Shown: positions 1 to 64,000 of the stretch, in pieces
Numbering within the stretch: the first letter of the stretch is position 1
Layout of the letters: each line of letters opens with the position of its first letter
Virus record (IMG/VR): IMGVR_UViG_3300045988_101835
Strand: one strand, 5' to 3'
Origin: a virus
DNA: 64,000 bases
The notes under the pieces: generated by a model
Told to the model about the DNA's origin: nothing
Databases searched by the model: none
What the model saw: only the letters and a program-made list of their open reading frames with translations
Position numbers and translations under genes: made by a program

Positions 1-198
1 CACGACCGGGACTTCAATGCCGCTTGCAACATAAAAGAATTTGGCTTGAAAGCCCTACCCACGGAGCGTGGGAAAGTCAAGCCTGTGGACTGCCCTCTTG
101 TGGATGACCGACCTCGTGTCCTAAAAAGCAATGGCAGGAAGAAGCAGGAAAAGAGAGGAGGTATTGGTATCTCCGAAGCCGCTAAATCTTTAGTTTAG
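1..198 (+). CDS. tnpB: TnpB-family (IS200/IS605 OrfB) nuclease, C-terminal fragment; the 5' part lies outside the window
   Basis: Frame 1 reads HDRDFNAACNIKEFGLKALPTERGKVKPV... to TAG at 196-198. HDRD(F/L)NAA.NI is the last RuvC motif, also seen in both full copies here. Confidence 0.7.
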   Translation, partial: HDRDFNAACNIKEFGLKALPTERGKVKPVDCPLVDDRPRVLKSNGRKKQEKRGGIGISEAAKSLV

Positions 199-201
199 CG
201 G
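179..201 (+). repeat. Subterminal hairpin (ccgctaaa-N7-tttagcgg) at the end of the truncated tnpB; candidate IS right-end / omegaRNA stem
   Basis: Perfect 8-bp inverted repeat read directly from the sequence, straddling the stop codon. Confidence 0.5.
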
Positions 202-1383
202 TAGTTCACATTTGCAAAGCAATTATAGTCATCTATGCTGACATACAAATACAAACTTTACAGAACGCGTCGAACCATATGGTTGGATCGAATGCTTTGT
301 GAGTGTGCATTTGTATGGAACCACGCGCTGGCACTTCAACGTAGATGCTATCGCATGTATGGTACGTACGTTTCCACGGTAGACATGCAGAAGCATTTTG
401 TCAAACGCATCAAGCGGAATTTACTATATTCTCATAATAGTATTGAAGTTTTGCAACGTCTCGATGCGGCCTACCAGCGTTTCTTTAAGAAGCTTGCTAA
501 GCGGCCGCCTAAGTTTCGTCGTGCGGCCGACTTCCAATCATTCGTCTACAAACTCCACTATGGCTATAAAATAGATGGCAATTGCTTTACGATTAACAGA
601 CTTAAGAAAACTTATAAATTTCACAAATCACGTGACTTTAATGGCGCGATAAAGACGGTTCGCGTTAAGCGTGATCCGTGCGGTGACTTTTGGTTGTACG
701 TTACGACCGATGCTAAGGTTGAATCCAGCAACACGACACATGATGGTGCGGTTGTAGGCATTGACTTTGGTCTTAAGACGTACTTGACGTTATCCGACGG
801 ACGTACATACGAGAACCCTCAGTTCTTCAAGCAGTCGCTTCGTGATATTCATAAGGTGCACCGTCGGTTGAGTCGCTCTATAAAGGGTTCTAATAATTAT
901 CGTCGTCGCCGTTTGGAGCTTGGTCGGCTTTATCGTCGCATTAGCAACCACCGTGATGATTATCAGTGGCGCTTGACGCATGAGCTATGTCGTCGTTATT
1001 CTACGATTTGCTTGGAGACATTGAGTCTAGAGGGCATGCGTCGTTTGTGGGGCCGTAAGCTTTCGGACCTTAGCCACGCATCTTTCGTGTTTCGTTTGGA
1101 ACACGTAGCCGTTAAGTACAACACTAACGTTGTTCATGTTGACAAGTGGTTTGCTAGCAGCAAGACGTGTAGTGGTTGCGGGTACGTTAATAAGGAGCTT
1201 CGTTTGGTTGATCGGTCGTGGACTTGCCCACAATGTGGCGCACGCCATGATCGTGATTTCAACGCAGCGTTAAACATTAAGCGTTCGGGCATGGACGCGT
1301 TGATTAGTGGTTGTAAGCCCGCTTTTAGCGGCAGCCATGTTTGAGTCAAGAATCCAGCGTCTTTAGGCGTGGGAGTGTGTCAA
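199..1383 (+). mobile_element. tnpB-only IS605-family remnant with an intact right end and no tnpA or left-end hairpin
   Basis: The right-end hairpin foot is at 1373 and TCAA at 1380-1383, 10 nt past the foot, as in the complete copy at 33862..35517. Similarity to that copy starts only at 'atttgcaaa' (about 210). Confidence 0.5.
235..1344 (+). CDS. tnpB: TnpB RNA-guided endonuclease (IS605 OrfB family), copy A
   Basis: 369 aa. RuvC motifs VVGIDFGLK, ICLETLS and HDRDFNAALNI, plus zinc ribbon CSGCG...CPQCG. Close paralog of ORF 34370..35500. Confidence 0.9.
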   Translation: MLTYKYKLYRTRRTIWLDRMLCECAFVWNHALALQRRCYRMYGTYVSTVDMQKHFVKRIKRNLLYSHNSIEVLQRLDAAYQRFFKKLAKRPPKFRRAADFQSFVYKLHYGYKIDGNCFTINRLKKTYKFHKSRDFNGAIKTVRVKRDPCGDFWLYVTTDAKVESSNTTHDGAVVGIDFGLKTYLTLSDGRTYENPQFFKQSLRDIHKVHRRLSRSIKGSNNYRRRRLELGRLYRRISNHRDDYQWRLTHELCRRYSTICLETLSLEGMRRLWGRKLSDLSHASFVFRLEHVAVKYNTNVVHVDKWFASSKTCSGCGYVNKELRLVDRSWTCPQCGARHDRDFNAALNIKRSGMDALISGCKPAFSGSHV

Positions 1384-1403
1384 TGTTTTGTAAAATTTAA
1401 TAA
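1200..1403 (+). ncRNA. Predicted omegaRNA (reRNA) of TnpB copy A: scaffold over the tnpB 3' end and right end, guide about 1384-1403. Boundaries are approximate.
   Basis: By analogy with characterised TnpB systems. Hairpin at 1354-1373 shows G-U to G-C covariation against copy B. Element end TCAA at 1383. Confidence 0.35.
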
Positions 1404-1406
1404 ATC

Positions 1407-1667
1407 ATGAAAAGTGTAAAAGAGAAAGCGAAGGAGTATTTAGAGTCTTTGCCGCGCGATGCGTTATCATGTTATATTGGTATGCCGAAGGTGGTTATAG
1501 CTGTTTCGCTAGCGGAGCAGGAAGCCGAGGAGCGGATGCGGGCTAAAGCAATCAGCGCGTTCGATGATATGTGGTTCGAGAATGGTGAGGATGGAGAGTT
1601 CGAGCCGGATTATGAGTATCACCGAAGGAATTTCATCCAAAAACTGAACGAATATGAAAACGATTGA
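1407..1667 (+). CDS. Hypothetical protein (acidic C-terminus)
   Basis: ORF-track ORF. A-rich composition unlike the phage core. Overlaps the next ORF. Confidence 0.55.
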   Translation: MKSVKEKAKEYLESLPRDALSCYIGMPKVVIAVSLAEQEAEERMRAKAISAFDDMWFENGEDGEFEPDYEYHRRNFIQKLNEYEND

Positions 1668-1941
1668 TGAAAGGGCAAGGGAATGGGTGGATTCGCAGGG
1701 AGCCGGGAGCGTGCATCCATACAATAGGCTGGCGATGATAGACGCTTATATTGCCGCTTATAAGGAACTGGCGCGGTGGAACGACCCCAAAGAGGTGTTG
1801 CCCAAACCGCATAAAGATGTTCTCGTAAAATGTCCGGGCGGTCAAATTGCGATTGATTTCTATTCGCCCAAATTGGGTTGTTTCTTCATCGAACATTCAA
1901 CCGACGCCAAAGTTACCGGCTGGCGTGAAATTTATGAATAG
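1654..1941 (+). CDS. DUF551-like phage protein
   Basis: Pattern W.DPKEVLPK..KDVLVK...G.I....Y......F......KVTGWREI is typical of DUF551. Confidence 0.55.
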   Translation: MKTIDERAREWVDSQGAGSVHPYNRLAMIDAYIAAYKELARWNDPKEVLPKPHKDVLVKCPGGQIAIDFYSPKLGCFFIEHSTDAKVTGWREIYE

Positions 1942-2410
1942 GGGTATGCCGACAATCGCAGTGTGGTTTAGTTGTGGTGCTGCGAGCGCAGTAGCTGCTA
2001 AAATGACGATAGATAAGTACGGGAAAGATTATCGAGTCTTCGTGGTGAATAATCCGATTAAGGAGGAGGACGGGGATAACGTTCGCTTCAAGAAGGATGT
2101 GGGGCAGTGGATAGGTCAGCCGATAATCGAAGCTGTCAATCCGGAATTTCCGAATGCATCTATATGTGAGGTCTTTGATCGTAAGAAATATATGTCTGGT
2201 GTCGGCGGGGCGCCATGTACTCTAATGCTAAAGAAAATGGCGCGGTATCATTTTGAGCGCACGCATGAAATCGACTATCACGTGCTGGGCTTCACTAGAG
2301 ATGAGGTAGATCGCCATAAACGATTTACCAAGTACGAGCGTAGTAATGTAATACCTGTATTGATAGATGCAGGTATTTCCAAAGGTGACTGTTTTACGAT
2401 TTTGCAATGA
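1934..2410 (+). CDS. PAPS reductase / PP-loop family protein, N-terminal part (frameshifted gene)
   Basis: MNRGMPTIAVWFSCGAASAVAA is a degenerate SGGxDS PP-loop. It ends ...ISKGDCFTILQ* and the protein continues in the +1 frame. Confidence 0.6.
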   Translation: MNRGMPTIAVWFSCGAASAVAAKMTIDKYGKDYRVFVVNNPIKEEDGDNVRFKKDVGQWIGQPIIEAVNPEFPNASICEVFDRKKYMSGVGGAPCTLMLKKMARYHFERTHEIDYHVLGFTRDEVDRHKRFTKYERSNVIPVLIDAGISKGDCFTILQ

Positions 2411-2678
2411 TGCTGGTATTAAATTGCCACGTGTCTATTCTATGGGCTATCCGAATGCTAATTGTATAGGATGTGTCAAATCCTCTAGTCCGACTTATTG
2501 GAATTTGGTTCGTTCGATGCATCCGGAGGTATTTGCTGCTCGTGCAGAGCAGAGCCGCAGGATTGGCTGTCGCTTGGTTAAAGTGCGCGGTGAGCGGATT
2601 TTTCTAGATGAGCTTGATCCTCGTGCTCGTGGTGGTAAAATAAAATCGTATGACTGCGGAATATTCTGCGACTTGTGA
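2367..2678 (+). CDS. PAPS reductase family protein, C-terminal part (frameshifted gene)
   Basis: CNDAGIKLPRVYSMGYPNANCIGC is the conserved C-terminal Y..GY....C..C block of the PAPS reductase fold. Confidence 0.6.
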   Translation: MQVFPKVTVLRFCNDAGIKLPRVYSMGYPNANCIGCVKSSSPTYWNLVRSMHPEVFAARAEQSRRIGCRLVKVRGERIFLDELDPRARGGKIKSYDCGIFCDL

Positions 2679-2680
2679 TT

Positions 2681-2878
2681 ATGAAAGCCAAACTACTGAG
2701 ACGGCTGCGGTATGACGATGCGGGTTTATTTTACAGTTCTATGGGTATGACGGGCGCGGGGTGGCTTCATATCTTCGATGTACTTACACAGTGTAAGGTT
2801 GACTATCGTGGTTTGATTGGTTTGGGCAAGGCGATTGATGTTTATGAGCTTGGTTTAGACTCTTATAACGTTGTGTGA
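2681..2878 (+). CDS. Hypothetical protein sharing a DYRGLI..G.AI.V motif with ORF 54054..54557
   Basis: ATG at 2681 overlaps the upstream stop. Motif VDYRGLIGLGKAIDVYEL. Confidence 0.5.
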   Translation: MKAKLLRRLRYDDAGLFYSSMGMTGAGWLHIFDVLTQCKVDYRGLIGLGKAIDVYELGLDSYNVV

Positions 2879-3177
2879 TGGCTATGACTGTGTATGCTTT
2901 GGCTAGGGCTTTTTGCAACTTTTTGGAGTCGGAGGGAATTCTGGATAAGTTCTTAAATCGCTTTTCTTTGTCGATTTTAAATACACCGGAGGATCGTGAT
3001 GATTTGCGAGACTTTATTGTGTGTCGTTATTTTTATGTCCGTGCTGATATGACTTTTCAGGAATTTGCTAAGTCTTTGGTTTCGCTTGCTTTCAAGTGGC
3101 GGCTTACGCCGGAGGGCGAGAGTTTTTGGCGTGATGTATCTACCCGCTGGGTTGCTCATCTTCGAAGTTTAAAATAG
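2878..3177 (+). CDS. Hypothetical protein, paralog of ORF 33051..33329
   Basis: Shared pattern F.FLE.EG...F......F(K/R)W....EG..(F/Y)W.D....W. Confidence 0.55.
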   Translation: MAMTVYALARAFCNFLESEGILDKFLNRFSLSILNTPEDRDDLRDFIVCRYFYVRADMTFQEFAKSLVSLAFKWRLTPEGESFWRDVSTRWVAHLRSLK

Positions 3178-3184
3178 GGTGGTT

Positions 3185-3655
3185 ATGCAATACTTTCTTA
3201 TTATTGATATAGACGGTACGATTGCTTCGTGTGATCATCGTCTTCATTTTATTTCTGGAGCGTCTAAGGACTGGGACTCTTTTTATGCTGGGGTTGAGGG
3301 TGATCCTATTATCGAGAACGTTGCTTGCGTTATTCGTTCGTTGCTTTCTCCGTCTTTACCGCATAACCATTATACGCCTATTTTCATTACGGGGCGTCCT
3401 GAGCGCTGTAAGGAGGCTACCATTCAGTGGCTGTCAGGCTTTGGGTTATGGCGTTCAGACGCAGTCTATCTTTGTCGCCCGGATGCGGACCATTGTCCGG
3501 ACGTGGCTTTGAAGGCTCGTCATTTGGATTACGTGTCTAAGACCTACGGAGTAGCATCCCATAATACGATTATCTTTGAGGATCGTGCCCGTGTCGTAGA
3601 TATGTATCGTTCACGAGGTTTTACGGTGTTTCAGGTCGCTGACGGAAAATATTAA
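3185..3655 (+). CDS. HAD-superfamily phosphatase (nucleotidase / polynucleotide 3'-phosphatase-like)
   Basis: Motif I IIDIDGT, motif II FITGR, motif IV IIFEDR. Confidence 0.7.
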   Translation: MQYFLIIDIDGTIASCDHRLHFISGASKDWDSFYAGVEGDPIIENVACVIRSLLSPSLPHNHYTPIFITGRPERCKEATIQWLSGFGLWRSDAVYLCRPDADHCPDVALKARHLDYVSKTYGVASHNTIIFEDRARVVDMYRSRGFTVFQVADGKY

Positions 3656-3665
3656 TGGTTTATAA

Positions 3666-3697
3666 TTTGGAGGTGTTAATTTAATTTACTATCTTTG
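3666..3697 (+). promoter_or_regulatory. Bacteroidota-type promoter (-33 TTTG, 20 nt, -7 TAtcTTTG)
   Basis: tttg at 3666-3669 and tatctttg at 3690-3697. Lies in the intergenic gap before ORF 3726. Confidence 0.6.
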
Positions 3698-3725
3698 TTT
3701 TAGAAATAAAATTAACACTTTCCAT

Positions 3726-4028
3726 ATGAATCGCAACTTTCTATTTCCGGTTTTTGAGCGTGTCTACGCTTCTGTTGTTTCTGATTGGCGGAGACACTTG
3801 TTATCCTTACCCGTGGGTACGGTCCTGCTGGTTTCGAGTACCTTATCGCTGGGTGTTCGTGACGAAGGGTTGCAGGGGTCTCCGTCGTTGTTCGTCGAGG
3901 ACTGTAGTTCTGTTGTCGGCGGTCGTTTCAGCGTTGTTCGGGACTTCGATCAGCTTCCTCTTTCTGATCAGTTTGCAATCGTAGCATCTTTGGATCGCAC
4001 GACGCCTGTGCTGGTCAAGGAGTTATAG
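3726..4028 (+). CDS. Hypothetical protein
   Basis: ORF-track ORF downstream of a host-type promoter. Confidence 0.55.
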   Translation: MNRNFLFPVFERVYASVVSDWRRHLLSLPVGTVLLVSSTLSLGVRDEGLQGSPSLFVEDCSSVVGGRFSVVRDFDQLPLSDQFAIVASLDRTTPVLVKEL

Positions 4029-4060
4029 ATGCTTACGTTTATTGTCTTACTTAATATATT

Positions 4061-5011
4061 ATGTTCATGAGTTCTACTGTTCAGTCCTTCCTCGTCACTT
4101 CCTGTAAAAAGGCCGTAGCTAAGAACGGTCGTTACTATAATCAGCTTGTCGTAGTTGACGAGCATGGCACTTCCATTTCGTGCTTTTTTTGGGAGAACAC
4201 GGATGCTTTGATGGATCATGTCATTCTGCTTTATGACGGTGTTCCGGAGGCTAACAGTGCTGGGTTCCGGTCTTTCTCGGAGGATCGGTTCGCGGGCGAT
4301 CTTGGTAACTTCATGAAGGATGCCAAGCTTCAGGAGCAGTATCCTCATTGGGCGTCATTCGTCCATCCGTGCCCTACGTTTGATCGTTTTCAGGCATGCC
4401 TTTCGCATCTTCTCGCTGATTGGGTTACCGCTCCAGAGACGCCTGTTGAGTCACTCTCGGCGCGGCAAAAGGTCGTCCGTAAGCTTTTCGAGGAGCTTCC
4501 GGCTTTGTACCAGCTTTACTGTGCTTATCCGGCTGCTGCTAAATTCCATCATGCTTACGAAGGTGGCCTTGCTCAGCATACGTTCGAGATTCTTTACATG
4601 CTGTGGGGTCTTCGTAAGACTTTCCCTTATCAGTTGGACTTGTTCGTCATTACGCTTGCAGCTTTATACCATGACTGGGGCAAGACGAAGGAGTACACGC
4701 CGGAGGTCTTCGAGTATGACGAGACTTTGTGCTTGAAGCCCCATTCGGTTTCCTCCGCGGAGTATGTGAAGGATGTCTATGGTGAGTTCCTTTCGGAGGG
4801 GCTTTTGGAGCGCATTCAGCATTGCATCTATTCGCATCATGGCCGTAAGGAGTGGGGTGTTGCATCTGTTCCGGCTACGGTCGAGGCTTTCGTCCTTTCG
4901 GAGCTTGACCTTCTTTCGGGACATGGTGCTGCTTTCTTTGCGGTTCCGAATCTGGACTACTCGTCTGCTATCGAGCGTCGTGTTATTAACACACCTAATC
5001 CGGAGGAGTAG
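4061..5011 (+). CDS. YhaM-like OB-fold + HD-domain 3'-5' exonuclease / phosphohydrolase
   Basis: YPAAAKFHHAYEGGLAQHT, LYHDWGKTKE and YSHHGRKEWG line up with YhaM HD motifs. Size is 316 aa. Confidence 0.8.
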   Translation: MFMSSTVQSFLVTSCKKAVAKNGRYYNQLVVVDEHGTSISCFFWENTDALMDHVILLYDGVPEANSAGFRSFSEDRFAGDLGNFMKDAKLQEQYPHWASFVHPCPTFDRFQACLSHLLADWVTAPETPVESLSARQKVVRKLFEELPALYQLYCAYPAAAKFHHAYEGGLAQHTFEILYMLWGLRKTFPYQLDLFVITLAALYHDWGKTKEYTPEVFEYDETLCLKPHSVSSAEYVKDVYGEFLSEGLLERIQHCIYSHHGRKEWGVASVPATVEAFVLSELDLLSGHGAAFFAVPNLDYSSAIERRVINTPNPEE

Positions 5012-5014
5012 CTT

Positions 5015-5641
5015 ATGGCTTCAGTTTTGTTTTTGACGGCTACGGACAAGGAGCGGCTTAAGATTAAGCCCCTCCTTGCTCGTCATTCTATTTTAGAGGA
5101 GCTGGCGGTTTCGTGGCGTATTGAGTCGGTGGGTTATACTGACTTGGAGGCGGCGTGCAATACTTCCGTGGAGTTGACTCGTGAGTACGATCTTATTGTA
5201 CGCCTTGGGTATGCTTTAGTGAGTTATCCTACTAAGATTGTAGGCGGCACTCTCTTTTGTGGATCTTCACTTCAGGGTCCTGCTGCGGCGTCTTTGGCTG
5301 GCACGGAGTTTTATGCTTCGCCAGCAGCGGGTAATGGTTTAGTTTTGTCTCCTGTTTGTACTGCTGGGTGTTTTATCGGTGATGTTGGTGTTGCTTCCCG
5401 TGCTTGGCCTTACGATACTACTGTTGTGTATGATGACGCTATGGGAGGTATTGTTGTGGCTCGCAATTGCATTTCTCCGGCTACGGAGATAGGTGCGGTT
5501 TACCTCGGTGTTGTTGATCCGCGTCATGACTCTTATAGTGTTTCTGAGTTTGAGGCTTGCTGTGACGTTTATCCTAATGTTGCAGGCTTGGTTGACGCTG
5601 CTTGTGAGCTTGTTGAGTTTTGGGACATCAAATCTAAGTAG
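5015..5641 (+). CDS. Nucleoside phosphorylase-superfamily protein (Pfs/MtnN-like nucleosidase)
   Basis: FIGDVGVASRAWPYD resembles Pfs KVGDIVVSDEARYHD, and YSVSEFEACCDV resembles LSFDEFLAVAAK. The fold-level pattern is conserved. Confidence 0.45.
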   Translation: MASVLFLTATDKERLKIKPLLARHSILEELAVSWRIESVGYTDLEAACNTSVELTREYDLIVRLGYALVSYPTKIVGGTLFCGSSLQGPAAASLAGTEFYASPAAGNGLVLSPVCTAGCFIGDVGVASRAWPYDTTVVYDDAMGGIVVARNCISPATEIGAVYLGVVDPRHDSYSVSEFEACCDVYPNVAGLVDAACELVEFWDIKSK

Positions 5642-5644
5642 AGT

Positions 5645-5929
5645 ATGGCTCTAATTTCTCCATCTGAGTATGAGCGCGCTTTGCATATTGTGGAGCGGTT
5701 TAAGGCTCAGCAATCCACTTTCAAGCAACTTGCGGAAGATGCTCCCAAGTTGTTTCCTGTTGGCACGGAAGTTGGTTCTACGAAGTCTCTTATGACGGGT
5801 GTTGTTTACGGCTACGGGAGTTGGCGAGGCGTTCCATTGCTGAAGGTTCATTATCCCACGCATGGTGATAGTTTTGGTTCGGGTACTATTCTGGTTCCGA
5901 ATGCTTACGTTATTCGTTCTGCAGAGTAG
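5645..5929 (+). CDS. Hypothetical protein
   Basis: ORF-track ORF, tightly packed between neighbours. Confidence 0.55.
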   Translation: MALISPSEYERALHIVERFKAQQSTFKQLAEDAPKLFPVGTEVGSTKSLMTGVVYGYGSWRGVPLLKVHYPTHGDSFGSGTILVPNAYVIRSAE

Positions 5930-5931
5930 TC

Positions 5932-6348
5932 ATGCGTCTTTTGGTTCGTGATAAGTCGGAGTTTGTCAACTTCGTTCATAACATTTCGGAGCTTCGAGAC
6001 TTCGTTGAGGCTTATGTTCCGGGTACACGTATTGTTCTTGGGGACATCAGCACCTTTTCCAAGCAGATGGTTCCCATGCTTTTGAAGCTCACGGAGGAGA
6101 ATCCTCAGATTGACTGTTATAGTTCTTTGGATATTGTCGATCCGGTTTTGCTCAGTAGGTTTCGGGAGGTTGTGAAGGTTCCGCTTGAGATTCGTTCTGA
6201 GCATTCCGAGAAGGACTTTATGCTCAGTGATCGTTCTTTCTCCAGCACGGTTGCTCACTTGGAGCTTCCGGATACGAGTCGTCTTTTGGCGGTTGGTGCT
6301 TCTAAGACGGAGGTTGCTTTGTTGTCGTTGTCTTTATATAGAGGTTAA
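5932..6348 (+). CDS. Clamp-loader accessory subunit-like protein (delta'/gp62 analogue) lacking a P-loop
   Basis: MLLKLTEENPQ...DPVLLSRFREV resembles LLKTLEEPP...TI.SRC of AAA+ clamp loaders. Confidence 0.4.
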   Translation: MRLLVRDKSEFVNFVHNISELRDFVEAYVPGTRIVLGDISTFSKQMVPMLLKLTEENPQIDCYSSLDIVDPVLLSRFREVVKVPLEIRSEHSEKDFMLSDRSFSSTVAHLELPDTSRLLAVGASKTEVALLSLSLYRG

Positions 6349-6351
6349 ATT

Positions 6352-6624
6352 ATGTCGGGTCCTATTTTCATTATCAGTTTTCTCACATCTTTGACTTTTG
6401 CTTTCATCATTGCTTTGGGGATCTCCGGGCTTCTCAGGTCTTTGGTGCGCTCGCTTCGTGCTTTTTGGTCGCATAAGGAAGACAATGTTAATTCGTCTTC
6501 GAGTGCTGCTGCAGACCTTCATACGGTCGTTAAGGATGTGCTCCTTATGTTTGTGATCTGCTTCATGTGTGCTACGGCCTTTTGGTCGCTTAGGGTTTTG
6601 GTTTATCTTTTATGTCGGGTGTAA
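6352..6624 (+). CDS. Small membrane protein (two hydrophobic helices)
   Basis: Hydrophobic segments IFIISFLTSLTFAFIIALGISGLL and LLMFVICFMCATAFWSL. Confidence 0.5.
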   Translation: MSGPIFIISFLTSLTFAFIIALGISGLLRSLVRSLRAFWSHKEDNVNSSSSAAADLHTVVKDVLLMFVICFMCATAFWSLRVLVYLLCRV

Positions 6625-7292
6625 GGGTCATCTCATTATCTTCGCCGGATTACTTTCGGATTTTGCCGTTTCTCTTTCCGTCCTACGCTGTTTCCAAGAA
6701 TCCTACGTCGAGTTCTGAGTTCATCACTTATCGTGATATTAAGTCTAAGCAGGATCGGGAGTATTTGGATTACGACTACGCGGATTGTGTTTTCATTTCG
6801 CGTCAGATTTTTGATGAGGTCTGGGACGAGGATGTTATCCGCCGTGAGGTTCTGGCTTTCGCCCAGCGTGTCTTTGGTTCCCGCAAGCGTACTTTGAAGA
6901 CTTTGGCTACGGAGGGTCCTGATTTCATAGATGAGTGTCTGGCTTTCATCTTTACTGGGGTTACGTTCGAGGACGAGGAGTCTAAGTTTACGGAGCTATT
7001 TGACTTGTATGGAAGTGTTAAGTTCATTCCTCGGTTTATTCAGGAGTGCGGCAATACGTCTGTGGGTCATGTTTCAGCTTCTATGGATACATTCATACTA
7101 CGTTTACTCAATTCCACGGATTCCCCTTATTACCGTCGTGCTAAGATGCGCTTGGAGAGTAGTCTTCGTCCGTCCATTACGGGAGCTATTGAGGCGATGC
7201 GTACATTGGATAAGTTCTACACGTCGAAGTTTCGGGATTTGTGCCAGTTGTGGTTTTATATGAACTTGCTGCGTAGGCAGTATTTTAAATAG
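6612..7292 (+). CDS. Hypothetical protein
   Basis: 226-aa ORF-track ORF with no motif I recognise. Confidence 0.6.
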   Translation: MSGVRVISLSSPDYFRILPFLFPSYAVSKNPTSSSEFITYRDIKSKQDREYLDYDYADCVFISRQIFDEVWDEDVIRREVLAFAQRVFGSRKRTLKTLATEGPDFIDECLAFIFTGVTFEDEESKFTELFDLYGSVKFIPRFIQECGNTSVGHVSASMDTFILRLLNSTDSPYYRRAKMRLESSLRPSITGAIEAMRTLDKFYTSKFRDLCQLWFYMNLLRRQYFK

Positions 7293-7297
7293 TGAAG

Positions 7298-7684
7298 ATG
7301 GGTGTTGTAGATGCTAAGATAGACGCGGTTGCGATTCTGCAGGCTTACCGGGATAAGTTTGCGGATCAAGATACTATGATTAATAGTTTGTTTGTTCAGT
7401 TGGATACGGAGCTGGATAAGCTTGGTGACCCGTCGCGGTCCCGGTCGGATAAGAACGACGTTGTTCTGGAGTCGGAGTATTTGCTCACGCGCCTTCGTAG
7501 TAAGTTGCTTGTTGAGCTATCGTCCATCCAGAAGGTTTTGAATTCGGTTTCGAATGCCGGGGCCACGAAGTTGTTCAAGGAGCGCTTAAATACGGTCATG
7601 GTTTACTTGGGTCGCCTTAATGATCTGCGTGCGGATTTCGAGGTTATCCAGCGTACTCGGTACGTTGATAATTGGCGTCGATAG
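7298..7684 (+). CDS. Hypothetical coiled-coil protein
   Basis: ATG at 7298, with an alternative GTG at 7292. Confidence 0.55.
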   Translation: MGVVDAKIDAVAILQAYRDKFADQDTMINSLFVQLDTELDKLGDPSRSRSDKNDVVLESEYLLTRLRSKLLVELSSIQKVLNSVSNAGATKLFKERLNTVMVYLGRLNDLRADFEVIQRTRYVDNWRR

Positions 7685-7699
7685 GTACGTTTATGCTGT

Positions 7700-7771
7700 G
7701 TCCACTCTGAGGGCTTATGAGAGAGTGTAGGTCCTTTTCGAAGTCGGCGATGTCCTCGGGGTGGACTTTTT
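7700..7771 (+). terminator. Large stem-loop (13-bp stem including 2 G-U pairs, 41-nt interior) followed by a T-run; terminator or structured RNA
   Basis: gtccactctgagg (7700-7712) pairs with cctcggggtggac (7754-7766), then ttttt. The wobble pairs work only in + strand RNA. Confidence 0.5.
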
Positions 7772-7807
7772 AAGAATCTTTTTTTTTATTAACAAAATAC
7801 TTCGAAT

Positions 7808-8767
7808 ATGGGTCAGTTCATTCAGTTCGGCCAGAGTGCTTCTTCGGTGTCTATCAGTCGTGTAGACATTGCTGTAGGGTACACTGGTTATTGCATTCCT
7901 CTGGACAACAACACGTTGGCCAAGAATATCGTTTACGTTCGGGGTTTTGGTAACCTTGAGCTTGACAGTCAGTCTATGGTTGAGTTCCGGCTTGAGCCGC
8001 AGCTTTACTACTTCTTTTTGGTTGCTCGTCTCAACTGTGATCAGTATGGTCAGGTTGCGAGTGACGACATTACGGTTGAGTATATCCGCATGACGGAGAA
8101 GCAGTACTTCCGCTTTTTGGGTCTTCGTCGTGCCAATCCTAATGCTAACGCTATTATGCTGCAGAAGGAGAAGCGCACGAATCAGGAGGGCAAGGACGTT
8201 TCGTCGGTGGATTACACTCCGGCTACGCTTCAGTACTCGGATGCTATTCGTCAGCGCATCCAGTTGCTTACGGCTAAGCCTGAAGTTATTCAGGGTCTTT
8301 ACACGCAGGTTGATGCTGTGACGAGTAAGACTGCTGATGCTTATCGTGCTTACCTTTCGTCCCTTGCTGGTGGTGTTTCTCCGGCTCCGGGTCTTCCGAC
8401 GCCTCCGCCTCAGCAGCAGCTAGGTCCTATGCCTACGGTTCCGCCTACGCCCCCCGCTTACGGTGGTTATCAGGCAGCTCCGGGTCTTCCGCAGCAGACG
8501 TATCAGGCTCCCCCTGCGCAGGCTGCTGCACCTGTCCCTCATCCCGCTCAGGCTCCTGCTCCGGTTCCTCCTGCGGCTTCTTATCCTGCTTCAGGATATG
8601 CTTCTGCTCCTACTCCGCCGCAGGCTCCGGCTCCGGGTCTTCCGCAGGATGCTCCGGGTTTGGCTCCGGGCATGCCTATCACTCCGCCGCCTATGGACCC
8701 GTTTGCGGGCAATAGCTTCGGTGGGGGTGAGGACTTCCCGGAGGATTTCGGTGGTTCTAGCTTCTAG
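7808..8767 (+). CDS. Hypothetical protein with SSB-like architecture (folded N-domain, P/Q/A-rich linker, acidic-aromatic tip)
   Basis: About 110 aa of P/A/Q low complexity ending ...GGGEDFPEDFGGSSF*. Sits directly upstream of the RuvC and RecA-like genes. Confidence 0.6.
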   Translation: MGQFIQFGQSASSVSISRVDIAVGYTGYCIPLDNNTLAKNIVYVRGFGNLELDSQSMVEFRLEPQLYYFFLVARLNCDQYGQVASDDITVEYIRMTEKQYFRFLGLRRANPNANAIMLQKEKRTNQEGKDVSSVDYTPATLQYSDAIRQRIQLLTAKPEVIQGLYTQVDAVTSKTADAYRAYLSSLAGGVSPAPGLPTPPPQQQLGPMPTVPPTPPAYGGYQAAPGLPQQTYQAPPAQAAAPVPHPAQAPAPVPPAASYPASGYASAPTPPQAPAPGLPQDAPGLAPGMPITPPPMDPFAGNSFGGGEDFPEDFGGSSF

Positions 8768-8832
8768 ACCCCCGTGGATTGTTGGACAGCCGGAGGTCTC
8801 TTAGGAGGCTTCCGGTTTTTATTTGGACTATT

Positions 8833-9489
8833 ATGAGAGTATTGGGTATTGATCCGAGTTTTACACGGACGGGTCTTTCTATTTTAGATTCTGAGCTGGG
8901 TGTTATTGCTTATACCTCCATTGAGGTTCCGAAGGTTCTAAAGGAGGGTGGTAATATTTTTCATTTTGATAAGTCTTTTCAGGCCGCTACGTGGCATGCG
9001 AAGGCGGTTCGCTCATGGCTTACGGAGTACGATGATAGTGTTGATGCTGTGTTTGCAGAGATGCCTGCTATGCTTTCAGGGTCCGGCCCGTATCTCTTGC
9101 CTTTGCAGTGTATGCTTTACACGGAGTTTCAGGATTTACGGAAGTACTCTACTGCAGGTTTGACCAAGTCCCATTCGGGTCTATTTTCGCTTCTTACAGC
9201 CGATTTCTATCTCATCCCGCCTACGGCTATCAACTCTTTGGTTCGTCCATCTACGGCCAAGAAACGGGCCAAGAAAGGCGAGATTCCGGAAGCCCCTCCT
9301 AAGAAGATTTCCAAGGAGGAGGGCAAGAAGCTTATTGTTCAGTGGGTACTGGATCATTATAGTATTGCTATGAACCATGACGAGGCTTCGGCGGTTATCC
9401 TTGCTGCTATCGGCTTGGATATACTGGCTGGTACTTACAAGAAGACTTACCAGCTTTGCCCACGGCTACAGAAGGATCTATTTGATTGA
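8833..9489 (+). CDS. ruvC: RuvC-like Holliday junction resolvase
   Basis: MRVLGIDPSFTRTGLSIL at the N-terminus, with later AEMP and DEASAVILAAIG acidic motifs. Confidence 0.7.
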   Translation: MRVLGIDPSFTRTGLSILDSELGVIAYTSIEVPKVLKEGGNIFHFDKSFQAATWHAKAVRSWLTEYDDSVDAVFAEMPAMLSGSGPYLLPLQCMLYTEFQDLRKYSTAGLTKSHSGLFSLLTADFYLIPPTAINSLVRPSTAKKRAKKGEIPEAPPKKISKEEGKKLIVQWVLDHYSIAMNHDEASAVILAAIGLDILAGTYKKTYQLCPRLQKDLFD

Positions 9490-9606
9490 TTTACACAGAG
9501 TTATGCTTTATATCAATAATGGTTTTGGTTATTGGTTCTACGACCTAGTGTGCGATTTCTTGGATGGGCTTAGTTATATATCCGATTGGTTCCGGCGGAG
9601 CCACTA

Positions 9607-9622
9607 GTGCAATTCTATATCC
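9607..9622 (+). promoter_or_regulatory. Phage-specific promoter-like motif, C-variant (GTGCAATTCTATATCC)
   Basis: One of 9 copies of a conserved motif. A degenerate half-copy ttatatatcc lies at 9574-9583. Confidence 0.5.
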
Positions 9623-9633
9623 TATTTTTTTTT

Positions 9634-9744
9634 ATGTGTGAGTCTTCTACACAGGATACGGAGGAGGTCAAGATACCGATTCCGGTTTTTCCTTCGTCGG
9701 ATAATAGTGATGACGACGATTGGGTGTTCTACGCTGATTTATAA
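9634..9744 (+). CDS. Small acidic protein (36 aa)
   Basis: MCESSTQDTEEVKIPIPVFPSSDNSDDDDWVFYADL*. Lies 11 nt after the motif and is followed by two hairpins. Confidence 0.4.
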   Translation: MCESSTQDTEEVKIPIPVFPSSDNSDDDDWVFYADL

Positions 9745-9750
9745 TTCCCA

Positions 9751-9805
9751 GCGGAGGGAGTTCTCCGCCTTTGTTCCCAGCAGGAGGGATTCCTGCGATT
9801 TAACT
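9751..9805 (+). terminator. Two tandem related hairpins (gcggag-N6-ctccgc; gcagga-N5-tcctgc), each preceded by ttccca
   Basis: Read directly from the sequence. T-rich tails follow each hairpin. Confidence 0.5.
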
Positions 9806-9815
9806 ATTTTATTTT

Positions 9816-10925
9816 ATGGCTAAAAAGTCAGAGAAATCCGGGAAGTCGGAGTTGACTTCCCTTGCGGACGTGTTGAATGAGTATGGTATCGACCGTCCTA
9901 CTACGTTTGTCGATACGGGTATCGACACCTTGAATGACATCTTGGGTGGTGGTATTGCTCGTGGTAGCTCCTACGCTATGTGGGGTGTTGCGGGTTGTGG
10001 TAAGTCCACCATTGCGGCCCAGACGCTTCGTAGCTTCTGCCGTCAGGGTTTGAAGTGCGTCTTGGTGGATACGGAGCGCGCATGGAATGACCTTCAGCTT
10101 CAGTCTTTCGGTTTATGGGAGTACAAGGAGTCTGGTCTTCTCATTCACCTTACGGTCCGTGACTATGCTCAGTTGGAGGACGTATGCAAGGTTATATCTT
10201 CGGATCAGGACGCTGGTATTTCCTTTGCCGTCTTTGATAGTATGTCGGAGTTGGAGGCTTATGCGGATAAGACCTTAACGGTCAAGGATTGTCGTCCGGG
10301 TATTAAGGCACTGCAGGCATCCTTTTTGCTTCCTCGTATTAAGAACTGGTTTGCGGATGCCGACATTGCGTCCTTATGGCTCTTTCACGCCCGCGCTAAC
10401 CTCCAGATGGGTGTTCCTAACCCCTACGCCTCGAAGGACCGTCAGGATGGCGGATATGCTGCCCTTCACGTTCCGGACGCTATCATCAAGCTTTCTGTTG
10501 GTTTCAAGCTCAAGGAGAAGGAGGGTGACACCGAAGAGGTTTACGGTGTTGAGTTGTTCATGGAGGCTACCAAGAATAAGTTCAGCAAGCCTTTCCGTCA
10601 GAAGAAGGTCAAGCTCATTTTCGGTCAGGGTGTTAGCAAGCGCTATGCCACCATTGATGAAGCTGTGGCTTCGGGTGTCATCCGGAAGTCGGGTGCAAGT
10701 TATTCGCTTCCGTGGGGTGAGAAGTTCTTTGGTGTCAAGAAGCTTTATGCTATGGAGCATACCACCCTTAAGCGGTTATATGAGTATCTACGGACTAACG
10801 GTGCTTCGGAGGTGGGCACGAGTCCGGGCATTCCGGTCTATGTTGATCCTGCCGTTAATCCGTCGGACTTGGACCCGGAGACGGGTGAGCTCTTATCATC
10901 AGAAGGTTCCATTTCAAACTTGTAG
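9816..10925 (+). CDS. RecA/UvsX-family recombinase
   Basis: LNDILGGGIARGSSYAMWGVAGCGKSTIA is the RecA/RadA-type Walker A context. Walker B-like VFDSM. Confidence 0.75.
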   Translation: MAKKSEKSGKSELTSLADVLNEYGIDRPTTFVDTGIDTLNDILGGGIARGSSYAMWGVAGCGKSTIAAQTLRSFCRQGLKCVLVDTERAWNDLQLQSFGLWEYKESGLLIHLTVRDYAQLEDVCKVISSDQDAGISFAVFDSMSELEAYADKTLTVKDCRPGIKALQASFLLPRIKNWFADADIASLWLFHARANLQMGVPNPYASKDRQDGGYAALHVPDAIIKLSVGFKLKEKEGDTEEVYGVELFMEATKNKFSKPFRQKKVKLIFGQGVSKRYATIDEAVASGVIRKSGASYSLPWGEKFFGVKKLYAMEHTTLKRLYEYLRTNGASEVGTSPGIPVYVDPAVNPSDLDPETGELLSSEGSISNL

Positions 10926-11250
10926 TCATGGAGTTGTGTGATATTATTTCCATCACCTTGACAGCCGCGGGTGCTGCTCATCTTACGGAGTGTGATATGG
11001 ATTAGCGCGAGTATCATCATGTTTATAATGAGCTTCCGGAGAAGGAGATGCAGCGGTTCTATCCTGCGGACTATTATGAGGGTCAGGTTTTGACTATGTC
11101 TTTTTCCTCTCTTTTCTGTAGGTTTGAGCGCTATTCTTTCCATCTAGGTTCCGAAGTTCCATTTGTGGATTTGAAGCTAGTAGAATCCAACTAACATGTT
11201 TGGTTCTGCGTTTACGTATATGTAACGACTTACTATTTTATGATGATTAC

Positions 11251-11272
11251 AGGCCGGGGTTTTCCTCGGCCT
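11251..11272 (+). terminator. Hairpin aggccgggg-tttt-cctcggcct
   Basis: 8-9 bp stem with one G-U pair. Only a weak T tract follows. Confidence 0.4.
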
Positions 11273-11286
11273 TCGTTGTGGTTTAT

Positions 11287-11350
11287 GGGGGGGGGTTTGG
11301 GTTATGGGTTGTGTGTGGGTTGTGGTTGTGGGGTTCCGGGGTGCGTGGGG
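11287..11350 (+). repeat. G-tract cluster (G9, G3, G3, G3, G4, G4, G4) in a GT-rich non-coding spacer
   Basis: Read directly from the sequence. Lies between a hairpin and the motif at 11415. Confidence 0.6.
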
Positions 11351-11414
11351 CCGTGTGGTTTCGGTTGTTGCCTTCGTCGTATGTTGTGCTGGGTTGTTTT
11401 TGTTCTGGCAGAGG

Positions 11415-11430
11415 GTGCAATTCTATATCC
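11415..11430 (+). promoter_or_regulatory. Phage-specific promoter-like motif, C-variant (GTGCAATTCTATATCC)
   Basis: Identical 16-mer to 9607..9622. Confidence 0.5.
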
Positions 11431-11499
11431 ATATTTTTGTGGCATTGTTTATGCGTTGCACTGTTTTACGTTGATGTTTTTAATTAATTTGTTTTTCTT

Positions 11500-11799
11500 A
11501 TGAATGGTTATCCTCTGTTTGTAGGTTTTTCGTCTAGCAGCGATACGAGTTATACACCGCCGCAGACGTATTGTTCTCTTATGGTCATTCATTTCCGGAC
11601 TCTTGGTACTACAGAGCTTATTATTGATTATTGCTCGGGCTATGATTTCGGCGGACATCGTCTTCCTTCGGGTAGGCTGTGGTTGACCTTCGAGGATAGT
11701 CCTGCCTTGTCTTCGGGTCTTAGTGATCTTGTTGCTACTTTAGAGCGTGGTGGTCATTGTGTGTGCTTTGATTCGGTTACAGCGTTTAATTTATCTTGA
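11500..11799 (+). CDS. Hypothetical protein
   Basis: ORF-track ORF. Confidence 0.5.
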   Translation: MNGYPLFVGFSSSSDTSYTPPQTYCSLMVIHFRTLGTTELIIDYCSGYDFGGHRLPSGRLWLTFEDSPALSSGLSDLVATLERGGHCVCFDSVTAFNLS

Positions 11800-11802
11800 T
11801 TT

Positions 11803-12270
11803 ATGGTTCAGGTTCCTAGTATTGATAGCTACCTTTGGGGTTACATAGGTTGTGGTCTTAAGGTTCAGGATTGCCCTACGGGTTCTGTCTTCCGCTTTCG
11901 AGATGTCCGTCCGGGTAGCTGTAGTATGGACGGTGTTCGTCCTGTGTTGCGTCCTTTGCGTTGGTTGTTTACGTCGGCGGGCTTTCCTGTGTTGTGCGAT
12001 CTTATAGGGCTGTCTTATCCGGACGCCTATGATTTTGCCTTAGGTTCTGATTATGTTACCTTCAGGTGTCATGGGTCGGATAATGTTTACACGGCTTCGT
12101 GGGGCCATGATACACTCTGCTTCTTTGTAGGCTGCTCCGAGGTTGCATGTATTCCTCCTTATTTGGTGTATGATGTCTGCCATAGCTACTTTGTAGATTA
12201 CCGTGGTTTGCTGGATTGTGGTGCGGCTGTTCCTACGTCTTGTGTTGGTGACGTTTATGCGGAGGGTTGA
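11803..12270 (+). CDS. Hypothetical Cys-rich protein
   Basis: ORF-track ORF. Confidence 0.5.
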   Translation: MVQVPSIDSYLWGYIGCGLKVQDCPTGSVFRFRDVRPGSCSMDGVRPVLRPLRWLFTSAGFPVLCDLIGLSYPDAYDFALGSDYVTFRCHGSDNVYTASWGHDTLCFFVGCSEVACIPPYLVYDVCHSYFVDYRGLLDCGAAVPTSCVGDVYAEG

Positions 12271-12318
12271 TCCTTCGTGCCCTGTTCTGGTTTTGTTTTT
12301 TAGTGTTTATGCTGTAGG

Positions 12319-13509
12319 ATGGATATAGTTGTTAAGGATTACCTTGCTGCGCGTGACGTTCGGGTACGCGTCGAGGGGTTGACGGTGCTTCGTGGTGAGA
12401 GCTGTGCTGGTAAGAGTAGTACGTTCCGCGGTGTTGTTGCTGCTTGCATGAATAGGTTTACGTCGGGCTGCGTCCGTTGGGGTTCTGCGGGGTGTAGTGT
12501 CTCGGTTCGGTTTGCGGATGACGCCCGTGTTCTGCGTGTTACTAAGACGGAGAAGGGTGGTGCTGTTTATCGGCTTGGGGATGTTACTTATGATAAGACA
12601 CGGCGCGAGGTTCCGTCGGATGTTTGTAGCTTTCTGAACTTTGGTTTTCTGGAGGCGGGGAGCGATAGGCTTTCCTTGAGCTTCTGGGAGCAGTTTACGC
12701 CGCCGTTGCTTATGGGCTTCAGCCAGCGTCGTATTGGTGAGCTTCTAGGTTCTGGTTCTGGGTTATCGGACTGGAGTGTTTGCTGGCGTGGTCTTGGTGT
12801 TCGTCGTGACCGCTGCCGTGGTGCTTCTACGAGTTTGGGTAAGCTTTTGGATTCCGCTAAGCGTAGTAGGGAGTTGTATTGCTCGCTTCAGGCGTCGGGT
12901 TCTGCTCTTTATGGTAGGGTTACGGATGCCTATAGTAGACTTACGTCGTTGCGTTCGCGGTTGTCGTCCTTGCAGACGCTTCTTTCGTTATGCACGACGG
13001 ATTATGTCCATGCGTCTTCTGTTGTTTCGGGTTATTCACGGCTGTCTTCGATTTTGGACGCCTACGTCGCGTTTTTGTCCCGCCGCCGGGAGGTAGTATC
13101 GCTTCTGGATTTACATGCAGGCAGATCGCTTCTTTCGGGCCAAATTTCGAGTATTTTGGAGCCTTGCTTGGGGGTTTTAGATAAGCATTCGTCTTTGGTA
13201 TCGTCGTGTTCGTCGTTGGGTTCCCGTAGGTCGTTGCTTGTGTCTTTAGTGGATATGGTTACGCGCCGCGGTTCTCTGTCGTCGGGTCTTTCCGTCGCAT
13301 CGGAGTATGCTTCGTACCTTTCCGGGTTGGCGGATCTTGCCTCGCGTCGTGCTTCTCTTTTGTCGCGCCGTGAGCGCTTAGAGTCTTTGTTGTCGCTTCT
13401 TACTAGCCGTGGTTCGTTCGCTTCAGAGATTTCGCGTTTGGAGGGTTTGCTTGATAGTAGTGTTTGTCCTTTGTGCGGTTCCCCTTTGGGTTCGTTGGGG
13501 TGCTGCTGA
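12319..13509 (+). CDS. Rad50/SbcC-like ATPase, N-terminal half (P-loop, coiled coil, zinc hook)
   Basis: Walker A LRGESCAGKSST, a long S/L-rich coiled coil, and CPLCGSP hook 13 aa before the stop. Confidence 0.7.
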   Translation: MDIVVKDYLAARDVRVRVEGLTVLRGESCAGKSSTFRGVVAACMNRFTSGCVRWGSAGCSVSVRFADDARVLRVTKTEKGGAVYRLGDVTYDKTRREVPSDVCSFLNFGFLEAGSDRLSLSFWEQFTPPLLMGFSQRRIGELLGSGSGLSDWSVCWRGLGVRRDRCRGASTSLGKLLDSAKRSRELYCSLQASGSALYGRVTDAYSRLTSLRSRLSSLQTLLSLCTTDYVHASSVVSGYSRLSSILDAYVAFLSRRREVVSLLDLHAGRSLLSGQISSILEPCLGVLDKHSSLVSSCSSLGSRRSLLVSLVDMVTRRGSLSSGLSVASEYASYLSGLADLASRRASLLSRRERLESLLSLLTSRGSFASEISRLEGLLDSSVCPLCGSPLGSLGCC

Positions 13510-13551
13510 TTTACGTTTATGGTTTAGTTTTTAATTTTAATCATTTATTTT

Positions 13552-13974
13552 ATGGCTTTATCGTTGGAGGATATACAGCGTCGTAGGTCTGAGGTTGCTT
13601 CGAGCTTATCTGCCGCCCAGACGAAGTTGGGTGTTCTGGAGTCTCAGATTTCGTCATTAAGTAGTAGTTTAGGTTACGCTACGGTACCGTCTGAGTCACA
13701 GCTTCGTAGTGATCTTGCGGCTTTGGATCGTGAGATTGCGTCTTCGGAGTCATTGCTTTCGGCTGCGGAGTCGGAGATGTCTTCGTGGCTTTCTAAGTAC
13801 GATGCGCTTCGGGGTGTTTCTCCGGCTTCGGCCCCTTCGTCGCCGTCGCTTGCTGCCCCGTCGGGTTCTGGCTCGTCGGGTGTTGCTGCTTCGGCTTCAG
13901 GTCCTGTTGTTTCTTGGGGTCCTTCGGGTTCTGGTTCGCTTCCGGACTTCGATGATGATGATGCTCTTGCTTAG
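13552..13974 (+). CDS. Coiled-coil protein with an S/P-rich linker and acidic tip (LPDFDDDDALA)
   Basis: Heptad-like S/L pattern. The tail was read directly from the sequence. Confidence 0.55.
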   Translation: MALSLEDIQRRRSEVASSLSAAQTKLGVLESQISSLSSSLGYATVPSESQLRSDLAALDREIASSESLLSAAESEMSSWLSKYDALRGVSPASAPSSPSLAAPSGSGSSGVAASASGPVVSWGPSGSGSLPDFDDDDALA

Positions 13975-13977
13975 TCT

Positions 13978-14631
13978 ATGGCTTCTTTAGGTGATACATA
14001 CATAGGCTCTGGAGTCGAGCTTCGCTGTACGGATTGTATGGATTATATGCGGTCTTTGCCGGATAAGTCCTTCGACGTTGCTATTGTCGATCCGCCGTAT
14101 GGGATTCATGTTTCTAAGCGTGACTTGGGAGGTCTTTCGTCTAAGATTTACATGGGTTCATGGGATGACAGTATTCCGGATGGTTCTTACTTTTCGGAGT
14201 TGTTCCGTGTTTCGCGTCACCAGATTATCTGGGGTGCTAATTATTTTACGTCTTACTTGCCGGGTATTATGTCATGGGTTGTGTGGGATAAGAGTATTCC
14301 GGACAGCTTGAGCTTTGGTCAGGGTGAGCTTGCGTGGACGAGCTTCGGTGGTCCTTTGAAGATTGCGCGTATTCCTTACCGTGGTTCTGTTGGTGCAGAT
14401 GAGGTTCGGATTCATCCTACGCAGAAGCCTGTTAAGTTGTACGAGTGGTTGCTTTCGCGTTATGTTAAGCCGGGCATGCGTGTTCTGGATACCCATATGG
14501 GTAGTGGTTCTTCGGCCATTGCGTGCCTGAATGCTGGTCTTTCCTTCGTTGGATGTGAGCTTGATCCTATCCATTACGAGGACGCTAAGAACCGCTTTAC
14601 TTTCCATAGTAGACAGCAGCGATTGTTTTGA
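13978..14631 (+). CDS. DNA methyltransferase, beta-class N6A/N4C (N6_N4_Mtase family)
   Basis: Motif IV IVDPPYG precedes HPTQKP and motif I VLDTHMGSGSS. Confidence 0.85.
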   Translation: MASLGDTYIGSGVELRCTDCMDYMRSLPDKSFDVAIVDPPYGIHVSKRDLGGLSSKIYMGSWDDSIPDGSYFSELFRVSRHQIIWGANYFTSYLPGIMSWVVWDKSIPDSLSFGQGELAWTSFGGPLKIARIPYRGSVGADEVRIHPTQKPVKLYEWLLSRYVKPGMRVLDTHMGSGSSAIACLNAGLSFVGCELDPIHYEDAKNRFTFHSRQQRLF

Positions 14632-14633
14632 TT

Positions 14634-15224
14634 ATGAATTTGGATTTGTATACTAGATTTACGGAGTCCTATACTTCATTATGCCGTCGTCTTGAGGATG
14701 CCGACGAGCGTGTTCTCAGCTACGAGCGCCAGTTGGATGAGGTCCTTTCGGAGTCTTCGTTGCTTGAGCGCTGCCGTGACGCTATGGGTTCTGCTAAGGA
14801 GCTTCTTACGAAGTCTTCGCTTACACAGTGCGAGCGCCTTGCTACGCTTGCGGTTCGTTCTATCTTCGGTCTGGACGCTAAGGTTGTCTATGATTCGGAT
14901 GCCAGCAAGTTTCTGCTGGATTACGGTGACGGTAAAAAGAGCGATTTGACGACCGCGCAAAGTGGTGGTTTAATGGTCGTTGTGAGCTTTGTGTTCACGC
15001 TTTACTTGATCATGAAGCACAAGTCGCGCCGTGTTTTATTTATGGACGAGGCTTGGGTTCAGGTTTCGGCGGCTCATTATCCTCGGTTTATCGACTTTGT
15101 TCGGACCATCTGCCGTGACTTTGGTTTTGAGATTTTGCTTGTTTCGCATGATGCTCGCTTGACGCTTGACATGTGTGATAGGTGCTATGAGATACGTGAT
15201 GGGGAGGCCCATCGTTTAAAGTAG
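14634..15224 (+). CDS. Rad50/SbcC-like ATPase, C-terminal half (signature, Walker B, H-loop)
   Basis: AQSGG signature, VLFMDEA Walker B with D-loop, LLVSHD H-loop. Confidence 0.7.
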   Translation: MNLDLYTRFTESYTSLCRRLEDADERVLSYERQLDEVLSESSLLERCRDAMGSAKELLTKSSLTQCERLATLAVRSIFGLDAKVVYDSDASKFLLDYGDGKKSDLTTAQSGGLMVVVSFVFTLYLIMKHKSRRVLFMDEAWVQVSAAHYPRFIDFVRTICRDFGFEILLVSHDARLTLDMCDRCYEIRDGEAHRLK

Positions 15225-15233
15225 GATTTTATT

Positions 15234-15938
15234 ATGGATTGTTTGGTTAATAAGGATTTGCTGCCGGGTATTATTGCCGACAGTGGTCTTATGAAGTATG
15301 CCTTCGGTGAGCTTAAGGCTTTGGGTTATACTTCGGCGTCGGATGGTATAGATGGTATGTTGTATAATGATGTCATCGAGCTTTTAGCTGTGTTTGTGTC
15401 ACAGGGTCATAGTAATAATTCAGCTCCTATTATTTTGAATATGTTTCAGCGGTTGGCGCAGTATCAGCCGCTTTCACCGTTGCGGTTTACGGACGACGAG
15501 TGGGTTGAGTTCGCTGACGGGGAGTTTCAGAATATCCGCCGTAGCTGCTTCTTTAAGGAATCTCCGCATGATCGCGTTTATACTATCGAGGGTTATACGA
15601 AGTGTTCTTCGCGTCGCCGTGAGTTCGGGAGTTCTGAGATTACGGATGGTACGGGTTTCTGTTGGTCTGGCGGTGGTTTTCATGTCATGCATGACGGGGT
15701 TGTTCTTCCGGAGGCTTATACGCAGCGTTGTTACTTACCTGCGTCTTCTTATGCCGATGGCTTTAAGCCTTACGATTGCATATCGTTGCCTTGCACGGAG
15801 GTTGAGGTTTCTCCTAATAATTGGGAGTTTTTCGTCGAGGATACGTGCCCAGAGTTGCAGTTGTTGAAGACCCGTTACGAGTTGCAACCTATGCGTCCTG
15901 ATGTTTCCTTTGTTGGTAAACACATTCTACAGTTGTAG
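15234..15938 (+). CDS. Hypothetical protein
   Basis: 234-aa ORF-track ORF. Confidence 0.6.
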   Translation: MDCLVNKDLLPGIIADSGLMKYAFGELKALGYTSASDGIDGMLYNDVIELLAVFVSQGHSNNSAPIILNMFQRLAQYQPLSPLRFTDDEWVEFADGEFQNIRRSCFFKESPHDRVYTIEGYTKCSSRRREFGSSEITDGTGFCWSGGGFHVMHDGVVLPEAYTQRCYLPASSYADGFKPYDCISLPCTEVEVSPNNWEFFVEDTCPELQLLKTRYELQPMRPDVSFVGKHILQL

Positions 15939-15944
15939 TAGTTT

Positions 15945-16259
15945 ATGGGAGATTGTGGTTATAGCGGGTTTGTACCTGCAGGTGGTGAGTTTCAGTTTTA
16001 CGACCGTGTTTATAAGGTTGTTGCTTTGGTCGACTTGGTGAGTCCTATTCCTACGCCGTGTCCGGGCAAGACGGCATATTCCTATGCCCATTGCCCTAGT
16101 TGTGCATTTGCGGATAATCCGTGCCTTTGTGCACAGGCTAGGGATCTGATCGGCGGGTGCTGTGGTTCATGTCGCCGTGATGGTACGTCGGTCTGTATTT
16201 TCGAGCTTGGTGTTGCTGTCCGTGGGACGGGCGACATCGTTGATCCGGAGGAGGCTTAG
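15945..16259 (+). CDS. Hypothetical Cys-rich protein
   Basis: ORF-track ORF with multiple CxxC-like pairs. Confidence 0.5.
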   Translation: MGDCGYSGFVPAGGEFQFYDRVYKVVALVDLVSPIPTPCPGKTAYSYAHCPSCAFADNPCLCAQARDLIGGCCGSCRRDGTSVCIFELGVAVRGTGDIVDPEEA

Positions 16260-16262
16260 CTT

Positions 16263-16895
16263 ATGAACACTAAGGTTAAGATTTTCGAGTTGCAGGTTGG
16301 GGATTACCTTTATGGTCTCACCACGACTCTAGGCTTCAGCCCCTACAGGATTGCTTGCATTGAGCGTCATAAGGATATGGTTGACTTGGAGTTATCGGGT
16401 CAGGGTCCTTCTGTTGGCGAGTATCGTGTTCAGGTTTCGTGTAGAGAGGACACTGCGTTGCTGATGCTGGCGGGTACTATTTACTTTGATAGTATGCACC
16501 TTCTTTATTTGACGGGTTCTTTGTCGGCTTTATACGGCAATGCTACTTATATTGTGCAGTGCATTCAGGATATTGGGTATTCTGCTTTATCTTCGGGTTG
16601 GGTTTCTGCGGATTGTCGTGTTGCCAATTCGGGTTCCCTTGAGGTTGTCTGTGGGTACGATGAGGGTGCCTATCGTCGTGCTATTGTTGCGGGCATTAAC
16701 TTTGGGGGTGCTACTGGAGATTCTGGTCCTTACCTGCAGTTAGAGGTTAATTGCGCTCGTAATCTTTATTTTCGTCTGGGTAGCGATGGTAGAGTTTATA
16801 TGGTGGATGCGACAGCTTTCGAGTCTCGTCAGAAGGCACTTGCTGAGGAGATGAGTCGTTCGTGGTCCAATGCTTCGCCGAACAGCTATTTGTAG
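16263..16895 (+). CDS. Hypothetical protein
   Basis: ORF-track ORF. Confidence 0.6.
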   Translation: MNTKVKIFELQVGDYLYGLTTTLGFSPYRIACIERHKDMVDLELSGQGPSVGEYRVQVSCREDTALLMLAGTIYFDSMHLLYLTGSLSALYGNATYIVQCIQDIGYSALSSGWVSADCRVANSGSLEVVCGYDEGAYRRAIVAGINFGGATGDSGPYLQLEVNCARNLYFRLGSDGRVYMVDATAFESRQKALAEEMSRSWSNASPNSYL

Positions 16896-16924
16896 TTTTT
16901 TTTCTAACTTTCCTTCAATATTTA

Positions 16925-16956
16925 TTTGCATAATTAAATTAACTTTCTTATCTTTG
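16925..16956 (+). promoter_or_regulatory. Bacteroidota-type promoter (TTTG, 20 nt, TAtcTTTG), part of a repeated promoter-leader cassette
   Basis: tttg at 16925-16928 and tatctttg at 16949-16956. The cassette repeats at 32971-33053. Confidence 0.65.
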
Positions 16957-16987
16957 TGGTGTAGAGATAGTTCTACAGCTACTTAGT

Positions 16988-17356
16988 ATGGATTTGGTTA
17001 TGGCAAAGTATGTTTTGGAGAAGGTGATTTCGGGTTCGCAGTTCGTTTACACGGTATATGACGAGTCGGGTAATGTGGTTTCGACCCGCACGAGTTCTAG
17101 GAGTTATGTAGCGTGCACGGCAGACGGTGAGTTTTATTTCTGTCGTCTTAGCTTGATTGGGTCTGCTATTCGGAAGTACGAGCGTGCTATTTCGGATTTA
17201 TCGGCTATTGAGTCTGGTGCTTCTGCGCGTCAGGTTCTGGGCTACTATAAGCGTACTATTTACTCGGATTACAATCTTGATGATCTCCGGGAGCTTGCTT
17301 CTCGTGCGGAGGTTCGTCTTCCGAAGTTGCGGGCTATTGCTTATCTGGCGGAGTAG
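16988..17356 (+). CDS. Hypothetical protein
   Basis: ORF-track ORF with an alternative ATG at 17000. Confidence 0.55.
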   Translation: MDLVMAKYVLEKVISGSQFVYTVYDESGNVVSTRTSSRSYVACTADGEFYFCRLSLIGSAIRKYERAISDLSAIESGASARQVLGYYKRTIYSDYNLDDLRELASRAEVRLPKLRAIAYLAE

Positions 17357-17363
17357 CTATATT

Positions 17364-17405
17364 CCTGCGGGGAGTTCTTTTTCTCTCCGCAGGCTTTCAT
17401 TTTTA
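17364..17405 (+). terminator. Rho-independent terminator (cctgcggggag-N8-ctctccgcagg, then T-rich tail)
   Basis: 11-bp stem with one G-U pair, read directly from the sequence. Confidence 0.65.
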
Positions 17406-17430
17406 GTGTTGAATTTTAATTTTGTGGATT

Positions 17431-17637
17431 ATGATTGAGACAATGCGTGTTAAGGACTTTCTGAAGGATTCTCGCCGTCATGGGCGTTATGCTATCGGGA
17501 CTTCTCCGTCTAACTTGAAGACGGTTTCGGGGTACTCTGATAATACGTCGGGAGGACGCCGCTTCCTTCGTTTTTCGCATATGGAGGTTGTCGTTGATGA
17601 CTTCACGACGGTTGTCGTTGACTTTTCGCAGCGTTAG
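17431..17637 (+). CDS. Hypothetical protein
   Basis: ATG at 17431 within ORF-track ORF 17422..17637. Confidence 0.45.
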   Translation: MIETMRVKDFLKDSRRHGRYAIGTSPSNLKTVSGYSDNTSGGRRFLRFSHMEVVVDDFTTVVVDFSQR

Positions 17638-17675
17638 CGTCCTGCCATTTGGTTAACTTTTAATATGCAATCAGT

Positions 17676-18563
17676 ATGAGTAGTATGATGACTATGGGTT
17701 TGGGTTTAGCTGCTGGGTACACGAGCGCTGCTACGGATATTCCTATGAAGTTCTGCCCTAAGTGTGGTGTTTCGAAGCCTTTGTCTTTGTTTTCGCGTAG
17801 TTCTGCGAATAAGGACGGCCTTCAGTGTTGGTGTCGCTCTTGCCGGAGTATTGCCGCTAAGGCTCGTGCAGCTCGTCGCAAGGCTGCTAAGGCTGCTGCT
17901 AAGGAGGAGGGTGCTAGTAAGTCGGATGTTTCTACGCCTTCTACTGTGGAGGATGGTTCTACTCATATTCGGCGTTCGGATTATCATGTTGTTTCGGCTT
18001 CGGACGCGGAGGTTCTTGGCGGCGTAGTTCCGGCGGGTAAACCTGCGTCGAATTCGGTTCTGCGCGCTCATGGTTTTCAGCGTTGCTCTAAGTGTCATTC
18101 TATCCTGCCGCTTTCTGAGTTCACTTCGTCTTCTGGTCGTGTAGACTACTACTGTAAGGAGTGTCGTAAGTCGGCTACTGACTCGTCACGTTCTGCTGCT
18201 TCGTCTGCGAAGTTGTGTGCTTCCAGTGCGGAGTTGAAGAAGGCTATGTCGGTTGAGGTTCCGGCGGCTAAGGTTGTGGCCCGCAATGGTGTTCCTACGT
18301 CGGAGTCTATGCTTCCGCGTCGCCTTCGTAGGTTATCCCCCCCCCTTGCGGCGGATGCCGTTCCGGGGAGTTCCGACCGCGTGTCTTCAGTGGATGTGTG
18401 TATTGAGTCGGGTGTGTGCTCTGATTTGAGTGATACGCGCGGCTTTAACCCTTTGTTCGAGGGCATCTCGTCGGAGGAGTTGTTTTCGGAGCTTGAGGCT
18501 CGTGGTTTTGCTCTGGCTGGCGTTTACCGCCTTCGTGTCATTCGGGAGCGCGTTGTCAGGTAG
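17676..18563 (+). CDS. Protein with two repeated CxxC...CxxC zinc-ribbon modules
   Basis: CPKCG..KPLSLFS......DGLQCWCRSCR and CSKCH..LPLSEFT.....VDYYCKECR. Confidence 0.6.
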   Translation: MSSMMTMGLGLAAGYTSAATDIPMKFCPKCGVSKPLSLFSRSSANKDGLQCWCRSCRSIAAKARAARRKAAKAAAKEEGASKSDVSTPSTVEDGSTHIRRSDYHVVSASDAEVLGGVVPAGKPASNSVLRAHGFQRCSKCHSILPLSEFTSSSGRVDYYCKECRKSATDSSRSAASSAKLCASSAELKKAMSVEVPAAKVVARNGVPTSESMLPRRLRRLSPPLAADAVPGSSDRVSSVDVCIESGVCSDLSDTRGFNPLFEGISSEELFSELEARGFALAGVYRLRVIRERVVR

Positions 18564-18592
18564 TACGTTTACGGTTTATGTAGTTTATTGTT

Positions 18593-18892
18593 ATGGAAGT
18601 CACTCGTGGTTTACTGTTGGATTCTTTGAAGGGGTCTGACAACTTTGATAAGTGTATTTGTCTTGCTAAGTACCTGATTTCGGAGATTGGTGGGACATTT
18701 ACTATCGAGCATATGATGTCGGATACCTATGTGTTTACCTTTCGCTCTTATGATATTGAGGATGCGCTTGCTGTTGTATTCCGGGGTACTCGCTGTACGG
18801 TTTTTCAGTCTGGAGAGGCTCAGCGTATCTTCGTTGGTCCTTTCTCCGGGGATGATCTTAGTGTTCTTTTGGAGCTTTTCGGTGTCGAATGA
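18593..18892 (+). CDS. Hypothetical protein
   Basis: ORF-track ORF that overlaps the next gene by 4 nt. Confidence 0.55.
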   Translation: MEVTRGLLLDSLKGSDNFDKCICLAKYLISEIGGTFTIEHMMSDTYVFTFRSYDIEDALAVVFRGTRCTVFQSGEAQRIFVGPFSGDDLSVLLELFGVE

Positions 18893-19779
18893 GTCGCTTT
18901 CTTTTCATTACGGACTTGCATATAACCACCACGTGTCCGGTCCGCACGGGTAATCCTTTGGAGGATGTTTGTTCTAAGCTTCGGTGGTGTGTCGACTTCG
19001 TCAATGAGCATGATGCTACGTTGCTTCTTGGTGGTGACATCTTCGATAAGCCTACGGTTCCTCTGGAGGCTATTAACATGGTCATCGAGGTCCTTCGTGG
19101 TTGCCGCCGTATGCCATTAGGTGTCTGGGGCAATCACGATCAGCTTTACCGTGCTGCAGAGAATAATCCTAAGTGTGCCCTGTATACACTTGCTTCGTCC
19201 CGTGTCATTGCGCTGATTGATGACCGGGATGTTGAGTTTGAGGATTGTACTGTCACTAATGTTCTACCTTTGCAGACGAGTTCGAGTCCTCAGATTTTCA
19301 TTTATCACGGTTTCCTCAACCAGAAGGACGGTCGGTTCACGGTTCCGCTTTCGGACATTGCTTCTCCATCGAGTCCTACGTTGGTTCTGCTGGGGCATGA
19401 CCATATTGAGTATGCGGACTTGGAGTTGTCGGACTCGGTTACGGTTGTTCGTCCGGGCAGCTTGTTTCGGAATCGCCGTGTTGAGACGTCGGAGCGTCCT
19501 CCTAAGGGGGTCTATGTTGAGGTTTCGAATGGGTCTATTTCTCACCGCATGGTCGAGGTTCCGGCTCGTTCTTTCGACAGCATCTTTGCTGTTAAGACGG
19601 ATGGTTCCGTTGCGCCGTCGGAGGATGTTGATTATGACAAGCTTCTAGAGACGCTTCAGGCGAGCTGTGGTTCTGATGATCTCACGTTTATAGATGCTCT
19701 TTCGTCGGTTGCGGACGAGGACGTCGTTTTGTACTGCGAGGGTGTCGTAGCGGAGAGTCTTCAGTCTTCGGCGCGTTAG
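18889..19779 (+). CDS. Mre11/SbcD-like (T4 gp47-like) metallophosphoesterase nuclease
   Basis: Motifs ITDLH, GGDIFD, GNHD and GHDH in canonical order. Confidence 0.8.
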   Translation: MSRFLFITDLHITTTCPVRTGNPLEDVCSKLRWCVDFVNEHDATLLLGGDIFDKPTVPLEAINMVIEVLRGCRRMPLGVWGNHDQLYRAAENNPKCALYTLASSRVIALIDDRDVEFEDCTVTNVLPLQTSSSPQIFIYHGFLNQKDGRFTVPLSDIASPSSPTLVLLGHDHIEYADLELSDSVTVVRPGSLFRNRRVETSERPPKGVYVEVSNGSISHRMVEVPARSFDSIFAVKTDGSVAPSEDVDYDKLLETLQASCGSDDLTFIDALSSVADEDVVLYCEGVVAESLQSSAR

Positions 19780-19803
19780 TTCATAAACTTTTAACATTTC
19801 CAT

Positions 19804-21027
19804 ATGTCTAATATTAATGATTTTAAGTTAGAGGGGGCTGTGGCGTCGGATGCCATGTCCCCTCTTAGCACGTTAGGTCTTGATGATGTTTCCGCTTCGG
19901 AGCTTGCGGGCATTGCAGAAGCTTCGTCGGGTCTTCCTTATGACCATTACATTTCGTTTTCGAAGCTTCAGGCTACTCCTATGCTTCGTGTTCTGGATTG
20001 CCTTTCAAAGTTGGCAGCGGCTTTGTCAGGCAAGAACGTCCTGATTTCAGCCAATGAGAAGCTCATCACGGTCAAGTATGACAATGCTGCCTACCAGTTT
20101 GTTTTTCGCATTCCGAACTCGTCGGGTAAGACGTTGTCACCTTTTGCCATTCCCATTTCAACCCTGAAGGCATTGTTCGGGAATGTCATGGCTCACTTGG
20201 TTCTCGTCGAGCAGAAGAGTTCCTTCGGGGATCAGCCTGCGGGGCTGTACGCTCATTTCTCGGGGAACCTTGTCTTTGTAGCTACGCAGCCGTTCGACGA
20301 GGGTATGTACAAGTTTGCCTACGACAAGATGACGGATCAGCTTGATGGATCTTACATTAGAACTCACCTTCGTTCCTTTACGTCGCTGCTTGCTTTTTCG
20401 GAGCGGACGTCGGAGCGCCATTTGATCTGTCAGGGTGGGATGTCATATTTGAACATCGGCTCAATTCTGGGGCGCATGAAGTCATTCTTTGGTAATCATG
20501 ACTGCATCATCTCCCGGTATTTGGTTGACTGTATTGCCACGCTTGCTGAGTTCGACGGCACGTCTGTTTCGGGTTTCTTTGCGGACGATCATGCTTCTTT
20601 GAAGTTCGGTGATAGCTGCTACCTTCGATTCGCCTACACTTCGGGGGAGGCTGTTTCTAGGTTCATGAGTCCTTTGTTCCGCAATTCGTTCTCTTATGAC
20701 ACTTCCATCCGTATCGATGATACTCCTTTCTGTCAGTTGCTGACGGTTATCGGGTCTCTGGATTACTTCACGGACACTATTAAGGTTTCCTTCGCTACTA
20801 ATGACTTTACGGTCGTGGCTCACAAGAAGGATGGTTCGGATGCAACTTACAAGTTCCAGTACAAAGAGGGTACGAGTCCGTCGGGGACTATCATCGTGTC
20901 GATTCCGGTTTTGCTTGGTGTTCTGTCGAAGGCTTCGGATGTCACCAAGTATAGCTGTGCTTCTAGTAGCCTTGTTGTTGACTTGGGTGATTGCACTTAC
21001 TGCGTACGCTCTGTGCTAATGGCTTAG
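19804..21027 (+). CDS. Candidate DnaN-like sliding clamp
   Basis: 407 aa. LLAFSERTSERHLICQGGM resembles the DnaN domain-II block fA.s.de.R..L.Gv. Replication-gene context. Confidence 0.4.
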   Translation: MSNINDFKLEGAVASDAMSPLSTLGLDDVSASELAGIAEASSGLPYDHYISFSKLQATPMLRVLDCLSKLAAALSGKNVLISANEKLITVKYDNAAYQFVFRIPNSSGKTLSPFAIPISTLKALFGNVMAHLVLVEQKSSFGDQPAGLYAHFSGNLVFVATQPFDEGMYKFAYDKMTDQLDGSYIRTHLRSFTSLLAFSERTSERHLICQGGMSYLNIGSILGRMKSFFGNHDCIISRYLVDCIATLAEFDGTSVSGFFADDHASLKFGDSCYLRFAYTSGEAVSRFMSPLFRNSFSYDTSIRIDDTPFCQLLTVIGSLDYFTDTIKVSFATNDFTVVAHKKDGSDATYKFQYKEGTSPSGTIIVSIPVLLGVLSKASDVTKYSCASSSLVVDLGDCTYCVRSVLMA

Positions 21028-21055
21028 CCTTCGCGGAGTGCTGTTTGCTTCTACT

Positions 21056-21090
21056 TCCCGGTCCTTGTTTGGGGCCGGGATTTAATTTTT
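21056..21090 (+). terminator. Rho-independent terminator (tcccggtcc-N7-gggccggga, then tttaattttt)
   Basis: 9-bp stem with one G-U pair. Confidence 0.65.
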
Positions 21091-21096
21091 GGTATT

Positions 21097-21112
21097 GTGC
21101 AATTATATATCC
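21097..21112 (+). promoter_or_regulatory. Phage-specific late-promoter-like motif (GTGCAATTATATATCC followed by tATAAAT)
   Basis: Conserved 16-mer, intergenic, immediately after a terminator. Confidence 0.55.
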
Positions 21113-21154
21113 TATAAATTATATCTAGGCGTGATTGTAGAGCTTCTTTCAGGC

Positions 21155-21748
21155 ATGAGTGTTTCGGAGTGTCGGCGTCGTGGTCTTTCGTCGCTTCGTC
21201 CGTCGGGTTTTTCGGGTCCGGGTCTTTATAGCCTTTGTAAGGTTTCTGATTCGGCCTCATTGGTGCTGCTGTCTTCGGATGAGCTTTCCGGAGTTCAGGA
21301 CGCTGCGTCTGAGGGGTCTTTCGTCACGTTTGGAGGCATTAAGTATCGGTTATTACAGGAGACGCCTAATGCGTGGCTTGTAGAGCCACTTTCGGGCGAT
21401 GCTGGGGATTCGGATTCTTTCATCACGTTATTGAAGTCTCAGTATCCGGAGCCTGATCCGGAGGTAGATGCAGATCAGGAGTCGTTGGATGCAGCTACGA
21501 AGGCGCATGCTTCTACGCTTCCTTCGCCGTCGCGTTCTGCTTCTACGCCTAATGTTTCTGCATCGTATGATTTTACGAAGCCTTATAAGTCTTCTGATTT
21601 GAAGTTGGTTGCGTACCCGTACATGAATCCAACGCTGTGGGCGGATGCGGTTAGCGCTGTTGCTTCGCGTGATGGTTCCGATAAGATTATGGTTGGTAAG
21701 GTAGTTTTGGAGTATCGACGCTTGCGTCGTGCTTCTAAGAATAAGTAG
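21155..21748 (+). CDS. Hypothetical late protein
   Basis: ATG at 21155 in ORF-track ORF 21089..21748. The ORF-track start lies inside the promoter motif. Confidence 0.55.
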   Translation: MSVSECRRRGLSSLRPSGFSGPGLYSLCKVSDSASLVLLSSDELSGVQDAASEGSFVTFGGIKYRLLQETPNAWLVEPLSGDAGDSDSFITLLKSQYPEPDPEVDADQESLDAATKAHASTLPSPSRSASTPNVSASYDFTKPYKSSDLKLVAYPYMNPTLWADAVSAVASRDGSDKIMVGKVVLEYRRLRRASKNK

Positions 21749-21753
21749 TAGAC

Positions 21754-22509
21754 ATGCTTAGGGATAGCGATTATAGGGATTTGTGCCGTGTCGAAGACTC
21801 TTCGGCCCGTTCTGTTTTTGATGCCGACGGGGATTCTAAAGGCGTTCTGGGTGCTGTAGGCGGTATTGCTAAGAATGCTCTAAAACGTGGTCTTGGTGAG
21901 GCCGCTAAGGGTATACTTACGGATTTGCTATATGGTTCTACGGGTCTGAAGGGTTCGGATATCGCCAAGTTCCTTGACACGTTGGACAAGAAGCTTCGTC
22001 ATGGCGACCGTGCTGCTTTGTCTGCTGCGCTGTCACAGATTGCTTACGGCAAATGTAATCTTCAGGAGGGCTTCTATATTTTGAGTGCTGCGGATGTCAC
22101 TCCGTCGTCTATGGAGGATTACACTTTCAAGATGCCTATCTTTGCTGCTGTTGACTGGGATTCTTACAAGAAGCTTAAAGAGTACAAGCGTGGTTCTTGG
22201 GAGGATATTGACGATGCAGATGAGCGTGATGAGGCTAAGGCGAAGGAGGAGAAGGAACTTGCGGATTTGCAGTCTAAGTTCATTGACAAGCCTTTGACGG
22301 ACGCCTACGCTGGAGACGACTTTTTGGCTCATATCATTCCGAATCCTGTATCTGGCGACTTGTCGGTTCATTGGGGTTATATTCCCAATAAAAATATTGA
22401 GCAGGCTTTCGTTGCGAACGTATCCGGGGATCGTTCTTTCACGCTTAGTGTTTTTAAGGATGATAAATCTGCGGTTACGGCAGTGCGGCAGAAAGAGGTC
22501 TCGAAGTAG
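21754..22509 (+). CDS. Hypothetical late protein
   Basis: ORF-track ORF. Confidence 0.6.
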   Translation: MLRDSDYRDLCRVEDSSARSVFDADGDSKGVLGAVGGIAKNALKRGLGEAAKGILTDLLYGSTGLKGSDIAKFLDTLDKKLRHGDRAALSAALSQIAYGKCNLQEGFYILSAADVTPSSMEDYTFKMPIFAAVDWDSYKKLKEYKRGSWEDIDDADERDEAKAKEEKELADLQSKFIDKPLTDAYAGDDFLAHIIPNPVSGDLSVHWGYIPNKNIEQAFVANVSGDRSFTLSVFKDDKSAVTAVRQKEVSK

Positions 22510-22540
22510 TTGTGCCTTTAAATTAACTTTCTTATATTTG
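22509..22540 (+). promoter_or_regulatory. Bacteroidota-type promoter (gTTG, 20 nt, TAtaTTTG)
   Basis: tatatttg at 22533-22540. The -33 element matches 3 of 4 positions. Confidence 0.45.
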
Positions 22541-22556
22541 CATAAAATTTACACTC

Positions 22557-23123
22557 ATGAGTTTTACAGATATAATTTCGAGTAGTGTCATCACGGATGC
22601 GGATGCTTCGAGCTATGATTCGGATAAGATGGCTTCTCAGTTTACGGAGACGTTCGGTTTTCCTCGGAAGGGTAAGTGGGGGTCGATGAATTACATTCTT
22701 TCGGTTCCTAGTGGCAATTACGAGGATATTGAGTTGAACTCTGCGGGTGTTCCGGTTTATGCGGGGACGCAGTCTTCACCGTATGGTGGGGCTGTATTTC
22801 TTGTCGAGGTTCTGCCGTCGGGTGAGATGTCGGTCGTTGAGGACCTTTCTTACGCGGGTGTTATGGCGGAGCCTACGGTTGCCGATATTCTTCTCGACTA
22901 TGATCTTTTGGACTCGGATAACGAGTATTATGTTGAGTCCTACGAGAAGAAGTATGGTGCCACGCCGGATGAGGATGCTCGGTATTCTGCTGCGGAGGAT
23001 GTCGATGACAGTATTGATGCGCCTGCACCTTATAATGCGGGTGTGACTATGATGTCTGACATTGGCTCTCATGTTCCGGGTCAGTTTCCGGCTAAGCGCC
23101 GTCGTCGGACTTGTGATAAGTAA
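22557..23123 (+). CDS. Hypothetical protein (acidic body, basic KRRRR tail)
   Basis: ORF-track ORF. Confidence 0.6.
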   Translation: MSFTDIISSSVITDADASSYDSDKMASQFTETFGFPRKGKWGSMNYILSVPSGNYEDIELNSAGVPVYAGTQSSPYGGAVFLVEVLPSGEMSVVEDLSYAGVMAEPTVADILLDYDLLDSDNEYYVESYEKKYGATPDEDARYSAAEDVDDSIDAPAPYNAGVTMMSDIGSHVPGQFPAKRRRRTCDK

Positions 23124-23152
23124 TTCATTTTTCAATTTTTAGATAGTTCATT

Positions 23153-26100
23153 ATGGGAAAAGGTTTTTGGGAACACATGGTTGCGGACAGCACGTCATGG
23201 GTTCAGGATTCGAATGAGCGTCTTAAGGAGTACCTTGAGGGTTCTTTGAGTAAGGCGGGTCTGGAGTCTTTCGTTACGGTTATGCCGCGGCGTGACGGTT
23301 ATCGTATTTATGCTGGGGAGAAGCCGGACGCTCCTTTTGCATATGTAGATGTTTATTTGGACGGCAATGCTTTGGTTGTTGAGGGTTCCAGCAAGCGGCA
23401 TCTTTCGGAGCAGGAGATGGGTGACTTGGCGCGTTTCCTCGGCATTTCGGGTTCGGAGGCTGGTGAGAAGCTCAATCGCTTCCGCAAGTTCATCGACGCG
23501 CTTCAGAAGCACGCGGGCGAGGACGTTGACAAGCTTGAGGACTTGAAGGTTTCGGATGCCTGTGGCAAGGCCGCTAAGGGTCAGAAGATCGGCAAGGCTG
23601 CACCGGAGGCGATTGTGTCAGATGATTTTGGGGCTTCGGCTGAGGTTTACTTGGCTCATGATGGCGACATGTCTTTCGATGACGCTGCCGATATTATTTC
23701 TTCTTTCAATACTGATTACAGTTTGGAGGATGGTCTTTTGTGGGTTTCTGAGAAGTGGGTTGATCCGTCGGATTCTGCCACTGAAGTTAATCTTGCATTT
23801 GCGGCTGGTATTCTCGGTATTGCCAATGGGGATGATATTGTAGCTTCCGATCTTTACGCTAGCTTGTCGGATGACGAGGTTTACGAGAAGCTTGCGGTTA
23901 AAGATTTGGTTGTTCAGGTATATACCTCAGATCATCGCGAGCATCATGAGTTTATTTATAAGGACCCTTCTTATGAATTACTTCGCAAGGTTGCGCGTAC
24001 TGTTCTGTTCTTCTCCGAGGCTCGGGACAACTACAAGGACACTTATGAGGGTCTTAAGAAGATTTTGCCTGCTGCCCAGATCAGCGATTCTGTCTCTGTG
24101 AATTTTAAGAATTCGAAGGGTGGTTCTGTTGTTCGTCAGCTTGCAGGTCAGCGAATTGGCAAGGATGTTTCGAAGGCCCGTCCTGTTCGGGACTCGAAGG
24201 CTTCGGAGGTTGCTAAGATCGACAAGGCTTTGGACTTGGTTCGCAATGCCTATAAGAGCACTGGTAAGAAGTCGGAGGTCAAGGGCATGTCTTTGGACAT
24301 CAAGGGTCTCGATGACGCAGTTGTAGACCTGAAGGCATATAAGTCTGGTAAGGAGGATAAGATTGCCGTTGAGATTCGTTGGAAGGATGGTGAGCGCAAG
24401 GGCTTCGATTATGGTATCGACGCTAAGGCTTCTCATGTTTACGGTGACATTGTTTCGTTAAAGAAGGTCGCCGACAGCTTGGAGGACCCTACGGAGGATT
24501 TAATTGGCGTTGCTAGGGAGGGTGACGTTACTTACGCCGAAGTCGAGAGTATCTTCTCGTCTAATGGTGTCAAGCCGTCTCTTGATGATCGCATTTTTTG
24601 GGTCAACTATAAGTGGGACGATCCGGAGGCTTCGGGGGGTACGGTTCGTATTGACCTGTCTTCGGGTCTTGCAGGCATTGGGGTTCTTGATGAGTATGAG
24701 TCGCTGTTTGTCATGCAGGAGGATCGCTTCCTGCAGGAAGTTAAGGTTGACTATGCTTTAGTTCAGACTACCTTGTATCCGGATAGTAAAGATGCTGAGA
24801 TTGAGTACAAGGAATTCTATTATGAGAATCCCTCGAAGTTCACTCTTAGTCGTATTTCTCGCCTTTTTAAGGCTGTTAGCATCATGGCATTGTCTTATGA
24901 GGGTACTGTACAGCTCTTGGAGGCTGGTCTTCCGAAGGAGGGTCGCGTTTCTGACTCGGTTCATGTTGACATTAAGAATCGCAAGGGTGGCGCTTCGGTT
25001 CGTCAGGTTGAAGGTTCTTGCATAGGCAAGCCTGTTGCAAAGGCGTGCCCGGTTCGTGATTCGAAGCTTGCGGGTCAGAAGGTCGGCAAGGCCGCTCCGA
25101 AGGCTAAGGTTAGTGACTTTGCTGCAGTTCCTGAGTCGGCTTTGGTGCCGTTCCAGAATGCTTGGGCTAAGCTGCAGTCTAATTCCAAGCTTCCGAAGGC
25201 GAAGACGTCTATTGACTATATGGGCGATCTTATTCCTGTTGAGTTGGAGCGCAAGGGAGCAGATGCTGTGGATGTTCGCGTTAACGGCAAGTCTGTTGGT
25301 AGTTACGACTTGAAGAAGGACAGCGCTGACTACGTTTTCAATGCCATTATTGGTCGTGATGATACTACGGTGGGTGATCGCGTTGACAATGGTCTTTCGA
25401 AGACGTCGGATGCTGCTGGTAATTCGGGAATCGAGATGCTTAAATTGCTTTCCCACCTTCTTCTCAATGATATTGATTACACGTTGCAAGATGACGGTTC
25501 GGTTGATGTCGATATCCCTATCGGTTCAGGCAGTGATGGTAGTATTGCAATCACTTTGTCGGGGAATGCTCCTGATTTGAATTCGGCTTTGAAGGGTACT
25601 GTTACGAATGCGAATATTTCAGTTAGTGTGAATGGTTCTGGTGTGCGGTCTTGGGTTGTTTCTTCCTTAGATGCATCAAAGTTAAAGGATGTTCTTTTAG
25701 ATTTGCATGCCTTGTCTGGGAGTTCTTCGGCCACTGTCGATGAGGCTATTGCTATTCTTGACGTTGCTTATGAAGATTTTGCTAAGTCTGCTGTTGCGGA
25801 TGCTGTTGAGGGTACTTTTGCTCCGCAGACTAAAGTTCGCATTAAGTCTCTTTTGACAACCGATCCTTATGGCCATAGCGGCGATGCTGGTGTGGTTCTC
25901 GGTCGTTTGGATGTCGATCCGGATACGGTTGTTGTATTGTTCGAGTCGGGTGTTCCTGTTGCCTTGTATGACATTGACGCTATCGCGCTGGACGGCACTC
26001 CCGCGAAGACTCAGGATGCTGCTCCGGCACCCTTTGCTAAAGTGAAGGAGGGTCTGGAGTTGTTCGTTCCTTTAGCTATCACGGCTCATGGGGGTTCGGT

Positions 26101-26983
26101 AGGTGCTGATTCGGTTACTATTACTGAAGGTGCTGCTGGTCGCATCTCCGTTGGTCTGGCTGCTGACTTGGGCGATACTGAAGTTTCTGCGGCTGCGGCT
26201 GCACTTGACAACGTTGCTCGGGTCTTGGGTTATGCAGCATCGAAAGAAGCTGATGGTCGCACCTTCTTGTTGACTCCGCTTCGTGTTTCGGATTCTGTAG
26301 AGGATGCAGCTAGTTTAGTAGCTTCTCTGGAGTCTGACTCGTCTATCGAGAATCAGCGTCGTGTTGCCGACATAATGCTGAAGAATGATATGCATGTTCT
26401 GAAGGATGGTCGCAAGGAGATTATGGTCATTGCTAATGCCGATACTGATATTCCGTTGTTCTCCTTCAAGCAGCATGCGTGGATGAATATTCACGATAAG
26501 GCTTTGGATTCTGGCGATGCTTTTGGGGTTTATAATCTCAAAGAGCGTAGATGGTTCTTGGCTCCGGAGGATGCCCGTGCGGCTCGTTGGGGTTTTGAAG
26601 ATGCAGCTAAGCGTTATGCCAGCAAGGAAGATGCTGAGGCAGCTCTTAATGAGGTGGCGGAGCTTCAGCCCGGTACAGCCAAGAGTGCTTTTGTTGTGAA
26701 GCCGTTGGGTCGGGTTTCGGACTCGGAGAAGCGTTCGGATTTCGTCTTTCCTGCGGATTCCTCGGATGTGAATGACGGCAAGGGTCACTTTCCTTTGAAC
26801 AGTCTCCGTCGTGCTCGTGCTGCTATCGCTTACGCGAATAAGTATCAGGAGCTTCCTACGTGGTACTCGGGTGATCTTGACCTGAAGGGCTTCGTCGATA
26901 AGATTGTGTCGGAGGTCAAGAAGCAGTATCCGTCTATTGAAATTTCCCCGGAGTCTTATATTCCTGCTCCGGATCAGAAATAG
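23153..26983 (+). CDS. Very large (1276 aa) late protein with an internal duplication; possibly virion-associated
   Basis: Longest ORF in the window. Repeated modules at about aa 165-350 and 455-640. Terminator immediately downstream. Confidence 0.8.
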   Translation: MGKGFWEHMVADSTSWVQDSNERLKEYLEGSLSKAGLESFVTVMPRRDGYRIYAGEKPDAPFAYVDVYLDGNALVVEGSSKRHLSEQEMGDLARFLGISGSEAGEKLNRFRKFIDALQKHAGEDVDKLEDLKVSDACGKAAKGQKIGKAAPEAIVSDDFGASAEVYLAHDGDMSFDDAADIISSFNTDYSLEDGLLWVSEKWVDPSDSATEVNLAFAAGILGIANGDDIVASDLYASLSDDEVYEKLAVKDLVVQVYTSDHREHHEFIYKDPSYELLRKVARTVLFFSEARDNYKDTYEGLKKILPAAQISDSVSVNFKNSKGGSVVRQLAGQRIGKDVSKARPVRDSKASEVAKIDKALDLVRNAYKSTGKKSEVKGMSLDIKGLDDAVVDLKAYKSGKEDKIAVEIRWKDGERKGFDYGIDAKASHVYGDIVSLKKVADSLEDPTEDLIGVAREGDVTYAEVESIFSSNGVKPSLDDRIFWVNYKWDDPEASGGTVRIDLSSGLAGIGVLDEYESLFVMQEDRFLQEVKVDYALVQTTLYPDSKDAEIEYKEFYYENPSKFTLSRISRLFKAVSIMALSYEGTVQLLEAGLPKEGRVSDSVHVDIKNRKGGASVRQVEGSCIGKPVAKACPVRDSKLAGQKVGKAAPKAKVSDFAAVPESALVPFQNAWAKLQSNSKLPKAKTSIDYMGDLIPVELERKGADAVDVRVNGKSVGSYDLKKDSADYVFNAIIGRDDTTVGDRVDNGLSKTSDAAGNSGIEMLKLLSHLLLNDIDYTLQDDGSVDVDIPIGSGSDGSIAITLSGNAPDLNSALKGTVTNANISVSVNGSGVRSWVVSSLDASKLKDVLLDLHALSGSSSATVDEAIAILDVAYEDFAKSAVADAVEGTFAPQTKVRIKSLLTTDPYGHSGDAGVVLGRLDVDPDTVVVLFESGVPVALYDIDAIALDGTPAKTQDAAPAPFAKVKEGLELFVPLAITAHGGSVGADSVTITEGAAGRISVGLAADLGDTEVSAAAAALDNVARVLGYAASKEADGRTFLLTPLRVSDSVEDAASLVASLESDSSIENQRRVADIMLKNDMHVLKDGRKEIMVIANADTDIPLFSFKQHAWMNIHDKALDSGDAFGVYNLKERRWFLAPEDARAARWGFEDAAKRYASKEDAEAALNEVAELQPGTAKSAFVVKPLGRVSDSEKRSDFVFPADSSDVNDGKGHFPLNSLRRARAAIAYANKYQELPTWYSGDLDLKGFVDKIVSEVKKQYPSIEISPESYIPAPDQK

Positions 26984-27006
26984 GTTGGTATAATTTTTAA
27001 GTGAGA

Positions 27007-27032
27007 GGTGGAGTTTCGGCTCCACCTTTTTT
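27007..27032 (+). terminator. Rho-independent terminator (ggtggag-tttcgg-ctccacc-tttttt)
   Basis: Perfect 7-bp stem followed by T6. Confidence 0.8.
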
Positions 27033-27043
27033 ATTGCATTAAT

Positions 27044-27075
27044 TTGTTTATTAAATTAATTATACTTATATTTGT
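27044..27075 (+). promoter_or_regulatory. Bacteroidota-type promoter (TTTG, 20 nt, TAtaTTTG)
   Basis: tttg at 27044-27047 and tatatttg at 27068-27075. Confidence 0.65.
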
Positions 27076-27117
27076 AGCATGAAGTACGTTGATTGTGCAA
27101 CTTAATATGCTTTGGTA

Positions 27118-27465
27118 ATGAGTAAGTGTTTGTCATTTGCAGATGTTTATGAGGTGCTGGAGGCGTCTTCCTCGGCTGGCCATTCGTACGGGAGTGACGG
27201 CTGCTTTCGTGTCTTCTACGACGGTGCTTCTGTATCATGTTGCCTTGAGGTTCATACAGCATTGTCTACGTTTCCGTCGCGCGATATGCGTGAGGTTCCT
27301 GTTCATTCTTTGCTTGTAGATTTTGTGTCGTTTGCGTATCAGGGGTCTGCTCCTGACATGTCTCGCACTTTGGAGTTCCAGTCTCCGACGTCGTTGTGGT
27401 TGGTTTCGAAGGTTGTGTCTGTGTTGCAAGACCTTTGTGCATCATGTCGCGGGGGGTCTTCCTAA
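27118..27465 (+). CDS. Hypothetical protein
   Basis: ATG at 27118 in ORF-track ORF 27112..27465. Confidence 0.5.
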   Translation: MSKCLSFADVYEVLEASSSAGHSYGSDGCFRVFYDGASVSCCLEVHTALSTFPSRDMREVPVHSLLVDFVSFAYQGSAPDMSRTLEFQSPTSLWLVSKVVSVLQDLCASCRGGSS

Positions 27466-27469
27466 CCGT

Positions 27470-27553
27470 ATGGTTATTGTAGACCAAGTCGTTGCTTCGC
27501 TTCAGTCTTTGGGTTTCACTCTTGGTAACTTTCCGATTTATGGTGACGAGTAA
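27470..27553 (+). CDS. Possible 27-aa peptide (MVIVDQVVASLQSLGFTLGNFPIYGDE)
   Basis: ATG-initiated tail of ORF-track frame 27323..27553. It fills an intergenic gap. Confidence 0.3.
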   Translation: MVIVDQVVASLQSLGFTLGNFPIYGDE

Positions 27554-27926
27554 ACGTGATGCCTTCTTTGCAGATGTTGCTAAGCGGCGCATCGATAGCG
27601 AGTTCTGGGTTGATCCGACTGGCCGTGTTGTTCGTCTTCGTGTGTCGGACGATCTGGACTGGGCTGTTATTTCAAGTATTGTTTCTATGCATGGGAGTAT
27701 TGCAGAGCAGCAGTTCAGTGATTGTATTGGCTCTCCGGAGGATTATGCTAGGAAGTTGGGTTGGATTTCTGTTCAGCTTGATAACGAGTATCGTGCCCCT
27801 CATTGCTACAAAGAGCCTACGCAGTCGCAGATAAATACGATGTTTGATTTTGGTTACGCTCTTAATGATGGTACGGGGTTCTCAATGCTTGGTCCTGTGT
27901 GGTCGTTTCATAAATTGCCGAAGTGA
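27540..27926 (+). CDS. Hypothetical protein
   Basis: ATG at 27540 in ORF-track ORF 27492..27926. Confidence 0.5.
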   Translation: MVTSKRDAFFADVAKRRIDSEFWVDPTGRVVRLRVSDDLDWAVISSIVSMHGSIAEQQFSDCIGSPEDYARKLGWISVQLDNEYRAPHCYKEPTQSQINTMFDFGYALNDGTGFSMLGPVWSFHKLPK

Positions 27927-28156
27927 TGAATTGTTCTTTTCTGAAGCGGTTTTCGCGTTCTGCTTTCTTACGGGGCGGAGTTGTTAGTCACCATAAGTTC
28001 GCCTACTTAGTATTTGATTGGCGGCGTTTGTCTGTCGAGTTGGGTGCGGACTGGTATGGCCTTGCGTTTGGGCTTCGTCTGTCTTGCTGGGCCGTACGAG
28101 TTGACTTTTTGGTTTTCAACTTTGAGGTTTCTTTGGTTTCGGAGGATGAGTCATAG
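27926..28156 (+). CDS. Hypothetical protein
   Basis: ATG at 27926 overlaps the upstream TGA. Confidence 0.45.
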   Translation: MNCSFLKRFSRSAFLRGGVVSHHKFAYLVFDWRRLSVELGADWYGLAFGLRLSCWAVRVDFLVFNFEVSLVSEDES

Positions 28157-28165
28157 GGTTGGTGC

Positions 28166-30949
28166 ATGATGATACGTTCGGTGCGGTTTATAGAGTCTTA
28201 TTATAAGGTCCTGCATAACGGTTGTGAGTTTTACAACCGGGATGCAGGTCTTATGACGTCTGATGATTTTAAGTCTTCGGATGTCAAGTGGCTCATTGTG
28301 TTTCCGTCTTCGTCGTTCGACAAGGATAATTCGATGACGCCTACGGTTCTGTTGGACTTTGTTCGCAGTTCGTGTCCGGGTGTCTTCATTGACTTTGCTT
28401 TTCTGCCTTGCCGGGATGACATTCGGTGGTATGACAAGGAGAGTATGCCTTACGCTATTGGTGTGTCATCCCATCTGGACGCTTCTCACTTTGACATTGT
28501 AGGCTTTAGTATTTCGTGCTTGTACGAGATTCCGGTAGTTCCGTGGATGCTTCAGTCTTTTTCGCGCTGCGATAAGCCTATTCCGCTTTCGTGGTCGGAG
28601 CGGAGTAAGTATAATATTGATGAGCTTCCGGTCATCTATGCAGGCGGTGCTTCTGTGGTCTACTCAGACATTCTGTTTGGTGATTTAGGCGATGGTCGCA
28701 AGAGCTATCTGGATTTCATGCATCTGGGTCAGGTCTGGTCCCAGACTCGCCTACTGCAGCTCATGTTGAATAAGAAGTACAAGAATCCGATTCGTATTGG
28801 TCGTGTTCCTTATCTTCTTTGGGAGCGTGGTGATCGTCATTGCTATATGCCGCAGGCTTATGATATTGTCTTTGATGGTTGTCGTGTAGTATCGGTTACG
28901 CCGACGTCATCTTCCGTCCCTTCGTCGGTTGTTTTTAATACGGGTCAGGAGAAGCCGTCGGGGCTTCTTGGTGCTTCTCGGGGTTATCTTCGTGGTTCGG
29001 GTGGCAACGCGGGGCTGGCTATGGTCTCTGCTGCGGAGGGTTGTGGCTTTACGGGTAACTGTACCTTTTGTGCCGAGGGTCACATTGCGGGGGGCTTGCA
29101 TGAGGAGTCGCAGGATGATATTGTTCGTATGGCCCGGGCAGCTAAGATATCGTCGGGTGCGGATACGGTTAAGCTTGCGTCTTACAATTTGAATTATCTT
29201 ACGGATTGGAAAGGCACGGTTGCTAGGGTTCAGGAGGTTTTTCCTACTGTTTCCTTCAGCAATATGCGGATGGAGGAGCTTGGTCGGGATGAGGATGCTA
29301 TGGAGCTGCTTTTTCAGCTAGGGTTCCGTCGCGGCACTGCTCCTATTGAGGGTATTAGTCCTCGTATTCGTAATGGGTATTATAATAAGGGGCTGTCCGA
29401 GGAGGCGCTGGATTCTTACATGCGTTTCATGGTTCATAGGGGTTGCTTGGACATCAAGGTTGGTATTGTCCTTTGCGGCCTTGAGGAGGGTGCTGATTGG
29501 CAGTGGTTGTATGACTTCACTAAGCGCTGGAAGGACTACGCTGCTTCCCGCGGGGGTAAGCTACCTATTCGGTATCGTTGTACGCCTTTGGTTCAGTATC
29601 CTTTGACGCCTATGGAGTATACGGCTAAGTCCGCCGCTCGCATTAGTTATGAGGATGGTGAGTGGGTTCCACGGTATTGGTTTGACAAGTTTGCTGCGGA
29701 GCTTGATACGCGCATTCAGGTTAACGGCTATCGTTACAGTACGTTGCTGGAGCAGGTTTTTGTGAGCTTGGGTCGTAAGATGACTTCGTCCTTGCAGTCG
29801 GTTTTGTCTTCCGGGCATTTCCTGTACAACATGCGCGCTTTGACTACTTCGTCTTTTATGGATGATATCCGTTCGGTTATTTCCGCCGATGCTGCATCTT
29901 TCTTTGAGATGCCGGATATTGATTCCTATGTTTCCATTCTGTCGGCGGTGTCCTCTCCTTTTTCAGAGGTTTGTAAGTTGCAGGGACGTAACATCCAGTC
30001 GGGGCTTTCGGCGCTTCCTATGAGTCGTTGCCTTCGTACTAATGCAGTAGATCGCCTTACATGCTATGAGAAGATTTCAGGGGGTTGTACGGGGTGTGTT
30101 GGGAAGGCTGCCTCCTTGCGTCCATTTAACCGTCAGTTGCTATCTTCGGTCACTTCGAAGGATATTCTTGCCGTTGTTAAGCCAGAAACGGTCCAAACGC
30201 TTCGTTTCAGGATAAAGAGGTATGGTTACGCCACAGTTTTAAATCCGCGTCATACAGCGCATATTTTGGCCTCGGCATTAATGCAGCATTCTGAGGTTTC
30301 GGCTGCGTCCTTTATTCGTGTATCGAAGATTCACTCTATGTATGGTCAGTCTTATGCGGATAGTCATTGGGACGTTAGTGGGAGTCAGTTAGTAGACCTT
30401 GAGTTTAGGACATTGCTTTCTACAGATGTGGTTAATGCTGCGATTGCGTCTGCGAATTCGATACTACAGTCTTTTACGATTATGGGCTTCTCGGATGGGA
30501 GTCTTGATTCCGGTATTGAGTTGACAGACATGAATGTTTTCACGTTCCGGTCGGATTTGCCATTGGAGGTTTGGGATTTCGTTTTGCCGGAGTACGATGG
30601 TTCTGTCATGGTCCTTGAGGGTGACAAGTATTATCCTCATCTTTTGAAGTCGGGGCCGTTATCTGCCCCGGTTGTTGGGGGTGCTTCGGGAGGTTCGAAG
30701 GGTGTCTTCGTGCTTCCGGTCCGTTGCAATCCGTGGTACTATCTTCGTGCTGTTTTGCGTCCTAAGCGAGTACATCCCAATAAACTTTATAGAGATACGT
30801 TTATTGACTGCGTTACAACGGTTAGGGTTAGGGATTATGCTGCTTGTAGTGGCTGTGGTTCCTCGAATGCCGTTTATGATATAGGTTCGGGTAAGCCTTA
30901 TAACTTCTGCACGAGTTGTTTGGCAAAGTTATTATTGAAGAAGTTGTGA
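28166..30949 (+). CDS. B12-binding-domain radical SAM protein (TIGR03960/DUF2344-like) with an atypical CX5CX2C cluster motif and a C-terminal zinc ribbon
   Basis: AAEGCGFTGNCTFCAEG. GTAPIEGISPRIRNGYYNKGLSEE resembles TFAPEAGSqRLRdvInKgite. The N-terminal region resembles a B12 domain. CSGCG...CTSC at the end. Confidence 0.65.
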   Translation: MMIRSVRFIESYYKVLHNGCEFYNRDAGLMTSDDFKSSDVKWLIVFPSSSFDKDNSMTPTVLLDFVRSSCPGVFIDFAFLPCRDDIRWYDKESMPYAIGVSSHLDASHFDIVGFSISCLYEIPVVPWMLQSFSRCDKPIPLSWSERSKYNIDELPVIYAGGASVVYSDILFGDLGDGRKSYLDFMHLGQVWSQTRLLQLMLNKKYKNPIRIGRVPYLLWERGDRHCYMPQAYDIVFDGCRVVSVTPTSSSVPSSVVFNTGQEKPSGLLGASRGYLRGSGGNAGLAMVSAAEGCGFTGNCTFCAEGHIAGGLHEESQDDIVRMARAAKISSGADTVKLASYNLNYLTDWKGTVARVQEVFPTVSFSNMRMEELGRDEDAMELLFQLGFRRGTAPIEGISPRIRNGYYNKGLSEEALDSYMRFMVHRGCLDIKVGIVLCGLEEGADWQWLYDFTKRWKDYAASRGGKLPIRYRCTPLVQYPLTPMEYTAKSAARISYEDGEWVPRYWFDKFAAELDTRIQVNGYRYSTLLEQVFVSLGRKMTSSLQSVLSSGHFLYNMRALTTSSFMDDIRSVISADAASFFEMPDIDSYVSILSAVSSPFSEVCKLQGRNIQSGLSALPMSRCLRTNAVDRLTCYEKISGGCTGCVGKAASLRPFNRQLLSSVTSKDILAVVKPETVQTLRFRIKRYGYATVLNPRHTAHILASALMQHSEVSAASFIRVSKIHSMYGQSYADSHWDVSGSQLVDLEFRTLLSTDVVNAAIASANSILQSFTIMGFSDGSLDSGIELTDMNVFTFRSDLPLEVWDFVLPEYDGSVMVLEGDKYYPHLLKSGPLSAPVVGGASGGSKGVFVLPVRCNPWYYLRAVLRPKRVHPNKLYRDTFIDCVTTVRVRDYAACSGCGSSNAVYDIGSGKPYNFCTSCLAKLLLKKL

Positions 30950-31239
30950 GTGAGTTTGAGTGCAGCTTGAAGTGGCTTATTGCTGATCTGTGTATTTGTT
31001 CCCATTCTTTGTTGCGGGGTAAGTCCGTAACCCGGAGTTTTGGTTTTGCTGATTTCGGTGTTTATGGGACGATACGTTTTACACGGAGTGCTACGGATAA
31101 CTACTCATTGACTGGCGTATTCAGTGGCAATGGCTCGGATCAGTTTGGCGAGTTGGTCATTCCTTATTGCCCTTACGTGGGTTTTGACGAATACGCTCGC
31201 AATTTTGTTGATTTTATAAAAGAAAAAGTTTTAGTTTGA
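30946..31239 (+). CDS. Hypothetical protein (GTG start overlapping the upstream stop)
   Basis: GTGA overlap at 30946-30949. Confidence 0.45.
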   Translation: MSEFECSLKWLIADLCICSHSLLRGKSVTRSFGFADFGVYGTIRFTRSATDNYSLTGVFSGNGSDQFGELVIPYCPYVGFDEYARNFVDFIKEKVLV

Positions 31240-31242
31240 GTA

Positions 31243-31557
31243 ATGGGAAGAAGTGTTTCTCGTGAGAGTGTTGAGGTTCGTCCGGGTTTTTCCGTTGATA
31301 TGACGGGCCAGCAGCGAGCTTTTTGGTCTACGCTTACGTCGGTTCCGGTTGGGGATCAAGTGTCCACGGAGGAGCTTTCTACGAAGCTGGATATTGAGAT
31401 TCGCAATTTGCGTGTCTTGAAGAACAAGGTCGGGCGACTGGTATCACCTGCTTATATCATTAAGAGTAAGTGGGGTGGTTTTTACAGTTTGGTTCCGGTT
31501 TCGGATCAGGCTGCGGAGTCTACACCGACCGTTGCTTCGGAGTCGGTTTCGGAGTAG
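31243..31557 (+). CDS. OmpR/PhoB-type winged-helix DNA-binding protein
   Basis: MTGQQRAFWSTL...VSTEELS...IRNLRVLKNKVGRL...IIKSKWGGFYSL resembles the Trans_reg_C pattern. Confidence 0.5.
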   Translation: MGRSVSRESVEVRPGFSVDMTGQQRAFWSTLTSVPVGDQVSTEELSTKLDIEIRNLRVLKNKVGRLVSPAYIIKSKWGGFYSLVPVSDQAAESTPTVASESVSE

Positions 31558-31566
31558 TGGTGTTCT

Positions 31567-32172
31567 ATGAATCTTCCGGTGAGTCATATATGTCTACCTC
31601 CGGGGTTTCGTCACAAAAATTACCAGTGGTTAAAGTTGCTGGAGTTGTGGGGCGGTATTCGTGGTGGTGTTGAGGTTCGTGAGAACTTCATTACGGACGA
31701 TTTGGCTGTAGATGTTTTGGAGCATCTGCCGTGTGCATCGGGGGATCGTATTTCCTTTTGGTATACCCGAGACGTTGGGGGTCGTGGCAAAAATACTTCC
31801 GTTGACTACTTTGGTTTGGTAGGTTTATCCTTGTTGAACTTGTCGGACCGTCGTGTCATTATTACGGAGGGTGTTTCTGATTATTTGTCTGCTAAGTTGT
31901 GCTACCCGACCTTCAACGTTCTTGGGTTTACTTCTCTTGGTGGCAATTCGAAGGCTACCCGTATTGTCTTGTCGTTGTTCGACGAGCTTTATTATTTTGC
32001 GGATAATGACATGGATAAGCATGGGTTTAATACGGGTTTGCGTGCCGGGGGCAACGTTTTGAATTTTTATATGCGTCATGGTAAGCGTGTCCATGTTTTG
32101 ACACCGAATTTGCCTTATAAGGATACGACGCAGCAGTTTCTGGCAGACTTGGCGTTCGCGTTTAACAGTTAG
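31567..32172 (+). CDS. Toprim-domain protein (primase-like)
   Basis: VIITEGVSDYLS...LGFTSLGG...YYFADNDMDKHG...KD. Confidence 0.65.
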   Translation: MNLPVSHICLPPGFRHKNYQWLKLLELWGGIRGGVEVRENFITDDLAVDVLEHLPCASGDRISFWYTRDVGGRGKNTSVDYFGLVGLSLLNLSDRRVIITEGVSDYLSAKLCYPTFNVLGFTSLGGNSKATRIVLSLFDELYYFADNDMDKHGFNTGLRAGGNVLNFYMRHGKRVHVLTPNLPYKDTTQQFLADLAFAFNS

Positions 32173-32181
32173 GTTTCTTTT

Positions 32182-32958
32182 ATGGTTTACATGGGGTCTA
32201 AGGCGGCTTTGGTTTCGGAGCTTGGTCCTATTCTAAAGTCGCATTTGGTTTCGGATTCTCAGTGGTACATTGAGTGTTTTATGGGTGGTGGCAATATGAT
32301 TTCTATGATCGACCATCCTTTGCGCTGGGGTAATGACTACAATGATCTTCTGCCGGAGATGTTTTCGTATCTTCAGTCGAAGGTCTATTTTGATGAGCGC
32401 ACTTGTGAGTGGTGCTTTCCGGAGGATACTTTCCCCACGGAGGTATCTAAGGAGGAGTATATCTACATGCGTGGTCATAAGGAGGAGTTTCCGAAGTGGC
32501 TTGTGGCCTACGTTGGTTTCTGCTGTTCGTTTAAGGCTACGTTTTTTCAGGGTTATGCGGGTAAGATGTATCAGGATCGGAATCGCGCTTCTATTTTCAA
32601 GCAGTTCACGGCGCAGTATCATAACGGCATGCGGGGTGTTAAGCTGACTGCCGGGGATTATCGTGATATGGATATTCCGCGTGGGTCATTGTTGTACCTT
32701 GATCCGCCTTATGCCAATACGAGTGCTTATAAGTCTAGTGCAGGTTCTATTAATAAGTTCGATCATCCTGCGTTCTATCGTTGGTGTGTTTCACAGGTTA
32801 AGGACAATGAGTGTTCTGTGTTTTTGTCGGAGTATACGAAGCCGGATTACGGTACATGGGATACGGTTTGGCAGCAGATCAAGTTTAATAACATGTACTC
32901 GGGTGGTGGTCCTAAGCCGTTCAATGTAGAGAAGTTATTTCGCTGCATAGGTGAGTAA
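32182..32958 (+). CDS. dam: Dam-like DNA adenine methyltransferase (D12 class)
   Basis: MGSK, FMGGGN (motif I), ND.N, LLYLDPPY (motif IV), FLSEY. Confidence 0.8.
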   Translation: MVYMGSKAALVSELGPILKSHLVSDSQWYIECFMGGGNMISMIDHPLRWGNDYNDLLPEMFSYLQSKVYFDERTCEWCFPEDTFPTEVSKEEYIYMRGHKEEFPKWLVAYVGFCCSFKATFFQGYAGKMYQDRNRASIFKQFTAQYHNGMRGVKLTAGDYRDMDIPRGSLLYLDPPYANTSAYKSSAGSINKFDHPAFYRWCVSQVKDNECSVFLSEYTKPDYGTWDTVWQQIKFNNMYSGGGPKPFNVEKLFRCIGE

Positions 32959-32973
32959 GGTTTTTACCTTTTA

Positions 32974-33005
32974 TTTGGATTATTAAATTAACTTTTCTAT
33001 CTTTG
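32974..33005 (+). promoter_or_regulatory. Bacteroidota-type promoter (TTTG, 20 nt, TAtcTTTG), second copy of the promoter-leader cassette
   Basis: tttg at 32974-32977 and tatctttg at 32998-33005. Confidence 0.65.
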
Positions 33006-33050
33006 TGGTGTAGATATAGTTCTACAGGTAATTTAATATGGCTTTGAGTT

Positions 33051-33329
33051 ATGGGTACTACCTTCAAGGATTTGGCTTTGTTCTTTGTGTTTCTAGCTGA
33101 GGAAGGAGCTACGGCTCAGTTTTTCGAGAATTGGGTTCCCAACGATCCGTTTTGTCGTGCGTGTTCAGATATTGTAGGTTCGTTCACTTTGTGGGTTCAA
33201 AGATATGGCGTGGCTTGGGACTCTTATATTACTTCCTCTTTTCGTTGGGGGTGCTCCCTTGAAGGTCCTGCTTACTGGTCGGATTTAAACTTCAAATGGT
33301 TGAGTTATTATGGGACGGTTTGTAAGTAG
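33051..33329 (+). CDS. Hypothetical protein, paralog of ORF 2878..3177
   Basis: Shared F.FL.EEG...F......FRW...EG..YW.D...KW pattern. Confidence 0.55.
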   Translation: MGTTFKDLALFFVFLAEEGATAQFFENWVPNDPFCRACSDIVGSFTLWVQRYGVAWDSYITSSFRWGCSLEGPAYWSDLNFKWLSYYGTVCK

Positions 33330-33927
33330 CGACAGTGTGGTGTATACTCGCTTTTGCGAGATCATCAATGGGTTCACGGGTTATGCTATGACCCGTCAGG
33401 ACTTCGAGTCTATTCTGGAGCGATGTGGTAGTCCTTATGCGTGGAGTACGGTCCGGGCGTGGCTTAGGGGTTTGGAGCGCTTAGGCTTCGTTTATCCGTT
33501 GTATAACATCGACCAAGTGCGTTCGGGTGCTAAGCAGGTGTGGTTCTTGTATCATCCCTTGCTGCATCCTTTGCGTTCTACGGAGCTTAAGTACGCTAAG
33601 AGTCTTTCTCCTGTAGAGTCTATCCAGTTGAAGTTTTCTCCGGTTCTGTCTCGTTTAGGAGATACTCGTCCGTGGCATGCTGCTTTACATGCTATTAATT
33701 CTCGAGTTTTCCATGTAGACGTGAATCTTAAGTTCAAGATTGGTATGGGAGTTGTGAATCGGATTTTCGCTCCTCATGTTAATAGTTTGTTTGCGGCGCC
33801 TGTTGTATCTTCTATGTTTGTTATGAGCTTGATTGCTTCTGGGGTTTGTAAGAGGATTTACGAATTAAAGCTGCAGAAAGCCCACGCCTTTAGGCGTGGG
33901 ATGAATGCAGCCTATCTTTTCTTCTGA
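33310..33927 (+). CDS. Hypothetical (winged-helix-like) protein whose 3' end is replaced by IS605 left-end sequence
   Basis: The reading frame runs across the predicted IS boundary at 33861/33862. The last 22 codons are IS-derived. Confidence 0.6.
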   Translation: MGRFVSSDSVVYTRFCEIINGFTGYAMTRQDFESILERCGSPYAWSTVRAWLRGLERLGFVYPLYNIDQVRSGAKQVWFLYHPLLHPLRSTELKYAKSLSPVESIQLKFSPVLSRLGDTRPWHAALHAINSRVFHVDVNLKFKIGMGVVNRIFAPHVNSLFAAPVVSSMFVMSLIASGVCKRIYELKLQKAHAFRRGMNAAYLFF

Positions 33928-34310
33928 TCCTCGATATATCGACGTATTGTATCTTCAGAAATGTGTCCTATCGTCTCAACGTAATAGGATCGCGTCCAGA
34001 GGGTCGGCATGCGTGTCTGCAGCGACGGAAATTCAAGCCGGAGCGTATGTGATGTGTAACCCTTAAGCTGTGCCACAATCCGCGCAACCGGATCAATCGG
34101 GTTGGCCTTAATAAAAAGATGAACATGGTCGGGCATGACCTCCAGCGACTCGATAACCCATCCGAACTTGATAGCTTGCTCATGGAGCAAGACATTAAAA
34201 CGTTTTGCAATATCACCCGTTAAAACCTTTCGACGATACTTGGAGCACCAGATGATATGATAGGCTACATTATAGACGGAGCCTTTATTTATCTGCCAAC
34301 GGGTACGCAT
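33912..34310 (-). CDS. tnpA: IS200/IS605 Y1 (HUH) transposase TnpA
   Basis: MRTRWQINKGSVYNVAYHIIWCSKYRRKVL...MPDHVHLFI...GYTS...LWTRSYY carries the HUH and catalytic Tyr context. Internal ATG at 34310. Confidence 0.9.
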   Translation of the reverse strand: MRTRWQINKGSVYNVAYHIIWCSKYRRKVLTGDIAKRFNVLLHEQAIKFGWVIESLEVMPDHVHLFIKANPIDPVARIVAQLKGYTSHTLRLEFPSLQTRMPTLWTRSYYVETIGHISEDTIRRYIEDQKKR

Positions 34311-34318
34311 GGTTTTTA

Positions 34319-34350
34319 TTTGCAAAAATAGTATTCTATTCTTATATTTG
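34319..34350 (+). promoter_or_regulatory. Bacteroidota-type promoter inside the IS, driving tnpB
   Basis: tttg at 34319-34322 and tatatttg at 34343-34350, with 20-nt spacing. Confidence 0.6.
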
Positions 34351-34369
34351 TGGCATAAAGAGTACAATA

Positions 34370-35500
34370 ATGTTGACCTACAAGTACAAACTCTATAGGA
34401 CGCATCGGACCATATGGTTGGATCGGATGCTTCGTGAGTGTGCGTTTGTATGGAACCATGCGCTTGCACTTCAACGTAGATACTACCATTTGTACGGTAA
34501 GTACGTTTCGTCGGTAGATATGCAGAAGCATTTCGCCAAACGCATCAAGCGGCATCTATTGTACTCACATAATAGCGTTGAGGTATTACAGAGATTGGAC
34601 GCAGCTTACCAACGGTTCTTCAAGAAGCTTGCTAAGCGTCCGCCTAAGTTTCGCCGGGCTTCAGACTTTCAGTCATTCGTCTACAAACTCCACTATGGCT
34701 ATAAAATAGACGGCAATTGCTTTACAATTAACAGACTTAAGAAAACTTATAAATTTCACAAATCCCGTGACTTTGCGGGTGCAATAAAGACGGTTCGTGT
34801 TAAACGCGATCCATGCGGTGACTTTTGGTTATACATTACAACCGATGCCAAAGTAGAAGCCAGCAACACGACATATGATGGTGCGGTTGTAGGAATTGAC
34901 TTTGGCCTTAAGACATATCTGACGTTATCCGACGGGCGCAGCTATGCGAACCCGCAATTCTTCAAGCAGACGCTGCGCGACATCCGTAAGGCGCATCGTC
35001 GGCTGAGCCGTTCCGTCAAAGGATCCAATAACCACCGCCGTCGGTGGTTGGAGCTTGGTCGGATCTACCGTAGGATTAGCAATCATCGCGACGATTATCA
35101 GTGGCGCTTGGCACATGAGTTATGTCGTCGTTATTCTACGATCTGCTTGGAGACACTAAGCCTTGACGGGATGCGCCGGTTGTGGGGTCGCAAGGTTTCG
35201 GATCTCAGCCACGCATCGTTCGTATCGCACTTGGAATTCGTAGCCACTAAGTATGGCACGAGCGTTGTGCATGTCGACAAGTGGTTTGCTAGCAGCAAGA
35301 CGTGTAGTTGTTGCGGATACGTTAATAAGGAGCTTCGTTTGGTTGCTCGATCGTGGGTTTGTCCACAATGTGGTACGCACCATGATCGTGATCTAAACGC
35401 GGCGTTAAACATTAAGCGTTCGGGCATGGGCGCGTTGATTAGTGGTTGTAAGTCCGCTTCGGCGGCCGCCATGCTTGAGTCAAGAATCCAGCGGCTTTAG
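34370..35500 (+). CDS. tnpB: TnpB RNA-guided endonuclease, copy B
   Basis: 376 aa. VVGIDFGLK, ICLETLS and HDRDLNAALNI motifs. CSCCG...CPQCG zinc ribbon. Confidence 0.9.
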   Translation: MLTYKYKLYRTHRTIWLDRMLRECAFVWNHALALQRRYYHLYGKYVSSVDMQKHFAKRIKRHLLYSHNSVEVLQRLDAAYQRFFKKLAKRPPKFRRASDFQSFVYKLHYGYKIDGNCFTINRLKKTYKFHKSRDFAGAIKTVRVKRDPCGDFWLYITTDAKVEASNTTYDGAVVGIDFGLKTYLTLSDGRSYANPQFFKQTLRDIRKAHRRLSRSVKGSNNHRRRWLELGRIYRRISNHRDDYQWRLAHELCRRYSTICLETLSLDGMRRLWGRKVSDLSHASFVSHLEFVATKYGTSVVHVDKWFASSKTCSCCGYVNKELRLVARSWVCPQCGTHHDRDLNAALNIKRSGMGALISGCKSASAAAMLESRIQRL

Positions 35501-35537
35501 CCGCGGGAGTATGTCAAATATGGAGGTTATGATCTCG
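35350..35537 (+). ncRNA. Predicted omegaRNA of TnpB copy B: scaffold to 35517, guide about 35518-35537. Boundaries are approximate.
   Basis: By analogy with characterised TnpB systems. Hairpin gcggc-ttta-gccgc at 35491-35504. Confidence 0.35.
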
Positions 35538-35603
35538 CGGGTTGGGTCCTTAAGATTAAGTCTACTCTCTCGGATATGGGTGTTTCTTTGAACAGTGATT
35601 TTT

Positions 35604-37880
35604 ATGGCTGGGGGAAATAGTACTACTACTTTAGCGAATCTTTATCGTCCCAAGACTTTTGCGGACGTCGTGGGCCAGCCTTTGGCGGTTACCACCTTGA
35701 AGCGTATTGCCCATGCGGACGGTATCGCCGCACGTGCTATTTTTATGAAGGGTGCGTTTGGCTCCGGTAAAACTACGACTGCCCGTATTTTTGCTAGAGC
35801 TTTGAACTGTGATACTTTCAAGCAGACTGACGATGTTTGTAATACGTGTGATGGTTGTCTGGAGGCTTCGTCGGTTAATTCCTCTACGTATTGGGAGCTT
35901 GATGGTACAGTCATAGGTAACGTCGAGGGTATTCGTGCTCTGAAGGAGCGCTTGTCTATTGTTCCTAATGGTCGTAGGGTTGTCTGTCTTGACGAAGTTC
36001 AGAGTTGCTTGTACTATAATACACCTGTAGTGTGTGTATCAGATGACGGCAGTATTTACCGTCAGCCGATTCACAAGATTGTTAATAATCGGCTACCTGT
36101 GAAGGTTCTTTCGGTTAACGCTGCGGGAGGTCTTTGTGTTTCTCGTGTTACGGGTTGGTTTAAGAATCCTCTTAAGCAGTTATGTCGTATTAAGGTACGG
36201 GGCGCTTCTGGTCTTAAAAAGATTGGTTCTGGCTCGCGGGTAATAGTTTGTACTTTAGATCATCGCTTTTTACGTTCGGATGGTGAGTATGTTTGTGCTT
36301 CGGACTTACATTTAGGAGATTCGTTGTCATCTTTTTTTAGTGTGTGCGGGGATCGTTTTATTCAGGCAGAGCTTAATAAGCGTACTGAGTATATCATTTC
36401 CGATTCAACAAAGTCGTTCCTTTATGGGAGTCTTTTGGGTGATATGTACTTTTCTTCTGGTGATGTAAATTACAATTATCGTTTGAAGTGCACTCATGGA
36501 CATGTTCAGCTTTTTTGGTTACGTGAGAAGCATCGTATACTTGGGTGCTTAGCTGGGGCCTTGCGGGAGTTTGTTAGCTCGCCGGGTGCTTATGTTGATT
36601 CAGTTTCTGTTATGAATTCGTTGAGTCATCCTTTATTTACCGAGATGGCGAGAGTTTGTTGTGGTTCTGATGGGAAACGTCACGTAAATATGGAGTGGTT
36701 GTCTCATGTCGACGAGATAGGGTTAGCTGCTTGGTTTATGGATGATGGTTCTTATCATTTTCGTCGTTTGCGTAATAAACAGGTAACCTGCTTGCATGGG
36801 GTTCAACTGTCTACTCATAGCTTTACTTATGAGGAAAATGAACTTTTAGTTAAGTGGTTATCTGATCGTTGGGGTCTAGATTTTTATATTAGGGTTGATA
36901 AGAGATGTGGTAAGCCTTACTTAGTTTCTAGTCATGTTGAGTCTGCTAGGAAGTTTTTAGCACTTGTTGCTCCTTTCCTTTGCAAGGAGTTTCAATATAA
37001 GTTAGGTAACACTTTTGAGGCTGGTGGTGGTGTTAGGTCTATTCCAGCAATTTCCAAGCGAGTCCCGGAATACTTCGGCGGTTTTTTATTCGATGGGGTT
37101 GTCGAGAGTATTGAGATTTTTGACCCTCCGAAGTACTCATCTGTTAAATCTGGCTGTTTGTCTAGCGAGAATAAATATCCTTATGATAATGGTTGGGTAT
37201 ACGACTTGGAGGTAGCAGATACTCATTCTTATATTGCAGGCCGGGGATTTGTGGTTCATAACTGCAGCAGGAGTGCGAGTGACGCTTTATTGAAGGTTGT
37301 CGAGGAGGGAGTTCCTAATACGATCTTTCTCTTTTGTGGCACGGAGGATATCCAGCCAACTTTAAAGTCTCGTTGTGTAAATATTGACATTTCGGTTATT
37401 CCTTTGTCTTTGATTGCGGATCGCGTTCGGTTTATAGCTAACGACCGGGGTATCTCTATTACGGATGATCAGCTTCGAATCTTGGCTATGAAGTCTCAGG
37501 GTCACATGCGGGATGCCCTTCAGTTGCTTCAGTTTTACGAGCTTGCGGGCGAACGTGCTCTTGACAGCTCCTACTTCTTGTTCCGGGAGTTTGTGCGCTC
37601 TTGCTTCGCAAAGGGCGCCGATCCTTCGTCCGTTTTGCCAAAGCTGTTGGTTTATTCCACTGCAGATATAAAGATGTCTGTAGGGCTTCTTATTCGCAAT
37701 ATTTTCGGCAGTGTTCAGGATGACTCTTTGGAGTCTAAGTTCCAGCGTGCGGGTCTGGGTCAGACGTTGTTTAGCTTTTTCTTTTCTCCGTTAGCTCAGC
37801 AGGCTTTGGGTTCTGAGATTGGGACAGAGATTTTGCTTAGGTCTTTAATGGAGCGAACTGCGGGTTCTCGAAAGGTGTAG
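35604..37880 (+). CDS. Clamp-loader AAA+ ATPase (DnaX/RFC/gp44-like) interrupted by an intein
   Basis: LYRPKTFADVVGQ, Walker A GAFGSGKTT, Walker B CLDEVQS, then after the intein SASDALLKVVEEGVP and LKSRC. Confidence 0.85.
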   Translation: MAGGNSTTTLANLYRPKTFADVVGQPLAVTTLKRIAHADGIAARAIFMKGAFGSGKTTTARIFARALNCDTFKQTDDVCNTCDGCLEASSVNSSTYWELDGTVIGNVEGIRALKERLSIVPNGRRVVCLDEVQSCLYYNTPVVCVSDDGSIYRQPIHKIVNNRLPVKVLSVNAAGGLCVSRVTGWFKNPLKQLCRIKVRGASGLKKIGSGSRVIVCTLDHRFLRSDGEYVCASDLHLGDSLSSFFSVCGDRFIQAELNKRTEYIISDSTKSFLYGSLLGDMYFSSGDVNYNYRLKCTHGHVQLFWLREKHRILGCLAGALREFVSSPGAYVDSVSVMNSLSHPLFTEMARVCCGSDGKRHVNMEWLSHVDEIGLAAWFMDDGSYHFRRLRNKQVTCLHGVQLSTHSFTYEENELLVKWLSDRWGLDFYIRVDKRCGKPYLVSSHVESARKFLALVAPFLCKEFQYKLGNTFEAGGGVRSIPAISKRVPEYFGGFLFDGVVESIEIFDPPKYSSVKSGCLSSENKYPYDNGWVYDLEVADTHSYIAGRGFVVHNCSRSASDALLKVVEEGVPNTIFLFCGTEDIQPTLKSRCVNIDISVIPLSLIADRVRFIANDRGISITDDQLRILAMKSQGHMRDALQLLQFYELAGERALDSSYFLFREFVRSCFAKGADPSSVLPKLLVYSTADIKMSVGLLIRNIFGSVQDDSLESKFQRAGLGQTLFSFFFSPLAQQALGSEIGTEILLRSLMERTAGSRKV
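36006..37262 (+). mobile_element. Intein (419 aa) with a LAGLIDADG homing endonuclease, inserted after Walker B of the clamp loader
   Basis: Starts at Cys (CLYYNT), block B TLDH, LYGSLLGDMYF and LAAWFMDDGSY, ends VVHN followed by +1 Cys. Confidence 0.85.
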
Positions 37881-37889
37881 GTTTTTGTT

Positions 37890-38468
37890 ATGGTTGATCG
37901 CGTGGATATTGTAGATTTAGATTCTGCTGCTGAGGTTAGTGTTTCGTCGGCTCGTGTTGTTATAGATAAGCGGCTGTTGCTTTCTTTTTACATGCATCCT
38001 ACGGATGAGACTACGGAGGCGGAGCTTGCTGAGATTAATAAGGTCATCAGCATTGTTTTGAATACTCATTTTGGTAAGTATTACCGCATGTTTGATGACT
38101 TGCGTTCGCAGGCTCTTGCTACTATTATAGAGCGTCATGATCGCTTTGACTCGAAGATGGCAGCTTATCCTTATCTGTATACCATGATTCGCAATGAAGC
38201 GGGTAATTTGATTCGTCGTTTGCTTCGTGAGGATGACCTTGAGGTTCTGCCGCCGTCACGCGGTCGTGTTGCAGAGATTATTCCGAGTGTTTTAGACGAG
38301 CTTCTGCCGTTCTTGTCGGGTGACTCTCCGTTTACACGTATAGAGATTCCGCATGGTCTTGTAGGTCCGTTTCTTGTCTTTTGCCAATGTGGCTTAAACA
38401 AGAAACAGTCGGAGTCGGAGGCTATGGAGTCGGTTATCGGCAAATTGGTTGACATTTTTATTTTTTAA
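37890..38468 (+). CDS. Candidate phage sigma factor (sigma-70 region 2 / T4 gp55-like)
   Basis: 192 aa. HDRFDSKMAAYPYLYTMIRNEAGNLIRRLLRE resembles gp55 [30 protein letters not shown]. Hydrophobic tail LVDIFIF. Confidence 0.45.
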   Translation: MVDRVDIVDLDSAAEVSVSSARVVIDKRLLLSFYMHPTDETTEAELAEINKVISIVLNTHFGKYYRMFDDLRSQALATIIERHDRFDSKMAAYPYLYTMIRNEAGNLIRRLLREDDLEVLPPSRGRVAEIIPSVLDELLPFLSGDSPFTRIEIPHGLVGPFLVFCQCGLNKKQSESEAMESVIGKLVDIFIF

Positions 38469-38480
38469 TTTTATTATCGC

Positions 38481-39386
38481 ATGGACGAAAATACTATTTT
38501 AGGAGAGGATTCTCCCGTCACGAGTTTGGAGTCTTTGGTTCGTCTCGGCACGGCCACGGAGACGGATTTGGGTATGCAGATGCGTGCCATCATGGTAGGT
38601 GTTTCTACCGCTGCTTGTAACATTGTGGAGCGTCTTCACAATCAGTCTATGGCCTGCGCTAATATTATGCAGCGTCTTTCTGACAAGCATTTGGAGAAGT
38701 TGTCGGAGGAGATCGAGACGATGGATCGCACTGAGCTGGATGTTGAGTATAAGAATCTCATGGCTCGTCAGATCGAGGTTGCCAAGCTGGAGATCAAGAT
38801 TGCTCAGGGTAAGGCTATGTTCCCTGAGGATTCTTTCTCGGAGGAGGATCGTAAGATTCTGCGTATGCTTTCGGCGCTTCGTTCGAAGGAGGATCGCCAG
38901 CGCTTCGTTCGCATTCTGTCGGAGGAGTTCGGTGACGAGAATAGCTTCGATAGCGAGCCTGTGGTTCCTTCGGAGCCTATTTACGATGCAGTCGATCCTG
39001 CTGATTCGGAGTTGACGCGCGGTGGTCGTGTTCGTCGTGCGTCACGTAAGGTTTCGGCTGGCCGCGAGATGCCTCAGGATGAGTTCGCTGAGATGGAAAC
39101 TACGGTTACGGTTGCTCCGGAGAATCCCACGAAATCGGTGGATATTGACGTTGTGGTTCCGGATAGCAGTGTCGGCGTTCCGCAGCACGCTATCGAGCCT
39201 ACGCCGACGTCGGGTGTCGAGGTTGGTCCTGAGTCGCTTGCGGATGCTCCGTCGGATGTCAAGCTTCCGGAGCCGCCGGAGATTCCGGGATTCGAGCTTC
39301 CGCATGATGAGTCTCCGGCTCCTGCGCCTGCTGCTCAGCCTGCTCAGGCGATTCCTGACTTTGAGGACGAGTTCGCAGGCATGTAG
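38481..39386 (+). CDS. Hypothetical protein with a coiled-coil N-domain, P/E/A-rich linker and tip IPDFEDEFAGM
   Basis: ORF-track ORF. The tail was read directly from the sequence. Confidence 0.6.
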   Translation: MDENTILGEDSPVTSLESLVRLGTATETDLGMQMRAIMVGVSTAACNIVERLHNQSMACANIMQRLSDKHLEKLSEEIETMDRTELDVEYKNLMARQIEVAKLEIKIAQGKAMFPEDSFSEEDRKILRMLSALRSKEDRQRFVRILSEEFGDENSFDSEPVVPSEPIYDAVDPADSELTRGGRVRRASRKVSAGREMPQDEFAEMETTVTVAPENPTKSVDIDVVVPDSSVGVPQHAIEPTPTSGVEVGPESLADAPSDVKLPEPPEIPGFELPHDESPAPAPAAQPAQAIPDFEDEFAGM

Positions 39387-39400
39387 TCTCCAGCCTTTGA

Positions 39401-39415
39401 GTCAATTATATATCC
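39401..39415 (+). promoter_or_regulatory. Late-promoter-like motif variant (GTCAATTATATATCC) overlapping a 9-bp hairpin at 39415-39438
   Basis: 14 of 15 positions match the consensus. Hairpin is ccggaaatc-N6-gatttctgg. Confidence 0.45.
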
Positions 39416-39454
39416 CGGAAATCTTGGTAGATTTCTGGGGTATTTTGTTTGGTT

Positions 39455-39988
39455 ATGAATGAAGGTTTGATTTGCGGTTTATCGCGTGTTGAGGATTCTC
39501 TGGATGATTTGTATTCGGAGGCCTATGTTGCTTCTATGGGCCAGCTTTTGGAGATTGCGGCCTGCGAGGAGATTCTGGCTTGGGCACAGTATGCTGTAGT
39601 TTCTCCCTATCTTGTTGGCGAGGAGCGTGCTAACATCGAGGAGCTTTTCAATACGAATGCCAAGGACGAGCTTGACGATCATTTCTGGAAGCTCCAGAAC
39701 CGCATGAATGAACTTCAGTACGTCCCTAAGACGTTATTTGACTTTTCTAAGATTCAGTCTACCGCCCGTTGTGAGTACCATATCCCTACGGATGTTGCGG
39801 ACTTGATTACGCTTCTCAAGCAGAATATCGAGTCGGAGGAGTGCGCTATTCGCACTTACCAGAATATCATTATGGTTGCCCGTGATAATTCCGATTTTGT
39901 CACGGAGCGTATTGCTAAGGAGATTCAGGACGACGAGGCTCAGCATCTCTCGGACTTGAATGACTTTTTGGCCGACTTGGAGTCTTAG
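39455..39988 (+). CDS. Ferritin-like (bacterioferritin/rubrerythrin-fold) protein
   Basis: EEILAWAQY, KDELDDHF, SEECAIRTY and DDEAQH resemble the E...ExxH...E...ExxH di-iron pattern. Confidence 0.45.
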   Translation: MNEGLICGLSRVEDSLDDLYSEAYVASMGQLLEIAACEEILAWAQYAVVSPYLVGEERANIEELFNTNAKDELDDHFWKLQNRMNELQYVPKTLFDFSKIQSTARCEYHIPTDVADLITLLKQNIESEECAIRTYQNIIMVARDNSDFVTERIAKEIQDDEAQHLSDLNDFLADLES

Positions 39989-40108
39989 TTTTTAGATTGC
40001 CGCCGTCACTGCACTGATGGCTGACAGTTGCCTTTATATTGTGTGTGCCCTCTGGGGATCGCCATCGTGCAGGGTGGCGTCCCTTTGGGGGCTTTCTAGT
40101 TTGGGTCT

Positions 40109-43100
40109 ATGGGGTCAGTTAAGGATACGATACAGCGTCGGGGTGGTGTTGCTTCTGCCGTCAGCGACTTGCTTCTTACGGAGCGCAAGCTAGTAGGATT
40201 TCGGGAGTTTATTCTTTCTCCAGACTATATGGCTTTGGAGGGGGTCTATCCTTTCTGGTTGAAGGAGGCAGATAACATGCAGGATGACTTGTCTTCACTG
40301 GTGTTGACAGGCTCATTAGGAGGCGGCAAGTGCGTAGTTTACAGCGACTTGGTATCGACGGATCATGGGTACGTTCCTATTGGGTCTTTGGTTCCAGATG
40401 CGGGTTATGGCTTCACACCGTTCGAGGTTGGTGTCGAGCAGCCAGATGGTAGCTTTGCGCAGACGAGTCATTTCTACAAGGAGAAGGACGCGGAGGTGCT
40501 TCACTTGCGTTGTGCTAGTGGTCGGAGTTATAGTGGTACTGCGGATCATCCTCGGTTAGCTTATCGTGTCGGCTCGGATCGCGTTGAGTTGGTTCGCTGT
40601 GGCGACTTGCGTGTCGGTGATTATATCGCCCGCCGTTGGACAGGTAGTATCGAGTTGCATCCGGACGCAGATGAGGCTAAGCTTTATTGCTTGTATGGTG
40701 TCTGGCTTGGGGATGGTCATTTTGATAATGCTGTTCCTCACAATCCAGTTATAGGTTATTTGTCATGTGATACTTTAGCTGATTGGTGTCGTGAGGTTGA
40801 AGGCTATTTGACGAGTAATGCTCATATTTGTAAAGAGAGTGGCTGTCGGTTATATTCGTTGCCGTTGTATCGCTCTAGGCTTCGTGATTTTATAGGTGGT
40901 TACTGTGTCGCTAATACGAAGTATATTCACAGTGCTGCTTTCGGAAGTCGTGAGCGTGCATTTTACACGTTGTATGGTTTGCTTATTACAGATGGGTATG
41001 TAAATAAAGGTCATGGGACGCTTGGGTTTGCTACAGTTTCTCCGCGTTTGGCGGATGGTGTATGTAGCATTCTCGACTATCTTGGTTTGCAGTATAGCAT
41101 CCGGAAGCGTACAGATCGCAAGTATTTTTATAAGAAGGTTGGTGAGTGGCGTCCGGCGCAGGACAGTTATCGGATAACTATATCAGTTGAGTCATCGCAT
41201 GCTTTATACGATGCTATGCTAGCTTACGTTCCTCTCCTTGAGATGGATGCTCCGCATCAGCGTCGTCTTATTGAAGGGCTTCGTGCAGATTTTGAGGCTC
41301 GTGCTAGTAAGAGTTCTCGAATAAACTGTAAGACTACTTTCAAGTTAGAAGGTGCTGAGGTTGGCATAGTGGCGCAGCTGCGTTCGGTTCGTCAGTTGAC
41401 GGATGTGTCGACGCGAAATAAGTTTGATTCTTATGCTAGGACTACCCATTCTATGTTGGGGAATAAAGCTGCATCCAATCAGGCTTTCGAACGTTTGCGA
41501 GCGTGGTTGGAGGATCGAGGTCAGACGTTGCCGGACAACTTGGCTTCTTTTTGTGATGTTCGTTTTGACCGAATTGAGAGTATTGATACGACGGTTGAGG
41601 ATGTTTATGATGTTACAGTTCCTTCGACGCATTTGTTCATGTCGGGGAATGTGGTGAATCATAATACGTCTTACCTGAATATGGTTACTTGCTATAAGTT
41701 GTATTGCTGGTTTAGTCAGGGCGACTTGTATAACTATTTTCAAATCCTTCGTGGTACGCCTATTTACTTTTTGTACTTCTCTGTATCGATGAAGGCTGCG
41801 GAGCGTTCTGGTTTCAAGCAGTTGCGACAGATGATTGATAATGCCCCGTGGTTTAAAAATAATTTTCCGCGCCGTAAGGACATTCAGTCTTCCATTCAGT
41901 TTAATAATAATTTCTCAATTGAGTTTGCTTCGGGTGAGAGTCATGCTATTGGTTTGAATGTCGTTGGTGCTATTATTGACGAGGCTAATTTCAGGAATGG
42001 TGTCGGTCAGGGTACTGTTTCAGAGTATTCGGAGGTCCAGCGTTTGGCTCAGCAGTTGGAGGACCGTATGCATTCTCGTTTTACCCGTGAGGGCGGTAAG
42101 TTGATTTCTTTCATGGGGTACATTTCCTCGGCTTCTTATCAGTCTTCGTTTATCGAGGAGAAGGTTGCCGAGTTGGCATCTGATCCGCAGGGTCGTGTTA
42201 TTAATGCCGTTCAGTATAAGATTTGTCCTCAGAATTACTCGCCTAAGAAGTTCGAGGTGTTCTGTGGCTACCAGCAGATTTCCCCGTGTATTGTCCAGAG
42301 CAAGGAGCATAAGGCTACGCTTGTGAAGTCTATGAGTCTTCCGAAGTCTAAGGCGGAGGGTTATTTCGAGCGTGTTCCGGAGGATCTGAAGTCGCAGTTC
42401 AAGAAGAACATCTATCTGGCCATCCAGAATCATTGCGGACGTTCTACAGCGGCTAAGGGTAGCTTCATCACGAACTATGATGTCGTTCGCAAGGCGTATA
42501 GTGATGCGTTGCTTCGTGCGTGTCCTTTGGTTCAGAGTAGTATTGTTGTCTCGGATCAGGACGATACTCCTATCCGCTCTGTTCTGGATATTTCACGTTT
42601 ACAGTATACGGATCGTCCTCATGCCCTGTGCTTGGACTTGTCTTTGACGGGCGACCACGGTTCTTTGTGCTGTGTTCGGTTTGATGGCTATGCGGCAGAC
42701 GGCAGGGCTTTGCATAATGAGGTTTTCAACTTAGAGCTTGTTCCTCCGGCGTTTCCGGGGATGTTGAAGGTTTCGAAGGTCGAGGATTTCATTTTGTGGC
42801 TTGCAGAGCATTTGAATATTGTGGTTTTTAGTACTGACCAGTTCCAGTCCACGCAGCTTCGTCAGAATGTGTGCGAGGCTTTGATGCTTCCGGATATCCG
42901 CCTTTCTTTGGATAGTTCCGACATTCCTCATTTGTTGTGGCTTTCGATGTTAGTTGACGAGCGTCTTGGTCTTCTTTACTTGGAGCGTCAGGATCGAGAG
43001 ATTCGGGAGGCGGTCCATGATGTTGTCAAGCATAAGGTTGTCAAGCGTGACGGGTCTTCAGACGACCAGTTCCAGACTTTGGTCGGTGCCTTCTTCTTGT

Positions 43101-43414
43101 CGGAGACGATCTGTACGCAGGAGGGGGATATATCGTCCTTGCTTGATGCGCGCCTTAACTTGGTTGGTGCAGGTAATATTAACCGTATGCTTAAGTCGCT
43201 TGGCTATGGTGGCGTTGCTTTGGATGGCCGGGGTCAGGTTGCCCGTGCTGCTGTTTCGGACGTCGAGGCTCCGCGTCCGAGTGTCCGTTCGCTTCTGGAG
43301 GGTCGTGCTGCTTCGGGTCCGTCGTTTACGAGTTCTGATGTTATTGCTTCGATGACGCCGCGTCGTAGACGTGGTGGTGTCTGGGATTTGATTAATGGTT
43401 TGGGCGACAAGTGA
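40109..43414 (+). CDS. terL: Terminase large subunit interrupted by an intein
   Basis: The P-loop GSLGGGK|...|TSY is reconstituted after intein removal. Walker B-like GAIIDEANF. Sits upstream of the portal-size gene. Confidence 0.85.
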   Translation: MGSVKDTIQRRGGVASAVSDLLLTERKLVGFREFILSPDYMALEGVYPFWLKEADNMQDDLSSLVLTGSLGGGKCVVYSDLVSTDHGYVPIGSLVPDAGYGFTPFEVGVEQPDGSFAQTSHFYKEKDAEVLHLRCASGRSYSGTADHPRLAYRVGSDRVELVRCGDLRVGDYIARRWTGSIELHPDADEAKLYCLYGVWLGDGHFDNAVPHNPVIGYLSCDTLADWCREVEGYLTSNAHICKESGCRLYSLPLYRSRLRDFIGGYCVANTKYIHSAAFGSRERAFYTLYGLLITDGYVNKGHGTLGFATVSPRLADGVCSILDYLGLQYSIRKRTDRKYFYKKVGEWRPAQDSYRITISVESSHALYDAMLAYVPLLEMDAPHQRRLIEGLRADFEARASKSSRINCKTTFKLEGAEVGIVAQLRSVRQLTDVSTRNKFDSYARTTHSMLGNKAASNQAFERLRAWLEDRGQTLPDNLASFCDVRFDRIESIDTTVEDVYDVTVPSTHLFMSGNVVNHNTSYLNMVTCYKLYCWFSQGDLYNYFQILRGTPIYFLYFSVSMKAAERSGFKQLRQMIDNAPWFKNNFPRRKDIQSSIQFNNNFSIEFASGESHAIGLNVVGAIIDEANFRNGVGQGTVSEYSEVQRLAQQLEDRMHSRFTREGGKLISFMGYISSASYQSSFIEEKVAELASDPQGRVINAVQYKICPQNYSPKKFEVFCGYQQISPCIVQSKEHKATLVKSMSLPKSKAEGYFERVPEDLKSQFKKNIYLAIQNHCGRSTAAKGSFITNYDVVRKAYSDALLRACPLVQSSIVVSDQDDTPIRSVLDISRLQYTDRPHALCLDLSLTGDHGSLCCVRFDGYAADGRALHNEVFNLELVPPAFPGMLKVSKVEDFILWLAEHLNIVVFSTDQFQSTQLRQNVCEALMLPDIRLSLDSSDIPHLLWLSMLVDERLGLLYLERQDREIREAVHDVVKHKVVKRDGSSDDQFQTLVGAFFLSETICTQEGDISSLLDARLNLVGAGNINRMLKSLGYGGVALDGRGQVARAAVSDVEAPRPSVRSLLEGRAASGPSFTSSDVIASMTPRRRRGGVWDLINGLGDK
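40331..41665 (+). mobile_element. Intein (445 aa) with a LAGLIDADG homing endonuclease, inserted in the TerL Walker A loop
   Basis: Starts at Cys (CVVYSD), block B TADH, LYGVWLGDGHF and LYGLLITDGYV, ends VNHN followed by +1 Thr. Confidence 0.85.
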
Positions 43415-43427
43415 TGCTGTTGGTTAT

Positions 43428-43443
43428 GTGCAATTATATATCC
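43428..43443 (+). promoter_or_regulatory. Late-promoter-like motif (GTGCAATTATATATCC followed by tATAAAT)
   Basis: Intergenic, 20 nt before the ATG at 43464. Confidence 0.55.
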
Positions 43444-43463
43444 TATAAATTTATATTTTGATT

Positions 43464-44117
43464 ATGGTACGTAAGAAAGACGCTGCACAGTCTCAGAGTG
43501 CTGAAGTAGAAGTTAAGATTCCGTCGCAGTCTGCTGCGGACATTCCTGTTTTGTCGTTGGATGCTGTTCCTGCACCGCCTATGCCGGATGCGTCGGTTCC
43601 GTCCACTTCGGAGGATGCTATTGTTCCTCCTTTTGCAGGTGATCCTGCTTCGGTGAGTGTTGCACCTAATGGTGGTAAGAGCTTCGCCGAGTTGCTTTAT
43701 GAGGATGATGCTACAGGCGGTGTGGGTGCAGTTGCTTCGCCGTCTATGCCGAGTGCTTCCTTCGAGGAGCTTCCGGTTCTTGATATGGCGTTTATGCCTA
43801 AGCCTGACGCTGCTGTTGTCATGGATATTCCGAGTGAGAGTCCGTCTGTTGTTTCGCCGCAGCCTGCACCTGCTGGGAGTCTTCGTGATGCTATTGCTAA
43901 GCGTGGCGGCGCCTTTGGGTCGCGTGTTGGCATTAAGCAGCTCATTGCCGAGCGCGGTGGTGCTCAGCGTGAGGTTGCGGGTTTGGGCGTAAAAGCGGCC
44001 ATTGCTTCGCGTTCTTATCAGGGTGGTGGTGTTGGTGCATCTCGTGCCATTCGTGACCGCATGCAGGGCAGTATTCGTGCAGAGGCTGGTGTTTGCACGA
44101 CTAAGGTTGTAGGTTAA
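43464..44117 (+). CDS. Hypothetical late protein (A/P/S-rich)
   Basis: ATG at 43464 in ORF-track ORF 43458..44117. Confidence 0.55.
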   Translation: MVRKKDAAQSQSAEVEVKIPSQSAADIPVLSLDAVPAPPMPDASVPSTSEDAIVPPFAGDPASVSVAPNGGKSFAELLYEDDATGGVGAVASPSMPSASFEELPVLDMAFMPKPDAAVVMDIPSESPSVVSPQPAPAGSLRDAIAKRGGAFGSRVGIKQLIAERGGAQREVAGLGVKAAIASRSYQGGGVGASRAIRDRMQGSIRAEAGVCTTKVVG

Positions 44118-44128
44118 GACTTCATTTC

Positions 44129-45649
44129 ATGTATACTGGGGGTTTACAGTCATTAGGTTTAATGTTGGCGAATTTCCTCGGCATTCCGCCGGGGGTTTCG
44201 CTTCGTAGGACATACGGGAATCGCGGCACTTCCGCTAATGGGAATGGCTTGTCGGAGATTCTTGCCAATCATGATTTCATTAATTCGATTGTGGACATCA
44301 CGTCGGATGACGTGTGCGTAGGTAATTCTCCCGTGTACGTTTCGGGTCTGTCGTCTATTTCGAGTCCTGTTCTTAAGCAGCGCACGGAGGACATCTGTGC
44401 CGCTTTGAATAAGATCGTTCGTTGGGCTGCTGTCGACTTACTGAAGCATGGGTTGTCGATGTATGTTTTTCATTCTTACGAGGATCGTGTTGCGGGGCGG
44501 GTTAAGGCTTCGCTTGTTCCCTTCGTTGAGGATGTTAAGATTTACATGAAGCGTGACGGTTCTATTGTTTTCTATGATACGAAGGATCGTGTTGTCGAGA
44601 ATGTTCTTGTGTTCTTGAACTATTCTAAGGAGTCTCTGGTTAAGATTGAGTCCGGGTCTCATGACAATTCGATGTCGGACGCCGAGTGGGATGAGATGCT
44701 CTATGAGGTTACGCCGGAGCCTATTCAGCTTAAGAACGTTTCATCGGTTGCTCAGGACTTGTATGGTCTTGAGCGTTCTATGTATAGCTATCGCAATAAG
44801 TTGGCGCGTATCGTGCGGTTTATAACGGTTGATGTCGGTAACTCGCAGGGGGAGCGCACTCAGGAGATTATAGACGATATATCTCAGACTATCAATGCTG
44901 ATTCTCAGTCGTTACAGCCCACGATGACGCCCAACACGGATTTTGCGGACGGTATCTCTATTCATCCTCACCGTAAAGGTATCGGCAAGCCGGAGCTTGT
45001 TGAGAACGTTCCGGATTTCGATATTTCGAAGATGGCGGACTTGGATTATACGCTTGGTCGTCTTTTTCTGGCTACTCGCTTTCCTAAGACGTATGCCGAC
45101 TTTAACACGAATTTGAATGAGACTACTGTTTCGTTGATTCGTGGTGATATTCGGTATGCTCGTATGGTTGCTCATTGCCGCTTCAATATTGAGGATACGA
45201 TTAACAACTGGTTCCGGTCTTCGTCTAAGGAGCTTGACTCGTCGGATGTTTACTTCCGGTTGGTTAAGTTGCCTACGTCGGAGGATACGGATGTTGTCGA
45301 TACGCTTACGTCGTTTGCGGAGTTTTCCAATAATTTCATTGAGACTTTGGATAACGCAGAGACGCGTGAGGCGGCTCTCAATTACCTTCAGTCTATGGAG
45401 TCATTGTTGGATGATACTTCCAACTTGAGTTCGGTTCAGAATTGGTTCGAGCTTATGCGTTCGTACATCAACGATAAGTTCGATGCTTTGGACCGTGACG
45501 AGGAGAATGCTGCCGCGCAGGAGGCTGCCGCCCTTGAGGGGCTTGGTGCTTCGCTTCCGGCGGACGAGGGCGCTGCTGAGGATGCGGTTGCTGCAGATAT
45601 GGCTGCTGCCGCGGAGGAGTTCGAGGCACCGCCTGCAGTTCCGGAGTAG
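44129..45649 (+). CDS. Candidate portal protein (gp20-size)
   Basis: 506 aa. Lies downstream of terL in a T4-like head module, with an acidic C-terminus. No motif-level confirmation. Confidence 0.45.
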   Translation: MYTGGLQSLGLMLANFLGIPPGVSLRRTYGNRGTSANGNGLSEILANHDFINSIVDITSDDVCVGNSPVYVSGLSSISSPVLKQRTEDICAALNKIVRWAAVDLLKHGLSMYVFHSYEDRVAGRVKASLVPFVEDVKIYMKRDGSIVFYDTKDRVVENVLVFLNYSKESLVKIESGSHDNSMSDAEWDEMLYEVTPEPIQLKNVSSVAQDLYGLERSMYSYRNKLARIVRFITVDVGNSQGERTQEIIDDISQTINADSQSLQPTMTPNTDFADGISIHPHRKGIGKPELVENVPDFDISKMADLDYTLGRLFLATRFPKTYADFNTNLNETTVSLIRGDIRYARMVAHCRFNIEDTINNWFRSSSKELDSSDVYFRLVKLPTSEDTDVVDTLTSFAEFSNNFIETLDNAETREAALNYLQSMESLLDDTSNLSSVQNWFELMRSYINDKFDALDRDEENAAAQEAAALEGLGASLPADEGAAEDAVAADMAAAAEEFEAPPAVPE

Positions 45650-45674
45650 GCTTGGAGTATGCAGGTATAGGTTG

Positions 45675-45713
45675 GACGGAGGGTTATGCTATGGTGTTGC
45701 TCTCCGTCTTTTT
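45675..45713 (+). terminator. Terminator hairpin (gacggag-N20-ctccgtc-ttttt)
   Basis: 7-bp stem followed by T5. Confidence 0.55.
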
Positions 45714-45723
45714 GGTCTTAGGA

Positions 45724-45755
45724 TTTGCATAATAAAATTAATATCTTTATATTTG
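45724..45755 (+). promoter_or_regulatory. Bacteroidota-type promoter driving the toxin cassette
   Basis: tttg at 45724-45727 and tatatttg at 45748-45755, with 20-nt spacing. Confidence 0.65.
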
Positions 45756-45776
45756 TGTTATAAAATTGGTGACTTT

Positions 45777-46028
45777 ATGAGTGACTTTATAACTGCAATT
45801 TGTGATTTTGAAGATGATGATGCTCGTCCTCTTTCGGAGCGGGTCAATGATGCTGACTTTGACGAGGCTGCGTGGTTAGCACAGGCTACGGAGGATGCAC
45901 GTGCGGAGGGGTTTGCTGATCCTGAGCGTGTAGCTCGCAATTATCTTTACACTCTGCGTCATCCTTTTGAAGAGCGAGTGCCGTTGGAGGATGTTTTAGC
46001 TAAGCTTCGTGCGACTTACGGCATATAA
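45777..46028 (+). CDS. Small acidic protein, paralog 1 (candidate antitoxin)
   Basis: DFDEAAWLAQATEDARAEGFADP...PLEDVLAKL. Overlaps the toxin start by 20 nt. Confidence 0.6.
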   Translation: MSDFITAICDFEDDDARPLSERVNDADFDEAAWLAQATEDARAEGFADPERVARNYLYTLRHPFEERVPLEDVLAKLRATYGI

Positions 46029-46299
46029 GGTTGTTTTTCGTAAGTCTGCTTTAAAGGCTTTTGAGAAGTATATCGATAGGATTCAGCCAGCTAGGCGTGC
46101 GAGAGCTTTAGAGGTGGTAGAGTCTTTAGCTGTTTCTCCACGTAGTGGTATTGGAGCCAAGCATATGCTTAAGGGTTCTTTTAATAGGCGGTGGGCTTGT
46201 TCTGTGACTCCTTCGGCGCGGCTTTTGTATCATATTGAGGATGATGTGTTGGTAGTCGATATATTTGATTTTAGTGTTGATCATTATAGGGATGTTTAG
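46009..46299 (+). CDS. YoeB/Txe-like (RelE superfamily) toxin
   Basis: YKVVFRKSALKAF..., LKGSFNRRWACSVTPSARLLYHIEDDVLVVDIFDFSVDHY resembles YoeB [33 protein letters not shown]. GTG start. Confidence 0.7.
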   Translation: MRLTAYKVVFRKSALKAFEKYIDRIQPARRARALEVVESLAVSPRSGIGAKHMLKGSFNRRWACSVTPSARLLYHIEDDVLVVDIFDFSVDHYRDV

Positions 46300-46309
46300 C
46301 TTTGACTCT

Positions 46310-46477
46310 ATGGATTTTGATGAGTCTGCGTGGTTAGCACAGGCTACGGAGGACGCGCGTGCGGAGGGTTTTGCTAATCCTCGTGAGGTGGCTGTTTCTT
46401 GTTTGGATGTTTTACGCAAGCGTCCCATGAAGACAATCACTTTGTCTGAGTTTCTCTCTAAGTATCGTTCTGAGTGA
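46310..46477 (+). CDS. Small acidic protein, paralog 2
   Basis: MDFDESAWLAQATEDARAEGFANP...TLSEFLSKY. A 69-nt core is about 90% identical to paralog 1. Confidence 0.55.
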   Translation: MDFDESAWLAQATEDARAEGFANPREVAVSCLDVLRKRPMKTITLSEFLSKYRSE

Positions 46478-46505
46478 TGTGTGCTTTTAGGCATTTCGTG
46501 GGGTT

Positions 46506-46697
46506 ATGTGTTTAATTGATTACGATTTCGATTCTCCGGATTTTGATGAGTCATCTTGGCTTGCTGCCATGTCCGATGCTTTAGCGGCGGAGGGTTTTGC
46601 TGACTCGGATGCAATGGCTCGGGACCTGTTGGAGAGTCGACGTCATCCGGAGCAGGTATGCTCTCTGGAGGATGTATTTGCAGAGTTTGGGTTGTAG
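46506..46697 (+). CDS. Small acidic protein, paralog 3
   Basis: DFDESSWLAAMSDALAAEGFADS...SLEDVFAEFGL. Confidence 0.55.
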   Translation: MCLIDYDFDSPDFDESSWLAAMSDALAAEGFADSDAMARDLLESRRHPEQVCSLEDVFAEFGL

Positions 46698-46715
46698 TGT
46701 TAGTTACTGTGTGTT

Positions 46716-47345
46716 ATGGCCAAGCAGAATAAACCAATAAGATTGACCAAGTCGAATACCCGCAAGTATCCGAGCAGTTCGCCTTCGCGTAGTAGCTCCG
46801 TTATGAAGACGAAGCCGTCGTCTTTGAATTATAAGAAGTTTCTCTCTGAGCGAGATTTCTTGAAGGTCGCTAAGCGTGCAAGCATGGTGCAAGGTTGGTC
46901 CTTGTCCTCCATTGACTTCGCAGGCAATGAGCTTCGCTTCTTGGTTAATTCTGTAACACGTCCCGGCATTAAGTATACGATTATCGTTCAGGTCAATCCC
47001 ATTGCTAAGAGCGTGATGATCGACAAGAAGGCTAAGCTGTATAAGATACTGCAGGACGCGGGTTTGAAGATATTTTGCAGTTGTCCTGCTTGGGGTTACT
47101 TCGGCTACTCTTATAAGGCTTGGCGTCAGGGCTATGGTATATTTCCAGAGACACGTTATCCTCACATTCGCAATCCACATTTGCGCGGCTTCGTGTGTAA
47201 GCATTTGCATTATGTGATGCGGCTCTGGCCCTTCCTTTCTCGACAGATTGCGAAGCAGTTCCGGGATTACTGGACTAAGGAGCAGTTGGAGCAAATTGAT
47301 GATGCTATTGAATATGCTTTGAAGGGTATCAAGATTGATTTTTAG
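46716..47345 (+). CDS. SWIM zinc-finger protein
   Basis: CSCPAWGY...CKHLH is the CxC-Xn-CxH SWIM signature. Confidence 0.6.
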   Translation: MAKQNKPIRLTKSNTRKYPSSSPSRSSSVMKTKPSSLNYKKFLSERDFLKVAKRASMVQGWSLSSIDFAGNELRFLVNSVTRPGIKYTIIVQVNPIAKSVMIDKKAKLYKILQDAGLKIFCSCPAWGYFGYSYKAWRQGYGIFPETRYPHIRNPHLRGFVCKHLHYVMRLWPFLSRQIAKQFRDYWTKEQLEQIDDAIEYALKGIKIDF

Positions 47346-47399
47346 TTTTGTTTAGTTTTACATTTGGTTTCATATAAGGAGGTTTGGTCCTCCGGTTTG

Positions 47400-47445
47400 C
47401 CTCGGGTGTTGCATGACGTCAGTCGTGCAATGTCCGAGGGTTTTT
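47400..47445 (+). terminator. Terminator (cctcgg...ccgagg outer stem with an inner ttgcatgac/tcgtgcaa stem, then T5)
   Basis: Read directly from the sequence. Lies in the spurious 5' extension of ORF-track ORF 47364. Confidence 0.6.
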
Positions 47446-47449
47446 GTTT

Positions 47450-47465
47450 GTGCAATTATATATCC
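47450..47465 (+). promoter_or_regulatory. Late-promoter-like motif (GTGCAATTATATATCC)
   Basis: 27 nt before the ATG at 47493. Confidence 0.55.
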
Positions 47466-47492
47466 TTAAAATTAAAAATTGTTTTAGGATAT

Positions 47493-49307
47493 ATGGCAAA
47501 GTTGATTCCTATGGTTCGTGAGTTCAACACGTCTCCGGTTGCGGAGCTTGACGTGCTGTCTCACAACATTTCGGTTATAGCTTCGGAGCTTGGTGTTGAG
47601 TATGCTACTCCGGTCTCGACTGTTTCTTTCGTCCGTGCTGTTGGTGACGGTAACGAGTTCACGGTTACGGTTGATGCTGTTTCTGCGGAGTCGAAAGTGG
47701 GAGTTGTTACTCTCCTTGTTGATCGTGATTCGGATGTAGAGTATACTATTTCGGCGGAGGGCTTCGAGGATATTACGGGCACTTTGTATGTTTCGGATGT
47801 CAATGCTCAGGTCCTGCTTCCTCGGTTTACTGCTGTAAGTAGTGATGAGAAGTTTACTGTCACGGTGTCGGCCACTCCGTCGGATGCTACGGTTAAGATC
47901 AACGGCCAGTCTGTTTCGGAGTTGGAGGTTGCCGCGGGATCGAATGTTTCGTGGTCTGTGTCTAAGGACGGTTACATTCCTCAGTCGGGCAACATTCAGT
48001 CTATTTCCAAGGATGAGACTGTTACTGTTACGCTGGAGGCCGATGCTATCGAGTCGTATAGTGACGTTGCCGTTGTCCTGAGTTACGCGGGCACTCCGGT
48101 TGCTGCTTCCGGCGGTACGGTTACTCCTACTGTTTCTTATTCTCAGATTGCTTCTTATAAGTCTGGTAAGACGGAGACCATTACTTCGGGTGGTTCTGTT
48201 TCATTCTCCGGCGATGATGTAGATACTGTTTCGGGTTCTGTTGATGTTCCGAGCGCTGGTACTACTGTTTCGGATGTCACCTTGATTACCACGGCTACCT
48301 GCACTGTTTCGCTGAATGGCAAGAGCGGTTCTGCTTCTGCCGAGATTAACCGTGCTGCTAATACTGTAGAGTATAGTGCACCTGTTGTTTCGGGTGGCAC
48401 CTACGCTGAGATTCCTGCAGGCGGCGGCAGCTCGACTCCGTCGGGTCTTTCTTATACTCAGACTGCCACTTACAGTTCTGGTTCGTCTGAGGCCATCGCC
48501 ACAGGCGGTGATGTTACCTACAGTATGCCTACTGTTGAGGGTCTGACTTTGGCTAGTGCTTCGACGGGTGAGGTTTCGGGTACTGATCGTGGTTCTGTTG
48601 CAGGTGACGCTATCTCTGGTACTGTTACAGCTACGGTTAGCTTGAATTCCAAGTCTGGCACGCTGGAGATGCCTGTTTCGCAGGCCGCCAATGAGGCAAC
48701 CTACGGGGATGTTTCGGTTGTCGTAGGCGCTATCGCTGATATTCCTGCTTCGGGTGGCGAGGCTGTTGTTGGTGATGTTACTTGCACGCAGGCTGTGTCT
48801 TATACGTCTGGCGCATCTTTGGAGAATCCGATTGAGGATTATACTGTGTCTAGTCCTCTGCCGTCCGCTTCGGATTTGTCTACGACGGTTAAGGAGCGCA
48901 CGAAGGTTGGTACTGTTACTGTTACGGCTACGGGTCAGGGTGATAAGTCCGGTACGGGTTCTGCTGATGTCTATCAGGCGGCTAATGTTGCCACGTATGG
49001 TGACGCTACGGTTTCTTTGACTTATCCTGACATTCCTGCTGAGGGTGGTAGTGTTAATCCTAACGCTTTGACGGGTACTCAGTCTGTATCTTATACTTCG
49101 GGTGCTTCGGAGTCGGATGTTTTCGAGGTGGAGGGTTCTCCGGTGTATAGCGGCACGAATGTCGATCCGAGCACGGGTACTGTTACAGCAGAGGCTACGG
49201 AGTCCGCTTCTCGCACTCTTATTACTACGGCTTCGGTTTCTGTTCAGAGCCACGGCAAGACGGCTACGGCTTCTGCTGAGGTTTATCAGGCCGCTAAGAC
49301 GGAGTAG
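47493..49307 (+). CDS. Capsid-decoration-like protein (Hoc analogue) with PEGA/Ig-like modules and 4 tandem repeats
   Basis: FTVTVSATPSDATVKINGQ...SKDGY is PEGA-like. Four units of about 103 aa end in (Y/S)QAAN. Head-module context. Confidence 0.55.
   Translation: MAKLIPMVREFNTSPVAELDVLSHNISVIASELGVEYATPVSTVSFVRAVGDGNEFTVTVDAVSAESKVGVVTLLVDRDSDVEYTISAEGFEDITGTLYVSDVNAQVLLPRFTAVSSDEKFTVTVSATPSDATVKINGQSVSELEVAAGSNVSWSVSKDGYIPQSGNIQSISKDETVTVTLEADAIESYSDVAVVLSYAGTPVAASGGTVTPTVSYSQIASYKSGKTETITSGGSVSFSGDDVDTVSGSVDVPSAGTTVSDVTLITTATCTVSLNGKSGSASAEINRAANTVEYSAPVVSGGTYAEIPAGGGSSTPSGLSYTQTATYSSGSSEAIATGGDVTYSMPTVEGLTLASASTGEVSGTDRGSVAGDAISGTVTATVSLNSKSGTLEMPVSQAANEATYGDVSVVVGAIADIPASGGEAVVGDVTCTQAVSYTSGASLENPIEDYTVSSPLPSASDLSTTVKERTKVGTVTVTATGQGDKSGTGSADVYQAANVATYGDATVSLTYPDIPAEGGSVNPNALTGTQSVSYTSGASESDVFEVEGSPVYSGTNVDPSTGTVTAEATESASRTLITTASVSVQSHGKTATASAEVYQAAKTE
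48063..49304 (+). repeat. Four tandem coding repeats of about 310 nt
   Basis: Repeat units: ...YSQIASYKSGK...INRAAN, ...YTQTATYSSGS...VSQAAN, ...CTQAVSYTSGA...VYQAAN, ...GTQSVSYTSGA...VYQAAK. Confidence 0.75.
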
Positions 49308-49348
49308 TTCTTTTGGTTTAAAACTTACTTTTCTAAATTTTTGTACAT

Positions 49349-49714
49349 ATGGCAGATGCTAAATTACTGAGGATGGATCGTGCACGGTTCACCTCTCCGG
49401 TTGCACAGTTGGACGCTGTTAAGTTCAACATTCAGGTTCTGGCTGCAAAGGCAGGTCTGGAGTTTGAAGACCCCATGACGGCTGTTTCGTTCAAGGGTTC
49501 GGTTGGTGCTTACGCTCCGGCTTACACTATCACTATCAACAGCAATACTTACAATCCGGATGCTAACGGCGTTGCGGTTGCTGTGTTGCCGTCGGGTGAG
49601 TCTGTTTCGTTCACGGCTAAGGCTGAGGGTTATGTAGACATTACGGGTTCGATTACTCCTGAGGGTATCAACCAGATTGTTTACCTGACTTGGGCTGCTG
49701 CTCCTAAAGCGTAA
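49349..49714 (+). CDS. Small decoration-like protein sharing its N-terminal domain with ORF 47493
   Basis: FTSPVAQLDAVKFNIQVLAAKAGLEFEDPMTAVSF matches FNTSPVAELDVLSHNISVIASELGVEYATPVSTVSF. Confidence 0.55.
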   Translation: MADAKLLRMDRARFTSPVAQLDAVKFNIQVLAAKAGLEFEDPMTAVSFKGSVGAYAPAYTITINSNTYNPDANGVAVAVLPSGESVSFTAKAEGYVDITGSITPEGINQIVYLTWAAAPKA

Positions 49715-49724
49715 CGGGCACTAA

Positions 49725-49738
49725 GCAATTATATATCC
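49725..49738 (+). promoter_or_regulatory. Late-promoter-like motif (GCAATTATATATCC followed by cATAAAT)
   Basis: 13 nt before the ATG at 49752. Confidence 0.55.
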
Positions 49739-49751
49739 CATAAATTCGGAG

Positions 49752-50459
49752 ATGATGTTTAACAAGGTCTTTGCAACATACAAGAGTCAGTTTAAGGTTG
49801 TAGACTCTACGGAGGCGGCAGATGGTACCCGGATTCCTATTATTCGTGGTGCTGCGTCGCATACGGATGTTCAGAGCCAGAAGGGCTACCGTTATCGCTC
49901 TGGTTTCTGGGATAAGGTGATTAATGATCCTGCGCTTCAGCAGCGCATTGAGGAGCGGGATATGCTTGGCATGATCGAGCATCCTACGGATGACTCGGAT
50001 TACATGCGGACGCCTTTGGATAAGGCATCGCATGTTGTGATGCGTGCATGGGTTGATGAGTCTTCGCATGACCCGTGGATTGATTGTGGGTTGCTTAACA
50101 ATCCGGATGGTAACGCTATTAAGGCTTTGGTTGATGTAGGTTTTCGTCCGGGTTGCAGCACTCGCGGTCTTGGTGACTATTTGATGGATTCGATTTCCGA
50201 GTATCTGGACCCTGATACTTTCACGGTTATTACTTGGGACTTGGTCAAGTCGCCGAATTTCGGAGACATTAGGTTGGAACGCGTATCGGATTCCTTGCTG
50301 GCTTCGCCGATTTTCAAGGAGGCTGTGCAGATGTATCAGTTACGAGACTCTGTAGACGATGCTTATAATCCCGACCGTTTGTTATTGGAGACGCGCCGCG
50401 CCATTTCCGCGCTTCAGGATTTATGTTCTGCTCTTGAGCGCAGTTGTCAGCGGTCTTAG
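49752..50459 (+). CDS. T4 gp21-like prohead core protease
   Basis: MLGMIEHP resembles ALGELNHP, GFRPGCSTRGLGDY resembles GWIPGVSSRGLGSL, and WDLVKSPNF resembles VDAVWGPSAP. Confidence 0.75.
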   Translation: MMFNKVFATYKSQFKVVDSTEAADGTRIPIIRGAASHTDVQSQKGYRYRSGFWDKVINDPALQQRIEERDMLGMIEHPTDDSDYMRTPLDKASHVVMRAWVDESSHDPWIDCGLLNNPDGNAIKALVDVGFRPGCSTRGLGDYLMDSISEYLDPDTFTVITWDLVKSPNFGDIRLERVSDSLLASPIFKEAVQMYQLRDSVDDAYNPDRLLLETRRAISALQDLCSALERSCQRS

Positions 50460-50505
50460 TTTCCAGTAGGTTTTGATTATTTCATTTTAAGTTATTAAAA
50501 GTTTT

Positions 50506-52002
50506 ATGACTGATTATTTATCTTTGGACGCACGCCGCGTTACTGATAGTATCGCCGCTGCTCGTGCCGACAAGCGCACTGCAAAAGCCATGCTGAAGTC
50601 GGAGAAGCTTGGCAATCTGACTACGCTTAAGGAGCGTGGTATTCAGGCTGGTATTCTGAACAACTTCAGCCGTGCCATTCAGGATTCTATTGATGCTCCC
50701 GCTACTCGCGGTCAGCAGGTTAACATGATGTCGGACTTCGGACCTTACATTCCGGAGGTCTTCCCCATCGTTGCCGCTTGGTATCCCGACTTCCCGCTGA
50801 AGGACCTGATCTCGGTTCAGGACATGAATCAGGATTTGGCTTACCTGTTCTTCTCGAAGCTGGTTACTGGCACCAACAAGGCTCCCACGATTACGGGTCA
50901 GGTTGTTGAGACCGCTACGGGTATGCGTCAGATCAACGGCTACTATCCTACGGGTGAGATCATGGGTGAGACCATTCCGGAGGAGCAGCTTGAGTACGAC
51001 GCCACCACGAACGAGCTTGTAGCCATGACGGCTTACTACGCTCTGAACACCAGTGGTGATTATCTGGAGAAGTTCCTCATCAATGTTTACAAGGGCAACG
51101 CTATCGTTGCTACCCTGATTGCTACGACCGTTCAGAACGGCAAGGTTATGCTGGTCAACAGTGCTAACCCCGGTGTTTCGAATGGCTCGTACATGGTCGT
51201 TGAGTCGGGTGCCATCATGCTGGCTTCTGCTGACATCGACAACATTAAGGCTACGACAGGTGTTTGTCTGAACGTGAACTACGTTTGGAACCTCGACTAC
51301 GCTATTCAGGAGAACATTCCGAAGGTTAAGGAGCAGGTTGAGCGTGTTGAGATGCGCGCTATTCCCCGTGCTATCGGCATGGAGTGGACGATCTTCGCCG
51401 AGGCTCTGAAGAAGTCGCAGTTCAACACCGACATTCGCGTTGAGAACACCAAGCGCGTCCTTGATCTTCTGTACCAGTATCAGGTTCGTTACATCCTCGA
51501 TACCATGTGGACCTACGCTGCAGGTGCTCCCGGTACCATTACTCTCAACATGTCCAACAACTTCTCGCTGGACGTACAGGCCGCTGACCTCATGCGTCAG
51601 CTCAAGCAGTACGCTACGCAGATCGAGATCGCTACGGGCCGTATCGAGGGTAACCGTCTTGTCGTCGGCAAGAACCTGAAGTCGTTCCTCGAGTCGCTGC
51701 CCACCACGTGGTTCAAGCCTGTTGCTACACCGAGCGGCTTCTCGTCGCCCCGCGAGATCGGTACCTTTGGGACTTTCAAAGTGTACTACGATCCCTACCG
51801 CGCCGACAACGAGGCCTTCATGACCTACCGGGGGGATCAGTGGTTTGATGCTGCATTTTATTGCGGGATTTACTTACCTATCGTTCCGACGGATACTGTG
51901 GCACTTGGGGTTACGGTCCGTCAGTCTATGGTCAGCATGGAAGCGTATTTGTTCCATAAGAAGACGGCGGTGGTTCGCCTTACGGTTAACTACGGGGCCT
52001 AG
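50506..52002 (+). CDS. T4 gp23-like major capsid protein
   Basis: IEIATGRIEGNRLVVGKNLKSFLESL resembles IARQTGRGEGNFIIASRNVVNVLASV, and GTFKVYYDPYRADNEAFMTYRG...AAFYCGIYLPIV resembles GKYRVYIDQYAKQDYFTVGYKG...AGIYYAPYVAL. C/G-ending codon bias. Confidence 0.85.
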   Translation: MTDYLSLDARRVTDSIAAARADKRTAKAMLKSEKLGNLTTLKERGIQAGILNNFSRAIQDSIDAPATRGQQVNMMSDFGPYIPEVFPIVAAWYPDFPLKDLISVQDMNQDLAYLFFSKLVTGTNKAPTITGQVVETATGMRQINGYYPTGEIMGETIPEEQLEYDATTNELVAMTAYYALNTSGDYLEKFLINVYKGNAIVATLIATTVQNGKVMLVNSANPGVSNGSYMVVESGAIMLASADIDNIKATTGVCLNVNYVWNLDYAIQENIPKVKEQVERVEMRAIPRAIGMEWTIFAEALKKSQFNTDIRVENTKRVLDLLYQYQVRYILDTMWTYAAGAPGTITLNMSNNFSLDVQAADLMRQLKQYATQIEIATGRIEGNRLVVGKNLKSFLESLPTTWFKPVATPSGFSSPREIGTFGTFKVYYDPYRADNEAFMTYRGDQWFDAAFYCGIYLPIVPTDTVALGVTVRQSMVSMEAYLFHKKTAVVRLTVNYGA

Positions 52003-52025
52003 TCATTTTGACGGTGTGTTTTTCG

Positions 52026-52060
52026 ATCCGGGTGGTTTTTCCGCCCGGATTTTTGTTTTT
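52026..52060 (+). terminator. Rho-independent terminator after the capsid gene (atccgggtgg-N6-ccgcccggat, then T-rich tail)
   Basis: 10-bp stem with one G-U pair, followed by ttttgttttt. Confidence 0.75.
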
Positions 52061-52083
52061 GTCAATATTCTTACGTATATTTG
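52052..52083 (+). promoter_or_regulatory. Bacteroidota-type promoter for the homing-endonuclease gene
   Basis: tttg at 52052-52055 and tatatttg at 52076-52083, with 20-nt spacing. Confidence 0.6.
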
Positions 52084-52198
52084 CAGTGTTAGTATAGCTT
52101 CTCTCGACTTTATGCTATACGTTTATAGGTTTGGAATCCTCCGTTGGGGTCACGAAGTCGAGAGCGTGGTTCTGGCGGGGGATTTTCCTTTTTGAGTT

Positions 52199-53239
52199 AT
52201 GTTTTCGGGGATTATTTATTTACGTATTAGTCCTAGTAATAAAGGGTATGTTGGTCAGACTATTGACGAGGCGGGCCGCGATTGGGAGTTTGGTAATTTA
52301 AATAAGCGTTATGGTGGTGCAGCCATCGAGGCCGCACGCCGTAAGTATCCTCCTTCGTTGTGGCGTAAATTCACTATATGTACGGTTAACGCTCGTAATC
52401 GGGACGAGCTTCGAGTTTGGCTTGATGCTCTGGAGGTATATTACATTTGGGCTTTCCAGACTGCCGATAAACGGTATGGTTACAATGCGAAGCTAGGAGG
52501 TAATAGTCGTGGTGGGTATCGTCATTCGGAGGAGACACTACGCAAGATAGGTGCTGGTAATAAGGGGAAAGTTGTTTCTCCGGAGGCACGCGCTATAATT
52601 GCGTCTAAGCTGCGAGGACGTAAGCGTCCTTTGTCTGCTTGTGTAAAGACTTCGTTGGCTATGCGAGGTCATGTGTGGTCTCCGGAGACTTGTGCCAAAC
52701 GTTCGGCAGCTTTACGGGGTCGTAAGCTACCTCCTAATAGCGCTGTATTTTCGGAGGAGTATCGTCAGCGTCATCGTGAGTTGTCTGCTGGTCGTCTTCA
52801 TAGTCAGGCTGCTAAGAATAAGGTTTCTATTTCTAAGGGTTATCGTCCCGTTCTGGTTTATGATCGCGCTTCGGGTTCTTTTCTTGGTGAGTTTCAGACG
52901 CGCGTAGAGGCTGCTGCTCTTGGAGGTATACTTCCACATCAGATAGCACAGTCTTTTTCTGCACATCCGGGCGCGTTGTGGGTGTGCATTAAGAGTCATG
53001 TGTATGCATCGTCTGATCCTTCGTTGTCACGTGTTTCTCTTTGTGACAATGGGTATACTCCGGTTCTTCCTCCGTCGCAGCGTTCTATTAGCTGTGTCTC
53101 TTTACGCGGCAAGGACTTGGGTTGTGATAGCTTGTCAGGCTGGGAGTCTCGTCTAGGCATACGTCGTAATAATATTCTCCGTGTTTGCAATGGTGATCGA
53201 AATGTTGCTGGCGGCTACGTTTTCCGCTATGTAGGCTAG
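52199..53239 (+). CDS. GIY-YIG homing endonuclease with NUMOD3-like repeats (free-standing)
   Basis: GIIYLRISPSNKGYVGQT, YGYN, repeated H/S.E(E)T..K(I/L)....G modules, GGYVFRY at the C-terminus. Confidence 0.8.
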   Translation: MFSGIIYLRISPSNKGYVGQTIDEAGRDWEFGNLNKRYGGAAIEAARRKYPPSLWRKFTICTVNARNRDELRVWLDALEVYYIWAFQTADKRYGYNAKLGGNSRGGYRHSEETLRKIGAGNKGKVVSPEARAIIASKLRGRKRPLSACVKTSLAMRGHVWSPETCAKRSAALRGRKLPPNSAVFSEEYRQRHRELSAGRLHSQAAKNKVSISKGYRPVLVYDRASGSFLGEFQTRVEAAALGGILPHQIAQSFSAHPGALWVCIKSHVYASSDPSLSRVSLCDNGYTPVLPPSQRSISCVSLRGKDLGCDSLSGWESRLGIRRNNILRVCNGDRNVAGGYVFRYVG

Positions 53240-53275
53240 TGGTTACGTTTATGTTTTAAACTTTTCGATTTACTT

Positions 53276-53712
53276 ATGATACCTATTAGATTGTGTGACT
53301 ATAGATTCCGTGGCAGGGTTCTTGGCTCGAAGGATTGGGTGTACGGCGACCTGCAGATTGGGGATGACGATCATATTCCAATGATTGGCGTTGTCGGTCC
53401 GGGGCGTTATGTAGAGTATGTGCAGGTAGATGCTTCTACAATCGGGATGTCTATTGGGATTAGAGATAAGAATGCCAATGACATTTATGAGGGTGACATT
53501 TTTAAAGATGATGTTCTGCGGTATGTCCGAACCGTCTTCCGAGTTCCCGGGGCTTTGCTTTCGAGTCTAACCCTATATCGTTTGGGTACGATCATACCGA
53601 GCAGCTTTATCCGTATTCTCCTATTGCAGAGATGCAGATCGCTTCGTGGCTGTCTCAGTGCTGTGAGGTGATTGGCAATATTCATGATAATCTTGAATTG
53701 TTAAAACAATGA
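53276..53712 (+). pseudogene. YopX-family gene with a frameshift in the run cccgggg (about 53545-53551)
   Basis: The N-terminal part FRG...W.YGD...TIGMSIGIRDKNANDIYEGDIF reads in one frame. The canonical C-terminus GFAFES...CEVIGNIHDNLELLKQ* reads in the -1 frame and ends at 53712. Confidence 0.7.
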
Positions 53713-53885
53713 CTAAAGCATCGTTTGACACAGTAGCAGGTCTGCTGTTAGCAGTTGTGGGACTATCTTCTGTGGTTCCGTCCTATGAAGCAGGCGCTTG
53801 GGTTAAGTTGGTGCTTTATGTTGTTTTGACATGCTTAGGGATTTGGATGTTCTCCGACGGTTATACTAATCTTCCTAAAAAATAA
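53709..53885 (+). CDS. Small membrane protein (58 aa, two hydrophobic segments)
   Basis: ATGA overlap with the YopX stop. MTKASFDTVAGLLLAVVGLSSVV...WVKLVLYVVLTCLGIWMF. Confidence 0.45.
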   Translation: MTKASFDTVAGLLLAVVGLSSVVPSYEAGAWVKLVLYVVLTCLGIWMFSDGYTNLPKK

Positions 53886-54053
53886 GGCAATGACACCGCA
53901 AGAGCTTTATGACTTGGCAGTCGAGAAAGGGAGGGGGCTGAGGACTACGATTTAATGCTCTACCAAGATGAATTGCGTGTATGAGATGTTGTGACTTGTG
54001 CGGATGTATCAGTTGATGAATTAGTTCAAACAGTATACTTAAAAATTAAACAG

Positions 54054-54557
54054 ATGAAACGTGAATTAACGCTCACTGACATTGCTGGGTACCTACCGTA
54101 TGGTTTAAAAGTTCAAGAGGCGTATCAGGATATTTGGACAATACGCCAGCTTGGCAATATAGACCCTTGTAGGGACGGTGATGTTGGTTTGGTGTCCAGT
54201 GCCGGGAATTATGAGCAATACACCTATATCGACGATATAAGGCCCATCCTTCGTCCGATGTCCGATCTTGCCGGATCGATTACCCACAAAGGCAAAACAT
54301 TCATTCCGATTGAGTGTATTGCCGAAATGACCCGCGAGGATGGCAATGATTCGAATTGGACGTATGATTTAATAAATTGGTTTGGTAAATATGACCCTAT
54401 ATGGAGTACTTCCGAGTTATTGATGTCACTGCCTGAATGGCTTATAATACCTGTCATTGATAAGCTTTGTGAGTGGATGTTTGACTATCGTGGTTTAATC
54501 TACGAGGGGCTGGCCGTCAGCGTCCGAGACTTACAACAGAATCCTTACGAGAAGTGA
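54054..54557 (+). CDS. Hypothetical phage protein (the C-terminal motif FDYRGLIYEGLAVSV is shared with ORF 2681)
   Basis: ATG at 54054 in ORF-track ORF 53991..54557. A-rich island composition. Confidence 0.55.
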   Translation: MKRELTLTDIAGYLPYGLKVQEAYQDIWTIRQLGNIDPCRDGDVGLVSSAGNYEQYTYIDDIRPILRPMSDLAGSITHKGKTFIPIECIAEMTREDGNDSNWTYDLINWFGKYDPIWSTSELLMSLPEWLIIPVIDKLCEWMFDYRGLIYEGLAVSVRDLQQNPYEK

Positions 54558-54901
54558 AAACAATTCGAGCGTACGGGCATGGTTTCCTTCTTCGTCGAGG
54601 GTTACTGAGTATAGGCCGCAACTATAAGACTGGTAACTGGGCGATAGAGCTTCGATGGTCTTGGGGTTATATTCGGGCATGGTCACTCCGGTTGTATCTG
54701 GGTTGCGCTAAGCCGAGCCACGAGCGCATTAGGTTCTGCCATGTTATTTCTCCGCTGTTTATGGTGTTGCACTGGCTTGTTGCTATTCCAGTCTATCTTA
54801 TTGCTTATGGTGTTTTGTTCGCAGGCTTAGGGATTCTAGTGGGGATGGGCAGGCTGCTTTTATGGCTGGGTGATAGGCTCGATAGGCTTGGTAGGTTGTG
54901 A
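54554..54901 (+). CDS. Membrane protein (C-terminal hydrophobic helices)
   Basis: GTG start. ISPLFMVLHWLVAIPVYLIAYGVLFAGLGILVG. Confidence 0.45.
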   Translation: MKTIRAYGHGFLLRRGLLSIGRNYKTGNWAIELRWSWGYIRAWSLRLYLGCAKPSHERIRFCHVISPLFMVLHWLVAIPVYLIAYGVLFAGLGILVGMGRLLLWLGDRLDRLGRL

Positions 54902-54961
54902 ATATTGATGTAATCTGTTTCCCGGCGGTAGCTAGAGTTAGGCAACTTTAACAATCATATT

Positions 54962-55300
54962 ATGGAAATTTCGAAGGAGGAATTTGATTCTGTTATTGAT
55001 AGAATTCTGAGTTGTCATGTGGGAGTTTGCTCTTGTGAGAGTGGCACAGTTCCGGACGGTGCTCTGTATTCCGGGCATCGGAAGGTAGTTTTCACCTTCA
55101 CTCCGAGTTCTGTTGATGCAGCAGTTCCCACGACGGCTGTCATTCTGGTTTACGCTGCTCCATCGGAGGGCATGGTGTTTGTGACGGTTGAGGAGGTTGG
55201 GCCTTCTGCTATTTGGTCTACGACGCTGTCAGCGTCCGATGCTGAAGTTTTATGCCGCCGTCTTCTGGATCGTGCTCCCCATTCGGGTTCGATTCGGTAG
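54962..55300 (+). CDS. Hypothetical protein, tandem paralog A
   Basis: MEISKEEFDSVIDRILS... aligns with MKISKEQLISVVDKLVS... of the next ORF. Confidence 0.55.
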   Translation: MEISKEEFDSVIDRILSCHVGVCSCESGTVPDGALYSGHRKVVFTFTPSSVDAAVPTTAVILVYAAPSEGMVFVTVEEVGPSAIWSTTLSASDAEVLCRRLLDRAPHSGSIR

Positions 55301-55342
55301 ACGTGATATGCTTTCTTTCGTTCGATTTTTAACACTCTTGTC

Positions 55343-55696
55343 ATGAAGATTTCTAAGGAGCAGCTTATTAGTGTTGTTGATAAGCTTGTTAGTCTTCCTT
55401 TTGACTCTTATTCTTTTACACACGAAAAAGTTCCCGTAGATTCGTTGCATTCTGGTCTGACGAAGTCTGTAGTCAAGATTTGCCCTCATTCAGGTCACGG
55501 GTCTTTGCCTTCGTATCATGTGAGCCTTTATGGGAATGGTTCGTCATCGACAGTTACTGTTGAGGTGTTTAATCCTTCTGCTACATGGTTTTTGAATGAT
55601 ATGTTGAATATAGACGCTATTACGATCTTTAAACCACTATTGGTCCGTCTTGAGGAGTATGAGTCTTTTTGTTTGGCTCGGTTTCTGTCGGAGTAA
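55343..55696 (+). CDS. Hypothetical protein, tandem paralog B
   Basis: See ORF 54962..55300. Confidence 0.55.
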   Translation: MKISKEQLISVVDKLVSLPFDSYSFTHEKVPVDSLHSGLTKSVVKICPHSGHGSLPSYHVSLYGNGSSSTVTVEVFNPSATWFLNDMLNIDAITIFKPLLVRLEEYESFCLARFLSE

Positions 55697-55817
55697 CGTT
55701 TCCGTCCTTATAAGGAGCGAGGGAAAATCCATTTGGATTTTTTAACGCATTGGTTAGAGTTACACGGCCTCCTGTGCTGAGTAGACCGTATGTTTAGTAT
55801 CTTAAGTGGTTTTAGTT

Positions 55818-56234
55818 ATGTGTACTGTTGTATTTTCCTCGTGGGCTTCCGTTATTGGGCTTTTCTTAGTCGTGCTGTGTCCTTTGTTGGTTTTATTCTT
55901 GTGTTTCAAGGATTTTAGTTTGTGTAAGTTTTTCGGGTCCATCCGCTTTCTCATGCGCTTGCGTCGCGGGGTGGTTATCTATCAGTACGTGCATAGTGCG
56001 TCCGATCCTGATCCCTTTAATGCTGTGGTTCGGTATGCTGTGGTTCGAGATGTTAAGCGTAATTGTGAGGGCCTTACTTGGGTTTCGTATTGTATGTGTG
56101 ATGATATAGTTCATTATAGCGACTTTGTATCTTCTGATTTTCATCCGATGTTTACTAAGAACGATATGCGCACTTCTGCCGCTCATTCTTTGATTTATTC
56201 ATCGTGGAGGATTTCCGATAAGTGCTTTGAGTAG
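55818..56234 (+). CDS. Membrane-anchored hypothetical protein
   Basis: N-terminal hydrophobic segment VVFSSWASVIGLFLVVLCPLLVLFLCF. Confidence 0.5.
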   Translation: MCTVVFSSWASVIGLFLVVLCPLLVLFLCFKDFSLCKFFGSIRFLMRLRRGVVIYQYVHSASDPDPFNAVVRYAVVRDVKRNCEGLTWVSYCMCDDIVHYSDFVSSDFHPMFTKNDMRTSAAHSLIYSSWRISDKCFE

Positions 56235-56235
56235 T

Positions 56236-56556
56236 ATGCGATCTGGTCTTTATATTCTATGGTTTGTTTTTCTGATTGCTGTGGCTGCGGCGTTTTATCG
56301 GTATTATTGCTATCGTTGTTATTGCCAACGCCTTGTTCCCGGGACCGTTCTCCTTCATCCGGTAGATGAGCCGTTTGGTTCTCAGATGTTCTATAAGATC
56401 GTAGATCGTACTGTGTTTAGACGGACGTTGTATCTCAAGATAGTCTTAGTGGATGATAGTGGTAATCCTACGTTGTCGTCTCCGCGGATTAAGTCGGCAT
56501 ATGAGCTTTATGCATTAGGTTATAAAGTTATCAATCACCATTCAGGTATTATATGA
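56236..56556 (+). CDS. Membrane-anchored hypothetical protein
   Basis: N-terminal hydrophobic segment GLYILWFVFLIAVAAAF. Confidence 0.5.
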   Translation: MRSGLYILWFVFLIAVAAAFYRYYCYRCYCQRLVPGTVLLHPVDEPFGSQMFYKIVDRTVFRRTLYLKIVLVDDSGNPTLSSPRIKSAYELYALGYKVINHHSGII

Positions 56557-56666
56557 AGTTTGATTTAGCTGATATTCTATTTTCCATTAACAAGCATGAT
56601 CTGGCTTGTTACTATGCGGTATCCTATGCTAAGACTATGCCGTTGAGTTGGGGTGTCCATCGGTGA

Positions 56667-57209
56667 GTGTCCGTAGCCTTGTCTACCCTTGCTTGTGATT
56701 TATCGCTTTCTGCACGTGATGTTTTGCATCCTGTTCGCATGTCACGTTTTAGGTCGTGGCTGTTCAAGTATTTTGCGCGTTTTGGTATTGTCTCTACGGA
56801 TTGTCGTGTTGGTGACGACTGCTTTATAGATTACTTAGCTTATTACTATTCTGAATGGTTACGCAAGAGTTTTGTTGATTACTGGCGTACACATAGGATT
56901 GCAGATACACTTTTGGTAATAGATGAGGCTTCTTCGCTTTATAAGCAGTATATTGCGCAAGGAGATTTAACGGGGTTGTGCGATGTATTCCATGCTGCTT
57001 TTGTCAATCTCGGTTATGACTTTTCATGTATTTCGGTTAATGGCCACTATTTATCATTTCGCTGTACTATCTCAGATTTAATCCCTGAGTTTAAAGAGTA
57101 CTATTCTAGTGTCGCGGTTCCTTTGTTCTGGCGGTCACTTAGTGATACTGATCTTCGGTTATATTATTTGCAGGAGTTGCATTCTCTTTATGCTTCTAAG
57201 TTGATGTAG
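56667..57209 (+). CDS. Hypothetical protein (GTG start; an in-frame upstream 37-codon ORF is separated by TGA)
   Basis: ORF-track ORF. See the related finding. Confidence 0.5.
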   Translation: MSVALSTLACDLSLSARDVLHPVRMSRFRSWLFKYFARFGIVSTDCRVGDDCFIDYLAYYYSEWLRKSFVDYWRTHRIADTLLVIDEASSLYKQYIAQGDLTGLCDVFHAAFVNLGYDFSCISVNGHYLSFRCTISDLIPEFKEYYSSVAVPLFWRSLSDTDLRLYYLQELHSLYASKLM

Positions 57210-57211
57210 TT

Positions 57212-57526
57212 ATGGGATTCCGTCTTGGTCGCCATCGGAGGGTTAAGCGTGGTGATAGGGTTTATGTATACTGGGCTGGTCGAGGTTATGATGCAGAGGT
57301 TGTTGGCTTCCGCAGTTGTAGCTTCGTCGTTCGCTTTCTAGATAATGGCAATCAGGTTGAGTTACCTCCGTATAATCACGGACTGTTCTATGGCTTTTGT
57401 TATGAGGCGGGTATTGCCTTTTTCTATATGTCTCACCCGTCCCATTTGCGTTGGGTTTTGCTGTGTGAGAAGCTTCGGTTGAAGCTACCTCATAAGATTT
57501 GCCGCTTTTTGCGGTTGATGGACTAA
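57212..57526 (+). CDS. Hypothetical protein
   Basis: ORF-track ORF. Confidence 0.5.
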   Translation: MGFRLGRHRRVKRGDRVYVYWAGRGYDAEVVGFRSCSFVVRFLDNGNQVELPPYNHGLFYGFCYEAGIAFFYMSHPSHLRWVLLCEKLRLKLPHKICRFLRLMD

Positions 57527-57551
57527 CACACAATTCAAAATTTGGTACCTT

Positions 57552-57707
57552 ATGGTCGTTCTGGATGTCTTTGAGTTTCTCATTGGGGTTGTTCTATATC
57601 TTCTAGGGTTTTGGCTTGCCTGTGCGGTTCTTTTTGCGGTCTTGGGTTACCTTTATTGGTTTGTGGGCCTCCTAGTGCGCGCGTGCAATTATATATCCCA
57701 CAAATAA
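57552..57707 (+). CDS. Small membrane protein (51 aa)
   Basis: MVVLDVFEFLIGVVLYLLGFWLACAVLFAVLGYLYWFVGLLV... The 3' end overlaps the promoter motif. Confidence 0.4.
   Translation: MVVLDVFEFLIGVVLYLLGFWLACAVLFAVLGYLYWFVGLLVRACNYISHK
57683..57698 (+). promoter_or_regulatory. Late-promoter-like motif (GTGCAATTATATATCC followed by cAcAAATA)
   Basis: 21 nt before the ATG at 57720. Confidence 0.55.
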
Positions 57708-57719
57708 AATTTGGTGGTT

Positions 57720-58058
57720 ATGGATTTGTATAGTGTTTTGTCTGCAGACTTTGCTACGTTTCAGGAGGAGCTTGAGGCAACGGCGCCTAAGTCGGATGCT
57801 TGGGTTATCAGTGGTGAGGGTGATGCTGCTGTTTTGAAAGGTAAGCTTTCGCAGGCGTCTTTTGAGATTTCCAAGGATGCCGACAGTCAGGATGTCCGTA
57901 TGGATATTGTCGGCTCGGATATTCCTTCGTCGGTCCATGCTATTGTTCTGAATACAGTGTTCGACGACGCTATGTCTGCGGTTGCTGCTGCTGTTCAGAT
58001 CAACGGTGTTTATTCGGAGGCTTTGTCTTCTGTTAATGACATTCTGCGTAACGCCTAG
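57720..58058 (+). CDS. Hypothetical late/structural protein
   Basis: First gene after the motif. Confidence 0.55.
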   Translation: MDLYSVLSADFATFQEELEATAPKSDAWVISGEGDAAVLKGKLSQASFEISKDADSQDVRMDIVGSDIPSSVHAIVLNTVFDDAMSAVAAAVQINGVYSEALSSVNDILRNA

Positions 58059-58064
58059 TTTTCT

Positions 58065-58850
58065 ATGTCGGAGTCACCTGATATAAGGCTGAACGCGCTT
58101 ACGCTTTTTGCTGCGCGGATGGCGGATATTCGCATATCTCGTCATCCGCTTCGTTCTGACTGTTTCTTTATGGTCAATAAGACGGAGTTTGACATTTATC
58201 AGGATGGCACTTCTTTTGAGGTTGCTCGTATTTTCAAGCAGGTTATTGTGAAGAAGAATCCGGACATGTTTTATGTTCAGGAGTCTTTCGGTGATGATGC
58301 TTTGGTCGAGGACGGTGATCTCATTCCGTGGGTTGTTAATATGACATGCTTGGGGCTTCCGCGTTTGCCGATGCTTGATGATCGTTTTCTGATTGACGGC
58401 ATGGTTTATTCGGTCTCTGCGGTTAAGCCTGTAAATCGCAATTCTCAAGGCATCTTGGAATGCCTTGTTTATCCGGAGCGCCGAGATGATCATGATACGC
58501 TTTGCGTGTATGGGGTTTCTTTCCATCAGGCGATGAAGAGCGTCTCCCTTCAGGATGCCTACGGTGCACCTTCAGTTATGCGTGTTATTTACGGGGGTTC
58601 TCCGATTAGTATGTCTTGGGACAAGAAGTCATGGTTTCCGTTCGAGGCTGTGTCTACGGTTACTGTTCCACGTGGCACCAAGCGGTTCTATGTGAAGGAC
58701 GCTAGGGGTGTTGTTTCGGACTTTGTGTTCGGCGGGCGTCCTGTTCCGTCTTCTACGCCTTCGGTACCGGAGGGCTATTCTGCTATTCGGGATTGTAGTG
58801 GTCGGTTGTTTTTCTGCGCTTCGTGCCAGCATATGTACGTTAATGGGTGA
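58065..58850 (+). CDS. Hypothetical structural (neck / head-completion?) protein
   Basis: Position between the head and tail modules. Function was not recognisable. Confidence 0.55.
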   Translation: MSESPDIRLNALTLFAARMADIRISRHPLRSDCFFMVNKTEFDIYQDGTSFEVARIFKQVIVKKNPDMFYVQESFGDDALVEDGDLIPWVVNMTCLGLPRLPMLDDRFLIDGMVYSVSAVKPVNRNSQGILECLVYPERRDDHDTLCVYGVSFHQAMKSVSLQDAYGAPSVMRVIYGGSPISMSWDKKSWFPFEAVSTVTVPRGTKRFYVKDARGVVSDFVFGGRPVPSSTPSVPEGYSAIRDCSGRLFFCASCQHMYVNG

Positions 58851-58855
58851 GTTCT

Positions 58856-59422
58856 ATGGCGTCCTTGAGTTTTAAAGATAAGTTATTTGCGACGTATCCT
58901 ATTCCTCGGAGTGTTTCGATCTGGGAGGGTGATGGTGTTTCGTCGTTTGCGGTTAGCAGTTTGGATGATCTTATTTCGTCGTGTGTTGACGAGCTTCGTT
59001 CGGACTTGTACATCACGGAGTATGTTCATTGCTCGTCTCAATCCACGTCGCTCCCGGAGGATGCTTTCGCTGTTGTGAATGCTAAGATCGACTTTCAGTT
59101 TCAGGGTAACCGTAGTGTTCGTGTTGATTTTGATGCTGCTTCACATAGGGCTTTGATTCGTTACGTTCCTGCGGTTCTCACCTACCGTCGTTATTTGCGT
59201 CTTTCGGACTTGGATACTTTGGCGGGGGATCGCCTTATCTACGCTAAGATGTATGTTCTTTGGCAGATGGCAGAGAAGGAACTTACCATCTTGCGGTCTG
59301 TTGTTCTGGACGCAGATAATGGCTCGGTCAATCTTGATGCTTTAGCATCCTTTTCGGATAAGTGTCGTGATCGCTACGAGGAGATGAAGGCGGAGGTTTT
59401 CATTTACACATCTGGAGTATAA
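58856..59422 (+). CDS. Hypothetical structural protein
   Basis: ATG at 58856 in ORF-track ORF 58847..59422. Confidence 0.55.
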   Translation: MASLSFKDKLFATYPIPRSVSIWEGDGVSSFAVSSLDDLISSCVDELRSDLYITEYVHCSSQSTSLPEDAFAVVNAKIDFQFQGNRSVRVDFDAASHRALIRYVPAVLTYRRYLRLSDLDTLAGDRLIYAKMYVLWQMAEKELTILRSVVLDADNGSVNLDALASFSDKCRDRYEEMKAEVFIYTSGV

Positions 59423-59436
59423 TTTTTTTTTATATT

Positions 59437-59961
59437 ATGGGGGCTTTTTATTCACATGTTTGCGATTCCGAGAATTCGGCATCGGTAAACGATAAGGTTG
59501 CTACAGGCAAGCGCATTTCGAAAGGTCTTGCCGATTATCATCTTCACCACAAGGGCGGTGCGGAGGATATTCCGTCTATGGTTGATCTGAACGCCGAGGT
59601 TAAGGAGGAGGTTACGGACTCTACGGGTACGTTCAGCCTTCCTGCTGCTGCGGCATCTATTTTGTCTATGGTTCCGACGTTCGAGGTTGCGTCTTCGGAG
59701 CCGGATCGCCTTGAGGGTTTTTTTAAGTCGGTTGACGGGGATGAGGTTTATCTTGGCTTCGATGATTCTACGGTCACGGTTTACGCATACGAAGACCTTT
59801 CGGATGTATATGAAGACCCCATTGAGGTATCGTTCGACGCTTCGTCTTTGAACAGTGTGTACGCTTTGGCTGCGTTCTTGTCTGGGGTTGAGGATCTTCT
59901 CAGTAAGTCTTTGAACGTAGAGGACTATGTTTATGGGATTAAAAAGTTAGCATCGAAGTAG
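59437..59961 (+). CDS. Hypothetical structural protein
   Basis: ORF-track ORF. Confidence 0.55.
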   Translation: MGAFYSHVCDSENSASVNDKVATGKRISKGLADYHLHHKGGAEDIPSMVDLNAEVKEEVTDSTGTFSLPAAAASILSMVPTFEVASSEPDRLEGFFKSVDGDEVYLGFDDSTVTVYAYEDLSDVYEDPIEVSFDASSLNSVYALAAFLSGVEDLLSKSLNVEDYVYGIKKLASK

Positions 59962-59962
59962 C

Positions 59963-60604
59963 ATGTTTTTGCTTCAGTACGAGAAGGCGGTTTTGGAATG
60001 GTTTCATGCAGCGTATCCTCCGTTGCGTGAAGCCATTTACGCTTCCGACATAGATAAGCTTTTGGCGTTGGACGATCATCTTAAGTATCCGTCGTTGGTT
60101 TACAGCCGTGAGGATGCTGATCTCACGTTGCCGAAGGCTTACGACTCGTACTGCACTACTGCTGACGGCACTTTGGAGCACATGCGGGCTTTTCCTTTCG
60201 AGCAGATTTACGACGCTAAGCTTGTCGTCGAGAAGCAGGAGGACATCTGGCGTGTTGCTAATACTATTCGTCAGCGGTGGTCTTATGACTCCTACGCTCA
60301 TATTCTCCATCCGGACGATGACTGGCATCTAGACGTAGGCATGAGGTTACTTCGGTTCCGTGTTGAGAGCGAGCGTGACAACTTGGACCGGAAGGGTGCC
60401 CGGCGCGTGCTTCATATGCGCTGGCGTTCGAGTTTGATTCTTGAAGATTATGATGAAGCCCATCGTTGGGCCGGCTACCGTCTTTGGCTTGTTCCTAACG
60501 GTGTTATGGCGGAGAAGTATCTCATTGCGGAGGGTCCGCTTCCCATTGGCGGGGTTATTCCCGACGAGCCGCCTATGGTCGAGGGTACTATCTCGAAGGC
60601 GTAG
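59963..60604 (+). CDS. Hypothetical structural protein (possible tail-completion/terminator by position)
   Basis: Last conserved-looking gene before the sheath, separated from it only by the homing-endonuclease gene. Confidence 0.5.
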   Translation: MFLLQYEKAVLEWFHAAYPPLREAIYASDIDKLLALDDHLKYPSLVYSREDADLTLPKAYDSYCTTADGTLEHMRAFPFEQIYDAKLVVEKQEDIWRVANTIRQRWSYDSYAHILHPDDDWHLDVGMRLLRFRVESERDNLDRKGARRVLHMRWRSSLILEDYDEAHRWAGYRLWLVPNGVMAEKYLIAEGPLPIGGVIPDEPPMVEGTISKA

Positions 60605-60730
60605 CTTTTATACGTATATGTTTTTGCGAGGTGTTTGGTCTTGCGACCTCAAAATTTTTTCATTGATAAAGTGAAGCGGTGACTTAGGTTGCTGCTTCTT
60701 TTGTTGCGATTGTATACGTATTATCCTTAT

Positions 60731-61738
60731 ATGTATCGGGGTATTATTTACTTGCGGACTTCGCCGTCGGTTAAGTACTACGTCGGCTTGACCACGAATG
60801 AGACCAAGCGTCAGGAGTATTGGTTAAATACCAAGCGCGACTACGGTGGTTATCTAATTCGTGACGCCCGGAAGCGTTATCCGCCGGAGACGTGGGGCTA
60901 CACGGTTTTGGCGGAGGTCTTTAGTCCTTCGCGGTCGGACCTTATGGTTTGGCTTAATGCGCTGGAGGTCTACTTCATTTGGCGTTACGACTCTAATAAC
61001 CCGGAGCATGGTTATAACCTCACACGCGGTGGTGAGGGTCGTCTTGGCTACAAGTGCCGTCCGGAGGTTAAGGCGCGTCTTTCTGCTTTGTACAAGGGTC
61101 GCCCGCTTTCCGAGGAGACGAAGGAGAAAATCTCTCGTGCGGCTAAGGGCCGCAAGGCTTCGGAGGAGACACGACGGAAGCTGTCGGCTGCTCATAAGGG
61201 CAGAAAGCATTCAGAGGCTGCTAGGCGTGCTATGTCTTTAGCTTTGCGTGGGGTTCCGCATCATGCAGGTACTGGGCTTATTTTATCAGCTATCCACAAG
61301 GGGCGCAGACTTGATCCATCTCATGTTGCTAAGTTGCATGCTGCTAATCGTAAGGCTGTGCTACAGTATTCATTGTCGGGTGAGTTGCTGGCGGAGTTTG
61401 ATAGCGCTGTTGAGGCAAGTGCTGCGCTGGGAGTTTGTTATGGCCCTATTAGTCAGTGTTGTCGCGGCACTTTAAAGACGGCTTATGGGTTCAAGTGGGT
61501 TTTCAAGAATCCTGCACCGCCAGCCATCAAGCGTTCAGATCGTTATGTGGGTCAGTTCAGTTTGGAGGGCGAGTTGCTGCATGTTTATCCGTCTGCAGTT
61601 GCTGCCGCTAAGGCGACTTCTGGTCTTGTCTATGGTATTCGTGGATGCTGTAGAGGGGAGCATATTACGTCGGGTGGTTTCCGTTGGCATTATGTACATA
61701 AAGATACTCATGCAATTATATATCCCATAAATAAATAA
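60731..61738 (+). CDS. GIY-YIG homing endonuclease with NUMOD3 repeats, paralog of ORF 52199
   Basis: GIIYLRTSPSVKYYVGLT, YGYN, SEETKEKIS / SEETRRKLS / HSEAARRAMS repeats, YGFKWVF and GGFRWHYV. Confidence 0.8.
   Translation: MYRGIIYLRTSPSVKYYVGLTTNETKRQEYWLNTKRDYGGYLIRDARKRYPPETWGYTVLAEVFSPSRSDLMVWLNALEVYFIWRYDSNNPEHGYNLTRGGEGRLGYKCRPEVKARLSALYKGRPLSEETKEKISRAAKGRKASEETRRKLSAAHKGRKHSEAARRAMSLALRGVPHHAGTGLILSAIHKGRRLDPSHVAKLHAANRKAVLQYSLSGELLAEFDSAVEASAALGVCYGPISQCCRGTLKTAYGFKWVFKNPAPPAIKRSDRYVGQFSLEGELLHVYPSAVAAAKATSGLVYGIRGCCRGEHITSGGFRWHYVHKDTHAIIYPINK
61711..61725 (+). promoter_or_regulatory. Late-promoter-like motif (TGCAATTATATATCC followed by cATAAATA) embedded in the last codons of the homing-endonuclease gene
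   Basis: 26 nt before the sheath ATG at 61752. Confidence 0.55.
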
Positions 61739-61751
61739 CTGGTTTACAATC

Positions 61752-63575
61752 ATGGGAAAGAGCGCAAATCCCTTAATTTCAGTGCAATACACCGATGAAA
61801 CCAACTACGTCGAGGCTTCGAGTACTGATGACGTGATGGGTATGGTTATGGATGCTAACTGGGGTCCTTGTGGGACACCTGTTGTTTGCAATAGTACCAC
61901 TTTCCGTTCTATTTTCAATCCTCAGGGTTTGGGTCGTTTGAATGGCACGCTTGCCACGGCGCTTCGTGCTTTCGAGAAGAATCAGTCTTACATCGAGGTT
62001 GTCCGCTTGGGCAGTAAAGAGAATTGGCTGTTCGTGTATATTACGAGTGCTGGTACGGTAGGTACTTATTCGTATCCTTATAGTACCGATTCTTCGGCTA
62101 TTGACTTCTCGGCTGTAGCTACGGCTATCGAGACTTCGTTTGAGGGCGATCCTAAACCTACGGTTCAGGCTTTGTTCCGTCTTCGTTATCCGGGGGGCTT
62201 CCCAGCCCAGATTACTTTGTCGGCGTCGCCTAAGACGTTCTTGGGCACCCAGATGTATAGTCTGGAGCTTGCAGCTTATTCGGGTCAGACTTACACTACT
62301 GCAGGTGCTTCGGCTCGTGGTAAGAGTACGAAGGCTTCGGGTGCTACGGCGCAGCCGTCTTTCACCAATATCCTTGAGACCTTGACTTTCTCGCTTGTGG
62401 ACTTGACCTACAACGGTGTTTCGTATAATTACGCTGATGTCATTACGAATGACTCGACGTACTTTGTTTCGGACGTTGCGTGGGCTGCGGGTAAGTCTGT
62501 TAGCGTTGCTTTGACGAATGCGCCGTTCGTCTACAAAGTTGCAGATGCGGAGATTCCGGGCATTATTTCTCCTTCTTCTACAGTTCCGGCTTACGTGGCA
62601 GATGACTTCGTCGCAGCCTACGAGCTTTTCAAGGATCGTGACATTTCGTCGTCTACGGAGTTGGTTAATAGTTACCTTTGGGATGCTTATCTGGAAGGCA
62701 ATAGCGATCCTGTTTTTGATTCCTCTGCGGGTCCGGGTGCAGTCATGACTAAGATGTCTGAGATCGCCGAGCTTCGTCAGGACTGCTGCGCCTTGCTTGG
62801 CTTCCCTACGACGGTTAATTCGTCTGCGTGGATCAATCCTAACGAAGTTAATTGGGAGACTACTACCCGTACGAATGCTCGCACTTGGTTCGACGCTATT
62901 GCTAATGCGGGTCTGAACATGCACTCGTTCGGCATCGTTGGTTGGGAGCGCTATACGCTTCGTACTACGATGGGCGTTAAGGTTTATAACCTTGACTGTA
63001 CTGCAGGGTGGTGTGGACGTATTAGTGCTGTTGCTGCTTCTACTCGCAATCGGAACCAGCTTCCGTCTTACAAGGCTTATGGTACTTACCCGTCGACGCT
63101 TGTTCGGACTATGAGCTTTGAGAATGTCGTTGAGATGCATAAGGAGGACGGTATTGGTTCTGTTTATAGCACTGCTACGGGTAACTTCATCTTTGACGTG
63201 AAGGGTCTCTACGGAGTCGGCACTTCCTACTTTGCTCAGGCGAACGTTATGCGTGTCATCGAGTTCTTGCTTAGTAATAGCTACGACATCATTGAGCAAG
63301 TTATCCATACGGACGTTGCCGCTAACAAGGCTTCGCGTATTGACCTCGAAGGTCGCATGAATACGATGCTTAGCTGGTTCATTTCTCGCAATGAGCTTAA
63401 GGCCGAGTCGTATGTTGATATCGGTGATTCTTTGAACAGCGATGATCTGACGAACGGTGGTGAGTACTTGAATATTAATATTGTCTGCTACTTCTTGAAG
63501 TTGACGCAGGGTGTTAATATTAACATCATCGTCCGTGATGGTAGTGTTAGTTCGTCTGTTTCGATGGTTAATTAA
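61752..63575 (+). CDS. T4 gp18-like contractile tail sheath protein
   Basis: ANWGPCG resembles FQWGPAF, AELRQDCCALLGFP resembles GDARQDCLVLCSPP, and QANVMRVIEFLLSN resembles RINVRRLFNMLKTN. Confidence 0.8.
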   Translation: MGKSANPLISVQYTDETNYVEASSTDDVMGMVMDANWGPCGTPVVCNSTTFRSIFNPQGLGRLNGTLATALRAFEKNQSYIEVVRLGSKENWLFVYITSAGTVGTYSYPYSTDSSAIDFSAVATAIETSFEGDPKPTVQALFRLRYPGGFPAQITLSASPKTFLGTQMYSLELAAYSGQTYTTAGASARGKSTKASGATAQPSFTNILETLTFSLVDLTYNGVSYNYADVITNDSTYFVSDVAWAAGKSVSVALTNAPFVYKVADAEIPGIISPSSTVPAYVADDFVAAYELFKDRDISSSTELVNSYLWDAYLEGNSDPVFDSSAGPGAVMTKMSEIAELRQDCCALLGFPTTVNSSAWINPNEVNWETTTRTNARTWFDAIANAGLNMHSFGIVGWERYTLRTTMGVKVYNLDCTAGWCGRISAVAASTRNRNQLPSYKAYGTYPSTLVRTMSFENVVEMHKEDGIGSVYSTATGNFIFDVKGLYGVGTSYFAQANVMRVIEFLLSNSYDIIEQVIHTDVAANKASRIDLEGRMNTMLSWFISRNELKAESYVDIGDSLNSDDLTNGGEYLNINIVCYFLKLTQGVNINIIVRDGSVSSSVSMVN

Positions 63576-63592
63576 TTAAATTTCTTGCTTGT

Positions 63593-64000
63593 CCTATGAC
63601 ACGTAAAATACAGACTTTCACGGGTATCATCACGAACCCGATGAATATTCACAACTTCGCGTTGTCCATTCCGGGTTTTGAGGATTACAGCATCACGGTT
63701 CAGAGCACGTCGTTTCCGTCGGACTCTCTCCGTCAGACGCGGTTGTACGTTGCGGGCGAGGAGATTCGCTATCCTACGGTTGCTCAGAATTCGGGCACGT
63801 GGCAGTTTGTTGTTCCGGAGACGGACGACGGTACTATCAGTTCCATTCTGGATGGCATCCGTTCTGAGATTTGGAATCAGCTTACGGGTGGTTTGACGGT
63901 TGATCCTACGCAGTGGCGTGACATTGGTGTCATTGCCCGGGACCTCAATAGTAACGAGTCTTTCGAGGTCATTTTGCATGGTGCGTGGCTTGCGGGCCGT
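63593..64000 (+). CDS. T4 gp19-like tail tube protein (3' end outside the window)
   Basis: ATG at 63593, open to the window end. NIHNFALSIPGF...ITVQSTSFPS...YVAGEEIRYP...GTWQFVV fits the tube pattern. Lies immediately after the sheath. Confidence 0.65.

Follow-up and report, generated by a model that had tools for sequence, protein, structure and literature searches.

A probable phage Mre11-Rad50-type nuclease locus with Rad50 encoded in three separate cistrons

In this work a 64,000 nt stretch of viral DNA (IMG/VR record IMGVR_UViG_3300045988_101835, hereafter the window) was found to carry three Rad50/SbcC ORFs at positions 12319-13509, 13552-13974, and 14634-15224, with a methyltransferase gene (13978-14631) lying between the second and the third. 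In our reading, to which we assign a probability of about 0.8, the locus is the Mre11-Rad50-type nuclease of a T4-like phage, i.e., the counterpart of gp46/gp47, in which Rad50 is present as three non-covalent subunits and the methyltransferase is an unrelated insertion. The initial annotation of the window had proposed that one Rad50/SbcC-like ATPase is supplied by the three ORFs as separate polypeptides; this is borne out by their motifs, by their conservation, and by a fusion of the first two pieces in one relative (P0052), and we infer that the parts assemble. It should be noted that the motifs are invariant across homologues at identities as low as 25-35%, which places the motif set far beyond chance. 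The window comes from a gut phage, which probably infects Bacteroidales.

The first piece (12319..13509, plus strand, 396 aa) is the N-terminal half, and the P-loop, long helix, and CPLCG hook originally ascribed to it were all found in their places. It comprises the Walker A lobe, the Q-loop, a long ascending helix, and the hook. The Walker A motif or P-loop GESCAGKSS occupies residues 26-34 (12394..12420, plus strand), of which G26, S28, G31, K32, and S33 are invariant in the alignment, while the zinc-hook motif CPLCG could be read directly at residues 383-387 (13465..13479, plus strand), with C383, P384, C386, and G387 invariant. Alignment of the N-half homologues also showed an invariant Q125 within a (W)xQF motif, which by its position only would be the Q-loop glutamine. 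The chain ends at a TGA stop (13507-13509) 10 residues after the hook. The N-half homologues measure 345-425 aa and every one of them ends shortly past CPxCG, which is invariant in all of the N-halves compared and represents a putative zinc hook. The best PDB matches of the N-half profile were to Thermotoga maritima Rad50 (3qf7/3tho, E = 4e-5), with weak matches to the Rad50 hook structures 6zff and 1l8d, and Pfam AAA_23 matched seven out of 10 N-half members (best 1.4e-6). An AF2 model of the N-half by itself reached a pLDDT of 54.5; its top Foldseek matches were N chains of Rad50, SMC, and RecN heads, the best of which (E = 0.055) was not significant. The spacer to the next piece (13510..13551, plus strand, 42 nt) contains a second in-frame stop, TAG at 13522-13524, followed at 13528-13541 by the AT-rich leader TTTTTAATTTTAAT. 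The N-half and the middle ORF share a frame in the window but are parted by two stops, TGA 13507 and TAG 13522; a similar leader is found in L007, where the two pieces differ in frame.

The complementary part of the ATPase head is encoded by the third piece (14634..15224, plus strand, 196 aa), a C-terminal half which consists of an N-terminal helix of about 60 residues followed by the signature/Walker B/H-loop lobe, as had been read from the sequence initially. The signature QSGG is at residues 109-112 (14958-14969), Walker B VLFMDE at 134-139 (15033-15050), and the H-loop SHD at 171-173 (15144-15152), all on the plus strand, and in homologues the SGG, the hhhhDE pattern, and SHD are invariant. 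The usual D-loop aspartate is absent from this piece, the sequence after Walker B reading DEAWVQVS. The C-half profile matches Pyrococcus furiosus Rad50 (3qku) over its full length with E = 1.8e-3. Structure prediction with AF2 on the concatenated pieces, a check of the kind suggested at the outset, supported the C-lobe, with a pLDDT of 70-88 and Foldseek matches at TM 0.60-0.71 and rmsd 3.5-4.4 Å to the Rad50 C-terminal chains 1f2t_B, 1us8_B, and 1f2u_B; the model as a whole was of low confidence (pLDDT 60.9, pTM 0.31), the N-lobe having a pLDDT below 60 and the P-loop in the concatenated model one below 50. The C-half homologues are all stand-alone proteins, and the family comprises 2,242 clusters at E <= 1e-3. 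The best 150 of these are all of 260 aa or less, mostly 190-240 aa; there was no full-length Rad50 among them, and in none of them were the second and third pieces fused.

The second piece (13552..13974, plus strand, 140 aa) lies between the two halves and carries an acidic tail, as had been claimed. It is composed of a predicted helix, the sequence LGYATVPSESQL, a further predicted helix, a disordered Ser/Gly/Pro-rich tail of about 50 residues, and an acidic end, the C-terminus reading LPDFDDDDALA. Its position and motif are kept in L007, L012, L014, L024, L025, L028, L029, phBC6A51 (BC1854), and 0305phi8-36 (gp7), with a sequence less conserved than that of the heads; the helix-loop-helix is present in all of these and the acidic tail is missing in L012, L025, L028, L029, and phBC6A51. 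In P0052 the first and second pieces are joined in frame as one chain directly past the hook, which identifies the second piece as a post-hook arm segment. The hook region of this fused chain aligns to positions 438-549 of 888 of the Rad50 model PRK02224 (E = 1e-7), a hook-centred part of that model, in agreement with the original suggestion that this ORF supplies a segment of the descending arm. For the acidic and aromatic tail at the C-terminus, a role in protein interaction or as a DNA mimic is probable.

The gene between the second and third pieces (13978..14631, plus strand, 217 aa) is an orphan beta-class DNA N6/N4 methyltransferase, as initially recognized (PF01555, E = 6.6e-14 and 52.8 bits vs. 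a cut-off of 26.7; phrog_67, 3e-41). As in the beta class, the DPPY motif (residues 38-41) lies N-terminal to the SAM-binding loop DTHMGSGSS. A total of 838 phage records contain homologues, with identities of up to 48%, the methyltransferases of Tetrasphaera, Cellulophaga, and Flavobacterium phages being 45-48% identical, so that compared with other phage orphan beta-class N6A/N4C methyltransferases (PF01555, phrog_67) it is a typical member, unusual only for its site within a split gene. The spacers to its neighbours are 3 nt and 2 nt. The initial annotation had its stop overlapping the start region of the C-half; the TGA (14629-14631) lies 2 nt upstream of the ATG at 14634, and only an alternative TTG start at 14628 would be overlapped. 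The relatives start their C-half with ATG and not TTG. At this site the methyltransferase is found only in the clade of about 90% identity to which the window belongs; all relatives outside this clade lack the gene there. As the lineages without the methyltransferase are already split, the split is old and the methyltransferase arrived later at an existing junction; it is a harmless insertion and not part of the ATPase. It would have entered between cistrons 2 and 3 in a recent ancestor of the 90% clade and presumably serves in self-protection from restriction. The suggestion that the locus records a gene insertion at the apex of the coiled coil was not supported, since the methyltransferase lies one gene beyond the hook and other lineages are split without it. 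Each piece has its own ATG and is coupled tightly or with overlap to its neighbour, and a terminator scan found no terminator-like site standing out within 12319-15224. All of the Rad50 pieces are under purifying selection, with dN/dS values of 0.18 for the N-half, 0.19 for the middle piece, and 0.03 for the C-half; that of the methyltransferase is 0.08.

The comparison with related phages, proposed together with the first description, showed the same three-piece order recurring. The split layout was present in every lineage sampled, down to 35% identity, including the Bacillus prophage phBC6A51 and the jumbo phage 0305phi8-36, and P0052, with two cistrons, is the only relative to depart from the three of the window. 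In the L007-L009 clade (about 62% identity) the N-half, middle piece, and C-half occur without a methyltransferase and with 9 nt between the latter two; three pieces without a methyltransferase are also found in L012, L014, L024, and L025. Other genes occupy the junctions elsewhere: L028 has an additional 142-aa ORF between N-half and middle piece, and L029 a thymidylate kinase between middle piece and C-half. In phBC6A51 the annotated "SbcC" BC1852 ends right past its CPLC hook (GGVCPLCESPMSFDHSH) and is followed by an extra ORF, the middle piece BC1854, the C-half BC1855, and the "SbcD" BC1857. The gp8 of 0305phi8-36 joins an Mre11-like nuclease with a Rad50 N-half which ends 18 residues past a CPTC hook; the middle piece, whose tail reads DDDDDMEFEE, is gp7, and the C-half is gp5. 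Across lineages the first break falls 8-18 residues past the hook and the second ahead of the head-proximal descending helix. The split is thus neither an artefact nor caused by the methyltransferase.

The Mre11-like partner indicated in the initial annotation proved to be real; it starts 3.66 kb past the end of the C-half and is an Mre11/SbcD-type metallophosphoesterase (18889..19779, plus strand; PF00149 1.4e-7, TIGR00619 (sbcD) 9e-7) in which the motifs DxH, GDxxD, GNHD, H, and GHDH are present, and for which no significant PDB match was obtained by sequence. The gene directly adjoins the C-half in L014, L024, and L028, where the intervening lineage-specific genes of the window (15234..18892, plus strand) are absent. 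These encode a Tad3-like protein, a Cys-rich protein of 104 aa, proteins of 210, 122, and 99 aa, and a double-zinc-ribbon protein of 295 aa. Upstream lies a recombination block (8779..10925) with a RuvC-like resolvase (8779-9489, plus strand; phrog_159, 5e-11) and a RecA/UvsX-like recombinase (9816-10925, plus strand; PF00154 5.7e-12, phrog_97 6e-29); a RecA-like gene is linked to the locus also in L010, L025, and L028. A T4-type portal and capsid protein are encoded in the window as well, and TnpB and inteins are found elsewhere in its genome.

The features of the locus are those of the Rad50/SbcC and Mre11/SbcD systems (T4 gp46/gp47, Escherichia coli SbcCD, and the archaeal and T. maritima enzymes): a head made of an N-terminal Walker A lobe and a C-terminal signature/Walker B/H-loop lobe, long helices between the lobes with a CxxC zinc hook at their far end, and a genetically linked partner of the calcineurin-type phosphoesterase family. 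Genetic linkage to a recombinase and a resolvase gene is a further common feature, here in a T4-like phage. Unlike the single Rad50/SbcC polypeptide with its matched antiparallel strands, the phage version is made of three cistrons with unmatched helix lengths, its second piece in many cases has an acidic and aromatic C-terminal tail, and the D-loop aspartate is absent. A further parallel is P. furiosus Rad50cd, whose heads were reportedly crystallised from N and C fragments expressed separately (PDB 1F2T, 1F2U, 1US8); there the two separate chains reconstitute an active ATPase head. Those fragments are laboratory truncations without arm or hook. The phage ATPase, in contrast, occurs divided in nature, with the hook retained on the N-terminal chain and a third chain besides. 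Viruses and plasmids have also been described as encoding Mre11/Rad50 fusion proteins (Yoshida et al., 2011, PMC3175470; bioRxiv 10.64898/2026.07.21.739742); they concern the same enzyme system with rearranged genes in large dsDNA viruses, and 0305phi8-36 gp8 belongs to both sets, but the cases in these two reports are fusions and the arrangement described here is a fission. Lamassu LmuB and other SMC-like defence ATPases resemble the locus in having an SMC/Rad50-like head and arm, with structural and profile matches; unlike Lamassu, the locus has no LmuA or LmuC, possesses the hook and an Mre11-type nuclease, and is set among replication-recombination genes.

By analogy with the P. furiosus heads we infer that the three pieces assemble non-covalently. 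The first would contribute Walker A, Q-loop, ascending helix, and the CPxCG hook, where a Zn common to both may join two complexes or arms. The helix-loop-helix of the second (about 80 residues) would pack on the hook-proximal helix of the first, thereby replacing the initial stretch of the descending coiled coil, and the N-terminal helix of the third (about 60 residues) would pair with the head-proximal helix of the first, docking its lobe on that of the first piece to give a complete ABC-ATPase head. This head would work with the SbcD/Mre11-like nuclease in the processing of DNA ends, as do T4 gp47/gp46 and bacterial SbcDC. The arm lengths are unequal, with an ascending helix of about 225 residues in the first piece vs. 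about 75 in the second and 60 in the third, and the N-half varies from 345 to 518 aa while the other two pieces are nearly constant in length; the arm is therefore no simple canonical antiparallel coiled coil.

Four other explanations were weighed. The presence of a foreign gene between Rad50-derived ORFs, in a genome with further mobile elements (TnpB, inteins), could indicate a Rad50 gene broken by insertion of the methyltransferase, or a decaying pseudogene, the pieces being non-functional remnants or an assembly artefact. The same breaks without a methyltransferase occur in many independent contigs and in cultured phages, every piece has a dN/dS of 0.03-0.19 and its own ATG with tight or overlapping coupling, and the methyltransferase is away from the break at the hook; this explanation has next to no chance of being right, and breakage by the methyltransferase is refuted for practical purposes by the splits that lack it and by the low dN/dS. 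It is also highly improbable that the pieces are joined at expression by readthrough or reassignment of stops, by programmed frameshifting, or by protein trans-splicing. The first two pieces and the methyltransferase do share one reading frame in the window, the genome has inteins elsewhere, and P0052 has the first two pieces fused, but two different stops (TGA, then TAG) part these pieces in the window, and in L007, L012, L014, and L024 the frames differ, with ORFs overlapping by 8-14 nt or offset. The long unbroken ORFs across the window speak against stop reassignment. Split-intein halves do not fit a first piece ending 10 residues past the hook and a second opening with a helix; a search for split inteins or recoding found no extra sequence at the junctions and no conservation of the frame relation between lineages, and the second and third pieces are unfused in the best 150 C-half relatives.

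The other two alternatives accept the pieces as functional. A phage-borne SMC-like defence or counter-defence system, of the Lamassu LmuB type or an ATPase-nuclease abortive-infection type, is quite improbable, although LmuB is among the Foldseek matches (9hqu, 1e-5), the hook region of P0052 matches LmuB at 8.5e-11 (PADLOC), and the neighbours include an anti-Thoeris Tad3-like gene and a methyltransferase. The N-half of the window matches LmuB at only 0.006, there is neither an LmuA or LmuC partner nor any other PADLOC match for the neighbours tested, the conserved partners are the SbcD/Mre11 phosphoesterase and the RecA/UvsX-like recombinase of a T4-like replication-recombination block, and a CPxCG hook together with AAA_23 is the Rad50/SbcC signature. 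Alternatively, the first and third pieces could form the ATPase and the second be a separate regulator or adaptor, connected to them by genetic linkage only, whose acidic tail binds SSB-interacting proteins, the nuclease, or a DNA-binding surface. Its helices are indeed too short for the unpaired part of the first-piece helix, it is less conserved than the heads, and its acidic and aromatic tail, which recurs in distant lineages, resembles the C-terminal tails of SSB-type proteins. Against this, the second piece is always found between the other two, usually directly past the hook (an extra ORF comes first in L028 and phBC6A51), and P0052 carries it as an in-frame fusion to the hook; the fused region aligns with Rad50 and LmuB models along their post-hook coiled coil. 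Several lineages lack the tail, whereas the helix-loop-helix is always there. We consider this adaptor role improbable and retain the three-subunit Rad50 as the preferred reading.

The three-gene Rad50, common to many phages, has apparently not been described previously; our literature search found no paper on a split Rad50. The survey of Mre11/Rad50 fusions stated that one P-loop NTPase segment of 0305phi8-36 "was not observed" (Yoshida et al., 2011, PMC3175470), and the segment missing from that account is the separately encoded gp5. Rad50 C-halves account for thousands of separate proteins of about 200 aa which are annotated as "ATPase" or "chromosome segregation ATPase". Taking all of the above jointly, we see about an even chance that phages of very different hosts, i.e., gut phages of Bacteroidota, Bacillus prophages, and a Bacillus jumbo phage, and probably also Microbacterium and Acidobacteria phages, share an undescribed, non-covalent, three-subunit Rad50 with a discontinuous and shorter descending arm, an SSB-like regulatory or recruiting tail, and junctions which act as recurrent landing sites. 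The cistron junctions of the split gene tolerate insertions, accessory genes such as methyltransferases being accepted at its boundaries. Communication between head and hook through the long Rad50 coiled coils is still debated; under the joint reading the discontinuous, shorter descending arm means that such communication would be independent of a continuous two-stranded coiled coil. With its chain cut right past the hook and again ahead of the head, the phage complex would be a natural test of the Rad50 arm, and its parts, being small and expressible one by one, would be of use to structural biologists. A working complex would show that the descending coil need neither be covalently continuous nor match its partner strand.

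The locus consists of four closely packed ORFs, all on the + strand. The first, or N-half (12319-13509; 396 aa), carries the Walker A sequence GESCAGKSS at residues 26-34 and a CPLCG zinc hook at residues 383-387, and stops at a TGA 10 residues beyond the hook. The second, or middle piece (13552-13974; 140 aa), is predicted to form two helices and has a Ser/Gly/Pro-rich tail with the C-terminus DFDDDDALA. It is followed by a methyltransferase gene (13978-14631; 217 aa), whose SAM-binding loop is preceded by DPPY (PF01555, 6.6e-14; phrog_67, 3e-41), and by the C-half (14634-15224; 196 aa) with QSGG, VLFMDE and SHD. Further along, 18889-19779 encodes a metallophosphoesterase in which all Mre11/SbcD motifs are present (PF00149, 1.4e-7; TIGR00619 (sbcD), 9e-7); no match to this nuclease was found in the PDB by sequence. 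The initial annotation, which had described these genes as a Rad50 encoded in pieces, had located Walker A, CPLCG, the acidic tail, DPPY, QSGG, Walker B, SHD and the nuclease correctly; the methyltransferase stop, which it took to overlap the C-half start, is actually 2 nt upstream of the C-half ATG.

Pfam searches with single sequences were nearly blind to the Rad50 relationship, which homologue-based profiles did show. For the N-half profile (A2) the top PDB matches were to T. maritima Rad50 (3qf7/3tho, E = 4e-5), followed by M. jannaschii Rad50, with weak matches to Rad50 hook structures at its C-terminal end. AAA_23, the Rad50/SbcC N-terminal family, was found in seven of ten N-half members (best 1.4e-6), and Walker A, CPxCG and a Q-loop-like glutamine (Q125) are invariant in the N-half homologues. 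The C-half profile (A1) gave a full-length alignment to P. furiosus Rad50 3qku (E = 1.8e-3) and also aligned with the Walker B/H-loop region of ABC transporters. The AF2 model of the concatenated pieces, made from a usable but shallow alignment (A7), has an overall pLDDT of 60.9 and is reliable only for the C-lobe (pLDDT 70-88) and parts of the arm. Foldseek placed the modelled C-lobe on 1f2t_B, 1us8_B and 1f2u_B (TM 0.60-0.71, rmsd 3.5-4.4 A), each of which is the C-terminal chain in a crystal structure of P. furiosus Rad50 made as two chains; further matches were to SMC heads, C. thermophilum Rad50 and Lamassu LmuB. The N-lobe was poor in both AF2 runs and its fold match is only suggestive; the N-half modelled alone (pLDDT 54.5) gave non-significant Foldseek matches.

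The position of the middle piece is indicated by P0052, an N-half homologue of 547 aa (33% identity) and, besides fragments, the sole length outlier among these homologues. Its hook, CPYCG, runs in frame into a homologue of the middle ORF, complete with an acidic end (DADFDGM), and a separate C-half of 205 aa comes next. Residues 399-507 of P0052 align with residues 438-549 of the 888 in the Rad50 model PRK02224, a stretch running from the hook into the beginning of the descending coil, and also with the centre of LmuB models. The fusion and this alignment place the middle ORF in the arm, as had been suggested when it was called a possible descending coiled coil, and on this evidence it is probably part of the Rad50 arm. 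A pattern of helix, L-G-x-x-x-(V)P-x-x-E-x-L and helix is kept across lineages; the disordered acidic/aromatic tail is present in the window, L007, L014, L024, P0052 and Bacillus phage 0305phi8-36, but not in all lineages.

The conservation of the split was addressed in related phages; synteny had been put forward as a check in the initial annotation. IMG/VR relatives at ~90-100% identity (L001-L006) have the same four-gene order as the window. In L007-L009 (62% identity; contigs of 132-142 kb) the N-half, middle piece and C-half are consecutive and without the methyltransferase; there the N-half (399 aa) terminates just past CPLCG, the middle ORF (126 aa) has an acidic end and the gap from it to the C-half is only 9 nt. 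The order of the three pieces is retained in the more distant loci L012 (345, 77 and 204 aa), L014 (425, 96 and 198 aa, with the nuclease directly after), L024 (421, 132 and 193 aa, then the nuclease), L025 (380, 101 and 196 aa), L028 (363, 90 and 215 aa, with a 142-aa insert after the N-half and the nuclease at the end) and L029 (an N-half, then 80 and 219 aa, the latter two separated by a thymidylate kinase). A search of 5.8 billion proteins returned 40 N-half homologues of 368-421 aa, except for P0052 and two fragments of 219 and 376 aa, and C-half homologues of 194-204 aa except for two shorter fragments. Profile searching of 1.84 billion cluster representatives identified 2,242 C-half relatives at E <= 1e-3 (425 at E <= 1e-10); the best 150 of the 2,242 are all <=260 aa, mostly 190-240 aa, and therefore include no full-length Rad50.

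The same split also occurs in cultured phages. In the Bacillus prophage phBC6A51, BC1852 ('Exonuclease SbcC', 518 aa) has the C-terminus GGVCPLCESPMSFDHSH and is followed downstream by BC1854 (the middle piece, 77 aa), BC1855 ('Chromosome segregation ATPases', the C-half of 211 aa) and BC1857 ('SbcD'). In the jumbo phage 0305phi8-36 (L032), gp8 (633-2942), the published 'Mre11/Rad50 fusion' protein, joins an Mre11-like nuclease to the Rad50 N-half only and terminates 18 residues past its CPTC hook; gp7, the middle piece with the end DDDDDMEFEE, and gp5, the C-half, are separate genes downstream. A 2011 paper (PMC3175470) remarked of this fusion protein that a P-loop segment of SbcC 'was not observed'; the 'missing' segment is explained by its being encoded separately downstream of gp8. 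The opposite arrangement, Mre11-Rad50 fusion, is in the literature (PMC3175470; bioRxiv 10.64898/2026.07.21.739742), while full-text searching gave no description of a Rad50 or SbcC that is split, fragmented or bipartite, and in the papers searched we could not find the three-gene arrangement described. Public records label the pieces 'SbcC', 'ATPase', 'chromosome segregation ATPase' or 'exonuclease', with no cross-linking between them.

A sequencing or assembly artefact is ruled out by the recurrence of the same breaks in many independent contigs and in cultured phages, together with dN/dS values between the window and L003 of 0.18 and 0.19 for the N-half and the middle piece, 0.08 for the methyltransferase and 0.03 for the C-half. 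Expression as one chain would require recoding or splicing, and P0052 does join the first two pieces. In the window, the ORFs of these pieces are separated by two in-frame stops (TGA 13507 and TAG 13522), and the reading-frame relation between pieces varies by lineage; in L012, L014 and L024 they overlap by 8-14 nt. No extra residues able to form split-intein halves were found at the junctions, and pieces 2 and 3 are never fused among the best 150 C-half relatives. Readthrough, frameshifting and inteins are ruled out by the junction sequences, the stops and the lineage-dependent frames, and recoding or splicing into one chain thus appears excluded. The split itself is, judged from these comparisons, ancient, conserved and selected.

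The initial annotation had further proposed that the split records a gene insertion at the coiled-coil apex, a methyltransferase gene indeed lying between the two halves. This gene occurs at the site only in the window's ~90% identity clade, with spacers of 3 nt and 2 nt to its neighbours, and has homologues in 838 unrelated phage records (identity up to 48%); it is an ordinary orphan phage enzyme that landed between two cistrons. Its insertion is secondary and clade-specific, and lies at the other junction, between middle piece and C-half, so that the apex-insertion idea is unsupported. Other genes are found at the boundaries too: a thymidylate kinase (L029 968-1564) and 0305phi8-36 gp6 (238 aa; L032 3243-3959) between middle piece and C-half, and extra ORFs at the N-half/middle junction in L028 (142 aa, 5324-5752) and phBC6A51. 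The junction ORFs include one of 100 aa at L031 2745-3047. It appears that unrelated genes have repeatedly inserted at the cistron boundaries. What stands of the initial proposal is the Rad50 in pieces: the locus is a natural three-gene Rad50/SbcC of a widespread arrangement, the products of which would assemble physically.

Between its C-half and nuclease genes the window has 3.66 kb of lineage-specific genes. Directly 3' of the C-half, 15234-15938 matches Tad3, a type I Thoeris inhibitor (PF25185, 2.4e-26, residues 18-130), and the close relative L003 has a homologue in this position, where L007 has a 252-aa ORF. A 295-aa protein (17676-18563; homologue at L007 10751-11467) has two zinc-ribbon modules matching N-terminal parts of phage endonuclease VII/HNH-type PHROGs (phrog_1035, 5.4e-18) but shows no recognisable nuclease domain. 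The nuclease is followed by a gene for a ~400-aa protein (19804-21027), as in L010 (9116-10336), L024 (9118-10320), L025 (6675-7862) and L029 (3508-4671); this protein is without a match in Pfam, PHROG or NCBIfam and is possibly another conserved partner in the module. Upstream, the ~1.4 kb from the RecA-like gene to the N-half (10926-12318) contains no convincing ORF except 11803-12270, conserved in L003, and L007 has a similar ORF-poor gap (5409-6376); Rfam and tRNA scans gave no matches, this region included, and repeats in 10900-12330 are not notable. A promoter and terminator scan gave as many candidates as shuffled sequence did. An AT-rich leader, TTTTTAATTTT(A/T)AT, lies 5' of some starts (13528-13541 and 38462-38475; L007 7586-7600) and is conserved in the N-half/middle spacer of L007; with 4 matches in the window (0.19 expected) it is no genome-wide motif.

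Elsewhere, the window carries a TnpB-type gene (235-1344; OrfB_IS605, 4.9e-24; Cas12f1-like TNB domain, 1.2e-21) and two genes (35595-37880 and 40109-43414) with inteins carrying LAGLIDADG homing endonucleases, one intein being in a clamp-loader-like (DNA pol III delta') gene and the other in a 1101-aa protein of no identified family. A 927-aa protein (28166-30949) has weak radical-SAM matches below Pfam cut-offs, and the distant relative L029 has a radical-SAM gene split by an intein (5075-8204). Strand asymmetry in 1-64000 is extreme: all long ORFs are on the + strand, with T at 32.7% against A at 19.4% and G at 27.9% against C at 20.0%; A occupies 3-7% of third codon positions in five genes checked, and because of this skew the proteins are rich in Ser, Leu, Arg, Gly and Val.

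Two-chain Rad50 heads are functional in vitro (PDB 1F2T, 1F2U and 1US8). In the proposed assembly the N-terminal helix of the C-half (model residues 531-593) would pair with the base of the N-half helix (from 152), docking both lobes; the helices of the middle piece (401-435 and 444-483) would pair with the hook-proximal N-half helix (299-377), and zinc would dimerise the hook. About 80 residues of the N-half helix (~215-298, pLDDT <50) have no partner strand, and the N-half varies from 345 to 518 aa across lineages against near-constant middle and C-terminal pieces; the arm is therefore not a matched coiled coil of the canonical kind. The window belongs to a T4-like phage with a gp20-type portal and a gp23-type capsid protein; a near-identical contig was binned with a Muribaculaceae MAG, and the genes lack Shine-Dalgarno leaders. 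Genes of RuvC-like and RecA/UvsX-like type lie a short way upstream. The most likely reading of the locus is a counterpart of gp46/gp47 for end processing in recombination-dependent replication.

Follow-up and report, generated by a model that had tools for sequence, protein, structure and literature searches.

A radical SAM gene in a phage transcription unit

The window, by which we mean the whole 64,000-nt stretch of DNA under analysis, contains a 927-aa ORF that lies in a putative transcription unit together with several small ORFs, a Toprim-like gene and a Dam-type methyltransferase gene (Table 1). The strings AAEGCGFTGNCTFCAEG, GTAPIEGISPRIRNGYYNKGLSEE and IKVGIVLCGLEEG, which a first-pass annotation had quoted from this ORF, were all found in its translation, and the sequence analyses confirm the ORF as a genuine, intact radical SAM gene. 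A near-identical protein (99%) represents a cluster of 226 member sequences.

Table 1 Features of the radical SAM locus and of the encoded protein (positions in the window)
Feature	Position	Strand	Evidence or remark
Terminator-like hairpin (GGUGGAG/CUCCACC core) with U-tract, closing the upstream 1276-aa gene	27003..27038	+	RNA fold
Promoter-like element, Bacteroidota type (-33 TTTG, 20-nt spacer, -7 TATATTTG)	27043..27074	+	Motif scan
First small ORF, 117 aa from TTG	27112..27465	+	ATG at 27119
Small ORF, 144 aa from TTG	27492..27926	+	ATG at 27541
Small ORF, 77 aa, just 5' of the radical SAM gene	27923..28156	+	GTG start
Radical SAM enzyme gene, 927 aa	28166..30949	+	ATG start
Rossmann/flavodoxin-like domain, ~residues 30-250 (Radical_SAM_N2, B12-binding-like)	28253..28915	+	PF19864
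Radical SAM TIM-barrel core, ~residues 284-560	29015..29845	+	PF04055, conserved motifs, Foldseek
[4Fe-4S]-binding motif C293-GFTGN-C299-TF-C302 (CX5CX2C)	29042..29071	+	Translation CGFTGNCTFC
Cys4 linker C622, C633, C641, C644, candidate auxiliary Fe-S cluster or Zn site	30029..30097	+	Translation, conservation
C-terminal domain, two beta-alpha-beta-beta-alpha-beta halves, pseudouridine-synthase-like fold	30176..30835	+	Model pLDDT ~90, Foldseek, hhalign
Zinc-ribbon-like motif C894-x2-C897 ... C915-x2-C918 (CSGC...CTSC)	30845..30919	+	Translation
107-aa ORF overlapping the end of the radical SAM gene	30916..31239	+	Homologue only in L001
104-aa ORF, conserved downstream partner	31243..31557	+	Homologues 3' of the radical SAM gene in L001, L012, L002
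Toprim-like protein, 201 aa, conserved downstream neighbour	31567..32172	+	Toprim_3 E 0.0095, below threshold
Gene for a Dam-type N6-adenine DNA methyltransferase, which closes the unit	32182..32958	+	PF02086, phrog_56
Promoter-like element at the end of the unit, just past the Dam gene	32974..33005	+	Motif scan

The terminator-like hairpin in front of the unit has a folding energy of -17.8 kcal/mol (z -4.3), which was equalled by 0 of 200 shuffles; a terminator consensus scan missed it, probably because the stem extension runs into the U-tract. The promoter that had been reported at 27044 corresponds to the promoter-like element that follows the hairpin, one of 10 sites of the form TTTG-N18-22-TAnnTTTG, all on the + strand, where 1.98 were expected and 0 of 100 shuffles reached 10. 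The -33/-7 consensus is that of the promoters of Bacteroides, and several of the sites (16925, 32974 and 45724) have a longer consensus in common. A sigma-70 promoter scan found nothing at 27044.

The radical SAM gene does not head its operon, as had been claimed, but is the fourth ORF of the unit, with three small ORFs before it. Comparison with six related loci (L001, L002 and L012-L015) revealed no homologue of the first small ORF beside the radical SAM gene, and none of the 77-aa ORF was found in the related loci compared; the 144-aa ORF, which has no Pfam, PHROG or PADLOC match, has homologues only in L001 (59%-identity clade), where there are two copies. Across the six loci no conserved small-peptide partner was found, the small neighbours not being kept beyond the closest clade. 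Downstream, the 104-aa ORF previously labelled a winged-helix protein has no family or structure match, and PDB sequence searches were uninformative both for it and for the Toprim-like protein. The Toprim assignment was borne out in part: the 201-aa protein itself stays below threshold, but genes at the equivalent position in three phages (L013, L014 and L015) match Toprim_2, weakly in L014. L001, L012 and L002 have homologues of the Toprim-like protein itself at 29-66% identity, and L015 matches it marginally. The Dam methylase had been recognized correctly (PF02086, 42.6 bits against a cut-off of 22; phrog_56, E 9e-29), and its gene accompanies the radical SAM gene in the closest clade only.

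Domain architecture of the 927-aa protein

An AlphaFold2 model built from a 143-sequence alignment (pLDDT 93.6, pTM 0.94) replaced an earlier model from a 10-sequence alignment, which had a pLDDT of 63 and was usable for the C-terminal domain only. The protein comprises, in this order, a B12-binding-like Rossmann domain, a radical SAM barrel, a Cys4 metal site, a domain with the pseudouridine synthase (PUS) fold and a Zn ribbon. In Foldseek searches the N-terminal two thirds of the model matched MiaB, MtaB and RimO, which were also the best structural matches in the PDB (E 5.6e-7 for the RNA-bound structure of the RNA-modifying MiaB), and the radical SAM core additionally matched AprD4, BioB and LipA. 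A fold search of BFVD returned generic B12-like radical SAM proteins only (query-normalised TM-score <=0.31) and no viral counterpart over the full length.

In sequence profile searches the protein scored 23.5 bits against PF04055 (Radical_SAM), under the gathering score of 29.5, and 22.7 bits against PF19864 (Radical_SAM_N2). Relatives scored above the Pfam thresholds: among the 54 scanned, 45 passed that of PF04055 and 47 matched PF19864 (best E 4e-22). TIGR03960 was the top NCBIfam match for the window protein and its relatives (30-130 bits), in agreement with the earlier noted resemblance to TIGR03960/DUF2344; for the window protein the match has 30 bits and E 1.9e-7 and covers residues 33-552. 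PHROGs and PADLOC gave no family assignment, Pfam and NCBIfam gave sub-threshold radical SAM matches only, and a sequence-profile search of the PDB returned nothing at E up to 1, so that none of these searches placed the protein in a well-characterised family.

The CX5CX2C cluster motif described in the first-pass annotation is present in the translation, and 100 of 100 aligned relatives keep its three Cys residues, C293, C299 and C302. Cellular proteins have X3 as the first spacer of this motif, and in the phage type this spacer ranges from X4 to X6 and is mostly X5; among the motif matches listed, X5 occurs 65, X3 29, X6 13 and X4 11 times. As judged from these sequences, a longer cluster loop, whose length varies (X3 to X6), is characteristic of the clade, and no novel cluster-binding mode is predicted. 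Motifs of the SAM-binding type are likewise conserved (SYN341, E395-G396, K408, K431-x-G-x-x-x-x-G438-x-E440 and D444), and E304, N341, R368, E395-G396, K408, K431, G438, E440 and D444 are kept in both the phage and the cellular families. The protein is predicted to be a catalytically intact AdoMet radical enzyme of a phage-specific clade, in a superfamily that includes the cellular TIGR03960/DUF2344 proteins.

The N-terminal domain, earlier described as B12-like, belongs to the PF19864 type and may bind the cofactor. PF02310 has no match in the window protein, and among canonical relatives only one has a match, and the His that is invariant in cellular N-domains is replaced by Pro59. This His is lost in most phage-type members, and cofactor use may therefore differ in the phage type. 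Residues D76, R146, G160, G161, D183 and G188 of the domain are invariant in the phage and cellular families, and MgmA was among the matches of the first structure model. No Cys triad is conserved in this domain across the aligned relatives, C135 being clade-specific; a MiaB-type auxiliary cluster was ruled out because the domain has no conserved Cys. Of 70 phage-type members, 67-70 have the Cys residues of the linker behind the core; the cellular family keeps them almost without exception, and canonical TIGR03960 proteins carry a Cys4 at the equivalent position.

In Foldseek searches the C-terminal domain matched PUS10 (E 1.2e-4) as well as TruA and PUS3 (probability 1.0), the E-values for the PUS fold being modest (1e-4 to 1e-3). 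The C-terminal 250 residues have a fold in common with TruA, PUS3 and PUS10, but no detectable sequence similarity to them (8-12% identity in structural alignments). Because it is fused to a radical SAM enzyme, the modelled PUS-like domain is more likely to be a binding module than an isomerase. DUF2344 is grouped with a pseudouridine synthase domain in a Pfam clan (PMC7955657). By hhalign, the phage C-domain aligned with that of the ~830-aa cellular family described below (94.5%, E 7e-8) and weakly with a DUF2344 profile of 66 sequences taken from a metagenome scan (P 2.9e-4, probability 40%, 188 colinear columns); the three-sequence profile that the latter replaced had given no significant alignment (E 0.19), and PF10105 had no direct match in any of 54 family members. 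Model and alignments suggest a divergent DUF2344-type domain, with a weak sequence link. The terminal CSGC...CTSC zinc ribbon, which had also been pointed out earlier, was found in ~80% of phage-type members (C894, C897 and C918 in 53-58 of 70), and the segment is missing from 30 of 30 cellular relatives.

A phage-specific sister clade of TIGR03960

A search with the family profile yielded 767 clusters at 50% identity, among them phage-contig relatives of ~900-950 aa, canonical TIGR03960+DUF2344 fusions and a family of cellular proteins of ~830 aa; the phage-specific clade accounts for several hundred clusters at this identity. The family profile scored the ~830-aa family at ~160-190 bits, and the phage-type profile reached bona fide TIGR03960+PF10105 fusions at E 1.6e-47. 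Because the window protein (30 bits) and its phage-type and ~830-aa relatives (42-130 bits) all fall far under the curated TIGR03960 cut-off of 462.3 bits, the phage clade is, by these profile scores, a sister of TIGR03960 and not a member.

Canonical TIGR03960 proteins with a fused or adjacent DUF2344/TIGR03936 domain (PF10105), such as P0387 from a Syntrophaceae MAG, have the same order of PF19864, radical SAM, Cys4 and PUS-clan domains and the same xEGxS/TxRxR...NK, KhxhhhGhxxE and TP motifs. They differ in their CX3CX2C motif (CX5CX2C in the window protein) and in the His of 'MSHLG' in the N-domain, which the phage protein has lost, whereas the phage protein has an extra C-terminal Zn ribbon, no PF10105 match and intein-invaded relatives. 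The closest cellular relatives by profile score are the ~830-aa proteins (PF19864+PF04055; for example P0236, Candidatus Delongbacteria), which were found in MAGs of Bacteroidia, Fibrobacter, Bdellovibrionota and Planctomycetota. They resemble the phage type in overall architecture, Cys4 linker and homologous C-domain, but have CX3CX2C, the invariant N-domain His and no Zn ribbon, and none of those retrieved is of intein-bearing length. MiaB, MtaB and RimO are also built in three parts, with a radical SAM barrel between a flavodoxin-like N-domain and a C-terminal domain that binds the substrate; unlike MiaB and RimO, the phage protein is without the three-Cys auxiliary cluster in its N-domain and ends in a PUS-like domain. 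No TRAM domain was detected in it with Pfam, and its methylthiotransferase family scores are far under the cut-offs (TIGR01578, 14.8 bits; TIGR00089, 10.9 bits against 251).

Relatives of the phage protein carry up to three or four inteins inserted at catalytic motifs. Their positions, mapped from the breakpoints of domain hits, lie in the cluster loop (just before C293 and C302), in the SFN motif and in the TPLV motif.

The TIGR03960/DUF2344 family is very widespread in bacteria. No published function for it came to light, the literature searched mentioning the family names only in passing, and searches for TIGR03960, for PF19864 or for a phage radical SAM enzyme with a PUS-like domain found nothing; those combining intein, radical SAM and phage returned nothing relevant by title or abstract. 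Among GenBank phage records the 927-aa protein had no tblastn match, and the only megablast match of its 24-kb neighbourhood was one of 128 bp at the end of the TnpB gene. What is new here is a large phage-only sister clade of TIGR03960/DUF2344, with no match in PHROGs or among GenBank phages. The phage protein is a compact, single-polypeptide version that could open the chemistry of the whole superfamily.

Conserved genomic position

The radical SAM gene has a fixed place in the recombination/replication module of divergent phages (22-59% identity): in 7 of 7 contigs examined it has Mre11-like/RecA-like recombination genes on one side and Toprim, clamp-loader and sigma genes on the other. This conserved position and the inteins at catalytic motifs suggest, at the sequence level, that the protein is functionally important in phages. 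In the distant phage L013 the gene adjoins a nucleotide-metabolism block (NrdD, NrdG, ThyX, SHMT and dUTPase). The setting of the canonical genes is different, of the form rodA-[gene]-RNase E/G, and in 21 of 36 loci the next gene downstream encodes RNase E/G; Pfam confirmed the RNase E/G call in 5 of 5 cases tested. In the phage loci RNase E/G is absent next to the radical SAM gene, and RNA-related genes are not nearby. The ~830-aa cellular relatives are stand-alone chromosomal genes without conserved neighbours. The window also contains a homologue of the counter-defence gene Tad3.

Proposed function and alternative explanations

We suggest, with slightly more confidence than doubt, that the protein is a radical SAM nucleic-acid modifier that most likely acts on RNA (tRNA or rRNA, of the host or the phage). 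Modification of nucleic acid is the most likely function because RNA-binding pseudouridine synthases share their fold with the last domain, and RNA is the more likely substrate, with DNA as the main alternative. From fold and context, we propose that a [4Fe-4S] cluster on the three Cys residues would reductively cleave SAM to give a 5'-deoxyadenosyl radical, which would take a hydrogen from a nucleotide within the nucleic acid while the PUS-like domain holds, and probably base-flips, that nucleic acid with the assistance of the Zn ribbon. The B12-like domain, the Cys4 site or both would supply the group to be installed, and the outcome would be C-methylation or a related C-H functionalisation, by analogy with class B methylases and MiaB-type enzymes. 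The gene would be expressed in the early/middle phase, along with those for replication and recombination. With tRNA or rRNA as the substrate, the enzyme would add a new example of a phage altering the host translation apparatus by radical chemistry.

A point against RNA is the company of the gene, whose neighbours serve DNA recombination and replication (Mre11-like, Toprim, clamp loader). An enzyme of the replication module that modifies phage DNA or nucleotides within replicating DNA, the radical-derived base modification protecting the genome from host nucleases, is a serious although unlikely alternative. It would fit the conserved position in all seven contigs, the co-transcription with the Dam methylase in the window, the phage-specific gain of the Zn ribbon and the presence of the Tad3 homologue, as well as the richness of the family in inteins, which are typical of DNA-metabolism genes. 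However, Dam is not kept beside the gene beyond the closest clade, the structural and evolutionary relatives are all linked to RNA (MiaB, MtaB, the PUS fold and the canonical linkage to RNase E/G), and we know of no PUS-fold domain that acts on DNA. A DNA substrate would represent a new kind of phage genome modification. A variant that we regard as rather doubtful is that the phage clade was re-targeted from a presumed ancestral RNA substrate to phage DNA or replication intermediates, with the base-flipping PUS-like domain and the newly gained Zn ribbon helping to install a radical-derived modification of DNA bases; the protein would then be a phage DNA hypermodification enzyme of a kind not known so far, and its gene a core gene of phages with T4-like capsids that form a large lineage in the gut and the environment.

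Modification of nucleic acid, with RNA as the favoured substrate, also has to be weighed against substrates of other kinds. A small molecule or free nucleotide, for example one of cofactor or nucleotide metabolism, is an improbable substrate; the C-terminal domain would in that case be used for oligomerisation or regulation and not to bind nucleic acid. AprD4, MqnE, BioB, LipA and ThiH are among the structural neighbours of the protein and the L013 gene lies beside a nucleotide-metabolism block, but this adjacency was seen in 1 of 7 contigs only, the top-scoring structural matches are macromolecule-modifying methylthiotransferases, and a small substrate would hardly explain the Zn ribbon or a PUS-like domain that is both large and conserved. 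Still less can be said for the maturation of a peptide or protein in the manner of RiPP enzymes or of RimO, with a small-ORF product or a phage or host protein as the target, a reading we regard as very improbable. Small ORFs flank the gene on both sides, the ribosomal-protein methylthiotransferase RimO is among the structural matches, and the Cys4 behind the core recalls, by analogy only, the auxiliary clusters of SPASM/twitch domains. The upstream small ORFs, however, are confined to the 59% clade and missing in the 35% and 39% clades, no RiPP-recognition element or SPASM/twitch domain was detected with Pfam in 54 members or with NCBIfam in the window protein, and the cellular relatives stand alone, with no conserved neighbouring genes. 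A RiPP maturase was dropped as the leading idea after the comparison of the six related loci, which revealed no conserved small neighbour. Modification of an adjacent small peptide, which the first-pass annotation had listed as a candidate role, is disfavoured by the lack of conservation of the small neighbours beyond the closest clade and by the PUS-like C-terminal domain, which is typical of RNA binding.

Direct matches and family of the radical SAM gene

The 927-aa translation of the radical SAM ORF contains all of the motif strings quoted in the first-pass annotation, and the gene is real and conserved despite weak direct matches. Profile searches of the kind proposed there matched PF04055 (Radical_SAM; 23.5 bits, residues 292-413), PF19864 (Radical_SAM_N2; 22.7 bits, residues 71-168) and TIGR03960 (30 bits, E 1.9e-7, residues 33-552; cut-off 462), albeit with weak scores only. 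No match to the protein was found in PHROGs, PADLOC, GenBank phages or PDB sequences. A 99%-identical protein is the representative of 226 member sequences, homologues at 35-59% identity were found on 110-140 kb contigs, and seven loci with the gene are in IMG/VR, the longest of their viral contigs measuring 142 kb.

When ten homologues were aligned (A1) and their profile run against 1.84 billion cluster representatives, 767 clusters were retrieved at E ≤ 1e-3, of which 283 reach E ≤ 1e-30. The relatives form three groups. Phage-type proteins (~900-950 aa) match the window protein in each of its four regions and are surrounded by phage genes on those contigs inspected; many are much longer owing to insertions. 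A cellular family of ~830 aa has no annotation beyond 'radical SAM protein' and comes from MAGs of Delongbacteria, Bacteroidia, Fibrobacter, Chitinivibrionales, Bdellovibrionota, Oligoflexia and Planctomycetota; its members contain PF19864 and PF04055 and lack PF10105, and their genes are chromosomal and stand-alone, with neighbours that are not conserved. The third group comprises the canonical TIGR03960 proteins, in which DUF2344 (PF10105) is a fused domain; a profile of distant phage-type members matched them at E 1.6e-47. For all phage-type and ~830-aa relatives the best NCBIfam match was TIGR03960, at 42-130 bits; because these scores are far below the cut-off, we place the window protein in a sister clade of TIGR03960, outside the family itself. 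A resemblance to TIGR03960/DUF2344 was remarked on earlier, and the protein does belong to a TIGR03960-like superfamily, in which it represents a phage clade of its own.

Cluster motif and conserved residues

The CX5CX2C motif is present in the translation. All 100 aligned sequences, phage-type and cellular, share its cysteines C293, C299 and C302, so the conservation on which the annotation had made its reading depend was found. The spacer between the first and second Cys is X3 in the ~830-aa and canonical proteins and X4 to X6 in the phage type (among the motif matches listed, X5 65, X3 29, X6 13 and X4 11), and the 'two extra residues' are thus genuine at clade level. The added residues are mostly Gly/Ser-rich, for example CSGGGACSFC, and the variable length of the loop argues for a tolerated expansion and not for a different cluster-binding mode. 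Other radical SAM hallmarks are kept across all groups, namely E304, S339-x-N341, R368-x-D/E370, K408, D444 and T473-P-L475, together with E395-G396-x-S398-x-R400-x-R402 and the GxIxGxxE-type motif K431-x-G-x-x-x-x-G438-x-E440. With these residues in place, we take the protein to be an intact radical SAM enzyme.

N-domain residues fixed in every group are D76, R146, G160-G161, D183 and G188. Only 11 of 70 phage-type proteins retain the His of the S-x-T-H loop that follows the first strand, and at this position the window protein has Pro59; the cellular proteins have this His in 30 of 30 cases, as does the canonical 'MSHLG'. No Cys is conserved in the N-domain (C135 belongs to an insert confined to the closest clade), which excludes a MiaB-type auxiliary cluster there. 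The nearly invariant Cys4 linker (C622, C633, C641 and C644) may bind either an auxiliary Fe-S cluster or Zn. Some 80% of phage-type members have the C-terminal zinc ribbon described earlier, as against 0 of 30 cellular ones.

Predicted structure and the C-terminal domain

With 10 sequences as input, the first model reached only pLDDT 63; a second, based on an alignment of 143 phage, cellular and canonical relatives (A5), reached pLDDT 93.6 and pTM 0.94. In Foldseek searches against the PDB, the N-domain and barrel matched MiaB with bound RNA (7mjy, E 5.6e-7), MtaB (9a6d), RimO (4jc0) and AprD4 (6fd2), and the last ~250 residues matched pseudouridine synthases (PUS), namely PUS10 (2v9k, E 1.2e-4), TruA (1vs3, 1dj0) and PUS3-tRNA complexes; results with the first model agreed. 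The C-domain of the second model consists of two beta-alpha-beta-beta-alpha-beta halves and is predicted to adopt the PUS fold. A full-length counterpart was not found in BFVD.

By hmmscan, PF10105 was detected in 0 of 54 members. Profile comparison linked the phage C-domain to that of the cellular ~830-aa family (94.5% probability, E 7e-8). Against a DUF2344 profile from only three sequences the comparison was not significant; against a 66-sequence profile, drawn from 80 canonical loci of a metagenome scan, it aligned over 188 colinear columns (P 2.9e-4, probability 40%). Each of the three groups has the domain behind the Cys4 segment, itself directly after the radical SAM core. A Pfam-clan analysis lists 'PseudoU_synth_1+DUF2344' among the splits of the pseudouridine synthase domain (PMC7955657), from which we infer that Pfam treats DUF2344 as belonging to this fold. 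Only when taken together do profile alignments, shared position and Pfam grouping favour, as the best reading, a divergent DUF2344-type domain.

Inteins in radical SAM relatives

An insertion of ~220-240 aa splits the motif of 1170-aa homologues precisely where CNF meets the third cluster Cys (...CNF|SVVGNT...ITHQ|CHEG), and Pfam matches to LAGLIDADG and intein-splicing domains were obtained for longer relatives. Breakpoints mapped for 56 insertions recur immediately before C293, immediately before C302, near residue 306, after the SFN341 motif, near residues 368, 384, 391, 428 and 440, and at T473|PLV, with up to three or four insertions per protein and a longest protein of 2148 aa. The window protein itself has no intein. 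Inteins generally target the best-conserved positions of proteins that are indispensable to a genome, and the intein load at recurrent sites supports the functional importance of the radical SAM protein.

Genome setting

The portal and major capsid protein of the window phage are T4-like, and the phage also encodes a probable terminase with an intein, RecA-like and Mre11-like (phosphoesterase) proteins, a clamp loader with an intein and a sigma-70-region-2 protein. The + strand is strongly G- and T-rich and carries nearly all genes and long ORFs.

Coordinates of features in the window
Feature	Position	Strand	Remarks
TnpB, second copy	235-1344		PF01385 and Cas12f1-like TNB domain
Other promoter-like elements	3666, 16925, 45724 and others	+	TTTG-N19-21-TAnnTTTG
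N6_N4_Mtase	13978-14631		second DNA methylase, upstream
Tad3 match, 234-aa ORF	15234-15938		PF25185, 92 bits; type I Thoeris inhibitor
1276-aa ORF	23153-26983		without family match
Hairpin terminator	27003-27038		before radical SAM unit
Promoter-like element	27043-74	+	TTTG-N20-TATATTTG
Radical SAM gene	28166-30949	+	927 aa
Cluster motif	29042-29071	+	CGFTGNCTFC
Terminal Zn-ribbon motif	30845-30919	+	CSGCGSSNAVYDIGSGKPYNFCTSC
Next promoter-like element	32974	+	same family
IS200/IS605-type element	33912-35500		between radical SAM operon and clamp-loader gene
TnpA-like ORF	33912-34469	-	part of the element
TnpB	34370-35500	+	part of the element
Clamp loader (DNA_pol3_delta2)	35595-37880		split by intein
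Clamp-loader intein	~36009-37252		LAGLIDADG homing endonuclease
Sigma-70 region 2 protein	37890-38468		192 aa, 24.7 bits
1101-aa ORF	40109-43414		intein splicing and LAGLIDADG_3 domains
Homing endonuclease ORF	52199-53239		NUMOD3/I-HmuI-like, near capsid gene

The unit comprises three small ORFs, the radical SAM gene, a 107-aa ORF, a 104-aa ORF, a Toprim-like gene and Dam. The annotation had the radical SAM gene heading an operon from a promoter at 27044; a promoter-like element does lie there, but the three small ORFs come before the gene. Across phages with 22-59% identity in the radical SAM protein, synteny is kept, in the order Mre11-like, ~400-aa gene, (small genes), radical SAM, (small genes), Toprim, clamp loader, sigma-like gene, terminase and portal, showing a conserved genome position.

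The promoter-like family occurs 10 times on the + strand versus 2 expected, and several elements have a longer consensus in common (TTTGsATAATTAAATTAAyTTTyTTATmTTTG). Strand asymmetry is strong and uniform over 64 kb (GC skew ~+0.1 to +0.2, AT skew ~-0.2 to -0.35), relaxing only at the IS element (34-36 kb).

Candidate substrate

Nucleic-acid modification, taken in total, is the probable role of the enzyme. A peptide encoded next door, which the annotation had also considered as a substrate, is disfavoured: the 104-aa ORF and the Toprim-like gene are the sole ones to accompany the radical SAM gene downstream across the 35-59% clades, and the upstream small ORFs and Dam are not kept with it. 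DNA as the substrate is suggested by the placement of the gene in the replication module, by the intein load and by the Zn ribbon added in the phage type, and RNA is favoured by the PUS fold, by the similarity to MiaB and MtaB and by the RNase E/G linkage of the canonical relatives; we regard RNA as somewhat more likely. That linkage was seen at 21 of the 36 canonical cellular loci with full flanks, where an RNase E/G gene lies directly downstream (identity confirmed by Pfam in 5 of 5 tested), and is a strong neighbourhood clue to this uncharacterised cellular family; upstream genes in the two loci tested were assigned by Pfam to the RodA family (L072) and the PBP2 type (L077). On an RNA or DNA substrate the enzyme might carry out C-methylation or another C-H functionalisation, a guess by analogy.

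The domain architecture and the superfamily are already known. New are a phage-specific clade, without match in PHROGs or GenBank phage records, that has an expanded cluster loop, an added Zn ribbon and a lost N-domain His, as well as its multiple intein sites and fixed place in the replication module.

Mobile elements, possible host and other genes

By sequence, TnpB is closest (82-97% identity) to relatives from a Muribaculaceae MAG of rabbit gut. An 88-kb contig binned with an uncultured Muribaculaceae MAG (L018, CANQWS010000007.1) is ~96% identical to the window phage, as compared with window 30156-33148 and 35019-37883; it lacks the clamp-loader intein and matches the window TnpB only in the 3' part. 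This match hints at a Bacteroidales host, which fits the Bacteroidota-type promoter motif, or at a binning artefact.

In the closest clade (L001, 59% identity) the clamp-loader homologue is a 340-aa protein without intein, and an intein-bearing ORF at the position equivalent to the 1101-aa ORF has an MJ0330_N domain match. In three other related loci (L002, L014 and L015) MJ0330_N marks ~610-630-aa genes immediately upstream of the portal gene, so the 1101-aa ORF is probably the large terminase. The sigma-70-region-2 protein, directly after the clamp loader, occupies the same place in related phages, a setting that recalls the late sigma factors of phages. The Tad3 match is a candidate anti-defence gene. 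The 1276-aa ORF, of which only the C-terminal end is well conserved in L001, has internal duplications, such as two copies of ...SDSV.V..KN.KGG..VRQ..G..IGK.V.KA.PVRDSK, and many 'RVSDS'-like motifs.

Follow-up and report, generated by a model that had tools for sequence, protein, structure and literature searches.

An IS200/IS605-family element with IS608-type ends in a gut phage, probably active and most likely acquired with its flank by recombination

We show that positions 33862-35517 of a 64,000-nt stretch of viral DNA (IMG/VR record IMGVR_UViG_3300045988_101835, hereafter the window) are an insertion sequence (IS) of the IS200/IS605 family, which belongs to the IS605 group with divergent tnpA and tnpB genes and has ends of the IS608 type. 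The best overall explanation of the locus, which we consider very probable, is that this is a full-length, IS608-like and probably active IS on a segment that has been passed on by recombination, a process to which homing by TnpB may contribute. The element is a textbook member of its family, and as virulent phages are already known to carry such elements, its presence alone is no news. Its host replicon is a gut phage of ~135 kb with Bacteroidota-type promoters, encoding a T4-like portal, major head protein and head protease and a UvsX-like recombinase; searches of the structural genes with PHROGs and Pfam found no tail sheath, and a megablast search of INPHARED did not find the phage itself. 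The components of the element and its left target site are as follows.

33862-35517, + strand (the top, active strand is the + strand of the window): the whole IS, 1,656 bp; similarity to other copies spans exactly this interval, which is missing in 8 related genomes.
33858-33861, + strand: TTAC, the left cleavage and target site (CL), outside the IS; the empty allele has two TTACs, of which this is the upstream one, and it is the putative TnpB TAM.
33870-33875 with 33906-33911, + strand: an outer 6-bp stem that encloses the left hairpin.
33877-33880, + strand: AAAG, the left guide tetranucleotide (GL), which adjoins the foot of the left hairpin on its 5′ side and is the same as GL of IS608.
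33881-33900, + strand: the left subterminal hairpin (IPL), cccacgcc-ttta-ggcgtggg, with an 8-bp stem and a TTTA loop.
33912-34310, - strand: tnpA, a Y1 HUH transposase of 132 aa (Pfam Y1_Tnp, E 6e-38; ISHp608 TnpA 2a6m, E 2e-26).
34319-34350, + strand: a Bacteroidota-type promoter-like motif, TTTG N20 TATATTTG (TTTG-N20-TAtaTTTG), 20 nt upstream of tnpB.
34370-35500, + strand: tnpB, a homologue of RNA-guided nucleases of 376 aa (Pfam OrfB_IS605, PF01385, and Cas12f1-like TNB, PF07282; ISDra2 TnpB 8bf8, E 8e-43).
35390-35517, + strand: the putative omega-RNA scaffold, formed by the 3′ end of tnpB and the right end (RE); exactly the part kept in the miniature copy of MT839121.1.
35484-35487, + strand: GAAT, the right guide tetranucleotide (GR), 5′ of the right hairpin foot, the same as GR of IS608 and invariant in 13 copies.
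35488-35507, + strand: the right subterminal hairpin (IPR), ccagcggc-ttta-gccgcggg, with one A/G mismatch.
35514-35517, + strand: TCAA, the right cleavage site (CR), with which the IS closes, 10 nt past the IPR foot on its 3′ side; CR of IS608 has the same sequence.

The boundaries were set independently by copies in other contigs, of which 9 at the left end (LE) and 13 at the RE are similar from just after TTAC to just after GTCAA, and TTAC lies directly 5′ of the LE in 9 of 11 distinct insertions of this IS family. Both ends are subterminal imperfect palindromes on one strand, there are no terminal inverted repeats, and a target duplication is absent, in that the left flank is not repeated at the right end of the IS. 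The two hairpin regions are direct repeats of each other on the same strand (75% identity), and when folded as single-stranded DNA they reach -16.3 kcal/mol at the LE (z -5.9 against shuffled sequence) and -9.8 kcal/mol at the RE (z -3.3). Conservation of the hairpins among copies, which the first-pass annotation had treated as decisive, is evident at the LE stem, where 97% of cells are paired across 9 copies and compensatory C:G to T:A changes occur. The published values for IS608 are distances of 19 and 10 nt between hairpins and cleavage sites, TTAC as CL and TCAA as CR (PMC3201880), with AAAG as GL and GAAT as GR (PMC5934647). All six of these parameters are identical in the window element, in which exactly 19 nt lie between TTAC and the left hairpin; this upholds the first-pass description of an IS605-type element with IS608-like ends, whose hairpins, distances and coordinates all agree with the sequence.

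Both genes look intact. The best match of TnpA among solved structures is ISHp608 TnpA, and in this alignment HVH and the Tyr of RRYIEDQ coincide with H64/H66 and Y127, as expected from the HUH and Tyr motifs already annotated as intact. The RuvC D/E/D residues and the CxxC..CxxC zinc finger of TnpB are conserved in a full-length alignment to ISDra2 TnpB (8bf8), and the tnpB stop codon falls within the right hairpin. The promoter-like motif, which had been annotated as a host-type promoter and resembles the Bacteroidota consensus, is real, since the window holds 10 matches, all on the + strand, against 1.98 expected. The final 128 nt of the IS are conserved; a long and conserved stem is predicted in this omega-RNA region, with weak covariation that overlaps coding sequence, and a search of the element against Rfam returned no family at E <= 1. 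We also considered whether read-through at a TAG might extend TnpB into what remains of the native phage gene, which lies in the same frame, and rejected this, as no stop codon is used more often in the window than TAG (28 of 47) and the long ORFs are unbroken.

Two further stretches of IS200/IS605 sequence lie at the start of the window.

235-1383, + strand: copy 2 of the same IS family, with tnpB only (ORF 235-1344; RE ends at 1383), 84% identical in nucleotides to the main copy.
1-209, + strand: the 3′ end of a different IS200/IS605 element, with a 415-aa TnpB and a hairpin of its own; it is nested within copy 2, at the left end of that copy, and runs off the window.

The left end of copy 2 has been replaced by another element. 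The IS family is multicopy in related phage contigs, and MT839121.1 contains a miniature copy that has neither tnpA nor tnpB and is bounded by TTAC on its left and by TCAA at its right end; this 128-bp miniature was the sole match when the IS and the 10 kb around it were compared with INPHARED by megablast. Several IS200/IS605 elements per lytic genome have been described in the virulent Campylobacter myophages CP220 and CPt10, where ISCaje1-4 are mostly tnpB-only, one has both tnpA and tnpB, and the sites differ between related phages (PMC2853527). These elements differ from ours in host phylum and IS lineage, and PMC2853527 gives no empty-site or flank-haplotype analysis for them. With this precedent, and with copy 2, part of a third element in the window and a multicopy family, we cannot agree that such elements are uncommon in phages of this type. 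IMG/VR shows only occupied alleles for the copy 2 site, and all five places reached through its downstream gene also carry tnpB; for a family copy in contig L004, only one other contig shares the right flank, and this contig is uninformative, its left flank being unrelated. Among IMG/VR contigs we found no circle or tandem junction joining RE to LE. Near-identical copies labelled as bacterial all come from one metagenome-assembled genome of a rabbit Muribaculaceae, and we leave them out of the evidence on the host. The window also encodes two inteins and two free-standing NUMOD endonuclease genes, and this phage group therefore carries many selfish nucleases, i.e., inteins, NUMOD endonucleases and several TnpBs.

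Empty alleles of the main insertion site exist, as the first-pass annotation had anticipated, and their boundary is not the one that it predicted, which is an outcome that it had itself named as refuting. The IS-free relatives (n = 8, in three lineages) all read TTAC-tgtactgatcagtattttgcaccacatgctcctgTTAC-atatggagg, and three of them are 99.5-99.8% identical to the window, so that phage genomes which are nearly the same elsewhere differ in whether they carry the IS. In all eight, the empty allele holds 38 nt more than the occupied allele, and these 38 nt end in a second TTAC; the left junction of the occupied allele lies at the upstream TTAC and the right junction at the downstream TTAC, these two being 38 nt apart. 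Occupied and empty alleles therefore differ by more than the IS, as the 38 nt from TTAC to TTAC are also gone, and the insertion is not seamless. This failure of seamlessness concerns the history of the occupied allele and not membership of the IS200/IS605 family. Two reading frames record the damage to the phage gene.

33310-33927, + strand: a truncated fusion ORF of 205 aa, made of 184 native residues and 21 IS-encoded residues.
35519-35620, + strand: what is left of the 3′ part of the native ORF, now orphaned, with 33 codons and a TAG, still open and overlapping the start of a clamp-loader-like gene.

It had been proposed that the element inserted in the phage genome and rewrote the 3′ end of ORF 33310, which our analysis bears out, and that only the last 4 codons were replaced, by 22 IS codons, which it does not: of the 230 aa of the native protein, 46 are lost in the IS allele, in which the IS supplies 21 residues and a stop instead. 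The native 230-aa protein is found on 76 contigs versus 18 for the fusion, and annotators should be warned that the 205-aa ORF is a truncated fusion.

Two junctions of the TnpA type, made at TTACs close to each other, are the most likely source of the loss of the 38 nt. It could have arisen by two insertions followed by recombination between the two IS copies, by TnpA cutting at TCAA and at the next TTAC and then rejoining the ends, or by slippage between the TTAC repeats. A parallel case is a 6-nt (gtTTAC) difference beside the RE of copy 2. Our literature search found no description, for the IS200/IS605 family, of a flank deletion made by TnpA from TCAA to the next TTAC. Protein look-up, a weak test that needs an exact match, gave no allele in which the IS sits at one TTAC only, the downstream one, and the 38 nt are retained (ending ...PVTN, in four backgrounds).

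The exact fusion allele occurs on at least 18-23 metagenome contigs from many samples, and the exact TnpB occurs in 13 contigs at this single locus only; because of this confinement, we see no sign that the 33862-35517 copy has recently moved to another site. The sequence to the right of the IS carries the following features.

35518-35535, + strand: the right flank, the predicted guide portion of the omega-RNA; the empty allele has these same 18 nt after its second TTAC, and the guide role is taken by analogy from the TnpB literature.
35536-35669, + strand: flank states linked to the IS, i.e., C35536, G35539, T35542, ACT35564-66 and C35669, present in 4 of 4 occupied alleles with the right flank read.

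These linked states are absent from the four closest empty alleles (L002, L003, L027 and L028), and a divergent lineage that is likewise empty, L041, natively has all of them except C35669 (+152). Counted rightwards from the IS, they lie at +19 to +49 and, for C35669, at +152, and their clustering within 152 nt is significant (P = 4e-7). In addition, L030, a genome with a divergent backbone, contains the same IS with 1 mismatch in 1,656, together with 519 identical nt of left flank, in a block of identity that ends at most 9 nt to the right of the IS. Because the linked states match a divergent lineage and L030 carries the same IS, we infer that the IS-bearing segment spreads between phage lineages by homologous recombination and not by fresh insertion each time. 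The window genome itself most likely received its IS-bearing segment by recombination rather than by fresh transposition, and the recent single transposition event that had been proposed does not fit an allele so widely distributed, with flank states from a divergent lineage. Mosaicism is general in these phages, and simple descent with background recombination would likewise be expected to link flank states with the IS.

Based on the biochemistry of IS608, TnpA would bind both subterminal hairpins on the + strand and, guided by AAAG and GAAT, cleave 3′ of TTAC and 3′ of TCAA, and the element would travel as a single-stranded circle into TTAC sites. TnpB with its omega-RNA, whose guide would be the right flank, would cut IS-free co-infecting genomes; recombinational repair from an IS-bearing genome would then copy the IS into the cut genome, and the UvsX-like recombinase of the phage could support such repair. 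The predicted TnpB target, TTAC+atatggaggttatgat, is present at the vacant site in L002, L003, L027 and L028, where TTAC is followed by the 18 nt of 35518-35535. By analogy with characterized TnpB systems, guided homing of this IS is plausible. Under homing, UvsX-type recombination would co-copy a short tract of right-flank markers starting just past the guide match, and the conversion-tract pattern in the window lineage, unlike that in L030, is suggestive of this. The L030 transfer looks like ordinary recombination and not a conversion initiated by TnpB, because a break near +15 to +21, if mended from a donor of the window type, should also convert +10 and +13.

These comparisons can be set against known systems. 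Our element is like IS608 (ISHp608 of Helicobacter pylori) in CL/CR, GL/GR, distances, insertion 3′ of TTAC and the lack of terminal inverted repeats; it is unlike IS608 in its hairpin sequences, in an allele that lacks 38 nt and is not a clean insertion, and in its replicon, as IS608 resides in an epsilonproteobacterial chromosome and our element in a gut phage whose promoters are of the Bacteroidota type. The tnpA and tnpB genes are co-directional in IS608 and divergent in IS605, the latter being the arrangement in the window. With IS605 of H. pylori and the IS605 group of ISfinder, the element shares Y1 tnpA, tnpB and subterminal hairpins, but IS605 uses a TTTAA-type site, and the cleavage and guide tetranucleotides in the window match IS608 rather than IS605. 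TnpB resembles the ISDra2 TnpB/omega-RNA system in its full-length alignment and its intact RuvC and zinc-finger residues. The model of TnpB homing as a gene drive applies, as here, to a multicopy replicon, with drive shown for plasmids; in the window the replicon is a phage, the rivals would be co-infecting genomes and the omega-RNA is predicted. Homing endonuclease genes and inteins of T4-like phages, known for co-conversion and marker exclusion, are likewise selfish nuclease inserts that are present or absent in near-identical phages and carry flank markers, and they differ in that the window element is predicted to be RNA-guided through TnpB and has an independent transposase route.

Several other explanations of the locus were weighed. 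That the IS inserted at the downstream TTAC, that an unrelated slippage event then deleted the 38 nt, and that descent and background recombination spread the allele with no role for TnpB, is an account we think somewhat unlikely. The lost segment is bounded by direct TTAC repeats, the gtTTAC difference beside copy 2 fits slippage too, the general mosaicism would supply the recombination, and the right boundary in L030 is unlike the repair of a break at +15 to +21. Against this, a microhomology of 4 nt offers slippage over 38 nt a poor substrate, the independent cases, two within a single IS family, both stop exactly at the target tetranucleotide of the transposase, and TnpB is intact with its predicted TAM and target in empty genomes. 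It is a good deal less probable that the phage retains an immobilised TnpB/omega-RNA module as a weapon against IS-free relatives, or that the element is a decaying relic. Confinement of the exact copy to one locus would fit this, as would copy 2, which lacks tnpA and was found in all genomes consulted for it, the other homing-type nucleases and inteins that fill the window, and a variant, L031, that has lost the GAAT guide and half of the right hairpin and yet persists; in the window element, on the other hand, tnpA, hairpins, guides and cleavage sites are all intact and identical to those of a working system, and mobility of the family is shown by its complete, tnpB-only and miniature derivatives, which occupy many different TTAC sites.

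A single insertion of the peel-and-paste type, recent and clean, 3′ of the TTAC ending at 33861, with the empty site reading ATTTAC followed directly by ATATGGAGG and a cost of the last 4 codons only, is very improbable and in this form refuted. The end geometry is perfect for an IS608-type insertion 3′ of TTAC, and joining 33861 to 35518 does yield KRIY-IWRL*; this join is nevertheless not a natural empty site, as none of the 8 empty alleles has this sequence and all of them, in three lineages, hold the additional 38 nt. The corresponding product of precise excision or an empty site, ...KRIYIWRL, was absent from ~15 billion proteins in an exact-sequence look-up, which is a weak test, in contrast to the many contigs with the native protein, and a single occupied allele with the flank markers of another lineage recurs in many samples. 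An assembly artefact, in which a bacterial IS was chimerically joined to a phage contig, can practically be discounted: the IS copies are AT-skew outliers relative to the phage backbone, and yet the junctions are identical, exactly after TTAC and after TCAA, in at least 13-23 contigs of 50-141 kb, which were assembled independently and come from a variety of samples and projects.

Based on its sequence features, we therefore regard the 33862-35517 element as full-length and probably active, on a segment that most likely came to the window genome by recombination. The junctions at two TTACs raise a biochemical question, i.e., whether TnpA can delete the DNA between the right end and a nearby target. 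TnpB is known to guard transposons against loss and to spread them by drive in populations of plasmids, and phage co-infection is the next multicopy arena. The locus is a natural experiment in this respect, with defined occupied and empty alleles, a divergent backbone, linked markers, an intact TnpB and a predicted target in empty genomes. We tentatively suggest, as a pair of ideas whose joint truth is possible rather than likely, that an IS605-family element may act as an RNA-guided gene drive among co-infecting lytic phages, dragging a right-flank tract along with it, and that, separately, the 38 nt and the 6 nt beside copy 2 may be flank deletions made by TnpA from TCAA to TTAC.

The element that interrupts ORF 33310 (33310-33927, + strand) occupies 33862-35517 (1,656 bp). 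IS608 has TTAC as its left cleavage site, 19 nt 5′ of the foot of the left hairpin, and TCAA as its right cleavage site, 10 nt 3′ of the foot of the right hairpin (PMC3201880), with AAAG and GAAT as left and right guide tetranucleotides (PMC5934647). All six end parameters (both cleavage sites, both guides and both distances) are identical in the element studied here. Our check of the sequence found the hairpins, TTAC, TCAA and the 19- and 10-nt spacings where the first-pass annotation had placed them, and its assignment of the ends to the IS608 type agrees with these published tetranucleotides and distances; the same check identified the AAAG and GAAT guides, which that annotation lacked.

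Features of the main copy (coordinates, strand, identity)
33858-33861, +: left cleavage site TTAC, in the window sequence
33877-80, +: left guide AAAG, the 4 nt directly 5′ of the left hairpin foot
33881-33900, +: left hairpin cccacgcc-ttta-ggcgtggg, 19 nt from TTAC
33912-34310, -: tnpA, 132 aa (Pfam Y1_Tnp, E 6e-38)
34319-34350, +: promoter-like motif TTTG-N20-TATATTTG
34370-35500, +: tnpB, 376 aa (Pfam OrfB_IS605 and a Cas12f1-like TNB domain)
35484-87, +: right guide GAAT, the 4 nt directly 5′ of the right hairpin foot
35488-35507, +: right hairpin ccagcggc-ttta-gccgcggg, with one A/G mismatch, in the window sequence
35514-35517, +: right cleavage site TCAA, ending 10 nt past the right hairpin foot

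As single-stranded DNA, the two hairpins are much more stable than shuffled sequence (z -5.9 for the left, -3.3 for the right), and the two hairpin regions are direct repeats on the same strand (75% identical), an arrangement that the IS200/IS605 family requires. The two genes are divergently oriented, as in IS605. The best solved-structure match of tnpA is ISHp608 TnpA (2a6m, E 2e-26), and in this alignment HVH lines up as the HUH motif and the Tyr of RRYIEDQ with Y127, confirming that these motifs are intact. Likewise, the alignment of tnpB with ISDra2 TnpB (8bf8, E 8e-43) spans the full length, and tnpB keeps the RuvC D/E/D residues (GIDFG, CLETL, HDRDLNAALNI) and the CxxC..CxxC zinc finger. 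The motif at 34319-34350 fits the Bacteroidota promoter consensus; the window has 10 matches to it, where 1.98 would be expected, on the + strand every time. Its earlier description as a host-type promoter is therefore reasonable, and it suggests a host in the Bacteroidota. The host is probably a strain of Muribaculaceae or of another group of Bacteroidales.

A TnpB search of IMG/VR identified 14 loci, 10 of these at 85-90% amino acid identity, and a pattern scan found 11 right ends across 8 viral contigs. Similarity begins directly past TTAC at the left end of 9 of 11 distinct insertions and terminates directly past GTCAA in all 13 aligned copies, and over 9 copies, 97% of cells keep the left hairpin paired and there are compensatory changes from C:G to T:A. 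Three forms of the family are present: full, with tnpA and tnpB (loci L004-6 and L019); tnpB-only (loci L007-11 and L013); and miniature. The miniature, at 3368-3533 of the GenBank phage scaffold MT839121.1, is ~170 nt long without tnpA and tnpB, and consists of the left-end hairpin and the last 128 nt of the right end; since it is bounded by TTAC and TCAA, it confirms both ends of the element. It also shows that these last 128 nt, the expected omega-RNA scaffold, are the part retained in non-autonomous derivatives. This scaffold is an unrelated human-faecal phage, in which the miniature is close to putative tRNA-gene-like sequences. Few TnpBs fall in the clade at 73-90% identity; the next relatives are at 55-60%, one of them named as a Muribaculaceae transposase. 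A scan of species-representative genomes, one rabbit Muribaculaceae MAG aside, detected only TnpBs of 27-38% identity and one 64% partial match. In one occupied allele (contig L031, ~6150-6185, corresponding to window 35470-35492), the loss of 23 nt takes out the GAAT guide together with the right hairpin's 5′ arm and lengthens tnpB to 379 aa; this copy is presumably immobilised but has been kept.

The locus without the element was read in eight relatives, L002 and L003 from IMG/VR, the metagenome contigs L027 and L028, and L041-44 from ENA/Logan, with L003, L027 and L028 being 99.5-99.8% identical to the window in both flanks. All eight contain ...ggatTTAC-tgtactgatcagtattttgcaccacatgctcc(t/g)(g/a)TTAC-atatggagg..., whereas the occupied allele runs from the first TTAC through the IS directly into atatggagg, and the 38 nt between the two TTACs are missing. 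This comparison demonstrates that the left junction is the upstream TTAC and the right junction the downstream TTAC. The first-pass annotation had predicted an empty site joined directly at TTAC 33861; 8 of 8 IS-free relatives carry 38 more nt and a second TTAC. Its KRIY-IWRL* join is frame-shifted because these 38 nt are missing, i.e., it is a product of the gap and not the native end of the gene. Nor were only the last 4 codons replaced: the native protein has 230 aa, and the IS allele loses 46 of these residues (CTDQYFAPHAPVTYGGYDLAGWVLKIKSVLSDMGVSLNSDFYGWGK) and gains 21 that are IS-encoded. Exact look-up in ~15 billion proteins found the 230-aa native form, in its version with a window-type N-terminus, on 76 contigs and the 205-aa fusion on 18 contigs; the same look-up returned neither the ...KRIYIWRL product nor the one expected if the IS had gone into the downstream TTAC and the 38 nt had been kept. 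The predicted joint for precise excision is GGATTTAC followed by ATATGGAGG. If the IS were at the downstream TTAC, the junction would be CCTGTTAC followed by GAATTAAAG; if it were at the upstream TTAC and the 38 nt had been kept, the junction would be GTATGTCAA followed by TGTACTGATC.

A similar junction is present at a second copy of the family, located at the start of the window.

Features at the second copy (coordinates, strand, identity)
1-209, +: 3′ end of a different IS200/IS605 element with a 415-aa TnpB (...HDRDFNAACNIKEF...SLV*), running off the window
235-1383, +: second copy, tnpB only (ORF 235-1344, 369 aa), 88% amino acid and 84% nucleotide identity to the main copy

The second copy occurs in every related genome looked up, and its right end closes in GTCAA at 1383. 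The element at 1-209, which has its own hairpin (ccgctaaa/tttagcgg), sits within the second copy's left end and promoter region, replacing that left end; a full version of this element with its own Y1 tnpA is present in the related contig L048. Two variants of the second copy's right junction exist: TCAA, gtTTAC, tgtttt in L009-11, and TCAA, tgtttt in the window, L013 and L048-52. This presence or absence of gtTTAC parallels the 38-nt gap at the main copy. Copies at this site are 97-100% identical per 100-nt window except in the last ~50 nt, where they differ also in the 5′ arm of the right hairpin.

Three routes fit the loss of the 38 nt. Insertions at both TTACs, in one or two genomes, may have been followed by IS-IS recombination, and the difference in the last ~50 nt of the second-copy variants, including the hairpin arm, hints at this route. 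TnpA may instead have cut after TCAA and after the next downstream TTAC and rejoined the ends, with the 38 nt lost as a mini-circle; our literature search found no papers on adjacent deletions by IS608 TnpA. Finally, insertion at the downstream TTAC may have been followed by slippage between the 4-nt TTAC repeats.

The occupied allele is widespread. We found the exact fusion protein on at least 23 contigs from many samples, with the left junction identical in 8 of 8 loci fetched and the right junction identical in all 3 contigs long enough to reach that side; the exact TnpB is present on 13 contigs, at the same locus in every one. Some samples, among them those of PRJEB24041, contain both the occupied and the empty allele, and ORF 33310 as such is found on roughly 100 contigs. 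Between the window and the near-identical empty contig L027, the right flank of the IS differs at 11 of 2,746 nt, with 7 of these mismatches no more than 152 nt from the IS (binomial P = 4e-7, or 5e-5 with the ACT codon as one event), and the left flank at 4 of 2,338 nt, the nearest 46 nt from the IS.

Linked right-flank states, and a recombinase gene, in the window
35536 (C), 35539 (G) and 35542 (T), at +19, +22 and +25 nt from the IS: synonymous third positions in the native frame
35564-66 (ACT): Val-to-Thr codon change
35669 (C): at +152
9816-10925: UvsX-like recombinase (PHROG 97, E 6e-29)

These states occur in 4 of 4 occupied alleles with a right flank read and in none of the 4 closest empty alleles, and a divergent lineage that lacks the IS, L041, natively has those from +19 to +49 (...KSTLSD... 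in protein P0002). In another relative, L030, the IS has 1 mismatch in 1,656 nt and the left flank is identical over 519 nt, with a backbone strongly divergent beyond -520 and from +10 on. Taken together, the linked L041-type states and the same IS on the L030 backbone indicate that the IS-bearing segment was transferred at least twice from one phage lineage to another through homologous recombination, and the window genome probably acquired it in this way rather than by fresh transposition. A recent single-strand transposition event, as first proposed, is therefore an overstatement for a fusion allele carried on at least 23 contigs with flank states from a divergent lineage. The UvsX-like gene suggests that the phage has its own recombination machinery, which would be relevant to any homing process.

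Based on IS608 biochemistry, TnpA would bind the + strand hairpins and cut 3′ of TTAC and 3′ of TCAA, and a single-stranded IS circle, with a predicted RE-LE junction of GGGAGTATGTCAA followed by GAATTAAAGCTG, would integrate 3′ of TTAC. By analogy with published TnpBs, an omega-RNA from the last ~130 nt and the right flank would steer TnpB to TTAC-adjacent copies of the flank. The empty alleles L002, L003, L027 and L028 are predicted targets, since each has TTAC and then 18 nt identical to 35518-35535 (predicted target TTAC+atatggaggttatgat; variants ctacgg.../atacgg... in L041/L042). If the resulting break were repaired with a co-infecting, IS-bearing genome as template, the IS would be copied into the empty genome. 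The linkage of flank states could also stem from descent with background recombination. TnpB-driven homing is a tentative reading that we lean against: the right-side marker cluster starts at +19, which fits, but the L030 block stops within 9 nt of the IS, which does not.

The IS has a GC skew of 0.06 and an AT skew of -0.02, against 0.17 and -0.26 for the phage backbone, and no other 1.66-kb stretch of the window has as little AT skew as the two IS copies; this near-absent strand skew is compatible with a foreign origin and poor amelioration. The window itself is strongly strand-asymmetric, with nearly all long ORFs on the + strand, which is also the active strand of all IS copies, and with TTAC occurring 330 times on the + strand and 149 times on the - strand.

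Selfish nuclease elements are unusually numerous in the window. The terminase large subunit (40109-43414) contains an intein with a LAGLIDADG domain, and two free-standing NUMOD-type endonuclease genes are located at 52199-53239 and 60689-61738. The clamp-loader gene a short way downstream of the IS (DNA polymerase III delta′/DnaX-like, 35595-37880) has a LAGLIDADG intein after CLDEVQS. Some relatives have an intein at the P-loop instead (GSGK/C): it was read directly in L002, and L030 and L041 have a 784-aa Intein_splicing product. Others, L042-44, have no intein and a 340-aa product, so inteins too are present or absent here. A further TnpB-only element (335 aa) lies in one relative, L030 (~1620-2870), between a 201-aa ORF and a Dam-like methyltransferase; unlike those of IS605, its ends are ~17-bp inverted repeats (tatatacaattttacac ... 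gtgtaaaattgtacata), and window ~32165-32180 is its empty site. A 927-aa ORF at 28166-30949 has weak, sub-threshold radical-SAM matches (Pfam E ~7e-5).

Overall, the element and its geometry stand as first annotated; the first-pass annotation was wrong on, or overstated, where the empty site lies, how much of the gene is cut off, the recent transposition event and how rare such elements are in lytic myoviruses. As to rarity, ISCaje1-4, IS200/IS605 elements that are mostly tnpB-only and one with tnpA, were already published from the virulent myophages CP220 and CPt10 (PMC2853527), and our literature search found surveys that note TnpBs in viruses. The IS described here is a further member of a family already known from virulent myophages, and its interest comes from the junctions at two TTACs and from the evidence at population level rather than from the element as such.
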